From Bacillota bacterium (lineage in GTDB: Bacteria > Bacillota_I > Bacilli_A > ML615J-28 > CAG-698), in contig JAEEHM010000112.1 in NCBI GenBank assembly GCA_016280895.1, forward strand, positions 6,713 to 70,712: a stretch of DNA of 64,000 bases. The letters run 5' to 3'. How positions within the stretch are numbered: the stretch's first letter is position 1; each line of letters starts with the position of its first letter. A program made the translations under genes and the position numbers. The notes under the pieces were generated by a model. That model saw only the letters and a program-made list of their open reading frames with translations. It did no database searches and was not told the DNA's origin. Positions 1 to 64,000 of the stretch are shown piece by piece.

Positions 1-263
1 AAATCATCAGTGATACTATTTTAGAATATTATAAGATAGCATCTGACTTTTCAATGGCTAAAATCTCTATTGGAAATGATTTTGAAGAAAAAACAATTTT
101 AGATTTAGATGTTAGAAATAAATTTGATATCAATATCGTTGGTATTACTAGAAATAATGTATTTTTCCCAGCTAAAGCTAATGATATTATCAAACAAGGT
201 GATATTTTAACTGTCTTTGGTAAATCAGCAAAGATTAATAAATTTGACCGTTTCTTGAATTAA
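1..263 (+). CDS. K+ transport regulatory subunit (TrkA/KtrA family), C-terminal TrkA-C domain; 5' partial
   Basis: The frame of ORF 54..263 stays open back to the window edge. The sequence ...NIVGITRNNVFFPAKANDIIKQGDILTVFG... is typical of a TrkA-C/RCK_C domain. Confidence 0.55.
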   Translation, partial: IISDTILEYYKIASDFSMAKISIGNDFEEKTILDLDVRNKFDINIVGITRNNVFFPAKANDIIKQGDILTVFGKSAKINKFDRFLN

Positions 264-288
264 AAAAGCTTATTATTAAGCTTTTTTA
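264..288 (+). terminator. rho-independent terminator
   Basis: Stem AAGCTTA / TAAGCTT followed by a T-run, directly after the TAA stop. Confidence 0.7.
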
Positions 289-347
289 ATTTTTTTATTT
301 TATTTTAAAGTAAATAATGATAAAATAATATCAATTGGAGTAAACTT

Positions 348-1853
348 ATGATTTTTAATTTAATATCTTTAAAAAACTATGAAAGTAAAATTGATGAATA
401 TAGTTTTGATGATTTAGGTCTTAAAACATTATTTGATGATTTTTATGACCATAATTGGCAAGATCTATATCAGGTTTTAGAATATATTGCACCTGTCAAT
501 GAAATTAAGAAAAGACAAGCAATCTTTACTGATTTTTTAAATGATAGTGAAGAAAAGCTTAAAGTATTTAAGAGAGCCTTAGAAGAATTAAGAGATGCTT
601 ATAAGAATTTCTTAAGTATTGATGGTGGTTTAAAATCTTATTTGTTGTTTGTGCAATACATTGAAAAACTGATTAATTTCATTGATACTGGAAATAATGT
701 TTTAACAAGTCTTGATTTAAAAGCAGAAGAAATGATTAATATGAGGAACTTTTTTACCCAAAAAGAACAAGATGAATTCTTCATTAAATTAAAAGCTGAT
801 TATGAATCAGCTTGCCTTGCTTGTCAAAAGATGGGTGAAATGATGGTATCCTATGTAACTGGTGATGCCTTCATTAAAACTGCTAAGGTAAAAGATGGAA
901 ATATTGATCTTTTAAAATCAATTGAAGATTTAATGGATAGATTAAATATTCCAAGAATGGAAAGAGAAGCTAATTTAACTCGTCATGAGTTAGATGCTTA
1001 TTATTTTAATCGTCTTGATTATATTTATCCAAATGAATCAAAGGTTTTAAAAGAATTCCATGATAAATATAGTGATAAAATCAAATATGATTATGATACT
1101 TTATCTACAGAACTAAATTTCTATTTAAAGATTAAATTATTATTTGATCATGCTAAAGAAAAGAATGTGTTATATTCCAAAGCAATCATCAATGAAGAAT
1201 ATAATACTGATATCCATGATTTATCAGATATCACAATCATTAATAAGGTTGATTATATTCAATCAAATGATTTCCATTATGATTTATATCATCATATTCA
1301 AATTGTAACTGGTGCTAATGGTGGTGGTAAAACAACATATCTTAGAAGTGTTGGTGCCAATTATGTATTCTTTTCATCTTTAGGCTATACTTTCTCTAAA
1401 GATGCTTGTATTAAACCAATTAAGTATTTATGTACACATTTTCCAAATGATGAAAATTATCAAGTTGGCTATGGTAGATTACAAGATGAAATTAAAAGAA
1501 TTGATTATGTAAGAAATAGACTTTCTAAGGATTGTTTGTACTTGATGAATGAAACATTCTCATCAACTGATGAAGATACTGCTTTTAAAGAATCTAAGAA
1601 ATTATTTAAAGAATTAGAAGAAAAAGAAGTGAATGTAGTATTTATCACTCACCAACAATTATTACTACAATATATCGATAGAGAAAAGGTCATTTTATTA
1701 AATCCAATTGTTGATGTGGATGATAATAACAGAAGAACATTTAAAATTAGAAGAGTAGAAAATGAAATACATGCTTTTGCGAATGATATTTTAAGAAAAT
1801 ATGGATTATCTAAAGAAATATTAGATAAGAAAAGGAGAGAAAAAGATGTTTAG
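348..1853 (+). CDS. MutS-domain-V family ATPase (MutS-related, no mismatch-binding domain)
   Basis: Walker A TGANGGGKTTYLRSVG and MutS-type Walker B LYLMNETFSSTDEDTA. At 501 aa it has only the core and ATPase regions. Confidence 0.7.
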   Translation: MIFNLISLKNYESKIDEYSFDDLGLKTLFDDFYDHNWQDLYQVLEYIAPVNEIKKRQAIFTDFLNDSEEKLKVFKRALEELRDAYKNFLSIDGGLKSYLLFVQYIEKLINFIDTGNNVLTSLDLKAEEMINMRNFFTQKEQDEFFIKLKADYESACLACQKMGEMMVSYVTGDAFIKTAKVKDGNIDLLKSIEDLMDRLNIPRMEREANLTRHELDAYYFNRLDYIYPNESKVLKEFHDKYSDKIKYDYDTLSTELNFYLKIKLLFDHAKEKNVLYSKAIINEEYNTDIHDLSDITIINKVDYIQSNDFHYDLYHHIQIVTGANGGGKTTYLRSVGANYVFFSSLGYTFSKDACIKPIKYLCTHFPNDENYQVGYGRLQDEIKRIDYVRNRLSKDCLYLMNETFSSTDEDTAFKESKKLFKELEEKEVNVVFITHQQLLLQYIDREKVILLNPIVDVDDNNRRTFKIRRVENEIHAFANDILRKYGLSKEILDKKRREKDV

Positions 1854-3336
1854 TTTTTTAAGCCCTTATCCTAAAAAATTAGGTAAAACACATTCTAGTT
1901 TAAATGACCTACATATCGATGAACTCGTGGAGATTGTTGAAAAAGATAAGGATGAAAGATTATATATTCTAAACATCCTAGCTGATTTTGAACAAAATCC
2001 TGATAATCTATATTATCGTCAAGAAGTATTAAAGGATTTCTTTAATATTAATCATTTATATGAAGATTTAGAAAACTTCTTTAAAAGATCAGTAAATGTT
2101 GGTGATTTTTATCGTGCTGTAAAGAAAGAAAAAGTTAGTGTTCAAAAATTCTTTTCAACATACAACATGGAAAATTATGATACTATTGGTACTTTAGTTC
2201 GTCAATATGCTGATAGCCTAATGCAAGTAATTAGACTTTATAAGGATATTTATAAGTTCTTAAAAGAGCGAGATTTTAAATCAGAAGGTCTACAATCATT
2301 TAGAAATATCATCATTGAAAAGGTAGAAAATCCCGCAATTGATGAATTGTATGCATTAATGGAAAAGATTATATCTTTAAAATCTACTTATGATATGTTG
2401 ATTATATTAAATAATCGTTTCCAAGTAATTGACACAAAGATTATTTTAAATTATGTAAAAGAAAAAGAAGAATTCCGTTTGTTTAAGAGAAAAAAAGAAT
2501 GGGAAACTACTAATGTAGATGTCAATGAAAAAACATTATTTGAGATGGATTTCTTTATTACAAGTGCTAGCATTAAAATCATTGATAGATTATCAATCAC
2601 ATTTGAAAATTTCTTTGATGTCTTCTCTAGTACTGCAAGTGAAATGATTTTCATTAAATTTGCGCTTGATTATAAATATTTACTTGATAAATTAAATATT
2701 AAATATGTATTTCCAAAATTCAATTTTGAAGAAACTGAATATAAAGCCTTATGTGATCCATATTTAGCTTTAAAAGCTTATGATGAAAGTGGCAAAAAGA
2801 TTAAATTAACCGCAAATGATTTCTACAAAAATAAAGAAGATGGTGGCGTTTTAGTAGTAGGTGAGAATAATACTGGTAAGACTGTTTATACAAGAAGTCT
2901 TGGAATTAACCAAATATTTGCGCAAAGTGGTTTGATGTTAACCTGTGATAGTGCTAATATTAAATTGAATAATCAAATTATTACCTGCTATGCATCTAAG
3001 GAGAGCCATGAATTTGATGGTGGTAGATTTGAAACTGAAGTTAGAGCTTTAAAATATATTTTGGATGAAGCTGATGACAACACAATGATTATCGTAAATG
3101 AAATATTCCAATCAACTGCTGCTGATGAAGGTACAAGTGCCTTATATAATGTACTTTCTTATATGACATTTTCTAATATTTCTTGGATTTGCGTAAGCCA
3201 TTTCTTAGATTTAGGTCATATGAAAAATAATTTCTTTACTGATAATAAGAAGAATATTCACCTTATGAAAACAAGACATTATATTGAAAATGGTATTGAA
3301 TATTTCTATATTGACACAATTGATGAAATGAAATAA
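1846..3336 (+). CDS. MutS-domain-V family ATPase, paralogue of the upstream gene
   Basis: VVGENNTGKTVYTRSLGINQIFAQSG and MIIVNEIFQSTAADEG motifs. It overlaps the upstream gene by 8 nt (ATGTTTAG). Confidence 0.7.
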   Translation: MFSFLSPYPKKLGKTHSSLNDLHIDELVEIVEKDKDERLYILNILADFEQNPDNLYYRQEVLKDFFNINHLYEDLENFFKRSVNVGDFYRAVKKEKVSVQKFFSTYNMENYDTIGTLVRQYADSLMQVIRLYKDIYKFLKERDFKSEGLQSFRNIIIEKVENPAIDELYALMEKIISLKSTYDMLIILNNRFQVIDTKIILNYVKEKEEFRLFKRKKEWETTNVDVNEKTLFEMDFFITSASIKIIDRLSITFENFFDVFSSTASEMIFIKFALDYKYLLDKLNIKYVFPKFNFEETEYKALCDPYLALKAYDESGKKIKLTANDFYKNKEDGGVLVVGENNTGKTVYTRSLGINQIFAQSGLMLTCDSANIKLNNQIITCYASKESHEFDGGRFETEVRALKYILDEADDNTMIIVNEIFQSTAADEGTSALYNVLSYMTFSNISWICVSHFLDLGHMKNNFFTDNKKNIHLMKTRHYIENGIEYFYIDTIDEMK

Positions 3337-3411
3337 GTGGTAAAAACGTTTTACCACTTTTTTTATTTTTCATACTGTGCTAAAATATATAAAAATTAAG
3401 GAGATATTCGT

Positions 3412-4122
3412 ATGAATGATTTCTATGATGGTATAAAAAAGAGCATTCCTATAGGGCTTGGCTATTTAGCGGTGTCATTTACTTTTGGTATATATTGCGT
3501 TAACAATGGTCTTCCTGCCCTTGCAGCAACTATTATGTCACTTACTAATTTAAGTTCAACTGGACAATTTGTTGGTGCTGATTTAATAATAAGGATGGCT
3601 AGTTATTTAGAACTTGCTCTTGTAGTATTTGTAGTAAATTTAAGATACATCCTAATGTCAATTTCTATGTCACAACATTTAGATAAGGATGTTGAATTAA
3701 AAGATAAGCTCATCTTTAGCTTTGCGATTACTGATGAAATATATGCTGTCGCTATAAAAGAAAAGAAGAAAATCAATGCGAAATTTATGTTTGGGATGAT
3801 GATCTTACCAATTCTTGGCTGGACCTTAGGCACACTACTTGGTGCTATAGCATCTAACATCTTCCCAAGTAGTATTTCTGCAAGCTTTAATATTGCGCTT
3901 TATGCGATGTTCATTTCCGCTTTTTTTCCTGAAGTTATTAAGAATTTCAAAATCGCATTTGTGGTTATAACATCAATAATTTTATCTTGCTTGTTTTATT
4001 ATATTCCTTTCTTAAATGAACATATTTCTTCTGGATTTAAAATTATCATTATCACCTTCTTTGTGTGTGGTCTTGCTGCTATTTTATTTCCAAAAGAAGA
4101 AGATAAGGAGGAAGAACAATGA
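3412..4122 (+). CDS. azlC: AzlC-family branched-chain amino acid exporter subunit
   Basis: 236 aa polytopic membrane protein with an AzlC-like N-terminus (IPIGLGYLAVSFTFG). It is coupled by an ATGA overlap to a ~100 aa AzlD-like partner. Confidence 0.75.
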   Translation: MNDFYDGIKKSIPIGLGYLAVSFTFGIYCVNNGLPALAATIMSLTNLSSTGQFVGADLIIRMASYLELALVVFVVNLRYILMSISMSQHLDKDVELKDKLIFSFAITDEIYAVAIKEKKKINAKFMFGMMILPILGWTLGTLLGAIASNIFPSSISASFNIALYAMFISAFFPEVIKNFKIAFVVITSIILSCLFYYIPFLNEHISSGFKIIIITFFVCGLAAILFPKEEDKEEEQ

Positions 4123-4424
4123 TTTATATAATTCTATGTTTAGTGATTATGGCTCTTGTTACTTATCTTCCTCGTGTAATTCCAATTTGCGTCTTTAAGA
4201 ATGAAATTAAATCAAAATTCATTAAATCATTCTTATATTATATGCCGTATTCAGTATTAGCTGCATTAACATATCCAGCAATATTTTATGCGACAGGTAA
4301 TATTTATGTTGGCATTATTACTAGCCTTGTGATTTCTATTCTTTCTTTATTTAAGAAAATTAATATGATATTGCTGGTATTAATTGCTGTTATTGTAGCT
4401 TTTTCTTTATCATTTTTATTTTAA
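4119..4424 (+). CDS. azlD: AzlD-family branched-chain amino acid transport protein
   Basis: 101 aa hydrophobic protein (LVTYLPRVIPI... motif), overlapping azlC by ATGA. Confidence 0.7.
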   Translation: MIYIILCLVIMALVTYLPRVIPICVFKNEIKSKFIKSFLYYMPYSVLAALTYPAIFYATGNIYVGIITSLVISILSLFKKINMILLVLIAVIVAFSLSFLF

Positions 4425-4436
4425 AATATTAAAAAT

Positions 4437-4461
4437 GGCCAAAAAAATTTGGCCTTTTTTT
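4437..4461 (+). terminator. rho-independent terminator after azlD
   Basis: Stem GGCCAAA / TTTGGCC followed by T7. Confidence 0.75.
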
Positions 4462-4487
4462 ATGGAATATTAAAAATTTGAAAAACT

Positions 4488-4619
4488 AATGAAAATTTTC
4501 ATAATTTTAAAAAAATGAAAGAAAAAAGCGATATTTTATTTAAAAATGAAAGAATAATTATTAATTTTTTAAAAAATGAAAAATATTTTGAAATATTTTA
4601 AAAAAATGAAAGAAAATCC
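4488..4619 (+). repeat. Four to five phased degenerate repeats, (T)TTAAAAAAATGAAAGAAAA, at ~30 bp spacing
   Basis: ATGAAA cores lie at about 4488, 4515, 4546, 4576 and 4606. The spacings are 26-31 bp, and the array ends at the -35 of the glutamine synthetase promoter. Confidence 0.7.
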
Positions 4620-4649
4620 TTGAAATTGAATATTAAATAGATGTATAAT
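4620..4649 (+). promoter_or_regulatory. sigmaA-type promoter of the glutamine synthetase gene
   Basis: TTGAAA (4620-4625), an 18 nt spacer, then TATAAT (4644-4649). An SD sequence GGAGG follows upstream of the ATG at 4679. Confidence 0.6.
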
Positions 4650-4678
4650 AATATCATATTATTTGGAGGTTAGAAATT

Positions 4679-6787
4679 ATGATTAAAGACGCAATTTCTG
4701 ATATTTTTGGTATAAATGTGTTTGATGATGAAAAACAAAAAAAGTTTTTAAAAGAAGATGTTTACCTTTCTTTAAAGAAAACAATTGAAGAAAATGGAGA
4801 GCTTGATCGTAGTATTGCTGATGAAGTTGCTGAAGGAATGAAGAATTGGGCGATATCAAGAGGTGCTACGCATTTTTGTCATTGGTTCCAACCTCTAAAT
4901 GGAATAACAGCAGAAAAGCATGAATCTTTTATTGATCCAATTGGTGATGGAAAGGTAATAATGTCATTTTCTGGAAAAGAATTATTGAAAGGTGAACCTG
5001 ATGCATCAAGCTTTCCAAGTGGTGGTATTAGAGCAACATTTGAAGCGAGAGGTTATACATCATGGGATTGTACATCACCTGCATTCTTAAAAGAAGATGA
5101 ATCAGGCTTACTTTTATGTATTCCTACAGTTTTTTGTAGCTATACTGGTGAGGCCTTAGATAAAAAGACACCACTACTTAGATCTAATGCTGCCCTTGAC
5201 AAACAAGTTAAAAGAATTCTAAAATTGTTTGGGAATGATAAGGTGAAAAAGGTTGAATGTAGTGTTGGTGCTGAACAAGAATATTTTTTAGTAGATCACG
5301 ATAAATATATGGCACGTGAAGACTTGATTTTCACAAGAAGAACCTTATTTGGCCGTCCTGCCCCTAAGGGACAAGAGATGGATGATCATTATTTTGGTGC
5401 GATTAATGAACGTGTTTCTAAATATATGCGTGAGGTAAATAATGAACTATGGAAACTTGGAATCAATGCGAAAGCTGAACATAATGAGGTTGCTCCTCAT
5501 CAACATGAGCTTGCTCCTGTTTATACTAAGGTAAATGTTGCAACAGATCAAAACCAATTAACAATGGAAGTAATGAAGAAGGTCGCAAAGCATCATCATT
5601 TTGAATGTTTACTTCATGAAAAACCATTTGCAGGTGTTAATGGTTCTGGTAAACATAATAACTGGAGTATATCTACCGATGATGGTAAGAACTTACTTGA
5701 ACCAGGTAGTACACCTCATGAAAATGCGCAATTCCTATTATTCTTAAGTGCAGTTATTAAAGCAGTAGATGAAAATGCGTTACTTCTTAGACTCTCTGCA
5801 TCTAGTCCAGGAAATGATCATCGTTTAGGTGCTGATGAGGCTCCTCCTGCAATTATTTCAATTTTCTTAGGTGATCAATTAAGTGATATTGTTCGTCAAA
5901 TTATTAAAAATGGTGCAGCTTCTACATCTAAATTCTCATCAAAGCTCGATATCGGTGTACATACATTACCACCAATCGCGCGCGATAATACCGATAGAAA
6001 TAGGACAAGTCCATTTGCGTTTACTGGTAATAAATTCGAATTTAGAATGTTAGGCTCTTCCTTATCAATAGCAGAAGTTAATACTACCTTAAATGTATGT
6101 GTTGCTAAAGTATTAAAGGAATATGCTGATTATTTAGAAAAAGCAAATGATTTTACCAAAGCTTTAAGAAAGGTAATTAGAAATACCTTAGTAAAACATC
6201 AAAGAATTATCTTTGATGGCAATGGTTATTCTAAAGAATGGATTGAAGAAGCAGCAAGAAGAGGCCTTCCTAACGCAAAAACTTATATTGACGCAATATC
6301 GGCTTTGACTGATGAACAAACAATCAAAATGTATGCTGATTTTAAGGTCTTAAGTGAAGATGAACTTAGAAGTAGAGCTGAAGTTGATTATAAGGAATAT
6401 ACAAACACAATAAATATTGAAGCTAACACAATGATTGATATGACAAACAGACAATATCTTCCATCAGTACTTAAATATTTAAAGGATTTAAGCTCATCTT
6501 ATAATGAAATGAAAAATGCTGATTTAACACTTAATATTAATTCATTAAAAGATAGAATTATCTATTTAAATGATTTATATAATAAAACAGCAATTAAACT
6601 TGATGAATTAATAAGTGAAAGATTGATAGTATCTAAATTAGATGGTATTGAACAAGCATTCGCTTATCGTGATAATATTGTTCCAATAATGAAGGATTTG
6701 CGTGCCTTAGTAGATGAGATGGAAGGAATCGTGGATGCTAATTATTGGCCGGTTCCTACATATGCATCACTTTTATATGATAATTAA
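4679..6787 (+). CDS. glnN: Glutamine synthetase, type III
   Basis: 702 aa, the size expected for GS-III. It has a GS-III N-terminal region (WAISRGATHFCHWFQPL) and catalytic-domain motifs (EHNEVAPHQHELAP, KPFAGVNGSGKHNNWS). Confidence 0.9.
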   Translation: MIKDAISDIFGINVFDDEKQKKFLKEDVYLSLKKTIEENGELDRSIADEVAEGMKNWAISRGATHFCHWFQPLNGITAEKHESFIDPIGDGKVIMSFSGKELLKGEPDASSFPSGGIRATFEARGYTSWDCTSPAFLKEDESGLLLCIPTVFCSYTGEALDKKTPLLRSNAALDKQVKRILKLFGNDKVKKVECSVGAEQEYFLVDHDKYMAREDLIFTRRTLFGRPAPKGQEMDDHYFGAINERVSKYMREVNNELWKLGINAKAEHNEVAPHQHELAPVYTKVNVATDQNQLTMEVMKKVAKHHHFECLLHEKPFAGVNGSGKHNNWSISTDDGKNLLEPGSTPHENAQFLLFLSAVIKAVDENALLLRLSASSPGNDHRLGADEAPPAIISIFLGDQLSDIVRQIIKNGAASTSKFSSKLDIGVHTLPPIARDNTDRNRTSPFAFTGNKFEFRMLGSSLSIAEVNTTLNVCVAKVLKEYADYLEKANDFTKALRKVIRNTLVKHQRIIFDGNGYSKEWIEEAARRGLPNAKTYIDAISALTDEQTIKMYADFKVLSEDELRSRAEVDYKEYTNTINIEANTMIDMTNRQYLPSVLKYLKDLSSSYNEMKNADLTLNINSLKDRIIYLNDLYNKTAIKLDELISERLIVSKLDGIEQAFAYRDNIVPIMKDLRALVDEMEGIVDANYWPVPTYASLLYDN

Positions 6788-6841
6788 TAGCTTTTAATAA
6801 TGCTATTAATATGGTATAATAATAGTTAAGTGAGGTAAATT

Positions 6842-7333
6842 ATGAAAGAAGCATATTTTGGTGGTGGCTGTTTTTGGTGCATTTCTTATGTATATGAATC
6901 ATTAAATGGTGTTAAAGATATTATTAGTGGCTTTAGTGGTGGAAGTGAAATAAACCCAACATATGAAGAAGTAAAAGCTCAAGAAACCACTCATCGTGAA
7001 ACAATTAAAATTATATATGATGAAAATATTGTATCTTATGAAAAATTATTTAAAATCTTTTTAGATAATGTTGATCCATTTGATGAAGGTGGTCAATTTA
7101 TTGATCGTGGACGTTCATATACTTTGGCAGTATTTTATAATAATGATTATGAAAAAGAAATAGCAGCTAAATTAATTAATGATTTAGAGAAAAAAGAAAA
7201 TAAAAAAGCTTATATTTCTTTAGAAAAATTTAATACATTTTATGAAGCAGAAGAATATCATCAACATTACGCTTTAAAGAATAAAGAAGCATTTGAAGAA
7301 GAACTGCTTGCATCAGGAAGGAAGAAAAAATGA
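6842..7333 (+). CDS. msrA: Peptide-methionine (S)-S-oxide reductase
   Basis: GGGCFWC active-site motif at the N-terminus; 163 aa. Confidence 0.9.
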   Translation: MKEAYFGGGCFWCISYVYESLNGVKDIISGFSGGSEINPTYEEVKAQETTHRETIKIIYDENIVSYEKLFKIFLDNVDPFDEGGQFIDRGRSYTLAVFYNNDYEKEIAAKLINDLEKKENKKAYISLEKFNTFYEAEEYHQHYALKNKEAFEEELLASGRKKK

Positions 7334-7872
7334 AAAAATTCATAAGTATTTTAATTATCTTTATCTTATTATTCTTATTTGGATGTAAATCAAATAATAA
7401 TAGCAATGATAATAATAAAAATGAAGATAAAAAAGCAGATGAAGGCTATATCGATTTTGGTGAATTAGTTGATGCTGATGCAAAATATCTTTATATTAGA
7501 AAATTAGGTGACAAACAATTAAAAATATTGTTGGAAGATAATGATTGTGCTAAAGCAGTTTTAGCTTTTGCGGAAAATGCGCCAAAGAAAGAATTTGGTT
7601 TAGTTGGTCCTAGATATCATGATTATTATTTAAGTGTTAAATGTAATCAAAGCTTTGAACATGATGATAAAGAATACACATTTGCAGTTGGTGATGTTCT
7701 ACTTAGTGGACGTAATATTATCGTAATATATGATGTTTCAAGTGAAGTAAGCACTATGTTTTGTACAAAAATTGGAAAAATTGTTGGGATAAGTAAGGAA
7801 GATCTTAAAGAATATTTTAATCCAGAAACATCCCATGGTGATTTAGCAATTTCTTCAACATTAAATGAATAA
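7330..7872 (+). CDS. Lipoprotein of unknown function
   Basis: Signal peptide with lipobox LFGC followed by an N/D-rich linker. ATGA overlap with msrA. Confidence 0.6.
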   Translation: MKKFISILIIFILLFLFGCKSNNNSNDNNKNEDKKADEGYIDFGELVDADAKYLYIRKLGDKQLKILLEDNDCAKAVLAFAENAPKKEFGLVGPRYHDYYLSVKCNQSFEHDDKEYTFAVGDVLLSGRNIIVIYDVSSEVSTMFCTKIGKIVGISKEDLKEYFNPETSHGDLAISSTLNE

Positions 7873-7965
7873 AATGAAAAAAGAAAAAGAAAATGCATAC
7901 AATTTCGCATTTTCCTTTTTTTTATTGAAAAATAATGATATAATATATTGGTATAGTGGGGTATT

Positions 7966-8538
7966 ATGGAAAGAAAAGTAGATAGAATTATATATGGAGG
8001 TGCCTTTAATCCTCCAACAATAGCTCATAAAAGAATTGGTATGTATTTATGTAATAAGTACAAAGATGCTTTAATTCTTTATATGCCAACAAATTCTTTT
8101 TATAATAAGGATGATTTAATTTCCTTTAATGATCGCTTCGAAATGACTAAATTATTAGTTAAAGATTTAGGTGATAAAGTAGCTGTTTCTAATTATGAAG
8201 GAGAAGAACATAAATTCAGTGGCACTTATTACACTTTAAAAGAATTTGGCAATCCATATTTTGTGATTGGTGCTGATGCTCTACAAAATTTATCTACTTG
8301 GATTAAGGGTGAAGATTTAATAAAAGAAAATAATTTTATCGTATTCCCACGTAGTGGTTTTAATATTAAGGAAATATTTAATCAAAAAATATTAAAAGAT
8401 AATATTGACCATTTTATTGTAATTGATGATTATCAAGAAGATGATATTTCATCTACTACATACAGAAATGAAAAAGATAAGGCTGTACTTACAAAAGAAG
8501 TATATGATTATATAAAAAAGAAAGGATTATATAGGTGA
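7966..8538 (+). CDS. nadD: Nicotinate-nucleotide adenylyltransferase
   Basis: YGGAFNPPTIAH (the (H/T)xGH nucleotidyltransferase motif); 190 aa; adjacent to nadE. Confidence 0.85.
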   Translation: MERKVDRIIYGGAFNPPTIAHKRIGMYLCNKYKDALILYMPTNSFYNKDDLISFNDRFEMTKLLVKDLGDKVAVSNYEGEEHKFSGTYYTLKEFGNPYFVIGADALQNLSTWIKGEDLIKENNFIVFPRSGFNIKEIFNQKILKDNIDHFIVIDDYQEDDISSTTYRNEKDKAVLTKEVYDYIKKKGLYR

Positions 8539-8542
8539 TACT

Positions 8543-10429
8543 ATGTATTCAAAGGGATTTATCAAAGTTAGTGCTGCAAGTCCAATTTTACATACAGGCG
8601 ATTGTATGTTTAATATTGAAAGAATTATTGAAAACTTAAAAGAAATAGAAGCTAAAAAAGTTGATATTGTAGTATTTCCAGAAATGTGTGTCTGTGGATA
8701 TAGTGTCGCTGATTTAGTATTCCAAGACTATTTATATGATGACACAATTAAAGCAATTGATTTTTTACTTAAAAACAATCCATTTAATGGTGTTGTAATT
8801 ATTGGTTCTTTCTTTAAGATTAGAGATTCAATTTTAAATTGTGCTTGTGTCATTCAAAAGGATAAGATTTTAGGTATTGTACCTAAGAGTTATTTACCAC
8901 ACACAAATGAATTCTATGAAACAAGATGGTTTGTAAGTGGCTTAGAATTTAAAGATGTTAAAGAAATTGATGTAAATGGTAAGATGATTCCATTTGGAAA
9001 ATTAATCTTCTCAAATGATGATAAATTAGTTCAATTTGGTGTAGAAATTTGTGAAGATATGTGGGCACCTATGCCACCACATGAAGAATTGTACGCAAAT
9101 GGTGCTATCATTGTGTTTAATGCATCAGCATCACCTGAGGTTATTGGCAAGGCTGATAAACGTAAGATTATGGTTGAATCTGCATCTTATCGTTGCAATG
9201 GTGGTTATGTATATACATCTAATAATCCAATTGAATCATCATCTGAGGTATTATTCTCTAGTCATAAATTGATTTATGAAAATGGTGATTTAGTTAATGA
9301 AAGCCATAATATTGATTTTAATAAAGAAAATATTATCTATGGTGATTTTGATGTTTTAAAATTACATCATGCTAGAAAAACTAATGCGTGGGTTAAAAAC
9401 ATTATGGATCAAAAGCTTGATTATGATTATCAAGTTATTCCATATGAATTAAGAAAAGAAAAAGATTTTGAATTTGAAAAAGAATTAAATAAATTACCAT
9501 TCTTACCAAAAGAAGAAGCTGATTATAAACATATCATTGATGTTCAAGCAACATCAGTAATGAAGAGACTTGATTATATTGGTATTAAGAAGACAGTAAT
9601 TGGTGTAAGTGGTGGTCTAGATTCAACACTTGCGTTACTTTCACTTTGTCATATGTGTGATATGTATAATATTGATCGAAAGAATATTATTGCGATGACA
9701 CTTCCAAGTGGAAATAATAGTGATTTAACTTATAATAATGCGCTTAAATTGATGAAGGGTCTTAATTTAGAAGCAAAAGAAATTAATATTAAAGATGCAA
9801 CTTATGATTCCTTAAAAACAATTGGCCATGACACTAAAACAAAGGATGTCACTTACGAAAACGTGCAAGCACGTTATCGTACCTTCACTTTAATGAATAC
9901 TGCTAATTTAGTTGGTGGTATTGTGATTGGAACATCTGATATGAGTGAGGTTGCATTAGGCTGGTCAACATTTAATGGTGACCAAATGGCAATGTATGGT
10001 ATTAATTCTGGTCTACCTAAGACTGTTGTTAAAGAAACTGTTAGATATTATAAGAAAATATATCCAAATATTGCTGATGTATTAGATAGTATTATTGATA
10101 CACCTATTTCACCAGAACTTAATGGTTCTAAACAATTGACAGAAGATATAATTGGTAAATATGAAGTTAATGATTTCATTTTATATCATTTCTTAGTTAA
10201 TGGTGATAGTGATGAAAGAATCGTATATTTCTTAAAGAAATTCTTTAAGATGAAAGAAAACGTAGCTCTTGATTATGTAAATAATTTCTACAAGAGATTC
10301 TATCATCAACAATACAAACGTCTTACAATGCCGGAGGGAGTTAAGATTTTAAATCTTAGTTTATCGCCTCGTACAGAGACAAGATTAAGTGGAGATATTT
10401 ATAATATTCCTCTTGAAAAAAATGATTAA
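8543..10429 (+). CDS. nadE: Glutamine-dependent NAD+ synthetase
   Basis: N-terminal CN-hydrolase domain (VFPEMCVCGY, EICEDMW) plus a C-terminal NAD synthase domain with the PP-loop GVSGGLDS. Confidence 0.9.
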   Translation: MYSKGFIKVSAASPILHTGDCMFNIERIIENLKEIEAKKVDIVVFPEMCVCGYSVADLVFQDYLYDDTIKAIDFLLKNNPFNGVVIIGSFFKIRDSILNCACVIQKDKILGIVPKSYLPHTNEFYETRWFVSGLEFKDVKEIDVNGKMIPFGKLIFSNDDKLVQFGVEICEDMWAPMPPHEELYANGAIIVFNASASPEVIGKADKRKIMVESASYRCNGGYVYTSNNPIESSSEVLFSSHKLIYENGDLVNESHNIDFNKENIIYGDFDVLKLHHARKTNAWVKNIMDQKLDYDYQVIPYELRKEKDFEFEKELNKLPFLPKEEADYKHIIDVQATSVMKRLDYIGIKKTVIGVSGGLDSTLALLSLCHMCDMYNIDRKNIIAMTLPSGNNSDLTYNNALKLMKGLNLEAKEINIKDATYDSLKTIGHDTKTKDVTYENVQARYRTFTLMNTANLVGGIVIGTSDMSEVALGWSTFNGDQMAMYGINSGLPKTVVKETVRYYKKIYPNIADVLDSIIDTPISPELNGSKQLTEDIIGKYEVNDFILYHFLVNGDSDERIVYFLKKFFKMKENVALDYVNNFYKRFYHQQYKRLTMPEGVKILNLSLSPRTETRLSGDIYNIPLEKND

Positions 10430-10441
10430 GTATGGTATAAT
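10413..10441 (+). promoter_or_regulatory. sigmaA promoter (extended -10) of the valS leader
   Basis: TTGAAA, 17 nt spacer, then TATAAT, with TG two bases upstream of the -10 (TGgTATAAT). Confidence 0.65.
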
Positions 10442-10454
10442 AATATCCGTTATA

Positions 10455-10710
10455 ATTAAAGCGTTGATGAGAAGAGTACATTAGTTACTTTGATAAAGAG
10501 AGAAGTAGTTTGGTGCGATACTTCACGAAGCCTAATGGAAAGTAATCTCGGAGCTGAATGTAATTCATAAGCATTCCGCGGGGAGATATTTAGAGCACGG
10601 CGATACAGTGTAAAAGAAGGAAAATAAATGTAAATTTATTTTTGAATTAAGGTGGTACCACGATTTTATTCGTCCTTAAAAGTAGTTTAATACTTTTAGG
10701 GACTTTTTTT
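10455..10710 (+). promoter_or_regulatory. T-box leader (tRNA-Val specifier) with terminator
   Basis: Stem I elements are present: an AGAGA box and the distal loop GGTGCGA. The candidate specifier is GUA followed by A (10542-10545). The T-box motif AATTAAGGTGGTACCACG lies at 10646-10662. A terminator GTCCTTAAAAGTA / TACTTTTAGGGAC with T7 lies at 10672-10710. Confidence 0.9.
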
Positions 10711-10736
10711 AATAAGCTATAAGTGAGGAGAGGAAT

Positions 10737-13370
10737 ATGGCAAAATTAAAAGATTTAGAAACTAAGTATGACTTTAAAAAAGTCGAAGATGGCAAATATG
10801 AAAAATGGCTTGAAGGTGGATATTTTTCTTGTGGAGATATTAGCAAAACTCCATACACAATTGTAATCCCTCCACCAAATATTACCGGTAAATTACATAT
10901 TGGTCACGTACTAGATAATACATTACAAGACATCATTATTAGAAGAAAAAGAATGATGGGTTTTGATACGCTATATTTACCTGGTATGGACCATGCAAGT
11001 ATTGCGACTCAAGCCAAGGTTGAACAAATGTTGCGTCAAGATGGCATTTCTCGTTATGATTTAGGTCGAGATAAATTCTTAAAGGAATGTTGGAAATGGA
11101 AAGATGATCATGCTCATATTATCCACGAACAATGGAAGAAATTAGGTCTTAGTTTAGATTATTCAAGAGAAAGATTTACCTTAGATGAAGGTTTAAATAG
11201 AGCTGTTAATGAAGTATTTGTGAAGATGTATAAAGAAGGCTTGATTTATCGTGGTGAGAAAATCATCAACTGGGATATACAAGCAAAAACTGCTCTTTCT
11301 AATATTGAAGTTGAATATAAGGATTTAGAAGGTGCCTTCTATCATATCATTTATCCACTTACTGATGGATCTGGTTCTTTAGAGATTGCGACTACTAGGC
11401 CAGAAACAATGTTTGCTGACCAAGCATTGATGGTACATCCTGATGATGAAAGATATCAAAAATATATCGGTAAGGAAGTAAGAATACCTTTAACTGATAT
11501 AATCATTCCTGTTATTAGTGATGCTTATGTAGAAAAAGATTTTGGAACAGGTGTTGTTAAGGTAACACCTGCCCATGATCCTAATGACTTTGAAGTAGGT
11601 ATCAGACATAATTTAGCTCGTCCATTATGTATGACAGAAGATGGTAAGATGAACAAGATGGCTGGTATTTATGAAGGCATGGACCGTCTTGAATGTCGTG
11701 ATAAATTAGTAGAAGACCTAAAGAAGGAAGGCTACTTAATTAAAATTGAAAAATTAATGCATTCAGTTGGTCATAGTGAAAGAACTGGTGTTATTGTTGA
11801 ACCTAGACTTTCTAAACAATGGTTTGTTAAAATGAAGCCACTTGCTGATGCTGTAATTGAAATGCAGAAGAATAAGGATGAAAAAGTTAATTTCTTCCCA
11901 GCAAGATTTGAAAATACCTTCTTACAATGGCTTGAAAATATCCAAGATTGGTGCATTAGCCGTCAACTTTGGTGGGGTCACCAAATCCCTGCTTGGTATA
12001 AAAAGGTAGATGGTAAGGAAGAAGTATATGTTGGAACAAGTGCACCTGATGGTGAGGGCTGGGTAAGAGATGAAGATGCTCTTGATACATGGTTCTCAAG
12101 TGCTTTATGGCCTTTTTCAACATTAGGCTGGCCTGATAAGACAGAAGATTTAGAAAGATTCTTCCCTGGAGATACCTTAGTAACTGGTTATGATATTATT
12201 TTCTTCTGGGTTGCAAGAATGGTATTCCAATCAAAGTACTTAACAGGAAAACGTCCATTTAAGAATGTATTGATTCACGGAATTATCAGAGATGAATTGG
12301 GTCGTAAAGTATCTAAATCATTAGGTAATGGTGTTGATATCATGGATGCATTCAATAAATATGGTGTTGATGCTGTTCGTTATTTCATCACTACAACTGG
12401 AGCTCCTGGTCAAGATTTGCGTTATAGCGATGAAAAGCTAGAAGCTACTTGGAATTACATCAATAAGATTTGGAATATTTCTCGTTATATTGGTCTTCAA
12501 TTAGATCAAAATAATTATAATAATGAAGAAATTGATATTAAGAAATTAAATACAGTCGATAAATGGATTTTAACAAGACTTAATGAAGTAATTAAGAATG
12601 CTGACATCAATTTTGAAAAATATGAATTTGGTGAAGTAGCTAAGGAATTATATAATTTCGTATGGAATGATTTTGCATCTTGGTACTTAGAGATGACAAA
12701 GGTTGTATTAAATAGTGATTCAACAAATAAAGCTGATAAGATTAATACTTGTGCAGTACTAGTATATGTACTTCGTGCAATATTAAAATTATTACATCCA
12801 TTTATTCCATTTGTTACTGAAGATATTTATCAAATGTTTAATGATGGAAGTATTGTAGTATCTGATTGGCCTAAATTTAAAGAAGAATACAATTTCAAAG
12901 AAGCAATGGATATTCAAATTGTGTATGATATCATTACATCTGTAAGAAACACTCGAGCTTTAAAGAATGTATCTATTTCTAAACCAATTGACTTAGTACT
13001 ACAAATTAGTGATAAAGACCTACTAACTTTCATTGATAATAATAAACATTACTTACAAAGATTTACTAATTATCAAAACTTATTATTAACAATGGATAAA
13101 TATGATACTAATAAATGTCAAGTATCAGTACTTCATAAGGTAAATGTAATTATTCCTTTAAATACTTTAGTAAATCTAGAAGAAGAAAAAGCAAAATTAG
13201 AATTAGAAAAGGCTAATATGTTAAATGAAATCAAGCGTTGTGAATCAATGCTTGCAAATCCAGGCTTTGTAGCTAAGGCACCTGAGGCTAAGGTAAATGC
13301 TGAAAAGGAAAAATTAGCTACATACAAGGCTAAATTAGAAGAAATCGAAAAGTTATTAAAAGACTTTTAG
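10737..13370 (+). CDS. valS: Valine--tRNA ligase
   Basis: 877 aa; HIGH motif (LHIGH), KMSKS-like motif (KVSKS), and a C-terminal coiled coil. Confidence 0.97.
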   Translation: MAKLKDLETKYDFKKVEDGKYEKWLEGGYFSCGDISKTPYTIVIPPPNITGKLHIGHVLDNTLQDIIIRRKRMMGFDTLYLPGMDHASIATQAKVEQMLRQDGISRYDLGRDKFLKECWKWKDDHAHIIHEQWKKLGLSLDYSRERFTLDEGLNRAVNEVFVKMYKEGLIYRGEKIINWDIQAKTALSNIEVEYKDLEGAFYHIIYPLTDGSGSLEIATTRPETMFADQALMVHPDDERYQKYIGKEVRIPLTDIIIPVISDAYVEKDFGTGVVKVTPAHDPNDFEVGIRHNLARPLCMTEDGKMNKMAGIYEGMDRLECRDKLVEDLKKEGYLIKIEKLMHSVGHSERTGVIVEPRLSKQWFVKMKPLADAVIEMQKNKDEKVNFFPARFENTFLQWLENIQDWCISRQLWWGHQIPAWYKKVDGKEEVYVGTSAPDGEGWVRDEDALDTWFSSALWPFSTLGWPDKTEDLERFFPGDTLVTGYDIIFFWVARMVFQSKYLTGKRPFKNVLIHGIIRDELGRKVSKSLGNGVDIMDAFNKYGVDAVRYFITTTGAPGQDLRYSDEKLEATWNYINKIWNISRYIGLQLDQNNYNNEEIDIKKLNTVDKWILTRLNEVIKNADINFEKYEFGEVAKELYNFVWNDFASWYLEMTKVVLNSDSTNKADKINTCAVLVYVLRAILKLLHPFIPFVTEDIYQMFNDGSIVVSDWPKFKEEYNFKEAMDIQIVYDIITSVRNTRALKNVSISKPIDLVLQISDKDLLTFIDNNKHYLQRFTNYQNLLLTMDKYDTNKCQVSVLHKVNVIIPLNTLVNLEEEKAKLELEKANMLNEIKRCESMLANPGFVAKAPEAKVNAEKEKLATYKAKLEEIEKLLKDF

Positions 13371-13379
13371 AAGGTAAAT

Positions 13380-14654
13380 ATGAATAAATTTGAATCTATT
13401 ACTGAATGTATTTCATGGATAGAAAATCAAAAGCGTAAGCACGAAAAGAAAGATTTGAATGATATGTATGCCTTATGTGAATTATTTGACAATCCTCAAG
13501 ATTCATTTAAGGTAATACATGTTGCTGGTACTAATGGAAAGGGATCTATTGTATCTTATATGCAAAGTATCTTGCAAGTGGCAGGATATCGTGTTGGAAC
13601 ATTTACATCCCCTTACATTGAATGCTTCAACGAAAGAATTCAAATCAATAAGCATCATATTAAGGATGAACATATTTTACATTACGCAAATATGATCATT
13701 TCTAAGTATGATTTAATTGATGATGATAAGAAACCATCTTTCTTTTCATTCATTACCTTGATGTCTTTTCTATATTTTAGAGATATGAAGGTTGATTATG
13801 CTGTCGTTGAATGTGGAATTGGTGGACTACTTGATGATACCAATGTAGTTAAGCCAGTGCTTTCGATAATTTCTAATGTCAGCTATGATCACATGAATAT
13901 ATTAGGCGACACAATCGAAGAGATTGCGAAGAATAAGCTAGGAATTGTGAAGGAGAAAACCCCTTTAGTAACAATTCAAAATGATCAAATTAAGCAATTA
14001 ATCAAAGAGAAGTGCTATGAAATGTATGCACCTTATACAGTGGTAAGAAAAAAAGCAATTACTAATGTTAGATTAGGAATTGGCGAAACAAAATTTGATT
14101 ACTGCGAATATAAGGATGTAAAATTAAGAATGAATGGGCTATATCAATGCGAGAATGCTAGCGTAGCAATTGAGGCAGTCCGCTTCTTAAATTTACAAGG
14201 TGCCAATATTTCAAAAGAAAATGTTATGGAAGGACTTTCTAAAACATTCTGGTTAGGTAGACTTGAGCTTGTATCAACACGCCCAATCATTATTTTAGAT
14301 GGTGCTCATAATGTTGACGGCATTACTCGATTAGTTGAATATATTGAAAGCATTCATCAACATCGTCAAGTGCGTTTAATTCTCGCAATTAGCGCAAACA
14401 AGGATAAGGAACATATGATTCCCCTTGTTGACAATGCCGTCGATGAAATTATCTTTTCATCTTTCGCATATAAAAGAAGTGATGATGCTATCAACTTATT
14501 TTCTTTATCAAATCACAAAAATAAGTTATTAGAAAATGATATTGATAAGATTCTTGAATATATCAAGAAGGATAATTGGATTAATATCTTTTCCGGAAGC
14601 TTATATTTTGTAAGCGAATTGAGAAAGAAAATAAAGGCTTTGAAAAATAAATAA
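13380..14654 (+). CDS. folC: Folylpolyglutamate synthase / dihydrofolate synthase
   Basis: Mur-ligase P-loop HVAGTNGKGS; conserved position downstream of valS. Confidence 0.9.
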   Translation: MNKFESITECISWIENQKRKHEKKDLNDMYALCELFDNPQDSFKVIHVAGTNGKGSIVSYMQSILQVAGYRVGTFTSPYIECFNERIQINKHHIKDEHILHYANMIISKYDLIDDDKKPSFFSFITLMSFLYFRDMKVDYAVVECGIGGLLDDTNVVKPVLSIISNVSYDHMNILGDTIEEIAKNKLGIVKEKTPLVTIQNDQIKQLIKEKCYEMYAPYTVVRKKAITNVRLGIGETKFDYCEYKDVKLRMNGLYQCENASVAIEAVRFLNLQGANISKENVMEGLSKTFWLGRLELVSTRPIIILDGAHNVDGITRLVEYIESIHQHRQVRLILAISANKDKEHMIPLVDNAVDEIIFSSFAYKRSDDAINLFSLSNHKNKLLENDIDKILEYIKKDNWINIFSGSLYFVSELRKKIKALKNK

Positions 14655-14719
14655 AATTTCTTTAAAATATAAGTAAAAAAATAACCTCATTTTATAAATA
14701 TATATAATGAGGTTATCTT

Positions 14720-15403
14720 ATGAAGTATGTTTTAAAAGAAATGAGTTTAGATGAAAAGCCAAGAGCCAAAATGAAAAGATTCGGAGTTAGTAATTTAAGT
14801 GATTATGAATTAATTGCGGTAATTATTAAAACAGGAATTAAGGACAAATCTGTATTAGATTTATCTATTGAGATATTGTCGTATTTCACGAATCTATCTT
14901 GCTTAGAAGAAGCAACTTTAAATGAGTTAGAAGCGATTAAAGGGTTAGGAGAAGCCAAATCGTTAGAATTACTAGCTTGTATAGAGTTAGGTAGACGTAT
15001 TTATAAAGCTAAGGAAGCACGGCCGGTGATCAGATCTGCATCTGATGCTTATAAATATTTGGAGTTTGACCTAAAGAATCTAAAGCAGGAGCATTTTGTG
15101 TGTATTTATTTAAATGCTGTTGGTGAAGTGATTGCGAAGAAGACTATTTCAATTGGTTCTGCGAATGAAACCTCTGGTGATTTCAAGGATGCAATTAAGT
15201 GGGCTTTGAAGTTTTCTGCAACTGGAATGATTTATGCACATAATCACCCAAGTGGAGATCCTTTGCCAAGTAAGCAAGATTGCCAGTTCACTGCATTTTT
15301 AAAAAAGATAACCGAAAACATGGATATTATGTTTCTAGACCATATTATCGTTGGATTTGATTCTTACTTCAGTTTTAAAAGAAATGAATTGGTGAAACTT
15401 TAA
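14720..15403 (+). CDS. radC: RadC-family JAB/MPN domain protein
   Basis: HhH region (LGEAKSLELLA) and JAMM motif HNHPSGDPLPSKQD. Confidence 0.9.
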   Translation: MKYVLKEMSLDEKPRAKMKRFGVSNLSDYELIAVIIKTGIKDKSVLDLSIEILSYFTNLSCLEEATLNELEAIKGLGEAKSLELLACIELGRRIYKAKEARPVIRSASDAYKYLEFDLKNLKQEHFVCIYLNAVGEVIAKKTISIGSANETSGDFKDAIKWALKFSATGMIYAHNHPSGDPLPSKQDCQFTAFLKKITENMDIMFLDHIIVGFDSYFSFKRNELVKL

Positions 15404-15428
15404 AAAACAAACTCATTAGGAGGACTCT

Positions 15429-16058
15429 ATGTATCTGAATCCCAATAAAGTTATAGAGATGTTTTCATTTGATACCATCATTAATAATGAAGTAGTTCAT
15501 GTGACATGTCAATATAAAAGAACTAGGTATCTTAAGATAAAACTTATTGGAGCGAAAAATCTTTTATTAATTGTGACTAAAAAAACAGACCTTAAGGAAG
15601 CACAATCAATAATAGATAAGTATAGGGATACAATCGTAAAGATGTTATCCAAACCAAAAATAGAATTATCAAATGATGATTTTATAATATTTGGTAAAAC
15701 ATATCATAAAGCAGATTATTCAAAAAAAGAAATAGATAGTATGTATAAAGATGCAATTCTTTCAATTGAAAAGATGTTTTATGATATAAAAGAAAAATAT
15801 GTATTTCCTAATGTAGAACTATATTTCCGAAAAATGCACTCTAGATGGGGTGTATGTTATTCAAAAGAAAAAAGAATCGGTTTAAGTAGTTATTTGGTAT
15901 TTGTACCTTGTGAATTGATAGAATACGTAATTCTCCATGAATTCTGTCATTTAAAGCACGCTGATCACAGTAAGCTCTTTTATGCTGAACTGGACAAGTA
16001 TTGTCCTAAGCATCGTCAATTCAAAAAGGATCTTAAATACTATAGCTCTTTGCTGTAG
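15429..16058 (+). CDS. YgjP-like (DUF45/WLM-type) zinc metallohydrolase
   Basis: C-terminal HEFCHLKHADHSKLF (HExxH) motif in the usual DUF45 position. Confidence 0.7.
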   Translation: MYLNPNKVIEMFSFDTIINNEVVHVTCQYKRTRYLKIKLIGAKNLLLIVTKKTDLKEAQSIIDKYRDTIVKMLSKPKIELSNDDFIIFGKTYHKADYSKKEIDSMYKDAILSIEKMFYDIKEKYVFPNVELYFRKMHSRWGVCYSKEKRIGLSSYLVFVPCELIEYVILHEFCHLKHADHSKLFYAELDKYCPKHRQFKKDLKYYSSLL

Positions 16059-17391
16059 TATTTTTTTTGGAAAATTTTTAGTATACATTAGTAAACGAAA
16101 TAAGGAAGGGATTTATACGGAACTTAATATTAATATTATCGAAGTAATTAAAAATAATAATTTTAATAATAATTTAAAATTAGGTCCAGTTTTTAAATAT
16201 GCCCGTTTAAAGAAAAATCTTACAATGGAAGAGTTGTGTGATGGCATTTGTTGCCCTGCATATGAATCAAAACTGGAAAGAAATCAATATGAATCTTTAA
16301 ATGAAACTATTATTCCAAAACTATGTGAAAGATTGGATATTTCATATGAAGATGTTAAATGCGCCTGTGATGAAAATGAGTTAATTGATGCAATTCATGA
16401 ATATTTCACAAATGATCTTGAAAAACTTGCACAAAGATTAGCAAAATATAGTGATAATACTAATTTTGTAAACACTAATTTAATTGCATGTCTTTATTAT
16501 TTACTAAAAAAAGAATATGATAAATTAAATAATTGTGTAAGAAAATTAGATATTGTGAAATCATCAATGAATATCATTGAAATGGCAACATTTTTAATCA
16601 TCACTATTCATTATAATATTGCGACACTTCAATATGAAAAAGCAATTAATTATTATCGTTATTTAAAGATGTTGGAATGTGATAATCAAGATGTTGAAAT
16701 AATGCAACTTGAAGCAAAGTTTATTATTGATTGTAATTTATATAATAAATTTACTAATTCAAATCATGATATTATTGAAATGGATTATAAAGATTTAAAG
16801 AGCAATCATATTTTATCTTGTCCAATCACAAAACAAATCAATTTCCAATTAGAATATTTAAAAACATTAGATGGAGATTCAGCACTTGAATATTTAACTA
16901 ATTTAGAAAAAGATGATATTTATCATAATGTGAAGAATTTTACTTATGTGAAAGCATTAGCTCTCGCAAAAGCAAATAAATTTACAGAATTAGTGGAATA
17001 TTTAGATAATCTTAATAATATAGGCTTTAAATATGCAAGTTTATATGCTTATGCAGTGAGAGGACTCATCTTAAAAATGGATGATAAAAACTCTAAGCCA
17101 GCAATGGAACTTAAGAAGAAGCTAAAAGGAATTATTAATGATGCGAAAATGGAAAGTGGTGACACTATTCATATAGCGTTTTTAAAACTAATGGAGCTTG
17201 AAATTGATGGTGATACTGATGTAAAAATATTTGAATACATCAAATATGAAATGGGTGCATTATTTAAGAATTATAATGTTCCATTTTACTTTGAATATTG
17301 TCTTAACAGATCATATGTTTTAATTGGAAAATTAACAAAATATAAAGAAGCATATGAACTCTTAGGCAAGCTATTATTTAATAATAATTAG
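15982..17391 (+). CDS. XRE-family HTH regulator with a long helical (TPR/RNPP-like) C-terminal domain; start uncertain
   Basis: HTH region LGPVFKYARLKKNLTMEELCDGICCPAYESKLERNQ followed by ~380 aa of helical repeats. The ATG at 15982 overlaps the upstream gene by 77 nt. An SD sequence AAGGAAGGG at 16102-16110 suggests a later non-ATG start near 16111-16140. The next in-frame ATG, at 16225, would cut into the HTH. Confidence 0.55.
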   Translation: MLNWTSIVLSIVNSKRILNTIALCCSIFFGKFLVYISKRNKEGIYTELNINIIEVIKNNNFNNNLKLGPVFKYARLKKNLTMEELCDGICCPAYESKLERNQYESLNETIIPKLCERLDISYEDVKCACDENELIDAIHEYFTNDLEKLAQRLAKYSDNTNFVNTNLIACLYYLLKKEYDKLNNCVRKLDIVKSSMNIIEMATFLIITIHYNIATLQYEKAINYYRYLKMLECDNQDVEIMQLEAKFIIDCNLYNKFTNSNHDIIEMDYKDLKSNHILSCPITKQINFQLEYLKTLDGDSALEYLTNLEKDDIYHNVKNFTYVKALALAKANKFTELVEYLDNLNNIGFKYASLYAYAVRGLILKMDDKNSKPAMELKKKLKGIINDAKMESGDTIHIAFLKLMELEIDGDTDVKIFEYIKYEMGALFKNYNVPFYFEYCLNRSYVLIGKLTKYKEAYELLGKLLFNNN

Positions 17392-17451
17392 GTTTATTTA
17401 CTTGTTTAATTTCGCTTTTTGATTTATAATATAATAAATAGGAGTATTATA

Positions 17452-18078
17452 ATGACTTATTTTAGCGCTTTAAATAAATATAAAAATAATGATTACATTA
17501 AATATATGGAAGAATATGCAAGCAATCATAAGGTCCCAATTTTAAAAGAAGAGGGCCTTGACTTGCTTGTGTCCATAATAAAAATGAATAATGTCAAAAA
17601 CATTCTAGAAATTGGTACAGCAATAGGATATTCTTCATCGGTATTTGCACTTATAAATAAAGATATTAGAATAGATACTATTGAAAGAGATGAATTGATG
17701 TATCAAGAAGCACTTAAGAATATTAATGCTCTTGGCTTAGAATCACAAATTAATATAATCTTTGAAGATGCTTTGAATGTCGATTTATCTACTTTAAAGC
17801 TTGACCAATATGATTTAATATTTATTGATGCTGCGAAAAGTCAATATACTAATTTCTTCACTAAATTTGAAGTGAAATTAAGAAAAGGTGGAATTATATT
17901 TTCTGATAATCTTTTATTCCATGGTTTAGTAGAAAATGCTAGTGGAAAGGAGAGTCGCAATTTAAACCAAATGCTGCGTAAAATTAGAGCATACAATGAA
18001 TGGCTAAGTAATAATGAGGCCTACGATACTACATTTTTACGTATTGGTGATGGTATTGCGATAAGTATAAAGAAATGA
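17452..18078 (+). CDS. trmR: SAM-dependent O-methyltransferase, YrrM/TrmR-like (tRNA ho5U methyltransferase)
   Basis: Class I methyltransferase motif ILEIGTAIGYSS. SD sequence TAGGAG upstream of the ATG at 17452. Followed by two U32 genes, as in B. subtilis yrrMNO. Confidence 0.75.
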   Translation: MTYFSALNKYKNNDYIKYMEEYASNHKVPILKEEGLDLLVSIIKMNNVKNILEIGTAIGYSSSVFALINKDIRIDTIERDELMYQEALKNINALGLESQINIIFEDALNVDLSTLKLDQYDLIFIDAAKSQYTNFFTKFEVKLRKGGIIFSDNLLFHGLVENASGKESRNLNQMLRKIRAYNEWLSNNEAYDTTFLRIGDGIAISIKK

Positions 18079-18932
18079 AATTGATCACTTGTTTAAAAAA
18101 TATTAATGATATTGATAAATTAAACTTTGTGGATGAAGTTATTATTCCAACAAAATATTCTATTTATTATGATGAATTAATAGAAGAAGCTGAAATTAAA
18201 CAAGCTATAAATAAACTAGAAGAGATGAATGTAAAAGCAATCATTTCAATTGATGCTTTAATAAGTGAGGAAAAGCTTGATGAAGTATTTAACTTTATCA
18301 ATCAATATCTTGAATCTAGATGTGATTTCATTTTTTCTGATTTCGCTGTTCTTTCTTATTTTAGAAGCAACAATTTAGATTTGTCTCGTCTTATATATTC
18401 ATCTAGCACTTATATTTGTAATTGTGATGATATCCAATATTATCATGATTTAAATATAAGGGTATTTGTGTCAAATGAATTATCTCTTGATGATTTGGTA
18501 TTGAATTGTAAATACGATAATGTTATTTTACAAGCATATGGATATTTTCCAATCTATTATTCAAAAAGGAATGTGTTATCATTATTTAAAAACTACACAG
18601 GAATTGATTTTGATGTCAATAAAGAATATGAAATCAAAGAAGAATTGCGTAGTGAAAAATACATAATTAAAGAATTTAATGATTTTGATACCCATTCAGT
18701 AATATTAAATGCATATCAAATATGCATTTATAAGGAATTAAATGATATTAATCCTAATTATATTTATGTAAATACTTCTAATATTGATGTTTTAAAAATT
18801 TATTATGATGGTTTAAGTAATAGTATATTTAGCATAGATAATGAACTAGCTCTTAAAAATATTGATGAAAGAATAGATAAAAGTCTATTATATATTAGAC
18901 CATCTATATTGAATAAAGATGAAAAAAATTGA
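18075..18932 (+). CDS. Peptidase U32 family protein, YrrN/TrhP1-like
   Basis: The call rests on size, position (between yrrM-like and yrrO-like genes) and ATGA coupling. Sequence motifs are weak. Confidence 0.55.
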   Translation: MKLITCLKNINDIDKLNFVDEVIIPTKYSIYYDELIEEAEIKQAINKLEEMNVKAIISIDALISEEKLDEVFNFINQYLESRCDFIFSDFAVLSYFRSNNLDLSRLIYSSSTYICNCDDIQYYHDLNIRVFVSNELSLDDLVLNCKYDNVILQAYGYFPIYYSKRNVLSLFKNYTGIDFDVNKEYEIKEELRSEKYIIKEFNDFDTHSVILNAYQICIYKELNDINPNYIYVNTSNIDVLKIYYDGLSNSIFSIDNELALKNIDERIDKSLLYIRPSILNKDEKN

Positions 18933-20124
18933 ATTACTAGCACCAGCAGGAAATCTTGAAAAATTAAAGATTGCGATTAAATATGGTGCTGATGCTGTAT
19001 ATTTTGGTGGTGAAAAGTTTAGCTTAAGAGCTAGGGCTAACAATTTTAGTTTAGAAGATATTAAGGAAGGTGTTAAATTTGCGCACAAACATCACGCAAA
19101 GGTTTATGTAACTACAAACATCTTACCACATAATGATGATTTAGATGGATTAGTTGAATATTTAAAATACTTAGACAGTGTGGGCGTTGATGCAATCATT
19201 GCGTCTTCAATGACAATCATTAATACTTGCATAAAAGAATGCAAGCGAATGAAAGTGCATATTTCTACGCAAATGTCAACGCTTAATTCATATGCTTGTA
19301 AGTTTTTTAAAGATTTAGGTGCTACAAGAGTAGTGCTTGCAAGAGAATGTTCACTTGATGAAATCAAAGAGATAGCAAAAAAGACTGATGTTGAACTGGA
19401 AGTATTCATTCACGGAGGAATGTGCTCTAGCTGTTCTGGCAGATGTATGCTTTCAAATCACATGGTAAACAGAGATGCTAACCGTGGTGGTTGTGCTCAT
19501 TCTTGTAGATGGAATTATGATCTTTATGATAAGGATATAAAGATTAATAAGGATCATTATTTTAATATTGGTTCTAAGGATTTAATGGCTTTAAAGATGA
19601 TTCCTCATTTAATTGATGCTGGTATTGCTTCTTTAAAAGTAGAAGGAAGAATGAAATCAGAATATTATATTGCGAAGATTATTTCATCATATCGTGCTTT
19701 AATTGATGATTATTATAAAACAAGAGATAAGAATCTTGATTATGATAAATACAAACAAGAAATTGAAAAAGCAGAAAATAGAGAAACATCAATTGGTTTC
19801 TTTAATGGTCCTGTTACTGTAAATGAACAATTATATGATCGTGATGATCATCCAACAAAGGAATATGTTGGTATTGTGTTAAAGGACAATCTATTCAAGA
19901 AATATACTTTAATCAAACAAAAGAATTTCTTTAAAATTGGTGATCAATTAGAAATATTTGGTCCTAATAATAAAAAAATAGATTATGAGGTTAAAGAAAT
20001 ATTTGATTGTGATCTAAATCCTTTAGATGCAGCAAGACATCCTGAACAAATTATTAAGCTTAAGATACCATTTAGGCTTAAAAAAGATGATATGCTACGC
20101 TTAAAAATAAATATTGAAAAATAA
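18919..20124 (+). CDS. Peptidase U32 family protein, YrrO/TrhP2-like (tRNA U34 hydroxylation)
   Basis: Canonical U32 N-terminus ELLAPAGNLEKLKIAIKYGADAVYFGG and the E-x-F-x-H-G motif region (LEVFIHGGMC). Confidence 0.85.
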   Translation: MKKIELLAPAGNLEKLKIAIKYGADAVYFGGEKFSLRARANNFSLEDIKEGVKFAHKHHAKVYVTTNILPHNDDLDGLVEYLKYLDSVGVDAIIASSMTIINTCIKECKRMKVHISTQMSTLNSYACKFFKDLGATRVVLARECSLDEIKEIAKKTDVELEVFIHGGMCSSCSGRCMLSNHMVNRDANRGGCAHSCRWNYDLYDKDIKINKDHYFNIGSKDLMALKMIPHLIDAGIASLKVEGRMKSEYYIAKIISSYRALIDDYYKTRDKNLDYDKYKQEIEKAENRETSIGFFNGPVTVNEQLYDRDDHPTKEYVGIVLKDNLFKKYTLIKQKNFFKIGDQLEIFGPNNKKIDYEVKEIFDCDLNPLDAARHPEQIIKLKIPFRLKKDDMLRLKINIEK

Positions 20125-20168
20125 ATAATAATGTGATATAATATAGCAAGAAATATGAGAGGTAGATT

Positions 20169-20846
20169 ATGACAGGTCAGGTTTTAACAATTCAAGGTTT
20201 AGAAGAAACTATTCAAGCATTATATCATTTAGTTAATGTAGAAAAGGTTAAAAATGGTGAAGATTTAAGAGCTGCTCGTGCACAAGGTGACTTATCTGAA
20301 AATGCTGATTACGATGCTGCAAGAGATGAACAAGCACGTATTGAATCAGATATTAAAGTTCATGAAGCGATTTTAAAGAATTATAAATTAATCAATATTG
20401 ATAAAGAAGCTTTAGATAAATACATCAAAAAGGTAGTTAAGGATGAAGCACAAGCTAGTGCAACATTAAAAGCTGCTGAAGAAAATTTAGCACGTGCTAA
20501 AACTGAAAAATCTAAAAATTTAGCTTTAGAAGAGAAACAAAAAGCTGAAGAAGCTAAGAGATTTTTAACATATCGTCTTCGTTATTTAACAGAAGCAAAG
20601 ATTGATACAAGTGCATCATCACAATCTAACCTAGGTAAGTTAGTAACAGTATATTTTGAAGATACTGGCGATACTGAAGAATATAAGATTGTTGGTTCAC
20701 TAGAATCTAATCCATTAAAAGGACTTATTTCTAATGAATCACCAGTTGGTGAAGCTGTATTAAATGCATCTGTTGGTGATAGATTCTTAATCAAAAGCGA
20801 AGCTGATGATTATACTTTCTATATTCAAGTTAAGAATATTAAATAA
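20169..20846 (+). CDS. greA: Transcription elongation factor GreA with an internal ~75 aa insertion
   Basis: N-terminal coiled coil with GDLSENADYDAARDEQ, and a C-terminal domain (YKIVGSLESNPLKGLISNESPVGEAVL). It is 225 aa, against about 158 aa for typical GreA. Confidence 0.8.
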   Translation: MTGQVLTIQGLEETIQALYHLVNVEKVKNGEDLRAARAQGDLSENADYDAARDEQARIESDIKVHEAILKNYKLINIDKEALDKYIKKVVKDEAQASATLKAAEENLARAKTEKSKNLALEEKQKAEEAKRFLTYRLRYLTEAKIDTSASSQSNLGKLVTVYFEDTGDTEEYKIVGSLESNPLKGLISNESPVGEAVLNASVGDRFLIKSEADDYTFYIQVKNIK

Positions 20847-20966
20847 TATTTGAAAAAGAATGAAATATATTTCATTCTTTTTATTTTATAAGTTGAAAGA
20901 AATTTATTTTTGTGCTATAATATGTGGTATAAAATAATTAAATAAATAATATATTGGAGGAAAATA

Positions 20967-22355
20967 ATGAAATACATACCAAAATATGATCCTAATTTTA
21001 AACCTGCAATCATTGAACTTCAAAACTTCATTGATAAAGTAGCTGCATCTAATGAAAAAGCTACTCTTACTATTTGTTTGGAAAGAACAAAGGGATACAA
21101 TTATATCTATAAAATTGATATCTTTAAAGATGGTACTGGTCATGATGAAGAAAATTATGAAGTTGTAGAAAGATTGGTAAAAACTATTCTTTGGATTGCT
21201 GGTGGATATATTATCTATGTAGCTGGCTCTCATTACATTTTTGAAAGATTACATGCTGATTATTCTAAAGATGGTAAAAGAGCATTTGACTTTGGCTTTA
21301 TGAGCAGAGTTTATGAAAACACATTTAAGGTTCTTGAAGTAGAAGAAAAAGATATTCCTGCACTTAAAGAAATGAATGAAAAACTACAAAATGGTTTAAA
21401 CGGAAATCGTATTGGTTTTGATGCTGGTGGATCAGACCGTAAAGTATCAGCTTCAATCGATGGTAAAGTAATGTTTAGTGATGAAACTGTATGGTTCCCT
21501 AAAATTAATACTAACCCTGATTATCATTTTGAAGGAATTAAAGATTCTATTGAAAGAGCTAGTATGTATATGCCAACTATCGATTCTATCGGTGTTTCAA
21601 CTGCTGGTATCGTTGTTGACAACAAAATCATGGTTGCATCATTATTCTTAAAAGTTAATGAAGAAGACTTTAATAAGAAAGTTAAAACTATTTATATTGA
21701 TGTAGCTAAGGAATTTGAAAAGAAATACAATAAGAAGATTCCACTAGTAGTTGCAAACGATGGTGATGTTACAGCACTTGCCGGTGCAATTGAACTTAAA
21801 ACTGATCGTGTTTTGGGTATCGCAATGGGTACAAGTGAAGCTGCTGGCTACATCGGTGAAGGCAATGCGTTAAAAGGCTGGTTAAACGAACTTGCATTCG
21901 CTCCTGTTGACTTCAATAAAGATGCAATGGTAGATGAATGGAGTGGTGATTATGGCTGTGGTGTTAAATATTTCTCACAAGATGGTATCATTAAATTAGC
22001 AGAAGCTGCAGGAATTAAATTTGATGAAGAATTCTCACCTGCAAGAAAATTAAAATATGTACAAGACTTATATGAACAAGGCGATCCAATCGCAGAAGAA
22101 TTATATAAAGATGTTGGTACATATTTAGGATACACAATCGCATATTATGCTCATTTCTATGATATTAAACATGTCTTATTATTAGGCCGTGTTGTATCTG
22201 GAAAAGGTGGAAATACATTACTTGCAAGATGTAGACACGTCTTAAGAGATGAATTCCCTAATTTAGCATCAAGAATTGTACTTGATATGCCTGATGAAAA
22301 ATCTCGTCGTGTTGGTCAATCAATTGCTGCTGCAAGTTTACCAATTATAAAATAA
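20967..22355 (+). CDS. ASKHA-fold, ROK-like sugar kinase family protein with an N-terminal extension
   Basis: Actin-fold phosphate motifs IGFDAGGSDRKV, ANDGDVTALAG and GIAMGTSEAAGYI. No ROK zinc motif is recognisable. Confidence 0.5.
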   Translation: MKYIPKYDPNFKPAIIELQNFIDKVAASNEKATLTICLERTKGYNYIYKIDIFKDGTGHDEENYEVVERLVKTILWIAGGYIIYVAGSHYIFERLHADYSKDGKRAFDFGFMSRVYENTFKVLEVEEKDIPALKEMNEKLQNGLNGNRIGFDAGGSDRKVSASIDGKVMFSDETVWFPKINTNPDYHFEGIKDSIERASMYMPTIDSIGVSTAGIVVDNKIMVASLFLKVNEEDFNKKVKTIYIDVAKEFEKKYNKKIPLVVANDGDVTALAGAIELKTDRVLGIAMGTSEAAGYIGEGNALKGWLNELAFAPVDFNKDAMVDEWSGDYGCGVKYFSQDGIIKLAEAAGIKFDEEFSPARKLKYVQDLYEQGDPIAEELYKDVGTYLGYTIAYYAHFYDIKHVLLLGRVVSGKGGNTLLARCRHVLRDEFPNLASRIVLDMPDEKSRRVGQSIAAASLPIIK

Positions 22356-22482
22356 ATAAAATATAAGCTTATAATATGATGATTATTATAAGCTTTTTTA
22401 ATGCTTAATGATATAATTATTGACTAAAATATAATAATGTATTATTATATATTTGTAATATACAGTAATGAAAGGAAAGAAT

Positions 22483-23403
22483 ATGAGAAGAATAATTTTC
22501 TTATTATCTATATTTTTAATTTTTTTCTTGATGTCATGTAACAAATATAGCAATTGCACTCGTGAAGAAAAAATATTACTAAAACATTTGTGCGGTGCAA
22601 TGGTATTAGATGAAAAAGAAAAAGATAATTTAAATGACTTGATTACTAAATCCTCTGCAAAGGCAGATGAAGGGTCGCATACATTTTCGGAAATGTTATC
22701 TGGTTATAAAGATGGTTATTGTAATTTGTATTTGTGTAGGATTGATAGTAATTATTCTATAATAACTGGTTATATTATTAACAATAACAATGATAATACT
22801 GATTTTATAGATGATATCATCTGGATAAAATTTAATAATTGTAACGATATAATTACAATTCCTGAAGAGTGCGAAAACTTTCGTTTAAAGTATATGTTTG
22901 CTGCATTTGAAGTAGATATTAAAAGAAATATAGTAAGTAAAATTGAACATAATCAAAAATGTGTATATTATAAATACATTACAGATGTCTATTATCAAAG
23001 GAAAGGTTATAAAATTAATACATCATACGTTCTTGATATTAATAACGAAAGTAATATTATTTTGCTTGGATTTTATAAATCAAATGATATAATTCATTAT
23101 GATTATATTAGCGATAAAAACATGCGATGGTCATATAATGTTTATGTTGATAGTTTTTCTTATGAATATATTTATTTCAATAAAAAAGAAATAAACTACA
23201 CAGATAAAGATATAAAAGAAAACTATTTAAATATAATAAAAAAAGAATTTGGAGACTACTATGAAATAGTTGAGGATTATCTAACCGATATTCCTGCTAT
23301 TACGCAAATTAGATATAAAATTGATGGAATGTTCACTATATATGAAAAAGCAGGCTTAAAAATAGACACGTTAGTAAAATTAATAAAGGATGACCTAATA
23401 TGA
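22483..23403 (+). CDS. Lipoprotein of unknown function (paralogue of 52580..53446)
   Basis: SD sequence AAAGGAAAG upstream of the ATG at 22483. Lipobox LMSC. ATGA overlap with the downstream protease gene. Confidence 0.65.
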   Translation: MRRIIFLLSIFLIFFLMSCNKYSNCTREEKILLKHLCGAMVLDEKEKDNLNDLITKSSAKADEGSHTFSEMLSGYKDGYCNLYLCRIDSNYSIITGYIINNNNDNTDFIDDIIWIKFNNCNDIITIPEECENFRLKYMFAAFEVDIKRNIVSKIEHNQKCVYYKYITDVYYQRKGYKINTSYVLDINNESNIILLGFYKSNDIIHYDYISDKNMRWSYNVYVDSFSYEYIYFNKKEINYTDKDIKENYLNIIKKEFGDYYEIVEDYLTDIPAITQIRYKIDGMFTIYEKAGLKIDTLVKLIKDDLI

Positions 23404-24428
23404 AAAAAATTACACTATTATTGATATTTATTGTTACAATTATTTGCTTATATAGGATATCGTCAAATAATGTTTTTGGAAGTCAAACATTAGTTGATGT
23501 GGGGTATGACGATTGTGTTGCGGATGATTCTGGTGACTCTGAACAAGAACGATGGTATTATTTAAATGAATTTGGTTACTCGCATGGCACCTCTTTTACG
23601 TATTTTCATTTGCCTACTAATAAAACCACTTTAAGTTATTTTTTTGCTAATTCTGCATTTAATGATTCTGATTATCACTGGAATACTGATGTTACTGATG
23701 ATGTTGCAAATGAAATAAGAACAGCTTTTGCAAATAGTATGATGAAGTGGAATAATGTTCGTTTTTATTATTATAATGAATATGGCAATAGGACAGAAGT
23801 TCAATTGATAAATGTAGTTGAAGGAACGGATGAAGATCATGATTTGACTATTTATCCAGCGCCTTCTTCTCTAGAGGCATTTGCTGCTACTCAACAAACG
23901 GGAAATTATACGACAATTTATACTGGCAAAGACAACGTTGAACATCGTCATTATGAAAAGTGGTTTACTCAGGTTAATATTGATTTCTTTTATACGCATA
24001 CTGGGCCAGATTATACATCAGAACAAGTTAGGATAAGAAGGGAAAGAACTGGCGAGCATGAGATAGGGCATATTTTGGGTCTTGATGATATTGATGTATG
24101 TTGTAGTTTAAACCCTGACCACCATGAAGAATTGTTGATGGGATATGGTGATATGGAAAATAGATCACTAAATGCAACATACAAAGATATAGCAGGAGTG
24201 GCAATTACAAGGGGCTTTCATACTGATAACGATCATATGTGGATGAGGCGTGATAATGGTGATTCTATAGATATGATATGTGCCATTTGTAATGGAGTAA
24301 AATATAATGTAGAATTAGATAGCGGTGGATTGACATATCAAGGTAAAACTTTTACAGAATTTGAAGATTGTATTCATCATGGACACAGCAATTCAAATAT
24401 GCTTTTAGTTGCAAAAGATAATGATTGA
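23400..24428 (+). CDS. Secreted metzincin-like zinc metalloprotease (HEIGHILGLDD), N-terminal part of a frame interrupted by TGA
   Basis: N-terminal signal peptide. The zinc motif HExxHxxGxxD is snapalysin/matrixin-like. The ORF ends at a TGA that is in frame with ORF 24444..26111. Confidence 0.7.
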   Translation: MKKITLLLIFIVTIICLYRISSNNVFGSQTLVDVGYDDCVADDSGDSEQERWYYLNEFGYSHGTSFTYFHLPTNKTTLSYFFANSAFNDSDYHWNTDVTDDVANEIRTAFANSMMKWNNVRFYYYNEYGNRTEVQLINVVEGTDEDHDLTIYPAPSSLEAFAATQQTGNYTTIYTGKDNVEHRHYEKWFTQVNIDFFYTHTGPDYTSEQVRIRRERTGEHEIGHILGLDDIDVCCSLNPDHHEELLMGYGDMENRSLNATYKDIAGVAITRGFHTDNDHMWMRRDNGDSIDMICAICNGVKYNVELDSGGLTYQGKTFTEFEDCIHHGHSNSNMLLVAKDND

Positions 24429-24443
24429 TACTTCTTTAAATGC

Positions 24444-26111
24444 ATGTATTGTCGCCATATTGATACAATTAAAATTGAAGATACATTACATGTTTACAAT
24501 AGTACTCAACCAGTAGCTCGTAATACTATTATTGAAGCAAGAGAATCTAAATATTATAAATTGAATTTAAGTTTTGATAAATATTATGAAATAATAGCAA
24601 GTGGCAGCACAAATATTAATTTAAAATTATATGATGAAAATTTTAATGAGATATCTATATCAGATATTAATTATTCATCTTTAATATGCCAAACAGTACA
24701 AAATCTAAATTCTGGCACTTATTATTTAGAAATCATTAATGAATCATACACGAGTAATAGTGTATCATTTAAAATTATTTCTAATAATTCTCAGTATCTA
24801 TCAATTGATGAGAATGATATATTAATAAATGCATATAATGGTATAAGTGAATATAATTATTATAATGAGTCCGGTCCGGGTTTTTATAAATTTAAAATAA
24901 GTGCAAGCAATATTGATGGAACAACATATTATTATCAAGCAGGAGCTTTGAAAATATATAATGATTCATCTAGATCAACTTCCTCAATAATGAATAAGTA
25001 TGATTATGACACTTATAATAACAGAGGTATAAATCAAGCCATCAACAAATATAATGAAGATTATATAATAGTATATCTACCAAGTAATGGATATTATTAT
25101 TTAGATATAGATGTTTCATCAATTAATCTTGCATCATTATCTATAGAAATTTCATCTTTAAGTATAGATGAACTAGATTTATTTGATTTATCTGAAAATA
25201 GTAATGATGATGCATTCGAATTTCACGAAAATGATTATGGAGATAATTTCATCAAGCTAAACATCAAACAAGCAGGTTATTTTAAAATAACAGCATCATA
25301 TGATGGTGATTTAAGTCCATATATTTTAGTTTTAGTAATAAAAATAACATATGATGAAGCTCTTCATTCTTATGTAAGAGATGAAAAATTAAAAGAAGAA
25401 TTTAATAAAAACGATTCACAAGAATATGTGCTAACAGATTTAGAAGAAGGCATTTATTATATAGGCTACCTTAATAAAACAGATAATTATTATACATCTA
25501 TTAGTCTTCTAAGGATAATTACAGAATCAGGTTCAAGCCATTTAGTAGCTGATGCAATAGATTATGATGATTATGGAAGTGAAGTAAGATTCAATAATGG
25601 ATTACGTGGTGGAACTACACTGACTGTAGGATTTACAAGGTTCATATATTTAGATGATCCATCAAATGTACCATCAATATCAAGACTTAATTATTATTGG
25701 TATACATCAAATGAAGAAGTGGCAACAATATCTGAATATGGAACATTACTTGCAAAATCACCTGGAACTGTAAAAGTAATGGCAGTATATAAAAGTAATC
25801 CATCTATAACATATGTGAAAGAATTCACAATACTTGCAGATAATAGAATTAATGATTTGATTATTTATGATACAGATAGTGTATTATATACAAGCCCTAG
25901 TCAATTATATCAAATAGAATTAGATGATTATAATTCATATTTTCCACAAATATCATTATATAATTGGAATATTTTAAGTTCTACTAATAATTATACTATT
26001 AGTGAATGGGGAACATTTTATTTAAGTGGAAATGATGTAATTGTGATAGAGGCTACATCCAAACTTAATTCTAAATTGAAGATAAGAATAACATTGACGG
26101 TGATGATATAA
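24444..26111 (+). CDS. PPC-like (pre-peptidase C-terminal) repeats plus a Big_2 domain; probably the C-terminal part of the upstream protease
   Basis: Same frame as 23400..24428, with only 5 sense codons between the TGA and this ATG. There is no SD sequence. Three repeats resemble YYKLNL...GTYYLEI, and there is a Big_2-like segment YYWYTSNEEVATISEYGTLLAKSPGTVKV. Confidence 0.6.
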   Translation: MYCRHIDTIKIEDTLHVYNSTQPVARNTIIEARESKYYKLNLSFDKYYEIIASGSTNINLKLYDENFNEISISDINYSSLICQTVQNLNSGTYYLEIINESYTSNSVSFKIISNNSQYLSIDENDILINAYNGISEYNYYNESGPGFYKFKISASNIDGTTYYYQAGALKIYNDSSRSTSSIMNKYDYDTYNNRGINQAINKYNEDYIIVYLPSNGYYYLDIDVSSINLASLSIEISSLSIDELDLFDLSENSNDDAFEFHENDYGDNFIKLNIKQAGYFKITASYDGDLSPYILVLVIKITYDEALHSYVRDEKLKEEFNKNDSQEYVLTDLEEGIYYIGYLNKTDNYYTSISLLRIITESGSSHLVADAIDYDDYGSEVRFNNGLRGGTTLTVGFTRFIYLDDPSNVPSISRLNYYWYTSNEEVATISEYGTLLAKSPGTVKVMAVYKSNPSITYVKEFTILADNRINDLIIYDTDSVLYTSPSQLYQIELDDYNSYFPQISLYNWNILSSTNNYTISEWGTFYLSGNDVIVIEATSKLNSKLKIRITLTVMI

Positions 26112-26133
26112 AACATAGTTATTCAAGCATTTT

Positions 26134-26159
26134 AAGCTGAAGATTTCTTCAGCTTTTTT
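26134..26159 (+). terminator. rho-independent terminator
   Basis: Stem AAGCTGAAG / CTTCAGCTT followed by a T-run. Confidence 0.8.
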
Positions 26160-26241
26160 ATTATTCTTAACATTTAAATTGAAATAATCAATTAAAAAAT
26201 TAATAAAATTAATAAATATATTAAAAAAATTAATTTTATAC

Positions 26242-26270
26242 TTGACATAATTAATTTATTATTATATAAT
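26242..26270 (+). promoter_or_regulatory. Consensus sigmaA promoter
   Basis: TTGACA, 17 nt spacer, TATAAT; about 30 nt upstream of the ATG at 26300. Confidence 0.75.
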
Positions 26271-26299
26271 GTTTGTGTAAATAATAAAAAGGAGGCAAA

Positions 26300-26683
26300 A
26301 TGAAGAAGAAAATCATTGGAAAATGCCCAATATGTGAAGGAAACTTAATTGTAAGTGAATTGACATGCACAAGCTGTAACACAAAAATTAATGGTGAATT
26401 TAATTTATCTAAGTTTGATAATTTAAGTCCTGATCAACAAAACTTTGCACTCATCTTTATTAAAAACCAGGGTAATATTAAATTAATTGAAAAAGAAATG
26501 AATATTTCTTATCCAACTGTAAAGAAGAATTTAAGTGATTTAATTAATGCATTAGGTTTTGATGAAGTAAGTGTATATGAAAATAATAAGATGACAAAAG
26601 AAGAAATCATGCAAGCAATCAAGGACAAACAAATGACTCTTGATGAAGCATATAAACTATTGAAGGAGATAGAAAATGAATAA
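26300..26683 (+). CDS. DUF2089-family protein (zinc ribbon + HTH)
   Basis: CPICEGNL...CTSCNTKINGEF zinc ribbon, followed by LSPDQQNFALIFIKNQGNIKLIEKEMNISYPTVKK. Confidence 0.7.
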   Translation: MKKKIIGKCPICEGNLIVSELTCTSCNTKINGEFNLSKFDNLSPDQQNFALIFIKNQGNIKLIEKEMNISYPTVKKNLSDLINALGFDEVSVYENNKMTKEEIMQAIKDKQMTLDEAYKLLKEIENE

Positions 26684-27443
26684 GCAAGAATATTTAAATA
26701 AATTAGAAGAATTATTAAAAGCAGATAATATTGAAAATATCGATTCTATAATTGAAGAAGCTAGTCAAAAATTTGATATTGGTTCAATGGCAGGTCTAAG
26801 TGATGATGAAATCATCGCTGATTTAGGTAGCCCTGAAGAGATAGTAAGAAAGAATAAAAAAGTCCATAGAGAAAATAAAGTATTAGATATTGAAATTGCT
26901 GATCCTTTTTCTAGTGATATAATTATTCATGAAAGATCAGAAAATGGTATTGATATTCGTTTATCTAAAGAATTAAAAGATAAATTGAATGTAGTAATTA
27001 GTGATGATAAAATTAGTATTAAACCATTTAATCAACTAAATCATTATCGTAATTTAAGATCTTGTGAAATAAATGTCGAATATGGTCCAAACATCACTTT
27101 TAATAATGTAAGCCTACATACAGTTTCAGGTGATGGTGAAATTGATAGTATAAGATGTAGAAATGCTAATATTGAAACTGTATCAGGTGATTTTGATATT
27201 AATTCATTAGAAGCTGAATCTGTAGTATTAAAAACTGTATCAGGTGATATTGATATCGATGAATTAAAAACAAATGTTTGTACGATCACAACAGTATCTG
27301 GTGATGTTGATATTTCCTCTTGCAGCATTAAATCCTTAGTTGCAACTACTATTAGTGGTGATATTGATATTACTGGTGTCGTTAATTCCAGCAAATGTAG
27401 TAAAATATCTGGTGATATTACAATCAATCATGAAGATGAATAA
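26676..27443 (+). CDS. DUF1700-like N-terminus with DUF4097-type beta-helical repeats
   Basis: N-terminus MNKQEYLNKLEELL...SDDEIIADLGSPEEI. The C-terminus has about six TVSGD(I/V)DI repeats at ~20 aa periodicity. Confidence 0.6.
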   Translation: MNKQEYLNKLEELLKADNIENIDSIIEEASQKFDIGSMAGLSDDEIIADLGSPEEIVRKNKKVHRENKVLDIEIADPFSSDIIIHERSENGIDIRLSKELKDKLNVVISDDKISIKPFNQLNHYRNLRSCEINVEYGPNITFNNVSLHTVSGDGEIDSIRCRNANIETVSGDFDINSLEAESVVLKTVSGDIDIDELKTNVCTITTVSGDVDISSCSIKSLVATTISGDIDITGVVNSSKCSKISGDITINHEDE

Positions 27444-27455
27444 AGGAGTATAAAA

Positions 27456-27881
27456 ATGGAAAATAAGAATAAAAACGAAGAAGAAGTAAAAGTAACATAT
27501 GTCGATGATGATGGCGAATTTGAAGAAAGAGAAGTATTTAATGTTTTCTTTAAAGACACAAAGGAAAGAAGAGTAGCAAGAAAAATAAAGGGAGTTATTG
27601 CCCCTTTATGTGTTTTAATTTTTTTAGCAATCGGTCTTTTTGTACCTAATTCTTGGTCTAAAGCATGGCTTGTATTTTTAGCTATTCCAATTTCTGAAAT
27701 ATTCTTTTCCGCTTTAAGAAAAACAAGTAAAGCAAGAATTATGTATATCACCTTAATGTCTTGTATCGTGATTTATGTTGGTCTTAGTGTCTTTCTACAA
27801 TGGAAGGGCTTTGATTATGCTTGGTTAAAATCATTAATTGTGTTCTTAATCATTCCAATTGTGTCTGCCCTTGTTAGATAA
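27456..27881 (+). CDS. Small integral membrane protein
   Basis: Acidic N-terminus followed by about 4 predicted TM helices; last gene of the DUF2089 operon. Confidence 0.5.
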   Translation: MENKNKNEEEVKVTYVDDDGEFEEREVFNVFFKDTKERRVARKIKGVIAPLCVLIFLAIGLFVPNSWSKAWLVFLAIPISEIFFSALRKTSKARIMYITLMSCIVIYVGLSVFLQWKGFDYAWLKSLIVFLIIPIVSALVR

Positions 27882-27985
27882 AATAAATAAACGTGTTAAA
27901 AACACTTGTCAGTGTTTGCACGTTTTTATTTTTTTGTCTTTTAAAAAGACTAAAAATATGGTATAATAAACCAAATGAGGTTAAC

Positions 27986-28555
27986 ATGATAAAGAAATTT
28001 ATTCCTACTATTATTAAACATACAATTTATGATATTGATTTTAAAGATCTATATGATAAGGGAAAAAGATATTTACTATGTGATTTAGATAATACTTTAA
28101 TTCCTTATGATATGGATTTAGCTGATGATAAATTCAAAGATTTATTAAAAGAAATAAAGAATATTGGTTTTGAATTAGTCATTGTTTCTAATAATCATAA
28201 AAAAAGAGTAAAAAGATTTGGTGATGATTTAAATTTAATGACATTTTCTAATTCTTTAAAACCTTTAAAATTTGGTCTCAAGAAGGCTTTAAAATATATT
28301 AGAAAGAAAGATTTTCCAAATTCAAAAATCAAAGATATCAAAAAATATGTAATTACCATTGGTGATCAATTGATGACAGATGTATTCGCATCATCAAGGT
28401 TAAAATTAGATTCTATTTTAGTTCATCCACTAAAGAAGAAAACCGAAAAGTGGTATACAAGATTTAATAGAAGTATGGAAAGAAGAATAATTAAAAGATT
28501 TAAAAAAGAATATCCAAGCGTATATGAGGAAATAAATGAAAAACATGAATATTAG
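27986..28555 (+). CDS. yqeG: YqeG-family HAD (IIIA) phosphatase
   Basis: CDLDNTLIPYD HAD motif I and IGDQLMTD motif. SD sequence GAGG upstream of the ATG at 27986. The longer GTG-started ORF at 27893 is unlikely. Confidence 0.8.
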   Translation: MIKKFIPTIIKHTIYDIDFKDLYDKGKRYLLCDLDNTLIPYDMDLADDKFKDLLKEIKNIGFELVIVSNNHKKRVKRFGDDLNLMTFSNSLKPLKFGLKKALKYIRKKDFPNSKIKDIKKYVITIGDQLMTDVFASSRLKLDSILVHPLKKKTEKWYTRFNRSMERRIIKRFKKEYPSVYEEINEKHEY

Positions 28556-29672
28556 ATGCAGTGGCTGTGGTGCAATCATTCAATCAAATGATAGTTTAGC
28601 ACCTGGCTATATTGACAAAGAGGTTCTAGAAAAACACAAGGATGGTAATTTTTATTGTAAGAGATGTTTTGATTTAAAACACTATAATAAAAATGTAATC
28701 CTAAAAATGGATAATGATAAATATCTAGAGAATTTAGAAAAAATCAAAAAAGATAAGGGTTTAATTGTTTATATAGTGGATTTATTTGATTTAGATGGCA
28801 CAATACTAGCAAATATCAATGAGATATACAAAAGTGATAATATCTTACTTGTTGCTAATAAGGTTGATTTATTTTTAAATTCAATTAATTTAAATAATAT
28901 TTATAATTATTTAAGAAGATATTTAAAATCAAGAAATATTAGAGTAAAAGATGTTTTCTTAATGTCAAGCTTTAAAAATGAAGATATTGATTTATTAATT
29001 GAAGAGATTAAGAAAAACAAAGATAATAATCAAAATGTGTACTTTGTTGGTATGACTAATGTTGGAAAGAGTACTATTTTAAATAAGATTATTTATAAAT
29101 ACACAGATGTTGCTGATTTAATTACTGTTTCTAATAATGTGAATACTACTCTTGATAATATTTATATTCCTTTTGATGATAATTCATATTTTGTGGATAC
29201 TCCTGGTATTTTAAATGATCAAAGTATGATTTATTATTTATCAAAAGAATCTTATAAAGCTATTACACCAAGATCTTATATTAGGCCTAAAACATTCCAA
29301 TTAAATAAAGATCAATCTTTATTTGTGGCTGGTTTTGTGAGAATTGATTATTTAGGTAAAGAGGATAATGGTTTTAAAGAAAAGGCATCATTTATTACTA
29401 ATTTCAATAATAGCTTATTAATTCATAGAACAAAAGAAGAAAATGCTGATGTGTTTTATGAGAAGCATAAGGATGATATATTAAAATATCCTGACTCTGA
29501 TGAGAGATTGAAATTAGGTGAATTGAGAAGTGAAATTATTGAAGTGAGTAAGAATACAAAAATCGATTTAGCAATCTTTGGTATTGGTTTTATTTCCATT
29601 TTCGCAAATGGTAAAATTAGAATAACAAGTTTTGAAAATGTAAAATATAGAATAAGAGAGGCAATGATTTAA
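28536..29672 (+). CDS. yqeH: Ribosome biogenesis GTPase YqeH
   Basis: N-terminal zinc finger CSGCGA...CKRCF. Circularly permuted GTPase motifs (NKVDL before GMTNVGKST). Confidence 0.85.
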   Translation: MKNMNIRCSGCGAIIQSNDSLAPGYIDKEVLEKHKDGNFYCKRCFDLKHYNKNVILKMDNDKYLENLEKIKKDKGLIVYIVDLFDLDGTILANINEIYKSDNILLVANKVDLFLNSINLNNIYNYLRRYLKSRNIRVKDVFLMSSFKNEDIDLLIEEIKKNKDNNQNVYFVGMTNVGKSTILNKIIYKYTDVADLITVSNNVNTTLDNIYIPFDDNSYFVDTPGILNDQSMIYYLSKESYKAITPRSYIRPKTFQLNKDQSLFVAGFVRIDYLGKEDNGFKEKASFITNFNNSLLIHRTKEENADVFYEKHKDDILKYPDSDERLKLGELRSEIIEVSKNTKIDLAIFGIGFISIFANGKIRITSFENVKYRIREAMI

Positions 29673-30604
29673 TGAATAAATTCTTTGAATTTGATTACTA
29701 CAAACAAAAACTTTGGGAAAAATATCAAAGCTGTAGTGATGGTACAGCTGAGATGGAAGAAAAAATGAAGGAGAGATTCAATCATAGTATTGGTGTTGTT
29801 GATATGGCTATTGAACTTATTAGAATTCATAATCTTCCCATTGATGAAGAAAAGGCAAAAATATGCGCTATTTTACATGATTATGCTAAATATTGCAGTA
29901 TGGAAGAATTTCAATCAATTAAAGAAGAATTTAATGTCGATGTTGAAGTTATTCCGGAATACAAAAAAGTCCTTCATGCATTACTTGGTGGATATATTGT
30001 GAAAAAAGAATTGGGTATTGAAGATGAAGATATTTTAAAAGCTATTGAAACTCATTCTACCGCAAATTCTAATATGAGCCCCCTTCAAGAAATTATCTAT
30101 CTTGCTGATTGCGTAGAAGCAGGTAGAAGTGGTGAATATTTCGCAAATATCAGAAAGATAGCAAGAAAGAATTATAAAAAAGCGATTGCGATTTTCTTAA
30201 GAGATTGTATTGAAAGAATACTTTCTGATAAGACTAAAAATTTACATCCTTATACTTTAAATGCGTTTGAAGAATATAAGAAATATTTACTTTCTGGTGA
30301 AAATAAATATGAGCAAGTATTAAGTGCACTTGATCATAATTTAATTAAAGAAGTAAAGGTATATGATGTCAGAAATTCAAGTCCATATTTTGAATATATT
30401 ATCGTTGCAACTACTGCATCTAGCCGACAAATGCAAGCCTGCGTTAATTATTTAAAAGATGATTTTGATATAAGAGGTGCTGAGATTGGTGATGCTTGGA
30501 GTTTGATCGATTTAAATGATATAATTGTACATATCTTTAAAGAAGAAGAAAGAGAAAGATATGGAATTGATCGTTTATATGCATCATATCCAGTGGTGAA
30601 ATAA
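29672..30604 (+). CDS. Fusion of a YqeK-type HD phosphohydrolase with ribosome silencing factor RsfS
   Basis: Residues 1-~205 form an HD domain (HSIGV, LHDYAKY, YLADCVEAGR). Residues ~210-310 are RsfS/iojap-like (VKVYDVRNSSPYFEYIIVATTASSRQMQA...DLNDIIVHIF). Confidence 0.8.
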   Translation: MNKFFEFDYYKQKLWEKYQSCSDGTAEMEEKMKERFNHSIGVVDMAIELIRIHNLPIDEEKAKICAILHDYAKYCSMEEFQSIKEEFNVDVEVIPEYKKVLHALLGGYIVKKELGIEDEDILKAIETHSTANSNMSPLQEIIYLADCVEAGRSGEYFANIRKIARKNYKKAIAIFLRDCIERILSDKTKNLHPYTLNAFEEYKKYLLSGENKYEQVLSALDHNLIKEVKVYDVRNSSPYFEYIIVATTASSRQMQACVNYLKDDFDIRGAEIGDAWSLIDLNDIIVHIFKEEERERYGIDRLYASYPVVK

Positions 30605-30605
30605 T

Positions 30606-31634
30606 ATGAAAAAGTTTGTAGGTATTTTATTTATATTTACCTTTTCATTAATACTTTTTGCATGTAAGAAAGTAGATACAGAACTGCTTACCGTGCCTAC
30701 TGAAAAAGTTAATGTTAATTTCAGCATTGCTGATTTTAATTTAGTGAATGATGAAGGTAAGGAATGGGTTTCTTTTAATGTAATAGCAGAAACAAGTGTT
30801 CAATTAAATGTTGAATTTGATTTATCATATGTTTATTATCATGAACAAGGTGCTTATATTGATGCTTCTTTAACATCACTTGCTAGCTTTGATGGAAGGA
30901 TTAATAGAGGAACTAATCTTTTAGATTTTAAAATTGAATTAAAAGAAGAAAATTATGATGATTATATTTACATTAAGTTAGAAAATAATAGTGATAAATA
31001 TAATTATATTATCTTCAAAATGGTAGATAAAAGCCTTATATCAATTGCACTTGATGTTTTAAGTAAGGATGCTAATAATGAAATTGCTAAAAAGATAGAT
31101 GATACAATCAATACTATTGATGTATCTTCAATTGAAATGAGCATTGATTATGATAATAAAAAAGTGCAAGCCTTAGGTGCTGGTTATGTATTGAATGCTG
31201 ATTTTAGTGATGATTATATTATTGTTGAAATTGTGTTTAGTTCTAAGGCACATTTAACAAATGATTTTGATAAATTAGCAATTAAAGTTAATAATGAAAG
31301 TGCTAAAGGTAATTTATATATTGATAATAATAAATATTATTACAAAGAAGAAGTTGAAAAAACAAATACTGATGTTATTATCAATTCTATTTCTTTAACA
31401 TTTGATTATCTAAAGCATTCAGAAGAAATTAAGAAAGCAGAATACACTGCATTAATGAGTAATCCTGAATATAATAAGATTACAATTACTATTACTTTAA
31501 ATAGTGGATATGTATTTTCTTCTGATTTATCTTTAACAATTAATGATAAAAATATCGATAAATCTTTATATAAAATTGATAATAGTGTACTAACTTATAT
31601 CTTTGATGATCCTAATTGGAGTGGTTTCTATTAA
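30606..31634 (+). CDS. Lipoprotein of unknown function
   Basis: Lipobox LFAC. No recognisable domains. Confidence 0.55.
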   Translation: MKKFVGILFIFTFSLILFACKKVDTELLTVPTEKVNVNFSIADFNLVNDEGKEWVSFNVIAETSVQLNVEFDLSYVYYHEQGAYIDASLTSLASFDGRINRGTNLLDFKIELKEENYDDYIYIKLENNSDKYNYIIFKMVDKSLISIALDVLSKDANNEIAKKIDDTINTIDVSSIEMSIDYDNKKVQALGAGYVLNADFSDDYIIVEIVFSSKAHLTNDFDKLAIKVNNESAKGNLYIDNNKYYYKEEVEKTNTDVIINSISLTFDYLKHSEEIKKAEYTALMSNPEYNKITITITLNSGYVFSSDLSLTINDKNIDKSLYKIDNSVLTYIFDDPNWSGFY

Positions 31635-31670
31635 AATTTTCTTAAATTTTGTTAAATTTTAAATTTATTC

Positions 31671-31699
31671 TTGACAAATATTGTAATATAGGTTAAAAT
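31671..31699 (+). promoter_or_regulatory. sigmaA promoter driving the riboswitch leader
   Basis: TTGACA (31671-31676), 17 nt spacer, TAAAAT (31694-31699). Confidence 0.7.
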
Positions 31700-31711
31700 A
31701 TGTTTGTAAGA

Positions 31712-31778
31712 GGTAATGGGCAAAGCAGGGGAGACCTTGTGACGCAAAGCTATAGGGCCTGAAAAGGTAGCCAGTTGC
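31712..31778 (+). promoter_or_regulatory. c-di-GMP-I (GEMM-I) riboswitch aptamer 1
   Basis: GGGCAAAGC; a hairpin CAGGG-GAGA-CCTTG with a GNRA loop; GACGCAAAGC; GGGCCT...GGTAGCCAGTTGC. This matches the conserved GEMM-I core. Confidence 0.85.
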
Positions 31779-31844
31779 AAAATGGGCAAAGCATGGGAAA
31801 CTATGTGACGCAAAGCTATAGGACCTGAAATGGTAGCCAGTTGC
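31779..31844 (+). promoter_or_regulatory. c-di-GMP-I (GEMM-I) riboswitch aptamer 2
   Basis: A second copy 66 nt downstream, with the same conserved blocks. Its hairpin CATGG-GAAA-CTATG shows compensatory changes relative to aptamer 1. Confidence 0.85.
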
Positions 31845-31865
31845 ATAAAGCAATTGGCTTTTTTT
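31836..31865 (+). terminator. Riboswitch expression platform: intrinsic terminator
   Basis: Stem GCCAGTTGC / GCAATTGGC (9 bp, one G-U), loop ATAAA, then T7. The 5' arm is the 3' end of aptamer 2. Confidence 0.8.
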
Positions 31866-31882
31866 GTTTATTAGGTGATATT

Positions 31883-32671
31883 ATGAGAAAAAAAATAATT
31901 TTGTCCATAATTAGTATTATATTGACTGGCTTTTGCTTGGTTACATTAACATATTCGTGGTTTGCGTTTAATGATACAGTTCAAACTACTGGTATGACAA
32001 TTAGTGTTAAGGGAGCTGATGATATTTTTATCGAAGAGTTCCATATTTATAAGCGAGATCAGGAAAATAATGCTATCGAAGAAGTTTCAAATAATATAAC
32101 AGATGATCCTTTATACAATAAACCTGTTAGTTTAAATCCTTATGATACAATCATTAAAGAAAGAAATGTTGGAACACATATTGTTATTTCAATTTTGGTT
32201 AAAAATATTCAATTAGGAAAAACAATTAATATTTCTGCTTTTAATAATAACGCGATATCAACAGAAGATAGATTTGAACCATTAGGTAACTATTTGTCTA
32301 ATATTAGTGGATTCCGTTGCCGTTGTGGTCAATCAAGCGACACAATTGAAACTGCATTTGGTTCATTTACTGATGAAGAAATAAATAGCTTTGTAAGTGT
32401 AAGTACTATTGATGATGGAGAACATCAATGGGAAAATTCTAAATTATCAACACTCATTATGACTTTAAGTAATTATGATGATAAAGTATTTTATGAAGAA
32501 GGCTCAACATCTCCACAACTTAGAGTATATATAGAATTATCTTACAATGAAGAATTAGTTACTGCTTATTTGAATCAAAATGGTTCATCTACAGACTTTG
32601 GTTCCGTTTTAGAAAATGAAGTTCATTTTACAAATGACTTATTACCATTCTTATTTGAATATTCGAATTAA
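31883..32671 (+). CDS. TasA/camelysin-like secreted protein with a SipW-type signal sequence
   Basis: SD sequence AGGTGA upstream of the ATG at 31883. The N-terminus MRKKIILSIISIILTGFCLVTLTYSWFAFNDTV resembles the B. subtilis TasA signal/N-terminus (...GGGTWAAFND). Confidence 0.6.
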   Translation: MRKKIILSIISIILTGFCLVTLTYSWFAFNDTVQTTGMTISVKGADDIFIEEFHIYKRDQENNAIEEVSNNITDDPLYNKPVSLNPYDTIIKERNVGTHIVISILVKNIQLGKTINISAFNNNAISTEDRFEPLGNYLSNISGFRCRCGQSSDTIETAFGSFTDEEINSFVSVSTIDDGEHQWENSKLSTLIMTLSNYDDKVFYEEGSTSPQLRVYIELSYNEELVTAYLNQNGSSTDFGSVLENEVHFTNDLLPFLFEYSN

Positions 32672-32698
32672 AAAAATATATAGAAACGAGGAAATTAT

Positions 32699-33330
32699 AT
32701 GAGAAAATTGACTATATTAAGACATATAATTTCGCTAATGCTGATAGTTGTATTAGGATTCACTATTACTTATTCATGGTTTGCGAGAAGCAATAATATT
32801 GACCCACAATTAAGTGATGCAACTATCATTAAACAGTATTTCCATACTGGTTCAGGTACAGAAGAAGATCCATTTGTAATTACACGTCCTGTTCATTATT
32901 ATAATCTTGTTCAATTATTCCAAAGAACAAGTGGATTTGCGGTAGATGGTGATTCTTCAAAAGTATATTATTTCCAATTAGGTTATGAACTTGATAATAC
33001 AAGTGAAGGCTTGGAGTTTTATAATTATGATGATGATGGTAACCAAATTAATACATCTGGTAATAAATATTCTAAAGAATTGAACTTGGAATTCTATAAT
33101 GGAGACAATGCTTTACTTCCTATTGGAACTAGTGATATACCATTTAATGATGTCTTTAATGGAAGTGGATTAACTGTTAAGAATCTACATGTAAAAGCAA
33201 CTGAAACAGTTGGTGATGTTACATTTGGTACTGCAGATATAGGTATTTTTGGTTTTGTAACAGAAGAAGCATCAATATCAAATGTATATTATTCTAATTT
33301 TGATATTGATTTAACCGGTACAGATTATAC
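32699..33330 (+). repeat. Near-identical ~630 bp block, copy A (5' end of the 755 aa gene)
   Basis: Hand alignment to 35102-35733 gives roughly 95% nucleotide identity, while the rest of the two genes is strongly diverged. Confidence 0.85.
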
Positions 33331-34966
33331 AAGAACAGTAAGTAGTCATAATATAGATGTTCATGATACTAATGATACTGGAACTGCTGATGTTGTTTAT
33401 GTTGGATACGTTGCTGGCCATATCGTTGACGCTACATGCTTTAGCAATTTCTACATTAATAGCTGTGAAATAATTGGCCAAACTTCTAGTTTTAGAAGTG
33501 ATTGGGGTTATTTTGGCTATTGTGAGAATGCAGAAACAATTGACGAATTTATAGAAAGAATTAATGGAGGACAAGGCTCTGATGCTGGTTGGGGTGGTTC
33601 ATTTATTTCGAAAGATTATACTGCATTAGCATATTCTATTCGCCCAAATAACACAGGGACTTGGACAAAACAAGAGTCAGGCCCAGGAGGATATAATATG
33701 TCATTCACAGCATCTTCTGGCAATAATCCGAACAATTATGGAATTGTATATCGGTTAAGAGATGGCTCTTATGTTCCTCTAAAATTTAATAATGATGGAA
33801 AATCTGATATGATGAACACTGGTTATTTAGTTGGAAGCAATGTAAATAATACAGGAGTTAATGCTTCACCAAAAATTTCATCATATAGATTAGTAAATAT
33901 TGGCAATGCTTTAAGTGATACTGCATACAATGATATGCAAAAAACATATTCGACAAGCACTGCAAATATTACATATACTGATAATAAATTGGAAGTTTTG
34001 ACTTACTACAATGGACAATGGGTAAGAATACAAGATGAACACAATTCAGGTAACAATACTAAAAATTCTTTAATTAAAAATTATAGTAGAGTTTCGGTCG
34101 AAAATTTAAACTTTGTTAAATATAATGATTCGCGTAATGCGTTACAAGAATTAATGACAGACCAAAGTTATGTGCATGGAATACATTTTGACAATAATCA
34201 AGTTAGTATTTCTAATTTGTTGACAATTCCTGCTAACACTGCAAGAATTAACGGTATACAATATGATACAACCTATCAAGTTCCTAAAGGCTCAATTAAT
34301 TTTAATTTAAAAGAGTCGGGCGTTATAAATTTCTTTGCTGGAACTTACAATTCATCGAATGTTGATCTGAATTTCTTCTCCTTATATGAAATTACTAGAA
34401 ATGGTGGTAATATAAGTAAAATAAAAGAAATTGTAGAAATATTTCAAGATGCCGATGACAATACCAAGAAAGTATATAAGTATTCTGATAATACTTATTC
34501 AGCTGGAAGAAGAGGTGCATCAGTATTTAATGTTTCTACAATCTTAAAGGGAGTTGCGCCTGTAAAAAACATGCTTTATTATTTTGAATTGCCAGTTAAT
34601 TCTGGAGAATATGCAATGGGTGTTGCTGGCTCAACACAGGGCGCATATATGGTATATCTTGATTTGTGCGCAAATGCTAATAATAGTAATCCTGAACAAA
34701 TTGTTGTTGACAATTTTGCAACAGTCGAATATCGTTCTGCAAGTGACACAATTGAAAACAACATTTTGATATTGACATTCAATCAAAATAGTAACTTAAA
34801 TGTATCTGTAAAAGTTGTATTTGATAAAGAAGAAAATTGTTATAGTATTTTTACTAGTGCTAATATACCTATTACAGTTACGATACTAGATAGTAATTAT
34901 ACATATAAATTTAATAATATCACTATTTCATCCGAAGTAGGGTCTTATACGATAACATCCCCTTAG
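32699..34966 (+). CDS. Large secreted protein with a SipW-type signal, a GLUG-like beta-helical region and a conserved C-terminal module
   Basis: N-terminus ...LGFTITYSWFARSNN; GSGTEEDPFVITRPVHYYNL; FNGSGLTVKNLHV...IGIFGFV repeat pattern. The C-terminal module is shared with the 1598 aa paralogue. No LPXTG motif. Confidence 0.6.
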   Translation: MRKLTILRHIISLMLIVVLGFTITYSWFARSNNIDPQLSDATIIKQYFHTGSGTEEDPFVITRPVHYYNLVQLFQRTSGFAVDGDSSKVYYFQLGYELDNTSEGLEFYNYDDDGNQINTSGNKYSKELNLEFYNGDNALLPIGTSDIPFNDVFNGSGLTVKNLHVKATETVGDVTFGTADIGIFGFVTEEASISNVYYSNFDIDLTGTDYTRTVSSHNIDVHDTNDTGTADVVYVGYVAGHIVDATCFSNFYINSCEIIGQTSSFRSDWGYFGYCENAETIDEFIERINGGQGSDAGWGGSFISKDYTALAYSIRPNNTGTWTKQESGPGGYNMSFTASSGNNPNNYGIVYRLRDGSYVPLKFNNDGKSDMMNTGYLVGSNVNNTGVNASPKISSYRLVNIGNALSDTAYNDMQKTYSTSTANITYTDNKLEVLTYYNGQWVRIQDEHNSGNNTKNSLIKNYSRVSVENLNFVKYNDSRNALQELMTDQSYVHGIHFDNNQVSISNLLTIPANTARINGIQYDTTYQVPKGSINFNLKESGVINFFAGTYNSSNVDLNFFSLYEITRNGGNISKIKEIVEIFQDADDNTKKVYKYSDNTYSAGRRGASVFNVSTILKGVAPVKNMLYYFELPVNSGEYAMGVAGSTQGAYMVYLDLCANANNSNPEQIVVDNFATVEYRSASDTIENNILILTFNQNSNLNVSVKVVFDKEENCYSIFTSANIPITVTILDSNYTYKFNNITISSEVGSYTITSP

Positions 34967-35101
34967 GGGCAATAATTATATATAAAAAGGGATGAAGTTT
35001 TTTATCCTCTTTTTGATACTTTTAAACAATACAATCATGAAAGGAAAGGAGGCTTAATACAAGTATTAAGATAAATCTTTTTATAAGTATTACAATTAAA
35101 T

Positions 35102-35733
35102 ATGAGAAAATTAAACATTATTAGACACATATTTTCAATTTTACTTTTATTAGTATTAGGCTTTTCTGTGACTTATTCATGGTTTGCAAGAAGCAATAAT
35201 ATTGATCCACAATTAAGTGATGCAACTATCATCAAACAGTATTTCCATACTGGTTCAGGTACAGAAGAAGATCCATTTGTAATTACACGTCCTGTTCATT
35301 ATTATAATCTTGTTCAATTATTCCAAAGAACAAGTGGATTTGCGGTAGATGGTGATGCATCAAAAGTATATTATTTCCAATTAGGTTATGAACTTGATAA
35401 TACAAGTGAAGGCTTAGAATTTTATAATTATGACGATGATGGAAACCAAATTAATACTTCTGGTAATAAATATTCTAAAGAGCTGAACCTAGAATTTTAT
35501 AATGGTTCTAATGCATTACTTCCAATTGGAACTAGTGATATACCATTTAATGATGTCTTTAATGGAAGTGGATTAACTGTTAAGAATCTACATGTAAAAG
35601 CAACTGAAACTGTTGGTGATGTTACATTTGGAACTGCAGATATAGGTATTTTTGGTTATGTAACAGAAGAAGCATCAATATCAAATGTATATTATTCTAA
35701 TTTTGATATTGATTTAACTGGTACAGATCCAAC
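35102..35733 (+). repeat. Near-identical ~630 bp block, copy B (5' end of the 1598 aa gene)
   Basis: See copy A. Confidence 0.85.
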
Positions 35734-38700
35734 TAGAACTGTTAGTGGTCATAATTCTGATGTACATGATAGTGATAATAATCACACTGCTGATTTAGTA
35801 TATGTAGGTTATATTGCAGGACATGTTAATTTAGCAACTACTATTTCTAATGTATATATCAATAACTGTAAGATTATTGGTGGAAATGCAGCTAAAAGTA
35901 GCTTTGGTTATTTTGGCTGCGTAGAATCTACTGGTGATGTTGATGTTCCTACTCTTGGTGAATTAATTGCTAATTTGCATACATCTGGCGAAGGAGCAGG
36001 TTTTGGTGGCTCTATCAAGATGAAGGATATACTTGAAAGACTTGTTGCTATTGCAAGTACTAATGTTAGTTCAACAATAACTACATATGGAAATATTGAA
36101 ACAATAACAATTGATGAAAGAAAAAATACACAGGTTTATAATACAGTAAGTACAAAAAATATTACTTATATTGACACTAGTCAATATAATAGAGATGATT
36201 ATCGATATTATAAACACAGTGATTATGATGGACAATACTATTTTATTGACTCATTGTCTGGAGATCATAGATATGAAGGTCTATTTGGAACAAATAGTTT
36301 AAATAAAAAGTCAATTATCACTTTTACATACAAAGATAATGATTTAGATGCTTGGTACATTAAAAATGGTGATACCTATTTATCTGCTAGTAATTTAGCT
36401 TTAGCATCTGCCAATGCTGAAGATCAAGCAGCTAAATGGGTTTATGAAGAGAACAGTGATGGAACATATTATCTTTGCTGCTATTTAGAAACATATACAA
36501 ATGATACAACTGTTAAGTACTATTTGAATAGAAGTGGCAATTATGGCCTTACTATTTCAAATTCTGCATCAACAAAATGGAATTTGACTAATGTTGATTC
36601 AGGTGATAGTTTTACTTCTAAATTATATACTGTTGTAAATGGTGAAAATCGTTATATAGAATATGATTCTAATACTAATACATGGAAATTAGTGCCTTAT
36701 TTATCATATTATATTATTAAACAAGGCGATAACAATTATTTATCTAATAATGGTAGTGACATTATTAATACAACAACTGAAGCTAATGCTATGAGGTTGA
36801 TTTCTTCAACGAATCCATTAACTGATAATAGTGATATATCTTTATACACTATAATTGATAATGAAAAGAAGTATTTAATATGTGATGGCGAATTGAAGAT
36901 TGCTAATAGTCCAACTCAATGGCATTATGCTAATAATGAACTATCAATAACATATTCAAAGGATTCTTTACTTGATATTAAATATATTTTAGGCTATGAT
37001 GGTACCAAATGGGGAGTTTATGCTGTTTCAGGTAAAGTCATTAATGACGGAAATGATCATTACATGACTGTTCAAAATGGTGGCGTTGGTTCGTCTGATG
37101 AATCAAGTGCTAGTTTATGGCAGTTTTCTAATTCAAGCGGTAATACTGCAATTTATACTGTTGTGGATGGAGAAATCAAATATTTGTCATATAGTACAAG
37201 CAAAGGTTTATATTTTGATGACGATTCGTTCGAATGGAAACGTTCAGGCAATATTTTCTATTTTACATCTGGAAATACTGACTATTATTTAGGCTATTCA
37301 AATGGATGGTGTGTACAAAAATTAGATTATCTAGTAATAGGTTCTGACAATAATTATTTACGTGTTACTGGTGTTAATCAATTTGAAAGTACTACACAAG
37401 AAAATGCAACACATTTTTATTCATCTGGTTTAAGTGAATCATCATCAAGTGGAACATTGTATTGTGCAATTAATGGTGCATATTATTACTTAATTAATGA
37501 TAATGGTGCATTATCGACTAGCGATACAACACAAACTACTTGGACATATAATGCAGATGGAGTTCTAAAGAGTGGTAATTATTACATTGATTTAATAGAT
37601 ACTACTTGGACTATTACTCATTTAGCAAACGGAGAAGGATACTACTATTTAATTAGTAGTGGAAACAATTATTTGTCAGCTAATAATACTACTATCGCTA
37701 ATGAAACATCAAAAGCAAGCGCTACTAAGTGGATTTTCAGCAATGATGATGGTAATAATTCTTCAGGCACTATTCGTAATGCAGCGACTACTAATTCGTA
37801 TTTGTATGGCTCTGCAAGTTGGTGGGGTAATGGAACGTTCGAATGTGGAACAACTCAATCATCATGGACTAATAACAATAGAGTTTTATCTGTTGACGGT
37901 GGTGGTGGTTGGTTTTCTTCAACAGGATACATTCGTTTTAATAATAATGCGTGGTCACTAAATACTAATAATGGTACAACATTGACTTTTGAAAGACGTA
38001 CAATTAATGTTAATATAAGCGAAATGGTTGGAGATATTCCTAATGTTTATGAAACTGATGTTACTAGATCATATTCTGTAGATGTTTTAAATAAGAATGT
38101 AAATAGTGATGAAACATTTACAAAAACTTCTCAACAAGAATTTGAAAAATCTGTAAAAGCAAACGTAAATGGTGGCTATGACACTTATTTTCCAATTAAA
38201 ATAGCTGATTCGGACGAAGGTAGTTGGTATGATGCGAGCGATCCTTATAAGGTTTCAATGAAAAATACTGGCTATATTATCGGTGGTGCTCGATTGTATG
38301 ATACTGAACCAAATACATCTGCTTTCCAAACAGGTTTTGGTGATATTCGTATTTCATATTTCCCAATTAGTAATATTTCATCTTCATATGATGATTCTGC
38401 GCTTACTTCATCAAAAATATCTTATAATAACAATTATCTAATATTAAATGATGCTAAAAACGCTGTTGCTAATACAACTGACGAAGAAAATGCTATTTTT
38501 TGGGACTTTACATCTACCGCTACTAATACTTATAGGATTAGTACAGTAATTGATTCTGTTACTTATTATTTAAGATATAATAATGGTTTAACTATCACAA
38601 CTGATCAAGGTGATTCAACAAGTTGGACATATGTTTCAAGTAATAATAGGTTTTATTCTAGAACTGGTAATAATAATAGAGGATATTATATCCAATATAG

Positions 38701-39898
38701 CAATGGTTGGAGTACTACTAATAATATTAACAACCCTGGCAATGCAACAAATTTAACAGTAACTAAGGGTGGTTTTACTACAATCTATACCGTAAATGAT
38801 AATGGACGTACTCAAACTCCAGCTAATACAGATGCATTTAAAGAAGCTAAGAGACAACTTGTTGAAACTTTAAACGGAAGCGCTTCAGTTTATGGACTTC
38901 ATTTTATGAATGCACAAATTTCTAAGGATTACTTGGTTACTGCTCCAAAAGTTGCTGTGTTGGGTAGAGAATTTGATAATTATGAAATGCCACAGGATAG
39001 TATTGATTTCCACGTAATTGATAGAGGTTCAATTAATTTCTTTGCTGGTAATTATTTTGACGGTAATAATACTTTCTTTTCATTACATAAGGTATTTAGA
39101 GACGGAAACAATAAAATTACTGATATTATGGAAATAATTGAAGTATATGAAAAAACAAATGCAAATCAAAACTATATTTACAAATTAAAAGATAGTAGTG
39201 GTAATTATACATTTACAAATGCAGATGGTTCATATACTGGTGCAACATCATTAGCTTCTGGATATAATAGTACTCCAATATTTAAAACATCTTGGATAAC
39301 AAATCCTGGTATTTCTAAAGGATCTCAATTGTATTATTTCGAAGTTCCTTGTAATGCTGGCGAATATTGCTTGGGTTCTGTAACTGGTAAAACTGGTGCA
39401 TATCTTGTATATCTAGATATCGCAAGTAATGGTGGCGAAGCTATTAGTAATGTAATCAGTGCTGAAGGCAATTCAGTCACAAAAGCATTTAATGTTGAAT
39501 ATCGTGATAGACCTGATGCAATAGAAGAAGGCGGACATTCAATTATTCAAATTGGTGCTGATATTCCAACTGGTGCTACAAGCTCTAACTTCTCAATTGA
39601 TGTAAGTTTTGATAGTAGCCAAACTGGTGCCAATAATGAATATGCAAATGGCTTGTATACGATAACAGTCGTTAACAAAACTGGTGCAAATGTTACACTT
39701 GATGTATTTATATGCGATAATAATGATAATGCATTTGATACATTCCCATATGCTTATCGAATAAAATACATCAACGAGTCGCATTCTACGGAAACTACTA
39801 TTCATACTTTAATAACCGATAAGGACTATTTCCAATCAATGGGTTCATTTACAATACCATCGAGTGGAGATGCAGTAGAAAGTTCTTATGTTAGTTAA
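35102..39898 (+). CDS. Giant secreted protein: SipW-type signal, GLUG-like region, about six beta-trefoil-like (x-W) lectin-type modules, and a conserved C-terminal module
   Basis: The first ~205 aa are nearly identical to ORF 32699. Residues ~417-955 and ~1106-1205 carry repeated Y-L-x...(K/Q/L)-W-x-(F/Y) subrepeats. The C-terminal LYYFEVPCNAGEYCLGS...GAYLVYLDI matches LYYFELPVNSGEYAMGV...GAYMVYLDL in the paralogue. Confidence 0.6.
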   Translation: MRKLNIIRHIFSILLLLVLGFSVTYSWFARSNNIDPQLSDATIIKQYFHTGSGTEEDPFVITRPVHYYNLVQLFQRTSGFAVDGDASKVYYFQLGYELDNTSEGLEFYNYDDDGNQINTSGNKYSKELNLEFYNGSNALLPIGTSDIPFNDVFNGSGLTVKNLHVKATETVGDVTFGTADIGIFGYVTEEASISNVYYSNFDIDLTGTDPTRTVSGHNSDVHDSDNNHTADLVYVGYIAGHVNLATTISNVYINNCKIIGGNAAKSSFGYFGCVESTGDVDVPTLGELIANLHTSGEGAGFGGSIKMKDILERLVAIASTNVSSTITTYGNIETITIDERKNTQVYNTVSTKNITYIDTSQYNRDDYRYYKHSDYDGQYYFIDSLSGDHRYEGLFGTNSLNKKSIITFTYKDNDLDAWYIKNGDTYLSASNLALASANAEDQAAKWVYEENSDGTYYLCCYLETYTNDTTVKYYLNRSGNYGLTISNSASTKWNLTNVDSGDSFTSKLYTVVNGENRYIEYDSNTNTWKLVPYLSYYIIKQGDNNYLSNNGSDIINTTTEANAMRLISSTNPLTDNSDISLYTIIDNEKKYLICDGELKIANSPTQWHYANNELSITYSKDSLLDIKYILGYDGTKWGVYAVSGKVINDGNDHYMTVQNGGVGSSDESSASLWQFSNSSGNTAIYTVVDGEIKYLSYSTSKGLYFDDDSFEWKRSGNIFYFTSGNTDYYLGYSNGWCVQKLDYLVIGSDNNYLRVTGVNQFESTTQENATHFYSSGLSESSSSGTLYCAINGAYYYLINDNGALSTSDTTQTTWTYNADGVLKSGNYYIDLIDTTWTITHLANGEGYYYLISSGNNYLSANNTTIANETSKASATKWIFSNDDGNNSSGTIRNAATTNSYLYGSASWWGNGTFECGTTQSSWTNNNRVLSVDGGGGWFSSTGYIRFNNNAWSLNTNNGTTLTFERRTINVNISEMVGDIPNVYETDVTRSYSVDVLNKNVNSDETFTKTSQQEFEKSVKANVNGGYDTYFPIKIADSDEGSWYDASDPYKVSMKNTGYIIGGARLYDTEPNTSAFQTGFGDIRISYFPISNISSSYDDSALTSSKISYNNNYLILNDAKNAVANTTDEENAIFWDFTSTATNTYRISTVIDSVTYYLRYNNGLTITTDQGDSTSWTYVSSNNRFYSRTGNNNRGYYIQYSNGWSTTNNINNPGNATNLTVTKGGFTTIYTVNDNGRTQTPANTDAFKEAKRQLVETLNGSASVYGLHFMNAQISKDYLVTAPKVAVLGREFDNYEMPQDSIDFHVIDRGSINFFAGNYFDGNNTFFSLHKVFRDGNNKITDIMEIIEVYEKTNANQNYIYKLKDSSGNYTFTNADGSYTGATSLASGYNSTPIFKTSWITNPGISKGSQLYYFEVPCNAGEYCLGSVTGKTGAYLVYLDIASNGGEAISNVISAEGNSVTKAFNVEYRDRPDAIEEGGHSIIQIGADIPTGATSSNFSIDVSFDSSQTGANNEYANGLYTITVVNKTGANVTLDVFICDNNDNAFDTFPYAYRIKYINESHSTETTIHTLITDKDYFQSMGSFTIPSSGDAVESSYVS

Positions 39899-39905
39899 CA
39901 TTCTA

Positions 39906-39937
39906 AGAGATAAAACAATTGTTTTATCTCTTTTTTT
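39906..39937 (+). terminator. rho-independent terminator ending the riboswitch-controlled operon
   Basis: 11 bp stem AGAGATAAAAC / GTTTTATCTCT followed by T7. Confidence 0.85.
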
Positions 39938-39971
39938 ATGATAAAATATTATTAAATTGAAAGAGGTTAAT

Positions 39972-40667
39972 ATGAAATATTGTTTTGCATCCTTAGTAGT
40001 AGAAATGAATATAAGATATGAACCATTAAAATCACAATCTATTCCATATGAAATAGAAGAAGATAAAAAAGCAGATGTAATAATTCCTCTAATGGATGAT
40101 ATGATAAATAAATATCATGAATTATATCCTCAATTATCAATTGGTGATTGTGAATATGTATTATATGGTGCATTTTTCTATAAAGAATTATTAAAACATA
40201 AAGGAATATTACTACATTCATCATGTGTAGTAAAAGATAATTATGCTTATTTATTTTCGGCACCATCTGGTACTGGTAAATCAACTCATACATCTTTATG
40301 GCTAAGTGTTTTTAAAGATGCTAAAATATTGAATGATGATAAACCAGCAATTTTAATAAAAAATGATAAGATTTATGCTTGTGGTACTCCATTTTCCGGC
40401 AAAACAAACCTAAATTTAAATGAAGAATATGAAATAAAAGGAATTGCGTTTTTAGAAAGATCACAAGATAATTGGATAAAAGAAATGGATATAAATAAGT
40501 CCATCTATTCAATCCTTAACCAAACAATCAGACCGGATGATGAGGCTAATATGGATTTAGCTATTAACACAATTGAAGAAATTGTGAAAAGAATTAAAAT
40601 CTATAAATTTGGCTGTAATATAAGTAAAGATGCTGTTTATACATCATATGAAGGTATGAATAAATGA
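39972..40667 (+). CDS. HPr-kinase-C-terminal-like P-loop protein of unknown function
   Basis: GILLHSSCVVKDNYAYLFSAPSGTGKSTHTSLWL...ILNDDKPAI resembles the HprK-type P-loop arrangement. SD sequence AAGAGG upstream of the ATG at 39972. Confidence 0.4.
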   Translation: MKYCFASLVVEMNIRYEPLKSQSIPYEIEEDKKADVIIPLMDDMINKYHELYPQLSIGDCEYVLYGAFFYKELLKHKGILLHSSCVVKDNYAYLFSAPSGTGKSTHTSLWLSVFKDAKILNDDKPAILIKNDKIYACGTPFSGKTNLNLNEEYEIKGIAFLERSQDNWIKEMDINKSIYSILNQTIRPDDEANMDLAINTIEEIVKRIKIYKFGCNISKDAVYTSYEGMNK

Positions 40668-41278
40668 AAATAGATATTATTGAATCTTATTTCACATCTA
40701 ATTGTTATATAGTGCATATTGATAATAATGTTTATATCATTGATCCATCTGTGAATGTTGATGAAATAAAAGCTTATATCAATAAGGACGAAGAAGTAAA
40801 AGGAATATTATTAACTCATAGTCATATTGATCATATTTATTATTTAAATGAATGCCTTGATTATTTTAATGTGAAGGTTTATTGTTCAAAACATGCAAAA
40901 GAAATAATTGAAAATAATGAATATAATTTTGCTTATGAAATGGGAATCGATAAAAAAATTACATTAGATTCTAATAAATCAATCTATATAAAAGATAATG
41001 ATATAATAGATAATCTCTTTAAATGCATTGAAACACCAGGACATTCTATTGATTCCATTACATATGAAATGGATGATTGTTTATTCACAGGTGATACCTT
41101 ATTTGATAGAAGTGTCGGAAGAAGTGATTTATATAGTGGTGATGAAGAAGTATTGAAAGCATCAATTAAAAAATTGATGGTACTTCCTGATCATACAATA
41201 TATCCGGGACATGGTAATTCGGCACCTTTAAAGATGCAACTAATTTATAATTATTATGTTTTAGATTTAATGAAATAA
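40664..41278 (+). CDS. MBL-fold metallohydrolase
   Basis: THSHIDH motif, and later the GHS and GDTLF motifs. ATGA overlap with the upstream gene. Confidence 0.8.
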   Translation: MKIDIIESYFTSNCYIVHIDNNVYIIDPSVNVDEIKAYINKDEEVKGILLTHSHIDHIYYLNECLDYFNVKVYCSKHAKEIIENNEYNFAYEMGIDKKITLDSNKSIYIKDNDIIDNLFKCIETPGHSIDSITYEMDDCLFTGDTLFDRSVGRSDLYSGDEEVLKASIKKLMVLPDHTIYPGHGNSAPLKMQLIYNYYVLDLMK

Positions 41279-41504
41279 TTATTATATAAGAAAAGAAGAT
41301 GATTTTAAATGAATAAATTTCATTTAAAATCATTTTTTAATTATTATTAGTATTTATCAAAAATAGCAATAAAAACATAAATAAAGTGAAATTTTAGGCT
41401 TAAATTATAAAAATATTGATAATTATATTGTTATTTACTAATCAAAATATAATATTTGAAATGATAAATTAAACTTAAAAATATATAAAAAAATATTAAT
41501 AAAT

Positions 41505-41531
41505 TTAGCACTAAAGACTTGACAGTGCTAA
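41505..41531 (+). promoter_or_regulatory. CIRCE operator 1 (HrcA binding site)
   Basis: TTAGCACTA-N9-CAGTGCTAA, against the consensus TTAGCACTC-N9-GAGTGCTAA. Confidence 0.85.
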
Positions 41532-41547
41532 AAAAATGTAATATAAT
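41519..41547 (+). promoter_or_regulatory. sigmaA promoter of the hrcA operon
   Basis: TTGACA (inside CIRCE 1), 17 nt spacer, TATAAT (41542-41547). Confidence 0.8.
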
Positions 41548-41548
41548 A

Positions 41549-41575
41549 TTAGCAGTAAGAAAGAAAGAGTGCTAA
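41549..41575 (+). promoter_or_regulatory. CIRCE operator 2
   Basis: TTAGCAGTA-N9-GAGTGCTAA, ending 1 nt before the hrcA ATG and containing its SD sequence. Confidence 0.85.
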
Positions 41576-41576
41576 T

Positions 41577-42593
41577 ATGATTTCCGAAAGACAAAAGAAA
41601 ATTTTAAAAGTAATCGTAGAAGAATATGTAAAGACTGTTGAACCAGTTGGATCAAAGGCTATTGCATCACAAAAAGAATTTGATTTTTCATCTGCTACAA
41701 TCAGAAATGATATGGCAGAACTTGAAAATCAAGGATACTTACTAAAGACTCATACATCTAGTGGTAGAGTTCCTTCTGAAAAAGGATATAAGATGTATGT
41801 TAGTATGATGCTTGAAGATGAAAAGAAACACAAGAAAAAAGAAAGATTTCCAATGATAGATGAAATCTTTGAAAAAAACATGTTATCTCAAGAACAAGCA
41901 ATCAAAGAATCAATGGCTTTGGTAAGTGAACTTACTAATTATGCTGCACTTGCTTTGGGTAGTGGTTCATATAAAGCAAGAATTAGAAAGATTCAACTTG
42001 TTAGCTTGGAAGATAATCTTGCTGTTATTATTCTAGTTACTAATCAAGGTTATGTTGAAAGTAAAAAGATTATCATCCCTGATACAATTGATGCTAAAGA
42101 CATTATGAAGGTTGTATCAATGTTGAATGAAATCTTATATGATTGTCCAATTTCTGATATTGATTATGTTTTACAAGAAAAATTGGCTGATGGTAGTGTC
42201 ATTGGTGAAAGAATTGCATATTATGATCAATTAATATCTGTATTTGTGAGAGCTATTGCTGGTATGGTTGAAGATAAATATTATTTATCAGGCCAAAGCA
42301 ATATGATGAAACAACCAGAATTTAGAGATATTGATAAGCTTCATAATATTATGAAAGCAATGGAAGAAAAAGAAATACTTAAGCTGATTAATTTAGGAAA
42401 TGATAATATTACTGTGCAAATTGGTGCTGAGAACCAAATAAGTGCAATGAAGGATTGTACAGTTATCTCTGTTCCTTATGTTGACAGAGATGGTACAAGA
42501 GGTGCACTTGCTGTTATTGGACCTAAGCGAATGGAATATCAAAAAGTTATTCCATTACTTGAATACATTGCAAGTAATATGCACAAATTATAG
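41577..42593 (+). CDS. hrcA: Heat-inducible transcription repressor HrcA
   Basis: N-terminal winged helix (ERQKKILKVIVEEYVKTVEPVGSKAI...SSATIRNDMAELE). First gene of the dnaK operon. Confidence 0.95.
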   Translation: MISERQKKILKVIVEEYVKTVEPVGSKAIASQKEFDFSSATIRNDMAELENQGYLLKTHTSSGRVPSEKGYKMYVSMMLEDEKKHKKKERFPMIDEIFEKNMLSQEQAIKESMALVSELTNYAALALGSGSYKARIRKIQLVSLEDNLAVIILVTNQGYVESKKIIIPDTIDAKDIMKVVSMLNEILYDCPISDIDYVLQEKLADGSVIGERIAYYDQLISVFVRAIAGMVEDKYYLSGQSNMMKQPEFRDIDKLHNIMKAMEEKEILKLINLGNDNITVQIGAENQISAMKDCTVISVPYVDRDGTRGALAVIGPKRMEYQKVIPLLEYIASNMHKL

Positions 42594-42605
42594 GAGATGA
42601 AGAAG

Positions 42606-45094
<2,489 letters not shown>

Positions 45095-45115
45095 TCGCAT
45101 TTGAGGTAATTAAAA

Positions 45116-46234
45116 ATGGCCAAACGAGATTATTATGAAGTCTTAGGGGTCAGTAAAAATGCAAGTGATGATGAAATAAAAAAGGCTTATAGAAGCCTAG
45201 CTAAAAAATATCATCCAGATGTATGTAAAGAACCTGATGCTGAAGAAAAATTCAAAGAAGTTCAAGAAGCATATGATGTTTTAAGTGATCCACAAAAGCG
45301 TGAACAATATAATCAATTTGGTCATGATGGTCCAAATATGGGTTCAGGCTTTGGCCAAGGCTTTAGTGGCTTTGGTGGATCGGGAGGCTTCGGAGGATTT
45401 GAAGATATTTTCTCTTCATTCTTCGGCGGTGGTTCAAGCCGACAAACTAAGAATGGTCCTATTAGAGGACGTAATTTAAAAGTTAGTATTAATTTGAGTT
45501 TTGAAGAAGCAGCTTTTGGTGTAGAAAAAGAAATAAGTATTACTAAATATGATACTTGTAAAGACTGTAGCGGCACTGGTGCTATGAGTAAAAACGACAT
45601 CAATGTATGTTCAAGTTGTCATGGTACAGGTCGTGCCTATGTCGAACAAAATACCATCTTTGGTCGTGTAAGAACTGAAACTACTTGTCCAAATTGTAAT
45701 GGAACTGGTAAAACTATTAAAAATAAATGTACAACTTGTAAGGGTGAAGGCCGTATCAAACAAACTTCAAAGCTTAAGATTAAGATTCCTTCAGGTGTTG
45801 AAGATGGTCAAACATTGACAGTGTCTGGTAAGGGTGAAGCTGGTTATAATGGCGGACTTCCTGGCGATTTATACATCCAAGTAAATGTAAGAAATCACGA
45901 AATCTTTGAACGTGATGGCTTAGATTTATATATGGAAATGCCAATAACATTCTCACAAGCTGCATTAGGTGCTACAATTGAAATTCCAACTCTTACAACT
46001 ACAGGTAATTTAAAGATTCCTGCTGGTACACAAACTGGTACTAAGTTTAAAGTAACAGGTCGTGGTATCACAAATGGTAGAACTGGTCAAACAGGACATT
46101 TGTATGTAATTGTTAAAATAATTACACCTACTAAACTTACTTTAGAACAAAAGAATTTATTTGAAAAACTTTCCAAAACAAATGAAAAGAATGAATCATT
46201 CTTTGATAAAATCAAAAAATTCTTTAAATCATAA
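45116..46234 (+). CDS. dnaJ: Molecular chaperone DnaJ
   Basis: J domain with HPD, a G/F region, and four CxxCxGxG zinc-finger repeats. Confidence 0.97.
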
Positions 46235-46243
46235 ATATCTATA

Positions 46244-46276
46244 AAAACAGATGTTTTATATTGACATCTGTTTTTA
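46244..46276 (+). terminator. rho-independent terminator after dnaJ
   Basis: Stem CAGATGT / ACATCTG followed by T5. Confidence 0.7.
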
Positions 46277-46351
46277 TTATTATGTCATATTTAAAAATCT
46301 TGTAAAAATCATTAAAAAATGATATAATATTTAATATAAATGGGTGAATAT

Positions 46352-47101
46352 ATGCAAAGATATTTTATTGATGAACACAATTTAATCACAAATAGTACTA
46401 TCTTAATTGATGAAGCTGATAGCCATCATATCAAAGATGTTATGAGAATGCATGTTGGTGAAAATGTCATTGCATGTATTAAAGGTACTAATAAAATCTA
46501 TTTATGTGAAATAGAAAATATTTCTAAACAAGTAAGTTTAAGAATATTAGAAGAAAAAGAAGAAAATAATGAACTTGCTATTAAAGTTAGTATCGCTCAT
46601 GGTTTAGTTAAACGAGATAAGCAAGAAGAAGTTATCAGAAGACTTGTTGAACTAGGTGCTTATAGATATATTCCAGTTGCTATGGATAGATCTGTAATTA
46701 AACTTAAAAAAGAAGAATATAAATTTAAAAATGATCGCTTAGAACGTATTATTAAAGAAGCATCTGAACAAGCAGAAAGAAATGATTTCTTAATCCTAAA
46801 TGATGTATTATCATTTAATGATTTAGTTAAATCATTTAATGAATATGATTTAGTATTATTTGCGCATGCAAGAAAGAAAGATGATTTAAGCTTAAAGAAA
46901 TATTTAAATATTGATAAATCAATTAAAAATATCTTAGTTATCATTGGTCCTGAAGGTGGATTTAGTGAAAAAGAAGAAAATATTTTATTTGAAAATGATA
47001 AGGTACATACAATTTCTTTAGGTAAAAGAGTATTGAGAACAGAAACTGCTCCACTTGCAGCAATGGCAATTCTTGCATTTATAGGTGAAAATGATGAATA
47101 G
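46352..47101 (+). CDS. rsmE: 16S rRNA (uracil1498-N3)-methyltransferase
   Basis: MQRYFIDE start, a PUA-like N-terminus, and a SPOUT C-terminus (IGPEGGFSEKE...LGKRVLRTETA). Confidence 0.9.
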   Translation: MQRYFIDEHNLITNSTILIDEADSHHIKDVMRMHVGENVIACIKGTNKIYLCEIENISKQVSLRILEEKEENNELAIKVSIAHGLVKRDKQEEVIRRLVELGAYRYIPVAMDRSVIKLKKEEYKFKNDRLERIIKEASEQAERNDFLILNDVLSFNDLVKSFNEYDLVLFAHARKKDDLSLKKYLNIDKSIKNILVIIGPEGGFSEKEENILFENDKVHTISLGKRVLRTETAPLAAMAILAFIGENDE

Positions 47102-48395
47102 AAGTATTGCGTATTATTCACTTGGATGTAAGGTTAATTTGTATGAATCTGAATCTTTAATCAATAAATTCATAGATAATGGTTTTGAATTAAAAGAATT
47201 TAATGATGTATGTGATGTTTATTTAATCAATACTTGTACTGTTACGCATACAGGGGATTCTAAATCAAGAAAAATCATCAGAGAAGCAGTTAGACGGAAT
47301 AAAGATGCTGTAATTGCGGTTATGGGCTGTTATGCAGAATTAAAACCTGAAGATATTGCTGGTATTGATGGTGTTGATATTATTGTAGGTACTTATAATC
47401 GTAATAAGATTTACGATTTAGTTATGAAATATCTTGATAATAAGCCAGCAAAAGCTGATTTAAGCTATAAAGTTGATGTATTAAAGATCAAAGATTATGA
47501 AGAGATGAAACTTGATAGATACAATGATAAAACCAGAGGCTTTGTGAAAATCCAAGATGGTTGTGATAATTATTGTAGCTATTGTACAGTACCATATTCA
47601 AGAGGGCATATAAGAAGTAGAAAAATTGAAGATTGTGTAAATGAAATTACAACACTTACAAAGGCTGGTATGAAGGAAATTGTGCTTAGTGGTATTAATA
47701 CTGGTGCTTATGGTAAAGATTTAGGTATTACACTTGCACACTTATTAAAAGAGCTTGTAAAAATTGAAGGGCTTGGAAGAATTAGAATTTCTTCAATTGA
47801 AGAAAGTGAAATCACTAAGGAATTATTAGATGTTATTAAAGAAAATAAAGAACATTTCTGTGATCATTTCCATATTCCTTTGCAAGCTGCCTGCAATAAT
47901 ACCTTAAAAAGAATGAAAAGAAAATATGACATTGAAACATACAAATCAAAGATTGATTTAATTAGGTCATATTTTAAAGATGTAAATATTACAGTTGATA
48001 TTCTAGCTGGTTTTAGCGGTGAAACTGAAGAAGATTTTAAAGATGGATATAAATTTATTGAATCAATGGATTTTGGGGAAATGCATGTTTTCCCATATTC
48101 AAGAAGAGAAAGAACTTTAGCTTATAAATTTGATAATATCATTGACCCAATTACTAAGAAGAAAAGAGTTAATGATTTACTGCATTTAAATGAAAAGAAA
48201 GCTTTAGAATATAGAAATAAATTCTTAGGTAAAATAGTAGAAGTCTTAGTAGAAAAGAATGTAAATGGAATTTGTTTTGGACATAGTTCTAATTATTTAG
48301 AGGTAGAATTTAAATCTAATAAACAAGAAAATGATCTTGTTAAGGTCGAAATAACAAAAATAGGATACCCTAAATGTATCGGAAAGGAGATATAA
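47091..48395 (+). CDS. mtaB: tRNA (t6A37) methylthiotransferase MtaB (radical SAM, YqeV-like)
   Basis: UPF0004 N-terminal domain, radical SAM motif CDNYCSYC, and a C-terminal TRAM domain. Start is ATG 47091 or 47094; the GTG at 47085 lies in the SD sequence. Confidence 0.85.
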   Translation: MMNRSIAYYSLGCKVNLYESESLINKFIDNGFELKEFNDVCDVYLINTCTVTHTGDSKSRKIIREAVRRNKDAVIAVMGCYAELKPEDIAGIDGVDIIVGTYNRNKIYDLVMKYLDNKPAKADLSYKVDVLKIKDYEEMKLDRYNDKTRGFVKIQDGCDNYCSYCTVPYSRGHIRSRKIEDCVNEITTLTKAGMKEIVLSGINTGAYGKDLGITLAHLLKELVKIEGLGRIRISSIEESEITKELLDVIKENKEHFCDHFHIPLQAACNNTLKRMKRKYDIETYKSKIDLIRSYFKDVNITVDILAGFSGETEEDFKDGYKFIESMDFGEMHVFPYSRRERTLAYKFDNIIDPITKKKRVNDLLHLNEKKALEYRNKFLGKIVEVLVEKNVNGICFGHSSNYLEVEFKSNKQENDLVKVEITKIGYPKCIGKEI

Positions 48396-48396
48396 A

Positions 48397-49782
48397 ATGA
48401 AATTTGTGAATTATAATTTAAAAGATTATATAAATCAAGGATTAAAATCAATTGATTTTTATGAAACTACATCTGTTCAAGAAATTATTATTCCTAAAAT
48501 CTTAAACAAACAATCAGTTGTAGTAAAAAGTGCTACTGGTACTGGTAAAACTCATGCTTTTATTATCCCAATCTTACAAAATTTAGATGAAAATAAAAAA
48601 GAAGTACAAGCTGTTATTATATCTCCTACCCGTGAACTTGCTTTTCAATTAATGGAAGAATTTACAAAAATCACTAAATTTAGTGAAAATATTGATATTA
48701 GAATGTATGTTGGTGGTACAAATCGAGATGCTGAAATAGATAGATTAAATAAAAGCCAGCCACAAATTGTGATTGGCACAATCGGTAAAATCAATGATTT
48801 AGTAAACAATGCGAATGCATTAAAAATTTATACAGCATCAACTGTTATTATTGATGAGGCTGATATGGTCTTTGGTTCTAAAGAAGGCGATGAAATTGAT
48901 AATGTATTTAAGAGATTTGAATATCTAAAACAAGTTTGTGCCTTTTCAGCAACAATTCCTAATGGACTTACTAATTTCATCAATAAATATTTATTATTCA
49001 GTAAAAGAAATAAATGTGAATTATATGATTTAAGCAACAAATTAATCACAAAAGATGAAATTGAATATATCTTTATTCCTACTAAGAACCAAGATAAATT
49101 AGAATTACTTGTTAATGTGTTGCATACATTTACTCCATATTTAGTATTAATATTCGCAAATACTAAAAATAAGGTCGATGAAATAGCATCATATTTAAGT
49201 GAAAATAATATTAAATGTATCAAAATAACTGGTGATTTAGAATCAAGAGAAAGAAAACAAGTCTTAAAAAGAATTAAAGATGGCGAAGTACAATATGTTG
49301 TAGCATCTGATATTGCGTCTCGTGGTATTGATATTCAAGGTGCAAGCCATGTTATCAACTTTGAACTTCCAAAGGAAATTGAATTCTTTATTCACCGTGT
49401 TGGTCGTGTTGGAAGAAATAATTTAAAAGGACAAGCAATTTCTTTTTATGATTTTGATGATGATAATTATTTAACTGAACTAAGAAAGAAACATCTTAAG
49501 TGTACATATATGGCACTAAAAGATGGAATATTACAGCCTACAAAGAAAAGAAATGGCATTCGTAAATCGACTAAGATTCAAAAAATTGAAGAAGAAGTTC
49601 ATATGCGAACACCAATGCCAAAGAAGGTTAAACCTGGATATAAAAAGAAAAGATTAGAAAAGATAAATAAGAAATTACATAAGATGAAACATCAAAAGAT
49701 TGATGAAATGTATTTTAAGAACATTCACAGACAAAGAGCTAAAGAAAAAGAAAAGTTGAATGGTGATAATTATGATGATTAA
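48397..49782 (+). CDS. DEAD-box ATP-dependent RNA helicase
   Basis: Q motif, AxTGTGKT, DEAD (IIDEADMVF), SAT and HRVGRVGR motifs, with a basic C-terminal tail. Confidence 0.9.
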   Translation: MKFVNYNLKDYINQGLKSIDFYETTSVQEIIIPKILNKQSVVVKSATGTGKTHAFIIPILQNLDENKKEVQAVIISPTRELAFQLMEEFTKITKFSENIDIRMYVGGTNRDAEIDRLNKSQPQIVIGTIGKINDLVNNANALKIYTASTVIIDEADMVFGSKEGDEIDNVFKRFEYLKQVCAFSATIPNGLTNFINKYLLFSKRNKCELYDLSNKLITKDEIEYIFIPTKNQDKLELLVNVLHTFTPYLVLIFANTKNKVDEIASYLSENNIKCIKITGDLESRERKQVLKRIKDGEVQYVVASDIASRGIDIQGASHVINFELPKEIEFFIHRVGRVGRNNLKGQAISFYDFDDDNYLTELRKKHLKCTYMALKDGILQPTKKRNGIRKSTKIQKIEEEVHMRTPMPKKVKPGYKKKRLEKINKKLHKMKHQKIDEMYFKNIHRQRAKEKEKLNGDNYDD

Positions 49783-50497
49783 GCTTATGACTTATAATAT
49801 TCAACATGGGCTTGATTATTCTTCAAGAATAATTGGTAAAAGAAAGGTTAATTTTGCTGATATTATTGAAACTATTAATGCACTTAATCCTGATATTTTA
49901 TCAATAAATGAAATATATGGTAAAGGTTTTATTGAAAGTGAAGAATATTTTGATCAAGTATCATATATTGCAGCAAACTGTAATTTTAAATATTATACTT
50001 TTTCTAAAGCAATCGATGCTAAAAATGGTGAATATGGTTCAGCAGTATTTTCTAAAATTCCATTTTCTGATTATGAGATAGTACATATTCCTGATCCTAT
50101 TCATATTCATAAATTTGGTACCTATGAATCAAGAGTTCTTACTAAATTTAATTATGGTAATTTTGACCTCATTTCTTTGCATGTTGGTCTTAATCCAGAT
50201 GAACAAGAAAATGCATATTATACCTTAATGGATACAATTGATCCTAACAAGAAAACTCTTATCTTAGGTGATTTTAATATGACTGTTGATAATCGTTTTA
50301 TCCAAAACATTATGAAAAAATATAATGAAGCAACAATTGATTTTAAGAATAAGATTATTAATACTTATCCATCAATTGATTCAAAGATAAAAATTGATTA
50401 TATTTTCTTATCAAAGGATATTAAGATTATAGATGCAGATGTATTAGATGTAATTAATAGTGATCATTTACCTATTTATGCGTTAATAACAATATAA
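49760..50497 (+). CDS. Endonuclease/exonuclease/phosphatase (EEP) family protein
   Basis: MTYNIQHG, SINEIYG, GDFN and SDHLPIYA motifs. The start is ambiguous (ATGs at 49760, 49772 and 49775). Confidence 0.8.
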   Translation: MVIIMMIKLMTYNIQHGLDYSSRIIGKRKVNFADIIETINALNPDILSINEIYGKGFIESEEYFDQVSYIAANCNFKYYTFSKAIDAKNGEYGSAVFSKIPFSDYEIVHIPDPIHIHKFGTYESRVLTKFNYGNFDLISLHVGLNPDEQENAYYTLMDTIDPNKKTLILGDFNMTVDNRFIQNIMKKYNEATIDFKNKIINTYPSIDSKIKIDYIFLSKDIKIIDADVLDVINSDHLPIYALITI

Positions 50498-50504
50498 AAA
50501 GCGC

Positions 50505-51584
50505 TTATTTAGCGCTTTTTTCTTTGATATAATTGTCAATTTCTAATTTGAATTCTTCAATTATATTTTCTTCTTTAATTTTTCTTATAATTTGGCCTTT
50601 CTTAAATAGAAGAGCTTCATTAATACCACCAGCTATACCAATATCAGCATCTTTTGCTTCCCCTGGTCCATTTACAGCACAGCCCATAATTGCGATATGT
50701 ATATTTTCATTTGGATAGGTATTATTGACATATTCTTCAATGATTTTTAAGATTGGAAGCATATCATATTGAGTTCTACCACAGGTAGGACATGCAGTAA
50801 TAAGAGGCTTAGTGTAATAATTGAAATTTGCAAGTATTTCCTTTGCTGCCTTTATTTCTTTGATTGGATCATCTGATAAAGATACTCTTATTGTGTCACC
50901 AATACCTTCGTTTAATAAGATGGCTAGGCCAATTGATGATTTAACAAGGCCTTGATATTCACTTCCAGCCTCAGTTATACCGATATGAAGTGGATATGGA
51001 TATGCTTTTGACAACATTTCGTAGGCTTCAATACATGTGCTTATATTACTAGCTTTTACTGATACAACAATGTTATGGAAATTTAAGGATTCTAATATTT
51101 GGATGTGTTCTTTAGCACTTTCAAATAAGGCTTTAGCGCATCTTCCATATTTTTCTTCAATTTCTTTATTTAAAGAGCCCATATTTACACCAATTCTAAT
51201 TGGGATATTGTGCTCAATACATTTATTTACGACTAATTTGACCTTATCAATAGAACCAATGTTTCCTGGATTGATTCTTAGCTTATCAACGCCTGCATCA
51301 ATTGCGGCAAGGGCTAATTTATAATCAAAATGGATATCAGCAACAAGAGGAATATTGATATGTTTTTTTATTTCTTTTATAGCGTAAGCATCATCTAAAT
51401 TTAAAACTGCAACACGAATGATGTTGCAGCCTGCTTTTTCTAATGTTTGTATTTGCGAAACAGTAGAAGCAACATCACTGGTTTTTGTGTTACACATTGA
51501 TTGAATAGCAATTGGATTTTTTCCACCAATTGCGACTTTATGTTTAGAACCAATAATTACTTCATTAGTTAATCGTCTTTTCAT
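50505..51584 (-). CDS. ispG: 4-hydroxy-3-methylbut-2-en-1-yl diphosphate synthase
   Basis: 359 aa GcpE. TIM-barrel region (IRVAV, RINPGNIG) and a C-terminal Fe-S domain with CPTCGR ... GCAVNGPGE. Confidence 0.93.
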   Translation of the reverse strand: MKRRLTNEVIIGSKHKVAIGGKNPIAIQSMCNTKTSDVASTVSQIQTLEKAGCNIIRVAVLNLDDAYAIKEIKKHINIPLVADIHFDYKLALAAIDAGVDKLRINPGNIGSIDKVKLVVNKCIEHNIPIRIGVNMGSLNKEIEEKYGRCAKALFESAKEHIQILESLNFHNIVVSVKASNISTCIEAYEMLSKAYPYPLHIGITEAGSEYQGLVKSSIGLAILLNEGIGDTIRVSLSDDPIKEIKAAKEILANFNYYTKPLITACPTCGRTQYDMLPILKIIEEYVNNTYPNENIHIAIMGCAVNGPGEAKDADIGIAGGINEALLFKKGQIIRKIKEENIIEEFKLEIDNYIKEKSAK

Positions 51585-52027
51585 TATTTATCCTCTTTTT
51601 TAGCTCTTTTATGTTTCTTTCTTTGAGGAGAACGAATATGTTGTTCACGTAAGATATTATAAATAGTAGAACGTGATTGTACATAGCCATCTTCATTTTG
51701 AATGATCTTCGCAAATTCAGTGAAGTTTGTTCCACGATATTCTTTACGATATAATTTAGCTATTTTTACTCTTGTTTCTTCATCGTAAGTATTAGCCGGT
51801 TTATTATATCTGTTCTTATGAATAATACCGGCATCACCTTCATTTAAGACTTGTCTCTTTAGATTTCTTATTTGTCTGGTAGTTACTTTCAGCATTTGTG
51901 CAGCTTTAGTACCATTGAATTCTTTATTTATCAATCTTTTTATGACTTTTAATTTCTTTTTTTCATCACGAGTTAGCTTTACTGGAAATAAAGCGACCTC
52001 TTTAATTTGAATGTTTTCTAGTTCCAT
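51584..52027 (-). CDS. Stand-alone HTH protein resembling the N-terminal DNA-binding region of ISNCY/IS481-type transposases
   Basis: TRDEKKKLKVIKRLINKEF...AAQMLKVTTRQIRNLKRQVLNEGDAGIIHKNRYNKP... matches the typical transposase N-terminal HTH pair. No DDE/rve domain follows. Its stop overlaps the ispG start (TAATG). Confidence 0.55.
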   Translation of the reverse strand: MELENIQIKEVALFPVKLTRDEKKKLKVIKRLINKEFNGTKAAQMLKVTTRQIRNLKRQVLNEGDAGIIHKNRYNKPANTYDEETRVKIAKLYRKEYRGTNFTEFAKIIQNEDGYVQSRSTIYNILREQHIRSPQRKKHKRAKKEDK

Positions 52028-52157
52028 AATATCCTCACATTTTCACATGTCTATTATATCACTAAAGAAGAAGAAATTCAAGTAAAATATTTAAATGATT
52101 TTTTCCTTCTTTTATTTTAAATTTTTTATCTCTTAAGATACAAAAATAAAAAAACTC

Positions 52158-52186
52158 TTGCTTTATAAAGAATTTTAGTGTATAAT
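52158..52186 (+). promoter_or_regulatory. sigmaA promoter of rpmG
   Basis: TTGCTT, 17 nt spacer, TATAAT. Confidence 0.6.
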
Positions 52187-52226
52187 TATAAAAGTAATTT
52201 AGATGGTATTAAAGGAGGCTGTTAGC

Positions 52227-52382
52227 ATGAGAGTTACTTTTTTAATGAAATGTTCTGAATGTGGTGAAGAAAATTACTTAACTGAAAAAGAAAAGAAAAA
52301 TACTCCAGATCGTTTAGAATTAAAGAAATATTGTCCTAAATGTAGAAAAATGACAATTCATAAAGAGAAAACTAAAAAATAA
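52227..52382 (+). CDS. rpmG: 50S ribosomal protein L33
   Basis: Not in the ORF track because it is short. SD sequence AAAGGAGG upstream. Translation is [51 protein letters not shown], with the CxxC...CxxC pattern of zinc-binding L33. Confidence 0.9.
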
Positions 52383-52399
52383 TTATTTATATTATTTTT

Positions 52400-52453
52400 A
52401 AAAAGAAGGCATTTATTTTGCCTTCTTTTTTTGATTTTCATATTCTTTTTCAT
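52400..52453 (+). repeat. ~54 bp direct repeat, copy 1 (rpmG terminator plus a relic of the rarA 3' end)
   Basis: Identical to 53533-53587 except for one T indel. It contains the hairpin AGAAGGCA / TGCCTTCT with flanking A and T runs, so it can act as a bidirectional terminator. Confidence 0.85.
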
Positions 52454-52579
52454 TATTATTATATATATTTTATATTATTTGTTGTTTTTACAATAATTGT
52501 GTGATAAACTCTAGATGTAATATTTAAACTTAAAAATAGACTATTTAACATATATATTTGAAATAGAAAGGAATATAAT

Positions 52580-53446
52580 ATGAAAAAAATAACAACAATT
52601 ATTTTAATAATTATGTGTTTGTTGCTAATTGCATGCAAAAACGAAACATATATTAATAATGATAACAATAATTATGTTGTTTTGAATAGTAAGGACAATG
52701 ATGTTAATAAAATTATTAATTACTTGATACGCGAATCAAGAGATGAGGATAGACTGACATATTCATTCTCTGATTGGTTAGACTTAATGAAACGGGATGA
52801 TTCTTATACATTATATTTAAATAAAATTGGGAATATTAAGTATTATATTTCTATATATTGTGATTCTAAAATCTATGATATATATTCTTTTTCAGATAGA
52901 AGATTATATGAACTATATACATGGGTAAAATATACTAATATAAATGATATACAAGATTTTATCGGTGAATTAAAACTTATTTGTTCTTTTTGTATTAGTG
53001 ATTATATTGTAGAAAAAGATATCATAAATGATGTGATAGTTAACCAACATTATAATTATTATGAAGAAGTTGGCAAAGAAGTAAATGAAATTATTAAAAT
53101 CACAAATAATGATGGCTATCATTTTATGTTAGGTGGAAAAAATAGAACATATAATAATGATAGTAATTGTTTTAATTTAGGAGAGATTATTAAACATGGA
53201 GAATCATTTTTAGCAATAAAAGATGAAAAAGATACGTATATTGTCTTTAATAGCGAACTAATATTAACTGCCTCTAATGAATCTCAAGATATTGCAAAAA
53301 GAGAATTAGATATTTATTACGATTATTTGTACCCTTATTTTTTAAATGATAGCACATTAACGATCAAAAGAGACACTTATGAAATACATAGAATAAAAAT
53401 AAATGTTAAAAATATTGTTAGTATAATGAAAGGTGATGAACGATGA
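52580..53446 (+). CDS. Lipoprotein of unknown function (paralogue of 22483..23403)
   Basis: Lipobox LIAC. Blocks resemble the 22483 protein: YSFSDWL...YTLYLNKI vs HTFSEMLS...CNLYLCRI, and TWVKYTNINDI vs IWIKFNNCNDI. Confidence 0.6.
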   Translation: MKKITTIILIIMCLLLIACKNETYINNDNNNYVVLNSKDNDVNKIINYLIRESRDEDRLTYSFSDWLDLMKRDDSYTLYLNKIGNIKYYISIYCDSKIYDIYSFSDRRLYELYTWVKYTNINDIQDFIGELKLICSFCISDYIVEKDIINDVIVNQHYNYYEEVGKEVNEIIKITNNDGYHFMLGGKNRTYNNDSNCFNLGEIIKHGESFLAIKDEKDTYIVFNSELILTASNESQDIAKRELDIYYDYLYPYFLNDSTLTIKRDTYEIHRIKINVKNIVSIMKGDER

Positions 53447-53505
53447 AGAAACTCACACTATTTTTTCTGTTATATTTGTATCTTTTTCAATTACTTTTTC
53501 TATAG
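53443..53505 (+). pseudogene. 20-codon remnant of a signal-peptide-encoding gene start (MKKLTLFFLLYLYLFQLLFL*)
   Basis: It overlaps the lipoprotein stop by ATGA, exactly as protease gene 23400 overlaps lipoprotein 22483. Its N-terminus resembles MKKITLLLIFIV... Confidence 0.4.
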
Positions 53506-53532
53506 AAACACATAGTTCATTATTATCTATCC

Positions 53533-53587
53533 AAAAAGAAGGCATTTATTTTGCCTTCTTTTTTTGATTTTCATATTCTTTTTTCAT
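53533..53587 (+). repeat. ~54 bp direct repeat, copy 2 (true 3' end of rarA plus its terminator)
   Basis: See copy 1. Here the repeat encodes the last 13 codons of rarA on the minus strand. Confidence 0.85.
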
Positions 53588-54823
53588 CTTTTCAATCCAA
53601 TCATATCTTTCTTTGATTGCTTTTTCATAATTGCTGGATTCTTTTGGATGATAATATTTAGCACCTAATAATTCATCTGGTAGATATTGTTGATAAACCC
53701 ACGCATTTGGATAATCATGGGGATATTTATAAGCATCAACCTTACCATCAAATGAATATGTGTTTTTAAGATGTGGTGGAAGATGACCTGATTTACCATC
53801 TTCAATATCCTTTAAAGCTGCTTCAATGCCAAGATATGCAGCATTTGATTTAGGTGATAAGGCCATATCAACGACAACTACACCTAAAGGAATTCTTGCT
53901 TCAGGCATTCCAACATCAAGTGCGACATCACAGGCAGTTTTAACTCTAACTGCAAGTTGTGGATTTGCAAGACCAATATCTTCAAAGACCATTACTTGTA
54001 ATCTTCTAACTAAAGATAATAAATCTTCAGATGCAAGAAGAAGGGCAAGATAATGAAGGGCTGCATCGACATCTGAACCACGAATTGATTTTTGTAAGCC
54101 ACTTAATGTTTGAAAATAAGTATCTTCATTTTTATCAATATTAATTGCTGGACGATTGATTATTTCTTTTGCTTGTTCTAAATCAATTGTAATTTCAGCT
54201 TCATCTTGATAAGCATCAATGATTGTTTCACAATAATTTATTAGACCACGTACTTCACCTGCAGCTAAAGAGACAATATATTTCTTAGCATCATCAGTGA
54301 AATTAATCTTTTTATTTAAAGAATTTTCTTTTAAAGAAATAGCTCTATTTACTATAATTAATAAATCATCTTCTAATAAATCATTTAATTTATATACAAT
54401 ACAACGGCTTCTAATGGCAGGATTAACTGACATATATGGGTTTACTGTTGTAATTCCAATGATAGTAACATTACCTTTTTCCACAAATGGAAGAAGATAA
54501 TCTTGTATATCTTTTTTCATTCGATGTATTTCATCAACAATCAATACATATTTATCTGATATTTTCGCATTCTCAATATGTTTCATTAAGCTTGCTTTAT
54601 TATCACTTGATGCATTAAATGTTGATGAAGGTAAGCCTAGTTCACTTACAATCACATTTGCGATTGTGGTTTTACCTATTCCTGGTTTACCATATAGGAT
54701 AATTGATGGCAATTTATTATTTTTAACTAATCTTCTGATTGCGCCGTTTTTGCCAATTAAGTGACTTTGACCGACTATTTCATCAAAATTTTTTGGTCTC
54801 ATTGAATATGCTAATGGTTCCAT
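53546..54823 (-). CDS. rarA: Replication-associated recombination protein A (AAA+ ATPase RarA/MgsA)
   Basis: Walker A YGKPGIGKTT, Walker B VDEIHR, and the MgsA C-terminal domain (SIRGSDVDAALHYLA). Confidence 0.93.
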   Translation of the reverse strand: MEPLAYSMRPKNFDEIVGQSHLIGKNGAIRRLVKNNKLPSIILYGKPGIGKTTIANVIVSELGLPSSTFNASSDNKASLMKHIENAKISDKYVLIVDEIHRMKKDIQDYLLPFVEKGNVTIIGITTVNPYMSVNPAIRSRCIVYKLNDLLEDDLLIIVNRAISLKENSLNKKINFTDDAKKYIVSLAAGEVRGLINYCETIIDAYQDEAEITIDLEQAKEIINRPAINIDKNEDTYFQTLSGLQKSIRGSDVDAALHYLALLLASEDLLSLVRRLQVMVFEDIGLANPQLAVRVKTACDVALDVGMPEARIPLGVVVVDMALSPKSNAAYLGIEAALKDIEDGKSGHLPPHLKNTYSFDGKVDAYKYPHDYPNAWVYQQYLPDELLGAKYYHPKESSNYEKAIKERYDWIEKMKKEYENQKKKAK

Positions 54824-54998
54824 ATAGACTCCTTTTTTACTTAATTTATTGTATCATAATTTTGAATAAATGTAAATAAAGAGCCCTTTAAATAAATGAA
54901 AAGATTTTCCTAAACGACTATTTTTATTTTTTTATGTATTTTTTTTGAAAAAAATGATATAATAATAATATGTTTATCTAATTTATAAGGAGGATATC

Positions 54999-55535
54999 AT
55001 GAAAAAAAGATTTAATTATGAAGACTATATTGCTTCAGTTCCAAATTTCCCAAAGGAAGGAATCTTATTTAGAGACATTACACCACTTTTACAAGATGGT
55101 AAAGCTTTCAATCATGCTTTAAAGGATATCGCAAAATTTGCGAAGAAATTAGGCGCAGAAGTTATTTTAGGTCCTGAATCAAGAGGATTTATCTTTGGTT
55201 GTCCTGTTGCATCAAAATTAAATATTGGTTTTGTACCTGTACGTAAGCCAGGTAAATTACCTAGAAAGACTATTGAAGAATCTTATGAATTAGAATATGG
55301 TACAAACACTTTATCCATTCATGAAGATGCATTAAAACCAGGTCAAAAGGTATTAATCGTTGATGATTTACTTGCAACTGGTGGTACTGTCAATGCTGCT
55401 ATCAAATTAGTTGAAAAATTAGGTGCTAGCGTTGTTGGCTGTGCATTTGTGATTGAATTAGTTGATTTAAAGGGTAGAGAAAATATTGGGCCTAATTATC
55501 CAATTCTTGCTTTACTTGAATATGAAGGAGAATAA
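54999..55535 (+). CDS. apt: Adenine phosphoribosyltransferase
   Basis: PRPP-binding motif [13 protein letters not shown]; 178 aa; upstream of rel as in Bacillus. Confidence 0.93.
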
Positions 55536-55596
55536 TAAATATTATTTATTATTAAAATTATAAATAAAAAATAAATTTTTTAGAAAGGAGGCATAT

Positions 55597-57837
55597 ATGC
55601 AATTCTTAGATGAAGTAAAGATTATTGATCTTGATGAAACTGAAGTTTATCAAAAGTCAACAATGACAATTGAAAAAGTAATTGAACAAGCATCAAAATA
55701 TTTACATAAAGAAAAGAACATCAAAATGATAAGAGATGCATACGAGGTTGCCGCAAAACAACATGAAGGACAACTTCGTAAATCTGGTGAAAAATATATA
55801 CAACATCCACTTGAAGTTGCATATATGTTAGCATCTTTAGGAACAGGTCCTGCCACAATTTGTGCTGGATTACTTCATGATGTTGTTGAAGATACTGAAT
55901 ATCCAATCGAAAAAATCAAGGAACAATTTGGAAATGATGTTGCGATTATTGTTGATGGCGTTACTAAAATTTCTAAATTAAAATACATGACAAAAGAAAA
56001 AGCTTTAGCGAAAACACATCAAAAGATCTTAATTGCGATGGCTAAAGATATTCGTGTTGTCATGGTTAAATTAATTGATAGACTTCACAACATGCGTACC
56101 TTACAATTCCAACCTAAGGATAAACAAGAACGTATTGCGAAAGAAACATTAGATTTATATGCTCCACTTGCACATCGTCTTGGTATGTATCGTATTAAGG
56201 CAGAGTTGGAAGATTTATCTTATCGTTATATTGAACCAGAAAAATACGCTGTTATTTCCAAACAAATCAAAGAACATAAGCTTTTAAAAGAAGAAGGCTT
56301 AAATGGCATGGAGAAGCGAATTGAAGAAATCTTACTTGCTAACCATGTTTCTAAATTTGAAATTAAGGGTCGTGTTAAAAATATTTATTCTGTTGCTAAA
56401 AAAATGGAAGAAAAAAATAAAACATTCGACCAAATCTATGACTTATTAGCCCTAAGAATATTAGTCCCAACAATTGAAGATTGTTATCGTGTTTTAGGAC
56501 TAATGCATGCTGAGTGGACACCACTTCCTATGCGTTTTAAGGACTATATTGCAACACCAAAGCCTAATATGTATCAATCTCTTCATACAACTGTAGTTGG
56601 TTTGAATGGATCTATCTTTGAAATTCAAATTAGAACATATGAAATGGATGAGGTTGCAGAAATTGGTATTGCTGCCCACTGGTCATATAAGGAAGAAAAT
56701 AAGAGCTATACACCAGAAAAGGAACAGCAAGAGCTAGCTGAAAAATTAAGATGGTATCGTGAATTATTATCTTATGCAGAAATGAATGAAAATGAAGATG
56801 CTGATCCTTTACAAGATATTAAAAAAGAATTATTTAACGCAAATATTTATGTATTTACGCCTAAAGGTGATGTTATTGATATGCCAAATGGTGGAAATCC
56901 TCTAGATTTTGCGTATCGTATTCATACAGAAGTTGGTAATCATACAGTTGGTGCGATTGTTAATAACAAGATTGTACCACTTACATATAAACTAAAAACT
57001 GGTGATGTAGTTGAAATAAAAACAAACAAGAATTTCAATGGACCAACTGAGGCATGGTTAAAAATTTGTGGTACAAACCATGCAAGACATAAAATTACCG
57101 CAATTTTAAACAAGCGTAAAAGAGATGAATTCATTGAACGGGGTTTAAACAAATTCAATGAACTCTTAAAAGCTAACAATAATGAAACTAAACTTAATGA
57201 TAAAATTGTTAAAGATAATTTCTTACGTTTCAATATTGATTCTTTAGAAGAATTCTACTATGAAATTGGAAAAGGCACACTATCAGAAAAAGGTGCTTAC
57301 AATAAGATGTTCAATGTTGAAGAAGTAGGCGATGAAGCTTTAATCAGACAATATAATGACGATGAAAGAAGAAAGAAAGTTCAATCTAATAGCTATGGTA
57401 TTTTAGTTGATGGCATCTCAAAGGCCCAAGTAAAGATTGCAAGCTGCTGTCATCCAGTCTTAGGTGATGCCATTGTGGGATTTGTTTCTAAGGGAAATGG
57501 TATTGTAGTTCATCGCTTTGATTGTCCAAATGTGAGAAATGCTGACCAAAACCGTTTCATCGATGTATATTGGGATAAAGATGCTGATGTTAAAAGAGGC
57601 TTTGAATCAGTTATTAGTATTTTATCATTTAATCGTAACAACATTTTATCAGAAATTATCAATGTGTTAAATGCGACAAGTATTTCCATTTCAACAATCT
57701 CATCATCAAAGATGAGAACAGGTGAATTATTAACAAGAATTAAATTCTTAGTTAAATCTGTTGATATTTTAGATAACGCAATCACAAATATCAAAAAAAT
57801 ACCTGATGTATATACAGTAGAAAGGGTTATGAAATAA
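55597..57837 (+). CDS. relA: Bifunctional (p)ppGpp synthetase/hydrolase Rel
   Basis: HD hydrolase domain (HPLEVA, LHDVVEDT), synthetase domain (RVKNIYSVAKKM, YQSLHTTV), and TGS and ACT domains. Confidence 0.95.
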   Translation: MQFLDEVKIIDLDETEVYQKSTMTIEKVIEQASKYLHKEKNIKMIRDAYEVAAKQHEGQLRKSGEKYIQHPLEVAYMLASLGTGPATICAGLLHDVVEDTEYPIEKIKEQFGNDVAIIVDGVTKISKLKYMTKEKALAKTHQKILIAMAKDIRVVMVKLIDRLHNMRTLQFQPKDKQERIAKETLDLYAPLAHRLGMYRIKAELEDLSYRYIEPEKYAVISKQIKEHKLLKEEGLNGMEKRIEEILLANHVSKFEIKGRVKNIYSVAKKMEEKNKTFDQIYDLLALRILVPTIEDCYRVLGLMHAEWTPLPMRFKDYIATPKPNMYQSLHTTVVGLNGSIFEIQIRTYEMDEVAEIGIAAHWSYKEENKSYTPEKEQQELAEKLRWYRELLSYAEMNENEDADPLQDIKKELFNANIYVFTPKGDVIDMPNGGNPLDFAYRIHTEVGNHTVGAIVNNKIVPLTYKLKTGDVVEIKTNKNFNGPTEAWLKICGTNHARHKITAILNKRKRDEFIERGLNKFNELLKANNNETKLNDKIVKDNFLRFNIDSLEEFYYEIGKGTLSEKGAYNKMFNVEEVGDEALIRQYNDDERRKKVQSNSYGILVDGISKAQVKIASCCHPVLGDAIVGFVSKGNGIVVHRFDCPNVRNADQNRFIDVYWDKDADVKRGFESVISILSFNRNNILSEIINVLNATSISISTISSSKMRTGELLTRIKFLVKSVDILDNAITNIKKIPDVYTVERVMK

Positions 57838-58274
57838 TGAAAGTAGTAGTCCAAAGATGTAAAACCGCAAAATGTATTATTGACAATAAAATCGTTGGTC
57901 AAATAGATCATGGTTATATGTTACTTGTTGGTTTTACACATAATGATAGTATTGAAGTAATTGATAAAATGGTTAAAAAAATCATTAATTTACGAATATT
58001 TGAAGATGAACAAGGAAAAATGAATAAGAATATTTACCAAGTAAATGGTTCTATTTTATCTATTTCCCAATTTACTTTATATGCGAACACAAATGAAGGA
58101 AATCGACCATCATTTATCAATGCGATGAAGCCTGATTTAGCATCTAATTTGTATAATATATTTAATGCAAAATTAAAAGAAAATAACATACATGTAGAAT
58201 GTGGAATCTTTGGTGCTGACATGCAAATTGATTTTGTGAATGATGGACCAGTTACAATTATATTAGAATTTTAA
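57837..58274 (+). CDS. dtd: D-aminoacyl-tRNA deacylase
   Basis: 145 aa; MKVVVQR..., SQFTLYA and GNRPSF motifs. Confidence 0.93.
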   Translation: MKVVVQRCKTAKCIIDNKIVGQIDHGYMLLVGFTHNDSIEVIDKMVKKIINLRIFEDEQGKMNKNIYQVNGSILSISQFTLYANTNEGNRPSFINAMKPDLASNLYNIFNAKLKENNIHVECGIFGADMQIDFVNDGPVTIILEF

Positions 58275-58293
58275 AAACATATACGGAGGTAGT

Positions 58294-61104
58294 ATGGATC
58301 CCTATATTAGAAATGAATATCAAAGATTATCTAATAAAGAATATAAATTTTCTTTAATTGATGAAGTAAAAAGATTAAAAGAAGCATGCATAAAGGAAGA
58401 AAATTATGAATATTTCTATTTATGTGATGCTTTAATTGTCGATATTTATATTGAACATCAAAATTTAGATGAAGCTTTGAAAATCTTAAGTGCAGATTTA
58501 AATACTATTGATAAAGTAGTGTACAAGAATGTTTATTTATCATTACTTGATCGTATTTTATACGTTTATATCACAAATAAAAATTATAAACTTGCTTATA
58601 AATATGCAAAGGAAAAATATCAAGTATTAGATAAAGATGATATCGATGCTATTAATCGATGGAATCTAGAAATGTCATATATTTATGCATATTTAAATGA
58701 TTTTGTTAAAGCTGAACTTGCTCTTAAGGATATTCTTAAAAATCCAAGTGAGGATTTACTTCCATATGTTTATTCTAACCTTGCTAAAATATATGTTGAT
58801 CAAAAGAAGGGCTTTTTAGCTGAAGAAGCTCTTAATTTGTGTATCAAATATACAGATGATGAAGAAGGTAAGGTTTATAATGATTATTTACTTGCTCGTA
58901 TTTTGTTATTAAAAGATCAAAAGAGAGAAGCATATCAAATTTTCAAACAAATCTTTGATAATGAAGATATGAATCAAATGACACTTCCAATTGTGAATGA
59001 ATATTTACATTTACTTTTAGATTTAAATAGAATTGATGAAATGGGACTTGTTATATCTAAGATTGCAATCTTTATTAATGCTTGTGATGATTATTATATA
59101 AAAAGAGAATTCATTAAAAATAAGATTAAATATTTAGTTGCATCTAAAAATGTTGATAATTTAAGTAAAATTATTGAAGAATATGAAGAAATAGATGCAA
59201 AAATCGATGATTTTGAAAAGAAGAATCTAATTGAATCAAAAGATGTAGAAGCAAATGATGAATTAATCAATCAGATTTCATCTGTTATTCAAAAGGTTGA
59301 TAAATTAACAAACATTATCGCAAATAATGTACTAGATAATTCTTTAAGAGATGTTTTAATGAATTACAACAATTCTTTATCAACAGTTCTTGATTATGAT
59401 TGTGCAACATTTGTGCTGTTTAACAGAACTTCTAGTCTTGATTATATGCAAGATGATTCTATTCTATGCATGAATTATAAGAATAATCGTTTATATGAAA
59501 AGAAAATATCATTTAACGCATTAAAATCAACAATTGGTGAATTAATTATTGAAAGAAATCGGCAAATGGCTTTTGATTTTAATAAGTCAAAAGTAGAACT
59601 TTTAAATATTTTCAATAATCGTTCATATAAGGATGATGGCTTAAATTATGTCAATGCTATTCCTATGGCATATCATAAAGATTTATTTGCGTGTATGATT
59701 TATGCATCTAATAAATCGGATATTACAACTGAAAATAATACTGTTTTATTTAGAGTTGCAACTAAGATTTTAGAATCATCTTTAACATCAGTCTTTTTAA
59801 ATGAAAATTTAGAAGCAACTACTAAGAGCTTAAATGATATTGTTGATAAAGACAATATAGGTTTGGTTTATGTATCTAATGATATTATGTATTTATCTAA
59901 AGCTTTAATGGATCAATTACATATTAATCATAAATCAATATCAAGAATTAATTATTTAAAGATGATTAATAAAGCTGACATTGATAGATATAATACTGTA
60001 GCTGATTTAGCTAAGAATTATTCTATTGAATATAAGATCAATTTAGATGACCGTGTAGTAACAGTTGTTGAAGAAATGATGCCATATTTTGATAAAACTG
60101 ATAAATTGTTGTTCTCTTATGGCACAATTTCAATTAAAAACGAAGATATGCGTTCTTTAATTGATGGTACAAGCCAACTAGAAAAATATATTCAAGAATT
60201 AAAAATAAAAGCAAATCGTATTGAATTTAGATATTCAATCATTAGAATCAGAACAAATGTGTCTAATTATACTTATATTAAAAATCTATTTGGTGTTGAA
60301 CCATTCTTTATTGATAATACTGATTTTTTAGTAGTTTTAGAAAATGAAGTAAATTTACATACCTTAGAAAAACTAACATCAAAAATTGATGCTAAATTCT
60401 CAGTAGTTAGATATCCTCGTGATATCGTAAATATTGAAGAATCATTCAATTTATCTAAGGTTTGTATTGAAAATAATTATGTATTCTTCACTGAAGAAGT
60501 TTATAAAACATATTTAAAGAAGAAGAGTATGAATAAGATCGCTGCAAAATATTTAGATTCTAATTTAAATATTAAGATGAGAGAATATCATTCATATGAT
60601 AATATTCCAATATTTGAAGCAAGCCTTGCTTGTGGTAATAATGATGATATTAGATCTTATTTAGATAATGAATATTTAAGCAATTATGATCTTAAATTAT
60701 ATCGTAATATCTTAGATAAGAATATTAATGCACCTTGTTTCTTTAGAATCCAAAACAAAATAATCAAGAAGATTTTAGATAATAATGCAATACCTAATGA
60801 TGGATTTAATGAATTAAAGTTTTTAGTTTATGAAAAGGATAATTTAAAAGAAATTATTGAAAGATTATCAAAAACAGGTATTAAATTAATTATTGATGCT
60901 AATTTAGTTGATTTAATTAGTGCATATACCTTTGATTCTAAGATTATTTCTGGTATTTATTTATCTAAGGGAATTGATGAAAAATTAAGAACTGATTGTA
61001 TCCATTTAGCATCTATCTTTAATTTAGTTGTTTATTCAACAAATAAAATCTTAGATTATAATAAAAATGTTTATCAAACAGATAAGGTACATGAAATAAA
61101 ATAG
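58294..61104 (+). CDS. Multidomain protein: TPR-like N-terminus, GAF-like and PAS-like regions, and degenerate GGDEF and EAL-like domains
   Basis: Residues ~617-710 follow the GGDEF-domain pattern, but the GGDEF motif is replaced by DNTDF (FFIDNTDFLVVLEN), followed by VVRYPRD. Residues ~745-925 follow the EAL pattern with degenerate motifs (IFEASLA, LKFLVYEKD, GIKLIIDANL). Confidence 0.5.
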   Translation: MDPYIRNEYQRLSNKEYKFSLIDEVKRLKEACIKEENYEYFYLCDALIVDIYIEHQNLDEALKILSADLNTIDKVVYKNVYLSLLDRILYVYITNKNYKLAYKYAKEKYQVLDKDDIDAINRWNLEMSYIYAYLNDFVKAELALKDILKNPSEDLLPYVYSNLAKIYVDQKKGFLAEEALNLCIKYTDDEEGKVYNDYLLARILLLKDQKREAYQIFKQIFDNEDMNQMTLPIVNEYLHLLLDLNRIDEMGLVISKIAIFINACDDYYIKREFIKNKIKYLVASKNVDNLSKIIEEYEEIDAKIDDFEKKNLIESKDVEANDELINQISSVIQKVDKLTNIIANNVLDNSLRDVLMNYNNSLSTVLDYDCATFVLFNRTSSLDYMQDDSILCMNYKNNRLYEKKISFNALKSTIGELIIERNRQMAFDFNKSKVELLNIFNNRSYKDDGLNYVNAIPMAYHKDLFACMIYASNKSDITTENNTVLFRVATKILESSLTSVFLNENLEATTKSLNDIVDKDNIGLVYVSNDIMYLSKALMDQLHINHKSISRINYLKMINKADIDRYNTVADLAKNYSIEYKINLDDRVVTVVEEMMPYFDKTDKLLFSYGTISIKNEDMRSLIDGTSQLEKYIQELKIKANRIEFRYSIIRIRTNVSNYTYIKNLFGVEPFFIDNTDFLVVLENEVNLHTLEKLTSKIDAKFSVVRYPRDIVNIEESFNLSKVCIENNYVFFTEEVYKTYLKKKSMNKIAAKYLDSNLNIKMREYHSYDNIPIFEASLACGNNDDIRSYLDNEYLSNYDLKLYRNILDKNINAPCFFRIQNKIIKKILDNNAIPNDGFNELKFLVYEKDNLKEIIERLSKTGIKLIIDANLVDLISAYTFDSKIISGIYLSKGIDEKLRTDCIHLASIFNLVVYSTNKILDYNKNVYQTDKVHEIK

Positions 61105-61112
61105 GAGTAAAA

Positions 61113-62105
61113 ATGAAAATTTTAGAGTTTATTCAATCAATATTTGTGCCTAGATATATGGTGATACATCGTAAAATGAAGCTTATATTTGGTCTTATCA
61201 TTTTAGTTTTAGCATCACTTATTATGTCTATTCCTTCATCTATTTATTTAAATAAAATGAAATATAAGGAACTTGAAAGTCAAAGTGGCTATGATATTTT
61301 AAAATATGTTGATGATAATAGCACAAATACAAATAATGAATTTACAAGTGATGAATTAGATAAATATAATTTAGTCAGATTTAGCGATATTAAAGCATTG
61401 AACTTAGTTATTAATAATACTGATGGTATTATGAATACTGATAAGGGTGTAATTGATGCTAAAGAATATGTTTTAAAAGCAATTAAACCAATATATGATG
61501 AAGATGGTAGTCATGTAAATGATGAAATTAGCTATATTCATATTGTCTTTGATTTTACAAGTGATGATGATAAAACATATGATATCGCAGAAGACTTTAA
61601 TAAGCTTGCTAATTTAGAAGAGAATCGATTTGGTCATTATTTATTGATGTTTACTGATAAGGCCTTATATTTTAAGATGGATGCTACTAAATTTGCGCTT
61701 CCTAATTTATCTTATTATAAAAAAGTTGAATTTAATTTTAATGAGATGGAAAATGCAGGAGTAATTAGCGATTTAATATCTGATACATATGTTCCTGCCC
61801 TTCATTTTACTTATCGAATGGTTTCATTATTATTTGTGGGTCTATTTTCTTTAGTGATTTCAATGCTATTCTCATTTATTTTAAGGGATACTGGTCAATT
61901 AAAGGGAATAAAGGAATATATCAATTTTGCAGCTATTGCAACAATTCCATTTGTGTTATTTGCGTTTTTATTCTCATTTATTGCATATCCATTCTGTGTA
62001 TTGTTGTTTAAATGGTATGCAGCTTTCTTTGGTATTTATCTATTTATTTTAGTTATTATTGTGAATAGAAGACCAAGAATTGAAGATCTTAAAAACAATG
62101 AATAA
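61113..62105 (+). CDS. DUF1189-like polytopic membrane protein
   Basis: The N-terminus MKILEFIQSIFVPRYMVIHRKMKLIFGLIILVL resembles the DUF1189/YvdJ family. There are C-terminal TM helices. Confidence 0.45.
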   Translation: MKILEFIQSIFVPRYMVIHRKMKLIFGLIILVLASLIMSIPSSIYLNKMKYKELESQSGYDILKYVDDNSTNTNNEFTSDELDKYNLVRFSDIKALNLVINNTDGIMNTDKGVIDAKEYVLKAIKPIYDEDGSHVNDEISYIHIVFDFTSDDDKTYDIAEDFNKLANLEENRFGHYLLMFTDKALYFKMDATKFALPNLSYYKKVEFNFNEMENAGVISDLISDTYVPALHFTYRMVSLLFVGLFSLVISMLFSFILRDTGQLKGIKEYINFAAIATIPFVLFAFLFSFIAYPFCVLLFKWYAAFFGIYLFILVIIVNRRPRIEDLKNNE

Positions 62106-62211
62106 AAAATAGTGATATTTGGTTTTAACTAAATATCACTTTTTATTATTTAAAATATCTTTAAAAAGAGAGAAAAAAATGTTATAATATAAGAAGTATA
62201 GGGTGATTATT

Positions 62212-62661
62212 ATGAAATTTTTAGGAAGAACAAATTCAAGAATATTAGCAATGATGATTCTTTATAATTATGATATCAATAAAGATATTGATATTGATCA
62301 ACAAATTGATTATATTGTTGAAAACAATAATCTTGAATTAAATGAAAATAATGAATTAGATTATGATAATGAATTCTTAAATAAACTAATTAATGGAGTT
62401 ATTAATAAGATTGATTATCTTGACTACATTATCTCTTTAGTAATTGAAGGATACACAATTGAAACTTTATCCGCAATTGATCGTGCAATATTGAGATGTG
62501 CAACTTATGAAATTATCTATATTAAAACTCCAAAAGAAGTTGTCATCAATGAATTTGTGAATGTTGCTAAAGCATATAGTGAAATCGAAGGATTTAAAGC
62601 ATCTAAATTTGATAATGCTGTTTTAGATAAGATTGCATCATCTAATTTTAAGGAAGAATAA
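62212..62661 (+). CDS. nusB: Transcription antitermination factor NusB
   Basis: RILAMMILY...; AIDRAILRCATYEI; NEFVNVAKAYS. SD sequence GGGTGA upstream of the ATG at 62212. Confidence 0.85.
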   Translation: MKFLGRTNSRILAMMILYNYDINKDIDIDQQIDYIVENNNLELNENNELDYDNEFLNKLINGVINKIDYLDYIISLVIEGYTIETLSAIDRAILRCATYEIIYIKTPKEVVINEFVNVAKAYSEIEGFKASKFDNAVLDKIASSNFKEE

Positions 62662-62662
62662 T

Positions 62663-63943
62663 ATGGAAAATCAAAGATATTTATCGGTATCTGCTTTAAA
62701 TAAATATCTTTATTATAAATTTGATAATGATTTAAATTTAAGAAATGTTTATTTAAAAGCAGAAATTTCTAATATTAGATTATCTAAGGGCATCTTATAT
62801 TTTGTGTTAAAAGATAATGAATCAGAAATTAGTGCTTTGATGTATGAATCAATTTTAAGATCTTTAAATTTCCAAATAGAAGATGGTATGACAGTCCTTG
62901 TATGTGGTAGAGTTGGTCTTTATCATAAAAGAGGCACTTATGCGATTACTGTTTCCAAGATGGAAGCAATTGGATTGGGTGAAGCTTATCTTAATTTTAT
63001 TAAATTAAAAGAGAAATTATTAAAAGAAGGTCTTTTTGATGATCAATATAAAAGAGAGATTAAGAGATTTAATCATAAAATTGCGTTAATTACATCTGCA
63101 ACTGGTGATGCAAGACATGATGTTGAATCAACTATCGCTAAAAGATATCCTTTAGCTGAAGTTGTTTTATATCCTGCACTTGTTCAAGGTACTGATGCTC
63201 CAAAATCTTTAATTGCGGCTTTAAATCAAGCTAATAAAGATGCTACTTGCGATTGTATAATCATAGCTCGTGGTGGTGGTTCAATTGAAGATTTATCTTG
63301 TTTTAACGATGAAGAACTAGCAAGATGTATCTTTGATAGCGCAATTCCAGTAATATCAGGTGTTGGCCATGAAGCTGATTTCACTATTTGTGATTTTGTG
63401 TCTGATAGGCGTGCTCCCACTCCAACTGGTGCTGCAGTTATTGCAAGTCCTGATATGAATGATTTATATAAAGAAATTGTTCAATTAAAGTCAAGTCTTG
63501 TTCAATCAATTAAAAATAAATTGGTTGATTCCTTCACCAAATTAGAAACATTAAAAAATGCATATGTTTTAAAGAATTTTGTCAATAATTTAGATAATTT
63601 ATTATTTAAGGTTGATAATTTAAATAAAAGAATTATTAATTTATCGCCAATTAATGAAATCAATCATGCTCTTGTTAATGTTGATAAATATAAAGATTCT
63701 TTAAATAAATCAATTAATAAAAGAATTGAATTAAATGATTATAAATTAGATAATGATATAAATAAATTAATACTATTAAATCCTTTAAATATTATGTCTA
63801 AGGGATATACTATTACCTTCCAAGATGGAAAGGTAGTATCAAAAATAGAAGATGTTGATAAAGAAAAATCATTAAATACGAAGATTTTAGGTGGAGAAAT
63901 TATCTCTACAATTAATGAAATAAAAAAAGATAAAGAGAATTGA
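62663..63943 (+). CDS. xseA: Exodeoxyribonuclease VII large subunit
   Basis: OB-fold N-terminus (LSVSALNKYL...VYLKAEISN) and catalytic core (IALITSATGDA, IIARGGGSIEDL, GHEADFTI). SD sequence AAGGAAG upstream of the ATG at 62663. Confidence 0.92.
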   Translation: MENQRYLSVSALNKYLYYKFDNDLNLRNVYLKAEISNIRLSKGILYFVLKDNESEISALMYESILRSLNFQIEDGMTVLVCGRVGLYHKRGTYAITVSKMEAIGLGEAYLNFIKLKEKLLKEGLFDDQYKREIKRFNHKIALITSATGDARHDVESTIAKRYPLAEVVLYPALVQGTDAPKSLIAALNQANKDATCDCIIIARGGGSIEDLSCFNDEELARCIFDSAIPVISGVGHEADFTICDFVSDRRAPTPTGAAVIASPDMNDLYKEIVQLKSSLVQSIKNKLVDSFTKLETLKNAYVLKNFVNNLDNLLFKVDNLNKRIINLSPINEINHALVNVDKYKDSLNKSINKRIELNDYKLDNDINKLILLNPLNIMSKGYTITFQDGKVVSKIEDVDKEKSLNTKILGGEIISTINEIKKDKEN

Positions 63944-63954
63944 AAGGAATAATT

Positions 63955-64000
63955 ATGAATAAGAGCCTTAAATTTGAAGATTTACTTGCACAATTAGAAG
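63955..64000 (+). CDS. xseB: Exodeoxyribonuclease VII small subunit; 3' partial
   Basis: MNKSLKFEDLLAQLE... is a typical XseB N-terminus, directly after xseA. It runs off the window end. Confidence 0.75.
   Translation, partial: MNKSLKFEDLLAQLE

Follow-up and report, generated by a model that had tools for sequence, protein, structure and literature searches.

The window, the whole stretch of 64,000 nucleotides that was analysed, contains a promoter, a leader and a three-gene operon on the forward strand, with the housekeeping genes yqeH, yqeK-rsfS and hrcA-grpE-dnaK-dnaJ as neighbours. The leader consists of two c-di-GMP-I (GEMM-I) riboswitch aptamers and a single intrinsic terminator. The features are as follows.

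31671-31699, forward strand: sigma-70-type promoter, TTGACA-17-TAAAAT (11 of 12 consensus positions matched)
31715-31780, forward strand: c-di-GMP-I aptamer 1 (58.0 bits with Rfam RF01051, 73.4 bits with our own model)
31769-31778, forward strand: AGCCAGTTGC, 3' strand of aptamer 1, which matches the 5' arm of the terminator exactly and is the predicted alternative partner of its 3' arm
31781-31846, forward strand: c-di-GMP-I aptamer 2 (59.8 bits with RF01051, 68.9 bits with our own model)
31835-31865, forward strand: intrinsic terminator, the sole expression platform (10 pairs, five of them G-C; −15.1 kcal/mol alone)
31873-31885, forward strand: ribosome-binding site AGGTGA (31873-31878) and ATG of gene 1 (31883), kept in orthologues
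31883-32671, forward strand: gene 1, uncharacterised protein of 262 aa with a hydrophobic N-terminal segment followed by TYSWFAFND (no family match)
32699-34966, forward strand: gene 2, predicted exported beta-rich protein of 755 aa from an uncharacterised family (AlphaFold2 model, mean pLDDT 80)
35102-39898, forward strand: gene 3, 1598-aa paralogue of gene 2, by sequence identity
39905-39937, forward strand: terminator at the end of the operon (12-bp stem, then TTTTT)

This strong promoter ranked second among the sites of an 11-kb scan and the transcript probably starts close to position 31706. The −35 box (CTTGACAAA) is unchanged in two orthologous loci (L091 and L088), in which the −10 box reads TAAAAT or TAATAT; upstream of the −35 box their sequence has diverged from that of the window. 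The original prediction placed a TTGACA-17-TAAAAT promoter ahead of two 66-nt units, and the sequence from 31671 to 31885 reads accordingly. Transcription from this constitutive-looking promoter would yield a leader of about 175 nt, with the two adjacent aptamers and one intrinsic terminator, and then the three genes.

Both units belong to the c-di-GMP-I family of Rfam (RF01051), for which the curated gathering score is 35 bits. Unit 2 was found in the Rfam scan of the whole window (31775-31848, E = 3.6e-9) and unit 1 when the segment 31690-31784 was scanned alone (31709-31782, E = 1.4e-11). Each match covers model positions 1-87, and RF01051 outscored the variant families of its clan for both units. 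The scores of 59.8 and 58.0 bits thus confirm the two GEMM-I aptamers that had been predicted, although unit 1 is listed only when it is scanned apart. The whole-window scan and a permissive scan of 351 nt (31600-31950) list unit 2 alone, because the two full-length matches overlap by 8 nt, all of them unpaired flank, and the lower scorer is dropped. Unit 1 is masked in these larger scans, not absent, and a single cmscan run on the locus would wrongly suggest one aptamer only. With our own covariance model, which is free of flanks and describes the core only (68 positions, 17 pairs), the units abut at 31780/31781, and a third match was not found within the 64-kb window. The units are directly adjacent, 66 nt each and 89% identical to each other. 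The element in the window is a pair of c-di-GMP-I aptamers with a single terminator.

Each unit comprises a P2 helix of 6 bp, the G-C and C-G pairs of GGCAAA...ACGC, the GACGCAAAGC junction and a short P3 helix (4 bp, a bulge, 2 bp, an AG bulge and 3 bp). In aptamer 1, P2 is formed by 31725-31730 with 31735-31740 around a GAGA loop, and P3 by 31748-31759 with 31766-31776. The P2 loop of aptamer 2 is GAAA, and both loops are of the GNRA type. Thirteen RF01051 consensus positions at the apex of P3 are deleted in both units, with the lower part of the helix present and paired. A short-range P1 helix was not evident in either aptamer. The units resemble the Vc2 aptamer of Vibrio cholerae and the RF01051 consensus in GGCAAA, the GNRA-capped P2, the junction, P3 and the G, A and C contacts, but differ from them in the shortened P3, the lack of an obvious local P1 and a platform that takes over the 3' strand of P3. 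Folded alone, aptamer 1 adopts the GEMM-I secondary structure at −16.6 kcal/mol, and aptamer 2 also folds on its own (−13.2 kcal/mol). The sequence CCUGAA(A/U)GG in P3 resembles a collapsed CCUAAG/UAUGG tetraloop receptor.

The ligand-contacting positions, which we take to be G20, A47 and C92 in the numbering of the Vc2 crystal structure, align to G31719, A31746 and C31778 in unit 1 and to G31785, A31812 and C31844 in unit 2. A G at position 20 favours c-di-GMP and an A favours c-AMP-GMP (PMC9481103); the equivalent position is G, the c-di-GMP state, in both units. The linker from C31778 to G31785 is AAAAUG (6 nt), with neither a T-tract nor a hairpin between the two aptamers.

The terminator 5' arm, AGCCAGTTGC (31835-31844), lies inside aptamer 2 and is the 3' strand of this aptamer, including the C equivalent to the ligand-pairing C92. 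It is followed by the loop ATAAA, the 3' arm GCAATTGGCT (31850-31859) and a T-run (31859-31865), and can be read either as 10 bp with T6 or as 9 bp with T7. The expectation of one terminator only, with its 5' arm borrowed from the closing segment of aptamer 2, holds for 31835-31865. In the orthologues the arms are invariant and the loop is variable. After most related aptamers in homologous loci, the terminator 5' arm is AGCCAG(T/C)TGC, again the aptamer's own 3' strand; with the same overlap of aptamer and terminator found across relatives, the platform of unit 2 is the standard of this clade.

Nearest-neighbour folding gave −38.0 kcal/mol for unit 1 folded together with the terminator, against −27.2 kcal/mol for both aptamers folded and no terminator. 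The terminator state is thus about 11 kcal/mol more stable without ligand, which makes termination the default. Since the 5' arm holds both the C92 equivalent and the 3' strand of P3, ligand binding and the terminator are mutually exclusive, as in an ON switch. When c-di-GMP is absent, aptamer 2 would pair its 3' strand (AGCCAGUUGC) with GCAAUUGGCU, and transcription would stop at the U-tract. Binding of c-di-GMP would keep this strand in the binding pocket and P3, so that no terminator forms and the operon is transcribed. A simple estimate of the ligand binding energy falls short of the gap of about 11 kcal/mol, so that control must be kinetic.

A close described system is Bc3-5, a triple tandem of Bacillus thuringiensis and B. 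cereus ahead of the cell-surface protein operon cspABCDE (Zhou 2016, PMC4759541). There, P1, part of P3 and the C of the binding site are withdrawn from the terminator once ligand binds, and read-through of its Bc4 unit rose with c-di-GMP in reporter assays (PMC4759541). Bc3-5 thereby switches ON through anti-termination, and its response is more digital than that of one unit. In the window, too, aptamer and terminator would compete for part of the 3' strand of P3 and for the C of the binding site. The predicted ON switch matches this design in its logic (PMC4759541), and its direction is well supported by analogy with Bc3-5 and by the folding energies.

Conservation was examined in the orthologous loci and in a wider set of aptamers. 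Two groups of orthologous loci, L091/L092 and L088-L090 (the latter a 'Bacilli bacterium' MAG), keep two adjacent units and the terminator, with gaps of 1-2 nt. The gene 1 product is 82% identical to that of L091/L092 and 76% to that of L088-L090, and synteny extends over yqeH, yqeK-rsfS, a gene for a 338-aa protein, the leader, gene 1 and the large gene. At L093/L094, a more remote relative at 50% identity, a single aptamer precedes a terminator of the same design. Between lineages the units are 88-92% identical, compared to 55-71% at the 4-fold sites of gene 1. The G, A and C at the ligand-contact equivalents are kept in all six orthologous units.

The two units of the window differ at seven of 66 positions, four in stems, one in the GNRA loop and two in a loop or the linker. 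None of the four stem differences breaks a pair: one pair changes from G.U to U-A, another from G-C to G.U and a third from G.U to A-U, and the loop difference at the tip of P2 preserves the GNRA motif. The hairpins CAGGG-GAGA-CCTTG and CATGG-GAAA-CTATG are present as originally described, where their differences were taken as a sign of selection on RNA structure. This view is supported, far more by the orthologues than by the comparison of the two units. Between lineages, both units show compensatory changes, for example at two P2 pairs of unit 1 (G.U, U-A or A-U at one, G-C to C-G at another) and at a pair of unit 2 (C-G to U-A). Across seven orthologous units 100% of the cells are paired, and seven pairs have changes on both sides. 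In a test on 18 related aptamers from homologous loci that aligned cleanly, 96.2% of the cells were paired, against 19-44% when the partners were slid, and 30 double-change cells were counted against 8.9 in shuffles, none of 500 shuffles scoring as high. Within P2, changes on both sides were seen in four of the six pairs across the 18 aptamers and in five of six across the seven orthologous units.

These pairing-preserving changes, together with an identity above that of the 4-fold sites, show both aptamers to be under selection. The lineages also have unit-specific states in common (GGGCC..AAAGG in unit 1, GGACC..AATGG in unit 2), which places the duplication before the split of the lineages, with no homogenisation afterwards. 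Judged by its substitution pattern, unit 1 is a maintained aptamer and not a decaying copy.

Tandem GEMM-I arrangements had been called rare in the original prediction. This is incorrect: with 347 doublets and 12 triplets, c-di-GMP-I led all riboswitch classes in the survey of Sherlock et al. (2022; PMC9481103). The precedent named there from the Bacillus cereus group does not apply to a shared platform either: Bc3-5 was described as 'three complete riboswitches' with one terminator apiece (PMC4759541). Bc3-5 and the window have in common near-identical GEMM-I aptamers in one 5' leader of a Bacillota genome, ahead of a cell-surface operon in the former and of exported proteins here. In the window, unlike in Bc3-5, the aptamers abut with 6 nt between the C92 and G20 equivalents, one terminator is shared and the cargo proteins are unrelated. 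A platform after each aptamer, as in Bc3-5, is lacking in the window and also in its orthologues.

The surveys of tandem riboswitches deal with the same aptamer class, and they too link it to sharper switching where a binary choice of lifestyle is made (PMC9481103, PMC12452182). Sherlock et al. (2022) placed c-di-GMP-I under 'multiple expression platforms, pseudo-cooperative' (PMC9481103). According to Morales & Merino (2025), contiguous c-di-GMP units tend to be complete, with sensor and platform, and adjacent aptamers are typical of glycine riboswitches and of Pseudomonadota (PMC12452182). The window departs from these complete-unit tandems by its adjacent aptamers and single terminator in a Bacillota genome. 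Its architecture is the dual-aptamer, single-platform type of the tandem glycine riboswitch, in which one platform likewise follows a pair of adjacent, homologous aptamers for a shared ligand, but the aptamer class and the ligand are different.

The layout is not confined to this locus. A metagenome collection was scanned for cases in which the end of one aptamer and the start of the next lie within 2-20 nt. The scan returned 47 stretches, resolved into 42 arrays (24 doublets, 11 triplets and seven quadruplets) with gaps of 0-20 nt. Examples are three aptamers with one terminator (L125) and four aptamers with a ribosome-binding site and ATG immediately behind them (L099). Further doublets lacking a terminator between the aptamers are L058 and L079/L080, and L077 is of the classical type with a terminator after every aptamer. 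The adjacent-aptamer layout is therefore recurrent in nature. Experimental characterisation of adjacent c-di-GMP-I aptamers was not found in the literature examined. The locus offers a conserved and clear-cut case from nature in which two c-di-GMP-I aptamers share one terminator, a layout that the surveys ascribe to glycine riboswitches and not to c-di-GMP.

The contribution of aptamer 1, which carries no expression platform of its own, was approached by constraint folding. With aptamer 2 locked, the MFE fold pairs the 3' strand of aptamer 1 (31769-31778) with the terminator 3' arm (31850-31859) in a helix of 10 bp right before the U-tract. At −37.9 kcal/mol, its energy is equal to that of the ordinary terminator state. 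Locking unit 1 instead leaves the ordinary terminator, and locking both units leaves no helix abutting the U-tract. The same outcome was obtained for the orthologous loci L091 and L088, where the helix has 10-11 bp. In the model the long-range helix sits at the P1 position of aptamer 2, which would make it sterically plausible.

When aptamer 2 is occupied and aptamer 1 empty, the terminator 3' arm could thus take the 3' strand of aptamer 1 instead. Read-through would then need both aptamers to be occupied, making the leader an AND gate for one ligand with a steeper dose response. We put this role of aptamer 1 forward as a tentative proposal from constraint folding, possible but short of probable. 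It offers a simple model in which an aptamer without a platform contributes by competing for the shared terminator arm. If it is true, duplication of an aptamer alone yields a sharper switch in one evolutionary step. The helix is not independent evidence of function, because duplicating the conserved 3' strand creates it automatically, and, enclosing a folded insert of 71 nt, it may form too slowly to terminate. In an independent doublet (L079), the 3' strand of aptamer 1 (GCCAGCTGC) is mismatched to the terminator arm and folding gives no long-range helix. The isolated second units of L079 and L058 did not reach the GEMM-I shape by MFE, which renders the locks unreliable in these two loci.

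Extended to the longer arrays, the single 3' arm would pair with the AGCCAGYUGC of any unoccupied aptamer, with occupied downstream aptamers looped out. Adjacent c-di-GMP-I aptamers with one terminal platform might then form a distinct recurrent architecture, an N-input AND gate for one ligand, a generalisation that we consider doubtful as yet.

Aptamer 2 might instead be the only regulator, with aptamer 1 binding c-di-GMP without regulatory output, for instance as a folding chaperone or insulator that keeps the 5' leader from mispairing with aptamer 2, or in protection of the 5' end of the transcript. The absence of a platform after aptamer 1 agrees with this, and the single-aptamer relative L093/L094 evidently works with the same terminator design. 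Moreover, the unconstrained MFE fold mispairs the two units through the palindromic CUAUAG, and occupancy of aptamer 1 could mainly aid folding. Conservation is, however, no less strict in the binding-site positions and in all the stems of aptamer 1 than in those of aptamer 2, which agrees better with ligand sensing than with a generic structural role, and the recurrence of adjacent arrays of two to four aptamers in unrelated lineages suggests that copy number is useful. We regard this explanation as a serious one that is nevertheless improbable.

Cooperativity of tandem glycine riboswitches rests on defined tertiary contacts between the aptamers. True cooperative binding of this kind, with aptamer 2 alone touching the terminator, appears unlikely here. 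Glycine riboswitches share the layout of a homologous aptamer pair, side by side, ahead of a single platform (PMC9481103), and the linker of the window is short, A-rich and conserved in length (5-8 nt). Yet apart from the alternative helix the aptamers showed neither conserved pairing with each other nor a conserved docking motif, the spacing of 0 to 20 nt in other arrays argues against one fixed geometry, and contiguous c-di-GMP units are treated as independent in the literature (PMC12452182).

The long-range helix occupies the position of P1, which is stabilised by ligand in canonical GEMM-I aptamers, and matches the ordinary terminator state in stability; ligand on aptamer 2 could then favour termination and produce an OFF or band-pass switch. 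This is very unlikely, as the ordinary terminator already forms without ligand and sets the default to OFF, Bc3-5, built on this platform design, is an ON switch, and surface and adhesion proteins are usually induced by c-di-GMP. A chance or neutral duplication of DNA without RNA function, for which the 89% identity of the units might speak as if they were recently duplicated, has a negligible probability in view of Rfam E-values of about 1e-11, a duplication that predates three lineages, conservation far above synonymous sites and stem changes that all preserve pairing.

Sharpening of the response is most likely the reason why aptamer 1 has been retained. The reading as a whole, a promoter, two aptamers and one terminator acting as an ON switch whose response is most likely sharpened by aptamer 1, is one in which we have good confidence.

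The operon encodes three proteins with similarly built N-termini: a pair of basic residues, a hydrophobic segment of about 20 residues and TYSWFA(FND/RSN). Gene 3 is 79% identical to gene 2 over the N-terminal 310 aa or so, the first 210 or so being nearly identical, and 31% over the C-terminal 300 aa or so. Searches of Pfam and NCBIfam gave no match for the three proteins, nor for their N-termini at E ≤ 10, and the proteins contain no cell-wall anchor motif or recognisable domains. The 'TasA-signal' label attached to them by the original prediction is not upheld: no curated model matched, and the AlphaFold2 model of gene 1, which is of low confidence (mean pLDDT 58), matched neither TasA nor another fold, leaving a likeness by eye only. 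That likeness is between WFAFND here and WAAFND in TasA. A signal peptidase was not found among the 17 window proteins in a non-exhaustive scan, and a regex scan of the 64-kb window gave no GGDEF, EAL or HD-GYP motif.

The AlphaFold2 model of gene 2 had no PDB match at E < 1e-3, with weak matches to beta-sandwich and carbohydrate-binding-module-like folds only. In sequence searches against the PDB the only match was a marginal one, of a profile of its family to 3n6z, a 'putative immunoglobulin A1 protease', over residues 43-100 (E = 0.023). Gene 1 has only nine relatives, all unnamed. For gene 2 the protein collection contains 100 relatives, which are without exception unnamed or 'hypothetical' and belong to uncultured rumen and gut Bacillota. 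A phage origin of the cargo family was considered and rejected as the main context: tblastn gave no match in 50,697 phage records, IMG/VR contained only three loci, and the neighbours in the window are housekeeping genes.

A scan of one genome per species yielded 78 homologous loci. Rfam found GEMM-I in 11 of 12 gene 2-family loci tested, and our own covariance model located 67 aptamers in the 78 loci. Among the homologous loci without a GEMM-I hit, the ten that were checked contained no other Rfam riboswitch. In 46 of the 78 a same-strand GEMM-I aptamer lies upstream of the gene 2 relative, mostly at 780-1100 nt, with one small gene between the aptamer and the large gene. This recurrence defines riboswitch, small gene and large gene as a conserved unit. 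The GEMM-I link and the predicted export signals of the proteins suggest a surface, matrix or adhesion role for the cargo, and the frequency of GEMM-I upstream points to c-di-GMP control of such a surface or adhesion function in these uncultured organisms. The locus thus combines a known riboswitch class, arranged in a layout that recurs but has been little described, with a widespread uncharacterised protein family, and ties c-di-GMP signalling to large, beta-rich, predicted exported proteins that are widespread in uncultured rumen and gut Bacillota.

The ligand-contacting position G20 (Vc2 numbering) distinguishes c-di-GMP-selective from c-AMP-GMP-responsive c-di-GMP-I (GEMM-I) aptamers. Upstream of the genes for the gene 2 protein family (loci L001-L078), 35 out of 67 aptamers carry A instead of G at the equivalent position, and in both units of the window this position is G. 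One aptamer of the family, in L003 (9055-9130), matches the c-di-GMP-I-GGC variant RF03167 with 59.9 bits.

Adjacent aptamers are not limited to doublets among the loci studied, as illustrated by two arrays:
L125, 5144-5420: three adjacent GEMM-I aptamers, with one terminator after the third.
L099, 95-414: four adjacent GEMM-I aptamers, on a metagenome contig of ~60% GC.

In L125, aptamers 1 and 2 both have a 3′ strand (AGTTGCC) that perfectly complements the 3′ arm of the terminator (GGCAACT); pairing of this arm with the own strand of aptamer 3 (AGTTGTC) requires a G.U pair. Triplets with a lone terminator behind the third aptamer were also observed in L119, L126, L098, L116, L133, L137 and L140. 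The gaps between the aptamers of these single-terminator triplets, L125 included, are 5-20 nt.

No terminator was found throughout the four-aptamer array of L099, and GGGAG and the ATG of a gene for a signal-peptide protein lie directly 3′ of it. Four-aptamer arrays were likewise seen in L109, L114, L117, L120, L123 and L144, on metagenome contigs of ~60% GC; in all seven loci the gaps between aptamers are only 1-3 nt. The tandem-riboswitch surveys consulted here (PMC9481103, PMC12452182) report only doublets and triplets. Another four aptamers, within 520 nt, result from the repetition of a ~330-nt block in L077 (100-760), a locus of the gene 2 family. The block consists of a promoter, an aptamer plus terminator and a second aptamer, which in one copy ends abruptly after GCAGCC. 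The repetition may be genuine or may stem from the assembly.

Genes 2 and 3 (window 32699-34966 and 35102-39898) are paralogues, almost identical in their first ~210 residues, with an identity of 79% across 311 aa but 31% in the C-terminal ~300 aa. In the orthologous loci L088 and L090, gene 1 is directly followed by a ~1585-aa gene. Based on this identity pattern and gene order, gene 2 appears to be an insertion specific to this lineage, with gene conversion at the N-terminal end. The closest relatives of gene 2 show 53-59% identity, adjoin genes with phage-like Pfam matches and still have GEMM-I upstream; this was seen at the following loci:
L085, 7578-8294.
L086, 5515-6231.
L079, 1-106 and 9893-10139.

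The phage-like Pfam matches are Phage_T4_gp13, GIY-YIG, RNase H and Metallophos. The gene 2 family had no match among 50,697 phage records, and a search of IMG/VR placed it at only three loci.

Over its first ~40 residues (MRKKIILSIISIILT.FCLVTLT(Y/F)SWFAFND; window 31883-31990), the gene 1 product is near-identical to the proteins P0105-P0109, versus only ~30% identity over the rest of the protein. Such conservation is unusual in a signal peptide and hints at a function of the N-terminus beyond export.

Three further features were located in the window:
10455-10680: T-box leader (RF00230, 107 bits), directly upstream of the next gene.
10737-13370: valyl-tRNA synthetase gene.
29672-30604: one 310-aa ORF joining a YqeK-type HD domain (Ap4A hydrolase) to the ribosome silencing factor RsfS.

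A T-box ahead of a valyl-tRNA synthetase gene is an ordinary arrangement. The YqeK-RsfS fusion is likewise found in the syntenic loci L088 and L089.

Follow-up and report, generated by a model that had tools for sequence, protein, structure and literature searches.

Among the surface adhesion genes of Firmicutes, the adhesin and pilus genes of C. difficile (CD2831/CD3246, pilA1) are controlled by c-di-GMP riboswitches, and the collagen adhesin of B. thuringiensis is under a triple-tandem c-di-GMP riboswitch; the substrates in these cases are either type IV pilins or LPXTG proteins that sortase anchors. Control of the TasA system of B. subtilis is exerted by SinR/Spo0A. The B. subtilis operon tapA-sipW-tasA encodes the fibre-forming TasA, the minor or anchoring subunit TapA and the peptidase SipW (PMC9245690). 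In C. perfringens, sipW-bsaABCRSD specifies BsaA, a beta-rich matrix protein of ~23 kDa, which is secreted in a SipW-dependent manner and forms a polymer without sortase (PMC7395162). Archaeal AbpA/AbpB bundling pili and CanA cannulae are chaperone-free, TasA-like donor-strand filaments, in which the N-terminus made by signal peptidase I is the donor strand, and AbpB has been proposed to be an initiator with distal adhesive domains (PMC9245690).

The locus described here lies in a stretch of 64,000 nucleotides of contig JAEEHM010000112.1 from a Bacillota bacterium (assembly GCA_016280895.1), which is called the window below. Three genes, g1, g2 and g3, are arranged in the same direction, bounded upstream by the terminator of a riboswitch and downstream by a strong one (Table 1), and probably encode an undescribed surface fibre or adhesin system that is TasA-like in logic. 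The original prediction, made from this DNA, had recognized three consecutive genes with a shared N-terminal pattern in an operon bounded by these two terminators; the three ORFs, the motif and both terminators, the first at 31835-31859 and the second at 39905-39932 (wider spans are given in Table 1), were all found by our analysis. The upstream lipoprotein gene and the downstream ScmC-like/MBL genes were considered as parts of the system and rejected, since they lie outside the riboswitch-to-terminator unit and are conserved in close relatives only. Pfam and NCBIfam scans of g1-g3 gave zero matches (E <= 1). LPXTG is absent from the three proteins, as had been predicted, and so are choline-binding and SLH domains, because there was no Pfam/NCBIfam match of any kind. 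Each protein has one hydrophobic segment only, and a C-terminal hydrophobic run was found in none of them. Sortase-anchored LPXTG surface proteins were rejected on the lack of LPXTG and of such a run, and a type IV pilin or pseudopilin was rejected because the motif comes after the hydrophobic helix, which is the wrong order, and G↓FxxxE is absent from the sequences (arrows mark cleavage positions throughout).

Table 1. Positions of the leader, genes and protein modules within the window.
Feature	Position	Strand	Details
Candidate sigma-70-like promoter, TTGACA-17-TAAAAT	31671..31699	+	11/12 consensus matches, best of the region
c-di-GMP-I aptamer 1	31709..31782	+	RF01051 58 bits, full model length
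c-di-GMP-I aptamer 2	31775..31848	+	RF01051 59.8 bits; 8-nt overlap with aptamer 1
Intrinsic terminator, putative expression platform	31835..31869	+	10-bp stem, then T run; -15.1 kcal/mol
g1 ORF, small subunit (family sA)	31883..32671	+	262 aa
Predicted signal peptide of g1, aa 1-25	31883..31957	+	predicted cut T-Y-S↓W
g2 ORF, large protein (family LARGE)	32699..34966	+	755 aa
DNA block of g2 92-100% identical to g3 35176-35715	32773..33312	+	sliding-window identity
C-terminal module of g2, aa 475-733	34121..34897	+	shared with g3 aa 1246-1541 (38837-39724)
g3 ORF, large paralogue of g2	35102..39898	+	1598 aa
Five repeat modules of ~100-120 aa, g3 aa 414-965	36341..37996	+	alignment A5; three YL...W sub-repeats each
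Sixth, putative beta-trefoil-like module, g3 aa 1103-1210	38408..38731	+	member of alignment A5
Intrinsic terminator, operon end	39905..39942	+	12-bp stem, 4-nt loop, then T run

The leader begins with a sequence that would act as the promoter just upstream of aptamer 1. Control by c-di-GMP had been proposed with one aptamer; the c-di-GMP-I class stands, and the number of aptamers was corrected to two overlapping copies. Both adjacent copies span model positions 1-87 of RF01051 with scores above the gathering score of 35 bits, and aptamer 1 attains 93.1 bits with the purpose-built covariance model R1. Tandem aptamers are also present in the related loci L001 and L002. The 5' arm of the first terminator, AGCCAGUUGC, includes CCAGUU, the 3' strand of an aptamer-2 helix, and because of this shared strand aptamer 2 and the terminator are mutually exclusive. 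From this pairing we infer an ON switch: c-di-GMP binding would block the terminator and thereby turn the operon on. The proposed control by c-di-GMP agrees with tandem RF01051 aptamers and a terminator competing with aptamer 2.

The N-termini of the products, MRKKIILSIISIILTGFCLVTLTYSWFAFND for g1, MRKLTILRHIISLMLIVVLGFTITYSWFARSNN for g2 and MRKLNIIRHIFSILLLLVLGFSVTYSWFARSNN for g3, start with MRK, followed by a hydrophobic helix and then by T-Y-S-W-F-A. When the window was scanned in six frames, a loose form of the motif gave seven matches; three are g1-g3, and the frames of the other four are interrupted by stop codons. In related loci the motif follows a hydrophobic stretch in 33/41 proteins of family sA, 16/26 of sB and 50/89 of LARGE, versus 8/514 other ORFs. 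Among 96 relatives in the small family (alignment A3), position -3 is T/S/A/V/G in 95/96, position -1 is A/G/S/T/C in 96/96 and position +1 is W in 96/96; the large family (70 relatives, alignment A2) has a small residue at -3 in 68/70 and at -1 in 70/70. The motif therefore obeys the -3/-1 rule of signal peptidases in both sets, the Trp at +1 is invariant over all 96 small-protein and 70 large-protein relatives, and the consensus is a basic tip, a hydrophobic helix, [T/S]-[Y/F]-[A/S/G] and then the invariant Trp. These data support one special class of N-termini common to all products of the operon, and cleavage before Trp is predicted for g1.

Column counts in A3 and A2 gave the small -3/-1 residues and the register T-x-A↓x-F that is seen in known substrates of SipW, and this register coincides with the verified cleavage site and mature N-terminus of TasA (GTWA↓AFND). 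The TasA-like N-terminus of the original prediction was upheld in its -3/-1 register, but the TIGR04088 and M73 profiles remained unmatched. TIGR04088, the SipW-cognate signal that had been expected here, matched neither the full g1-g3 proteins at E <= 1 nor five isolated N-termini at E <= 10, searches in which HMMER filters may hide very weak matches. The FND noted after the motif is limited to g1 and close relatives, and a better register aligns T-Y-S↓W-F with T-W-A↓A-F.

The third homologue search, made with A3, brought in six new proteins and no more; relatives of g1 amount to 229 representative clusters. The AF2 model of g1 (pLDDT 90.7) has a helix at 2-29, an unstructured segment at 30-48 and a beta-rich domain of ~210 aa at 49-262. 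A conserved segment with alternating hydrophobic residues, WF-x-x-N-x-x-V-x-x-x-G-M-x-I-x-V, follows the predicted cut site, and its GMxIxV part (aa 36-44) is modelled with pLDDT < 50, while the remainder averages > 90. The claim that g1 belongs to the TasA/camelysin family (PF12389) failed: g1 (E <= 1), its 96 relatives (E <= 0.01) and 18 second-class small subunits (E <= 1) were all unmatched, and no recurrent Pfam family and no M73 appeared in either of the latter sets. The g1 profile searched against PDB sequences found no TasA and nothing but a FliL transmembrane segment, and the second-class subunit profile had no matches there. By hhalign, the A3 profile was aligned with TasA at residues 6-31 (signal peptide) only, at a probability of 1.8%, and for seven small-protein families the comparison with TasA gave nothing past the signal peptide. 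The check by AlphaFold and Foldseek also went against the prediction, since the confident g1 model gave nothing below E 1e-3 in the PDB and TasA was absent among the best 50. Mature-domain homology to the TasA jelly-roll (PDB 5OF1, 8AUR) was rejected on these hhalign, PDB profile and Foldseek results. No homology between the proteins and TasA could be detected, and the TasA reading is partly supported: the analogy holds and family membership fails. The weak Foldseek neighbours of g1 include the donor-strand subunits FimG and CS20, the PapG pilin domain and CanA, the CanA matches being non-significant (E 0.045-0.13, TM 0.2-0.34).

The large proteins share their ends. Over the first ~310 aa g2 and g3 are 79% identical, GSGTEEDPFVI is found in both, and the C-terminal module of ~300 aa is 31% identical (BLASTP, E 3e-31) and carries the most conserved motifs of the family, GxINFFAGTY and GAYMxYLD, which were used as search patterns. 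Of the architecture that had been proposed for g2 and g3, GSGTEEDPFVI and the shared C-terminal module were retained, but GLUG (PF07581) had no match in g1-g3 at E <= 1. Within the g2/g3 identity block one 60-nt window falls to 82%, and the flanks are 43-68% identical; such a block in otherwise diverged paralogues suggests gene conversion. The orthologue of g3 in L002/L003 has 1585 aa. None of the 100 clusters of g2 homologues has a Pfam domain. In the AF2 model of g2 (pLDDT 86.9), weak structural matches are CBM35/discoidin-like and to the glycosidase GH146 (TM-score 0.08), with nothing below E 1e-3 by Foldseek in the PDB; in BFVD there was one convincing partial match, a phage 'putative IgA1 protease'-like protein (prob 1.0, 223 model columns, 19% identity, rmsd 4.4 A), which was the sole structural lead in the test for GLUG. 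BLASTP self-comparison of g3 gave no repeats at E 1e-2, and its modules were delimited by eye and then aligned (A5). Weak matches of the A5 profile are all beta-trefoils (lectin SeviL E 0.024, Symfoil E 1.1), Pfam I66, a beta-trefoil, matched the modules weakly (E 0.03-0.12), and Ricin_B did not match them; a beta-trefoil-like fold is suggestive only. Lectin-bearing large paralogues had been predicted, and what can be kept of this is putative carbohydrate-binding modules, based on the weak CBM35/discoidin and beta-trefoil matches, with a lectin assignment drawn from E-values of 0.02-1.

For homologous loci, 134 matching stretches were collected from species-representative genomes and 78 loci were kept; context was counted over 85 related loci, SipW over 86 sources, and aptamers by an R1 scan over 1.19 Mb. 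A small gene is directly upstream of a large gene in 60/74 cases, and the gap is <= 30 nt or an overlap in 51/60 of these. Close relatives have a small and one large gene (L002-L004) or two small and two large genes (L001), so that conserved linkage, which had been expected for the three-gene set, was found for the small-giant pair but not for the exact set in L001-L004. R1 detected 79 c-di-GMP-I aptamers in related loci, almost all ahead of the system's genes; the next gene in the 3' direction belongs to sA in 27 cases, sB in 23, c8 in 7, sD in 5, sC in 4, c23 in 4, SipW in 2 and LARGE in 1, with two overlapped tandem copies added to these counts by hand. Both families of the operon occur commonly among gut and rumen Firmicutes, with Ruminococcus albus as one of the hosts. 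Relatives in Pfam, NCBIfam or the PDB are lacking for all of the families, and a tblastn search of a plasmid collection for annotated homologues turned up nothing but an unrelated T9SS protein. No described example of this architecture was known to the original prediction, and our literature searches found no description of the system.

As had been predicted, no SipW homologue is encoded in the 64-kb window (tblastn with 26 SipW sequences; Pfam on ORFs of 140-290 aa). Genes for SipW-type signal peptidases were found in 20/86 homologous sources, within the same operons and often in two copies, and the cluster representative was matched by NF046067 (E 1.4e-30) and TIGR02228 (76.6 bits vs a cut-off of 51.85). 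The typical order in such loci is sA-LARGE-SipW-AAA-DUF2357-SipW-GGDEF/EAL, and their sA and LARGE proteins match the g1 and g2 profiles with E down to 1e-69 and 1e-161, respectively. This context supports SipW dependence. GGDEF/EAL genes are nearby in 15 + 7 related loci, and a membrane McrB-like ATPase recurs. Full clusters elsewhere add sC/sD/c8/c13/c22 proteins, SipW, the McrB-like ATPase and a DUF2357 protein, none of which was found in the window.

We favour, with modest confidence, the explanation that the operon is induced by c-di-GMP and that its products, from two protein families not yet characterised, make up a secreted or surface adhesion system. After Sec export, g1-g3 would be cut before Trp by an archaeal/ER-type (SipW-type) peptidase, which would be encoded elsewhere in this genome and which related genomes encode within the same operons. 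The small subunit g1 would be a beta-sandwich protein, and its new N-terminus may, much like a donor strand, pair with the subunit next to it and give a stalk or scaffold, to which g2 and g3, with their conserved head and C-terminal module, may be attached as carbohydrate-binding adhesins. Such a logic would parallel TasA/TapA/SipW and BsaA/SipW. Fibre formation is proposed by analogy with these systems, and polymerisation by donor-strand pairing is suggested by the same analogy together with a single segment that was modelled at low confidence in g1.

In the AF2 models the motif is drawn inside a continuous N-terminal helix (g1 aa 2-29, g2 aa 2-32), which would also fit an uncleaved signal anchor. 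The products would then be type II membrane proteins, with a Y-S-W-F belt at the membrane interface, serving as individual adhesins without a fibre; this agrees with the lack of another anchor (LPXTG or C-terminal TM segment) and of SipW in the window. We nevertheless regard it as unlikely, since strictly small -3/-1 residues in 166 relatives are needed by a peptidase site and not by an anchor, SipW genes reside inside homologous operons, often twice, and cleavable signal peptides are routinely drawn as helices by AF2. If the N-termini are cleaved, ordinary signal peptidase I could cut the A/S↓W site, because A/S-X-A/S↓W fits its general rule. The proteins would in that case be ordinary Sec-exported, carbohydrate-active or carbohydrate-binding proteins for plant or host glycans and the motif a lineage habit, to which the gut and rumen hosts such as Ruminococcus albus and the top-ranking but weak matches for g2 in the PDB (GH146, CBM35 modules) would correspond. 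Glycoside hydrolase, lyase and CBM profiles, however, gave no match in g1-g3 at E <= 1, the GH146 TM-scores are 0.08, and the invariant +1 Trp over two unrelated superfamilies, together with the tight small-large coupling and SipW within operons, points to a dedicated pathway, so that we consider this quite improbable.

The components of full clusters that are missing from the window, and a gene-conversion block that would reflect ongoing rearrangement, could also mean that the locus is no more than the outer part of a larger system, a variable module that may be decaying and has no function alone in this genome. Against this, which we judge very unlikely, the three reading frames are intact across 7.8 kb, as are the riboswitches, the terminators and the g2 ribosome-binding site, and many loci of other species have an equally minimal make-up, with a riboswitch, a small gene and a large gene. 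The window may also hold the core module of a more general system, and we put forward only tentatively, as a rather doubtful extension, a widespread and so far undescribed class of c-di-GMP-controlled extracellular filaments or adhesins in gut and rumen Firmicutes, which would consist of two new subunit superfamilies, sA/sB and sC/sD/c8/c13/c22, with giant adhesins, every one carrying a [T/S]-[Y/F]-A↓W signal for dedicated SipW-type peptidases. In its full form, a membrane-anchored McrB-like NTPase and a DUF2357 (McrC-like) partner would be coupled to it and would act in assembly or secretion and not in restriction.

If the favoured reading is true, many uncultured gut/rumen Bacilli and Clostridia and the cultured Ruminococcus albus would have in common a surface system under c-di-GMP control that is not covered by any database family, and the SipW/TasA principle of a dedicated peptidase and self-assembling secreted subunits would be extended to new folds. 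Dozens of orphan c-di-GMP-I riboswitches would gain a concrete output, and candidate adhesins for attachment to plant fibre or mucus would become available. Specific and testable oddities of the system are its invariant +1 Trp and the McrB-like ATPase that is embedded in it.

When known systems are compared, CanA, one of the archaeal donor-strand filament proteins, recurs in the weak Foldseek matches for g1, and filaments of the g1 family are putative. The BsaA operon likewise encodes further secreted proteins (PMC7395162), and the likeness to BsaA is functional only; unlike the g1 operon, BsaA is under a two-component system and temperature with no riboswitch. The cases of C. difficile and B. 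thuringiensis share with our locus a c-di-GMP aptamer with a terminator, which here would likewise switch on surface adhesion genes, tandems being known there too, whereas g1-g3 lack LPXTG and the prepilin motif and belong to different, unannotated families. The system differs from that of TasA in that neither by sequence nor by fold was g1 found to resemble TasA/PF12389, in that an invariant Trp occupies +1, and in its partners, which have adhesin-like modules and lengths of 755-2667 aa; c-di-GMP riboswitches would exert the control that SinR/Spo0A has there, and sipW is absent from the window. What is shared with tapA-sipW-tasA is that several products of one operon have a special signal peptide with the -3/-1/+2 register T-x-A↓x-F, that an archaeal/ER-type signal peptidase is encoded with its substrates, here in the homologous clusters, and that a larger accessory protein accompanies a small, beta-rich subunit.

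The three co-directional genes under study, g1, g2 and g3, form a unit framed by two terminators, as the original prediction had placed them (see the table for coordinates). The c-di-GMP riboswitch leader that it had also claimed was found as two RF01051-type aptamers with a competing terminator. The aptamers overlap by 8 nt (6-8 nt across the window and the syntenic loci L001 and L002), and because of this overlap aptamer 1 was masked in the first Rfam search; default Rfam/cmsearch output shows one aptamer of the tandem only. One terminator serves both aptamers, and the arrangement is kept in the close relatives L001 and L002. Since the terminator hairpin (-15.1 kcal/mol) is built with AGCCAGUUGC, which includes the 3' strand of an aptamer-2 helix, aptamer 2 and the terminator are mutually exclusive. 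This competition points to an ON switch, in which c-di-GMP binding would permit read-through into the operon.

Coordinates of features, each in the numbering of its own sequence (L, related locus from another genome)
Sequence	Feature	Position	Strand	Remark
Window	T-box leader	10455-10680		107 bits
Window	valyl-tRNA synthetase gene	10737-13370
Window	three-gene insert	22468-26111
Window	lipoprotein gene (cluster c11)	30606-31634		342 aa, signal ...LILFAC
Window	promoter-like site	31671-31699
Window	tandem aptamers	31709-31848
Window	c-di-GMP-I aptamer 1	31709-31782		58 bits, full-length, upstream stretch searched alone
Window	c-di-GMP-I aptamer 2	31775-31848		59.8 bits, Rfam
Window	terminator, riboswitch end	31835-31859
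Window	g1	31883-32671	+	ORF, 262 aa
Window	g2	32699-34966	+	ORF, 755 aa
Window	540-nt block in g2	32773-33312
Window	g3	35102-39898	+	ORF, 1598 aa
Window	540-nt block in g3	35176-35715
Window	terminator, operon end	39905-39932
Window	ScmC-like/HprK-related P-loop protein and MBL-fold hydrolase	39957-41278
Window	936-aa ORF	58294-61104
L001	tandem aptamers	9826-9966
L002	tandem aptamers	6407-6548
L007	second-operon aptamer	6966-7046	-
L065	second-operon aptamer	4158-4238	-
L071	second-operon aptamer	11573-11649
L041	second-operon aptamer	13093-13177
L037	second-operon aptamer	6806-6884
L034	second-operon aptamer	12967-13045
L069	second-operon aptamer	946-1026
L069	AAA/DUF2357 genes	10105-15281
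L030	AAA/DUF2357 genes	7761-12539
L007	AAA/DUF2357 genes	1-6858	-
L049	AAA/DUF2357 genes	1-7000

The G+C content of the window is 28%, and its remaining part is rich in housekeeping genes (yqeH, yqeK/rsfS, hrcA, grpE, ValRS, type III glutamine synthetase and RelA/SpoT), the valyl-tRNA synthetase gene being preceded by a T-box leader. The lipoprotein gene immediately 5' of the riboswitch promoter is kept in close relatives only and has no family assignment. The ScmC-like gene (TIGR04249, E 6.5e-7, under the cut-off) and the MBL gene that come after the operon terminator are kept solely in close syntenic relatives and elsewhere show no linkage to the small-plus-large system. The three-gene insert is absent from syntenic L001; its products are a lipoprotein (311 aa), a secreted protein (342 aa) bearing a metzincin-type HEIGHILGLDD motif and a third protein of 555 aa, none of which matches Pfam. 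For the 936-aa ORF, Pfam gives nothing at E <= 1e-5.

When species-representative genomes were scanned with sequence patterns, 134 stretches were confirmed, and 78 distinct loci were retained from them. The hosts include rumen and gut Bacilli and Erysipelotrichaceae MAGs, Ruminococcus albus AR67 and KH2T6, Lachnospiraceae, Christensenella and Oscillospiraceae. ORFs were called and clustered across all 86 sources, yielding large proteins like g2 and g3 (LARGE, 83 loci), small proteins (the g1-like sA, sB, sC and sD in 41, 25, 23 and 5 loci, respectively), SipW signal peptidases (17 loci), membrane AAA ATPases (15), McrC-like DUF2357 proteins (14), GGDEF-EAL c-di-GMP enzymes (15), GGDEF diguanylate cyclases (7) and the minor recurrent clusters c8, c13, c22, c10 and c23. 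By hhalign profile comparison the small proteins fall into two superfamilies, sA with sB (full-length relationship, 99.2%) and the mutually related sC, sD, c8, c13 and c22 (96.8-99%), which have the N-terminal ~45 residues alone in common.

A small gene lies directly 5' of the large gene for 60 of the 74 large genes having upstream DNA, with a gap of <= 30 nt or an overlap in 51 of these pairs. The predicted linkage of the three genes thus stands for the small-plus-large pair and not for the exact cassette: syntenic loci of close relatives, flanked by yqeK/rsfS and lipoprotein genes at one end and by ScmC-like, MBL and hrcA genes at the opposite end, each have the riboswitch, and the cassette varies from a small gene plus a single 1585-aa protein (L002-L004) to two small and two large genes (L001). 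With a covariance model built on seven aptamers, 79 c-di-GMP-I aptamers were found across 1.19 Mb of loci. The next 3' gene, in counts that take in two overlapped tandem copies entered by hand, was sA in 27, sB in 23, c8 in 7, sD in 5, sC in 4, c23 in 4, SipW in 2 and LARGE in 1, an association with the riboswitch that spans many species. Under a strict positional criterion, which overlooks several cases, an aptamer heads at least 40 of the 63 operons that could be evaluated. Beside the small-plus-large operon, further c-di-GMP-I aptamers precede a second operon (c8, c13, c22, then AAA and DUF2357), and the system is therefore a c-di-GMP regulon of more than one operon.

All three products share the N-terminal pattern originally noted, MRK(K/L) followed by 20-25 hydrophobic residues and then T-Y-S-W-F-A. 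Scanned in six frames, the window has seven matches to a loose form of this motif, three in g1, g2 and g3 and four in stop-interrupted frames. Residues were counted around the invariant Trp (+1; 96/96 and 70/70) in two unbiased alignments, of the g1 family (n=96) and the large family (n=70). Position -3 is T/S/A/V/G in 95/96 and T/S in 68/70, position -1 is A/G/S/T/C in 96/96 and A/S/G in 70/70, +2 is mostly F and F or L, and +5 is N in 77/96 and mostly A, respectively. The -3/-1 pattern is that of the type I signal peptidase rule and predicts a cut before Trp, in register with the known TasA site GTWA|AFND.

The main rival explanation is that these N-termini are uncleaved membrane anchors. 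In the g1 model (pLDDT 90.7, pTM 0.78) the motif lies within an N-terminal helix (aa 2-29), followed by an unstructured part (aa 30-48) and a beta-rich domain with a few helices (aa 49-262); a second hydrophobic segment is absent from g1, g2 and g3, and so is LPXTG, as predicted. The strongest argument that the shared N-terminus may be a SipW-type cognate signal is co-location with SipW. The cluster representative matches NCBIfam SipW NF046067 (E 1.4e-30) and the archaeal-type signal peptidase I family TIGR02228 (76.6 bits, cut-off 51.85), and tblastn finds homologues in 20 of the 86 sources and, as had been stated, none in the window. The gene order is fixed, sA-LARGE-SipW-AAA-DUF2357-SipW-GGDEF/EAL in Clostridia (L011, L030, L035, L053, L063, L069, L076) and c22-AAA-DUF2357-SipW in Bacilli (L049, and L071, where the locus end truncates it). 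In these loci, sA genes match the g1 profile with E down to 1e-69 and LARGE genes the g2 profile with E down to 1e-161. Genes for SipW-type peptidases are rare, so chance falls far short of explaining why roughly one locus in four has one within ~8 kb and in the same operons.

The membrane-anchored, McrB-like AAA protein and the McrC-like DUF2357 protein, a pair recurring in 14-15 loci, are encoded between two sipW genes or 3' of c8-c13-c22, in operons controlled by c-di-GMP riboswitches. The best PDB match of the AAA protein is McrB (6hz4, E 1.4e-3), and it matches the PADLOC candidate PDC-M26A at 4e-39 to 8e-42. The pair may either take part in assembly or be a defence system that travels along with the operons.

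The TasA/camelysin-like identity proposed for g1 was not upheld. Pfam and NCBIfam gave zero matches for g1, g2 and g3 at E <= 1, which excludes Peptidase_M73/TasA, GLUG, choline-binding and SLH domains, the last two having been predicted absent; TIGR04088 was without match, including isolated N-termini at E <= 10. The g1 family (~260-300 aa, 229 representative clusters) has no recurrent Pfam family among 96 members, and its profile found nothing among PDB sequences. The TasA sequence used was checked against PDB 8AUR, whose mature chain begins AFNDIK; against the family profile the signal peptide alone aligns (T-Y-A-W-F with T-W-A-A-F), at a probability of 1.8%. Foldseek of the g1 model against PDB gave nothing below E 1e-3, with TasA absent. 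TasA/M73 membership, negative by every test run, was rejected. Weak neighbours at E 0.006-0.13 include FimG, CS20, the PapG pilin domain and CanA cannulae, a hint only of donor-strand filament subunits. After Trp, the small family conserves N +5, V +8 and G +12 and has alternating hydrophobic residues at +13, +15 and +17 (GMxIxV), which in g1 (aa 37-42) lie in a model stretch with pLDDT < 50 (aa 36-44). In TasA-type and chaperone-usher subunits, the donor strand is a conserved, alternating-hydrophobic N-terminal strand disordered in the monomer (PMC9245690), and the GMxIxV segment may resemble it. The sD proteins are a second class of ~265 aa, with a mature body unrelated to g1; in L001 their gene follows the riboswitch and precedes the g1 orthologue, and it is absent from the window. 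The first ~40 residues of g1 and of sD (P0005-P0009; L001 9959-10813 against window 31883-32000) are almost identical, which means that the N-terminal module, too, is passed from one protein body to another.

g2 and g3 are 79% identical across their first ~310 aa and, as claimed, share a C-terminal module (~300 aa, 31%, E 3e-31). After the signal, large proteins conserve a head (YFHCGxGxExDPFVITRPVHLYNL... PIGxxxxPFxGxFDG), and their conserved C-terminal module bears GxINFFAGTY and GAYMxYLD. A 540-nt block is 92-100% identical in DNA between g2 and g3 (one 60-nt window 82%), amid signal-peptide codons and downstream sequence of 43-68% identity, which looks like recent gene conversion homogenising the head domain. 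g2 has 100 homologous clusters, all named "hypothetical" and without a Pfam domain. Its model (pLDDT 86.9) has no significant PDB neighbour, just weak CBM35/discoidin-like matches; in a viral library it matches a phage "putative IgA1 protease" (223 columns, probability 1.0, rmsd 4.4 A). This match lends some support to the predicted GLUG-like repeats, for which the profile itself gave nothing at E <= 1. Between head and tail g3 has six modules of ~100-120 aa, each with three YL...W sub-repeats, and the module profile weakly matches beta-trefoil proteins only (lectin SeviL, E 0.024; Symfoil, E 1.1; peptidase inhibitor I66, E 0.03-0.12). These modules may plausibly have a lectin-like role. In the mechanism that we propose, c-di-GMP would switch the operon ON, a SipW-type enzyme encoded elsewhere in the host genome would cut before Trp, assembly would proceed via the new N-terminus, and g2 and g3 would be adhesive and bind carbohydrate. 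The second rival explanation is that carbohydrate-active proteins are secreted here in the ordinary way.

In Firmicutes, c-di-GMP riboswitches are known to control sortase substrates, type IV pili and flagella. Full-text literature searches turned up neither a SipW system under c-di-GMP riboswitch control nor these protein families, and the novelty could go further if the embedded McrB-like and DUF2357 pair proves to serve assembly. We place the system with those matrix or adhesin systems whose secretion depends on SipW and which a second messenger controls. Its way of working resembles that of sipW-bsaA of C. perfringens (PMC7395162) and of tapA-sipW-tasA; by every test run, the operon products fall outside the TasA/M73 family.
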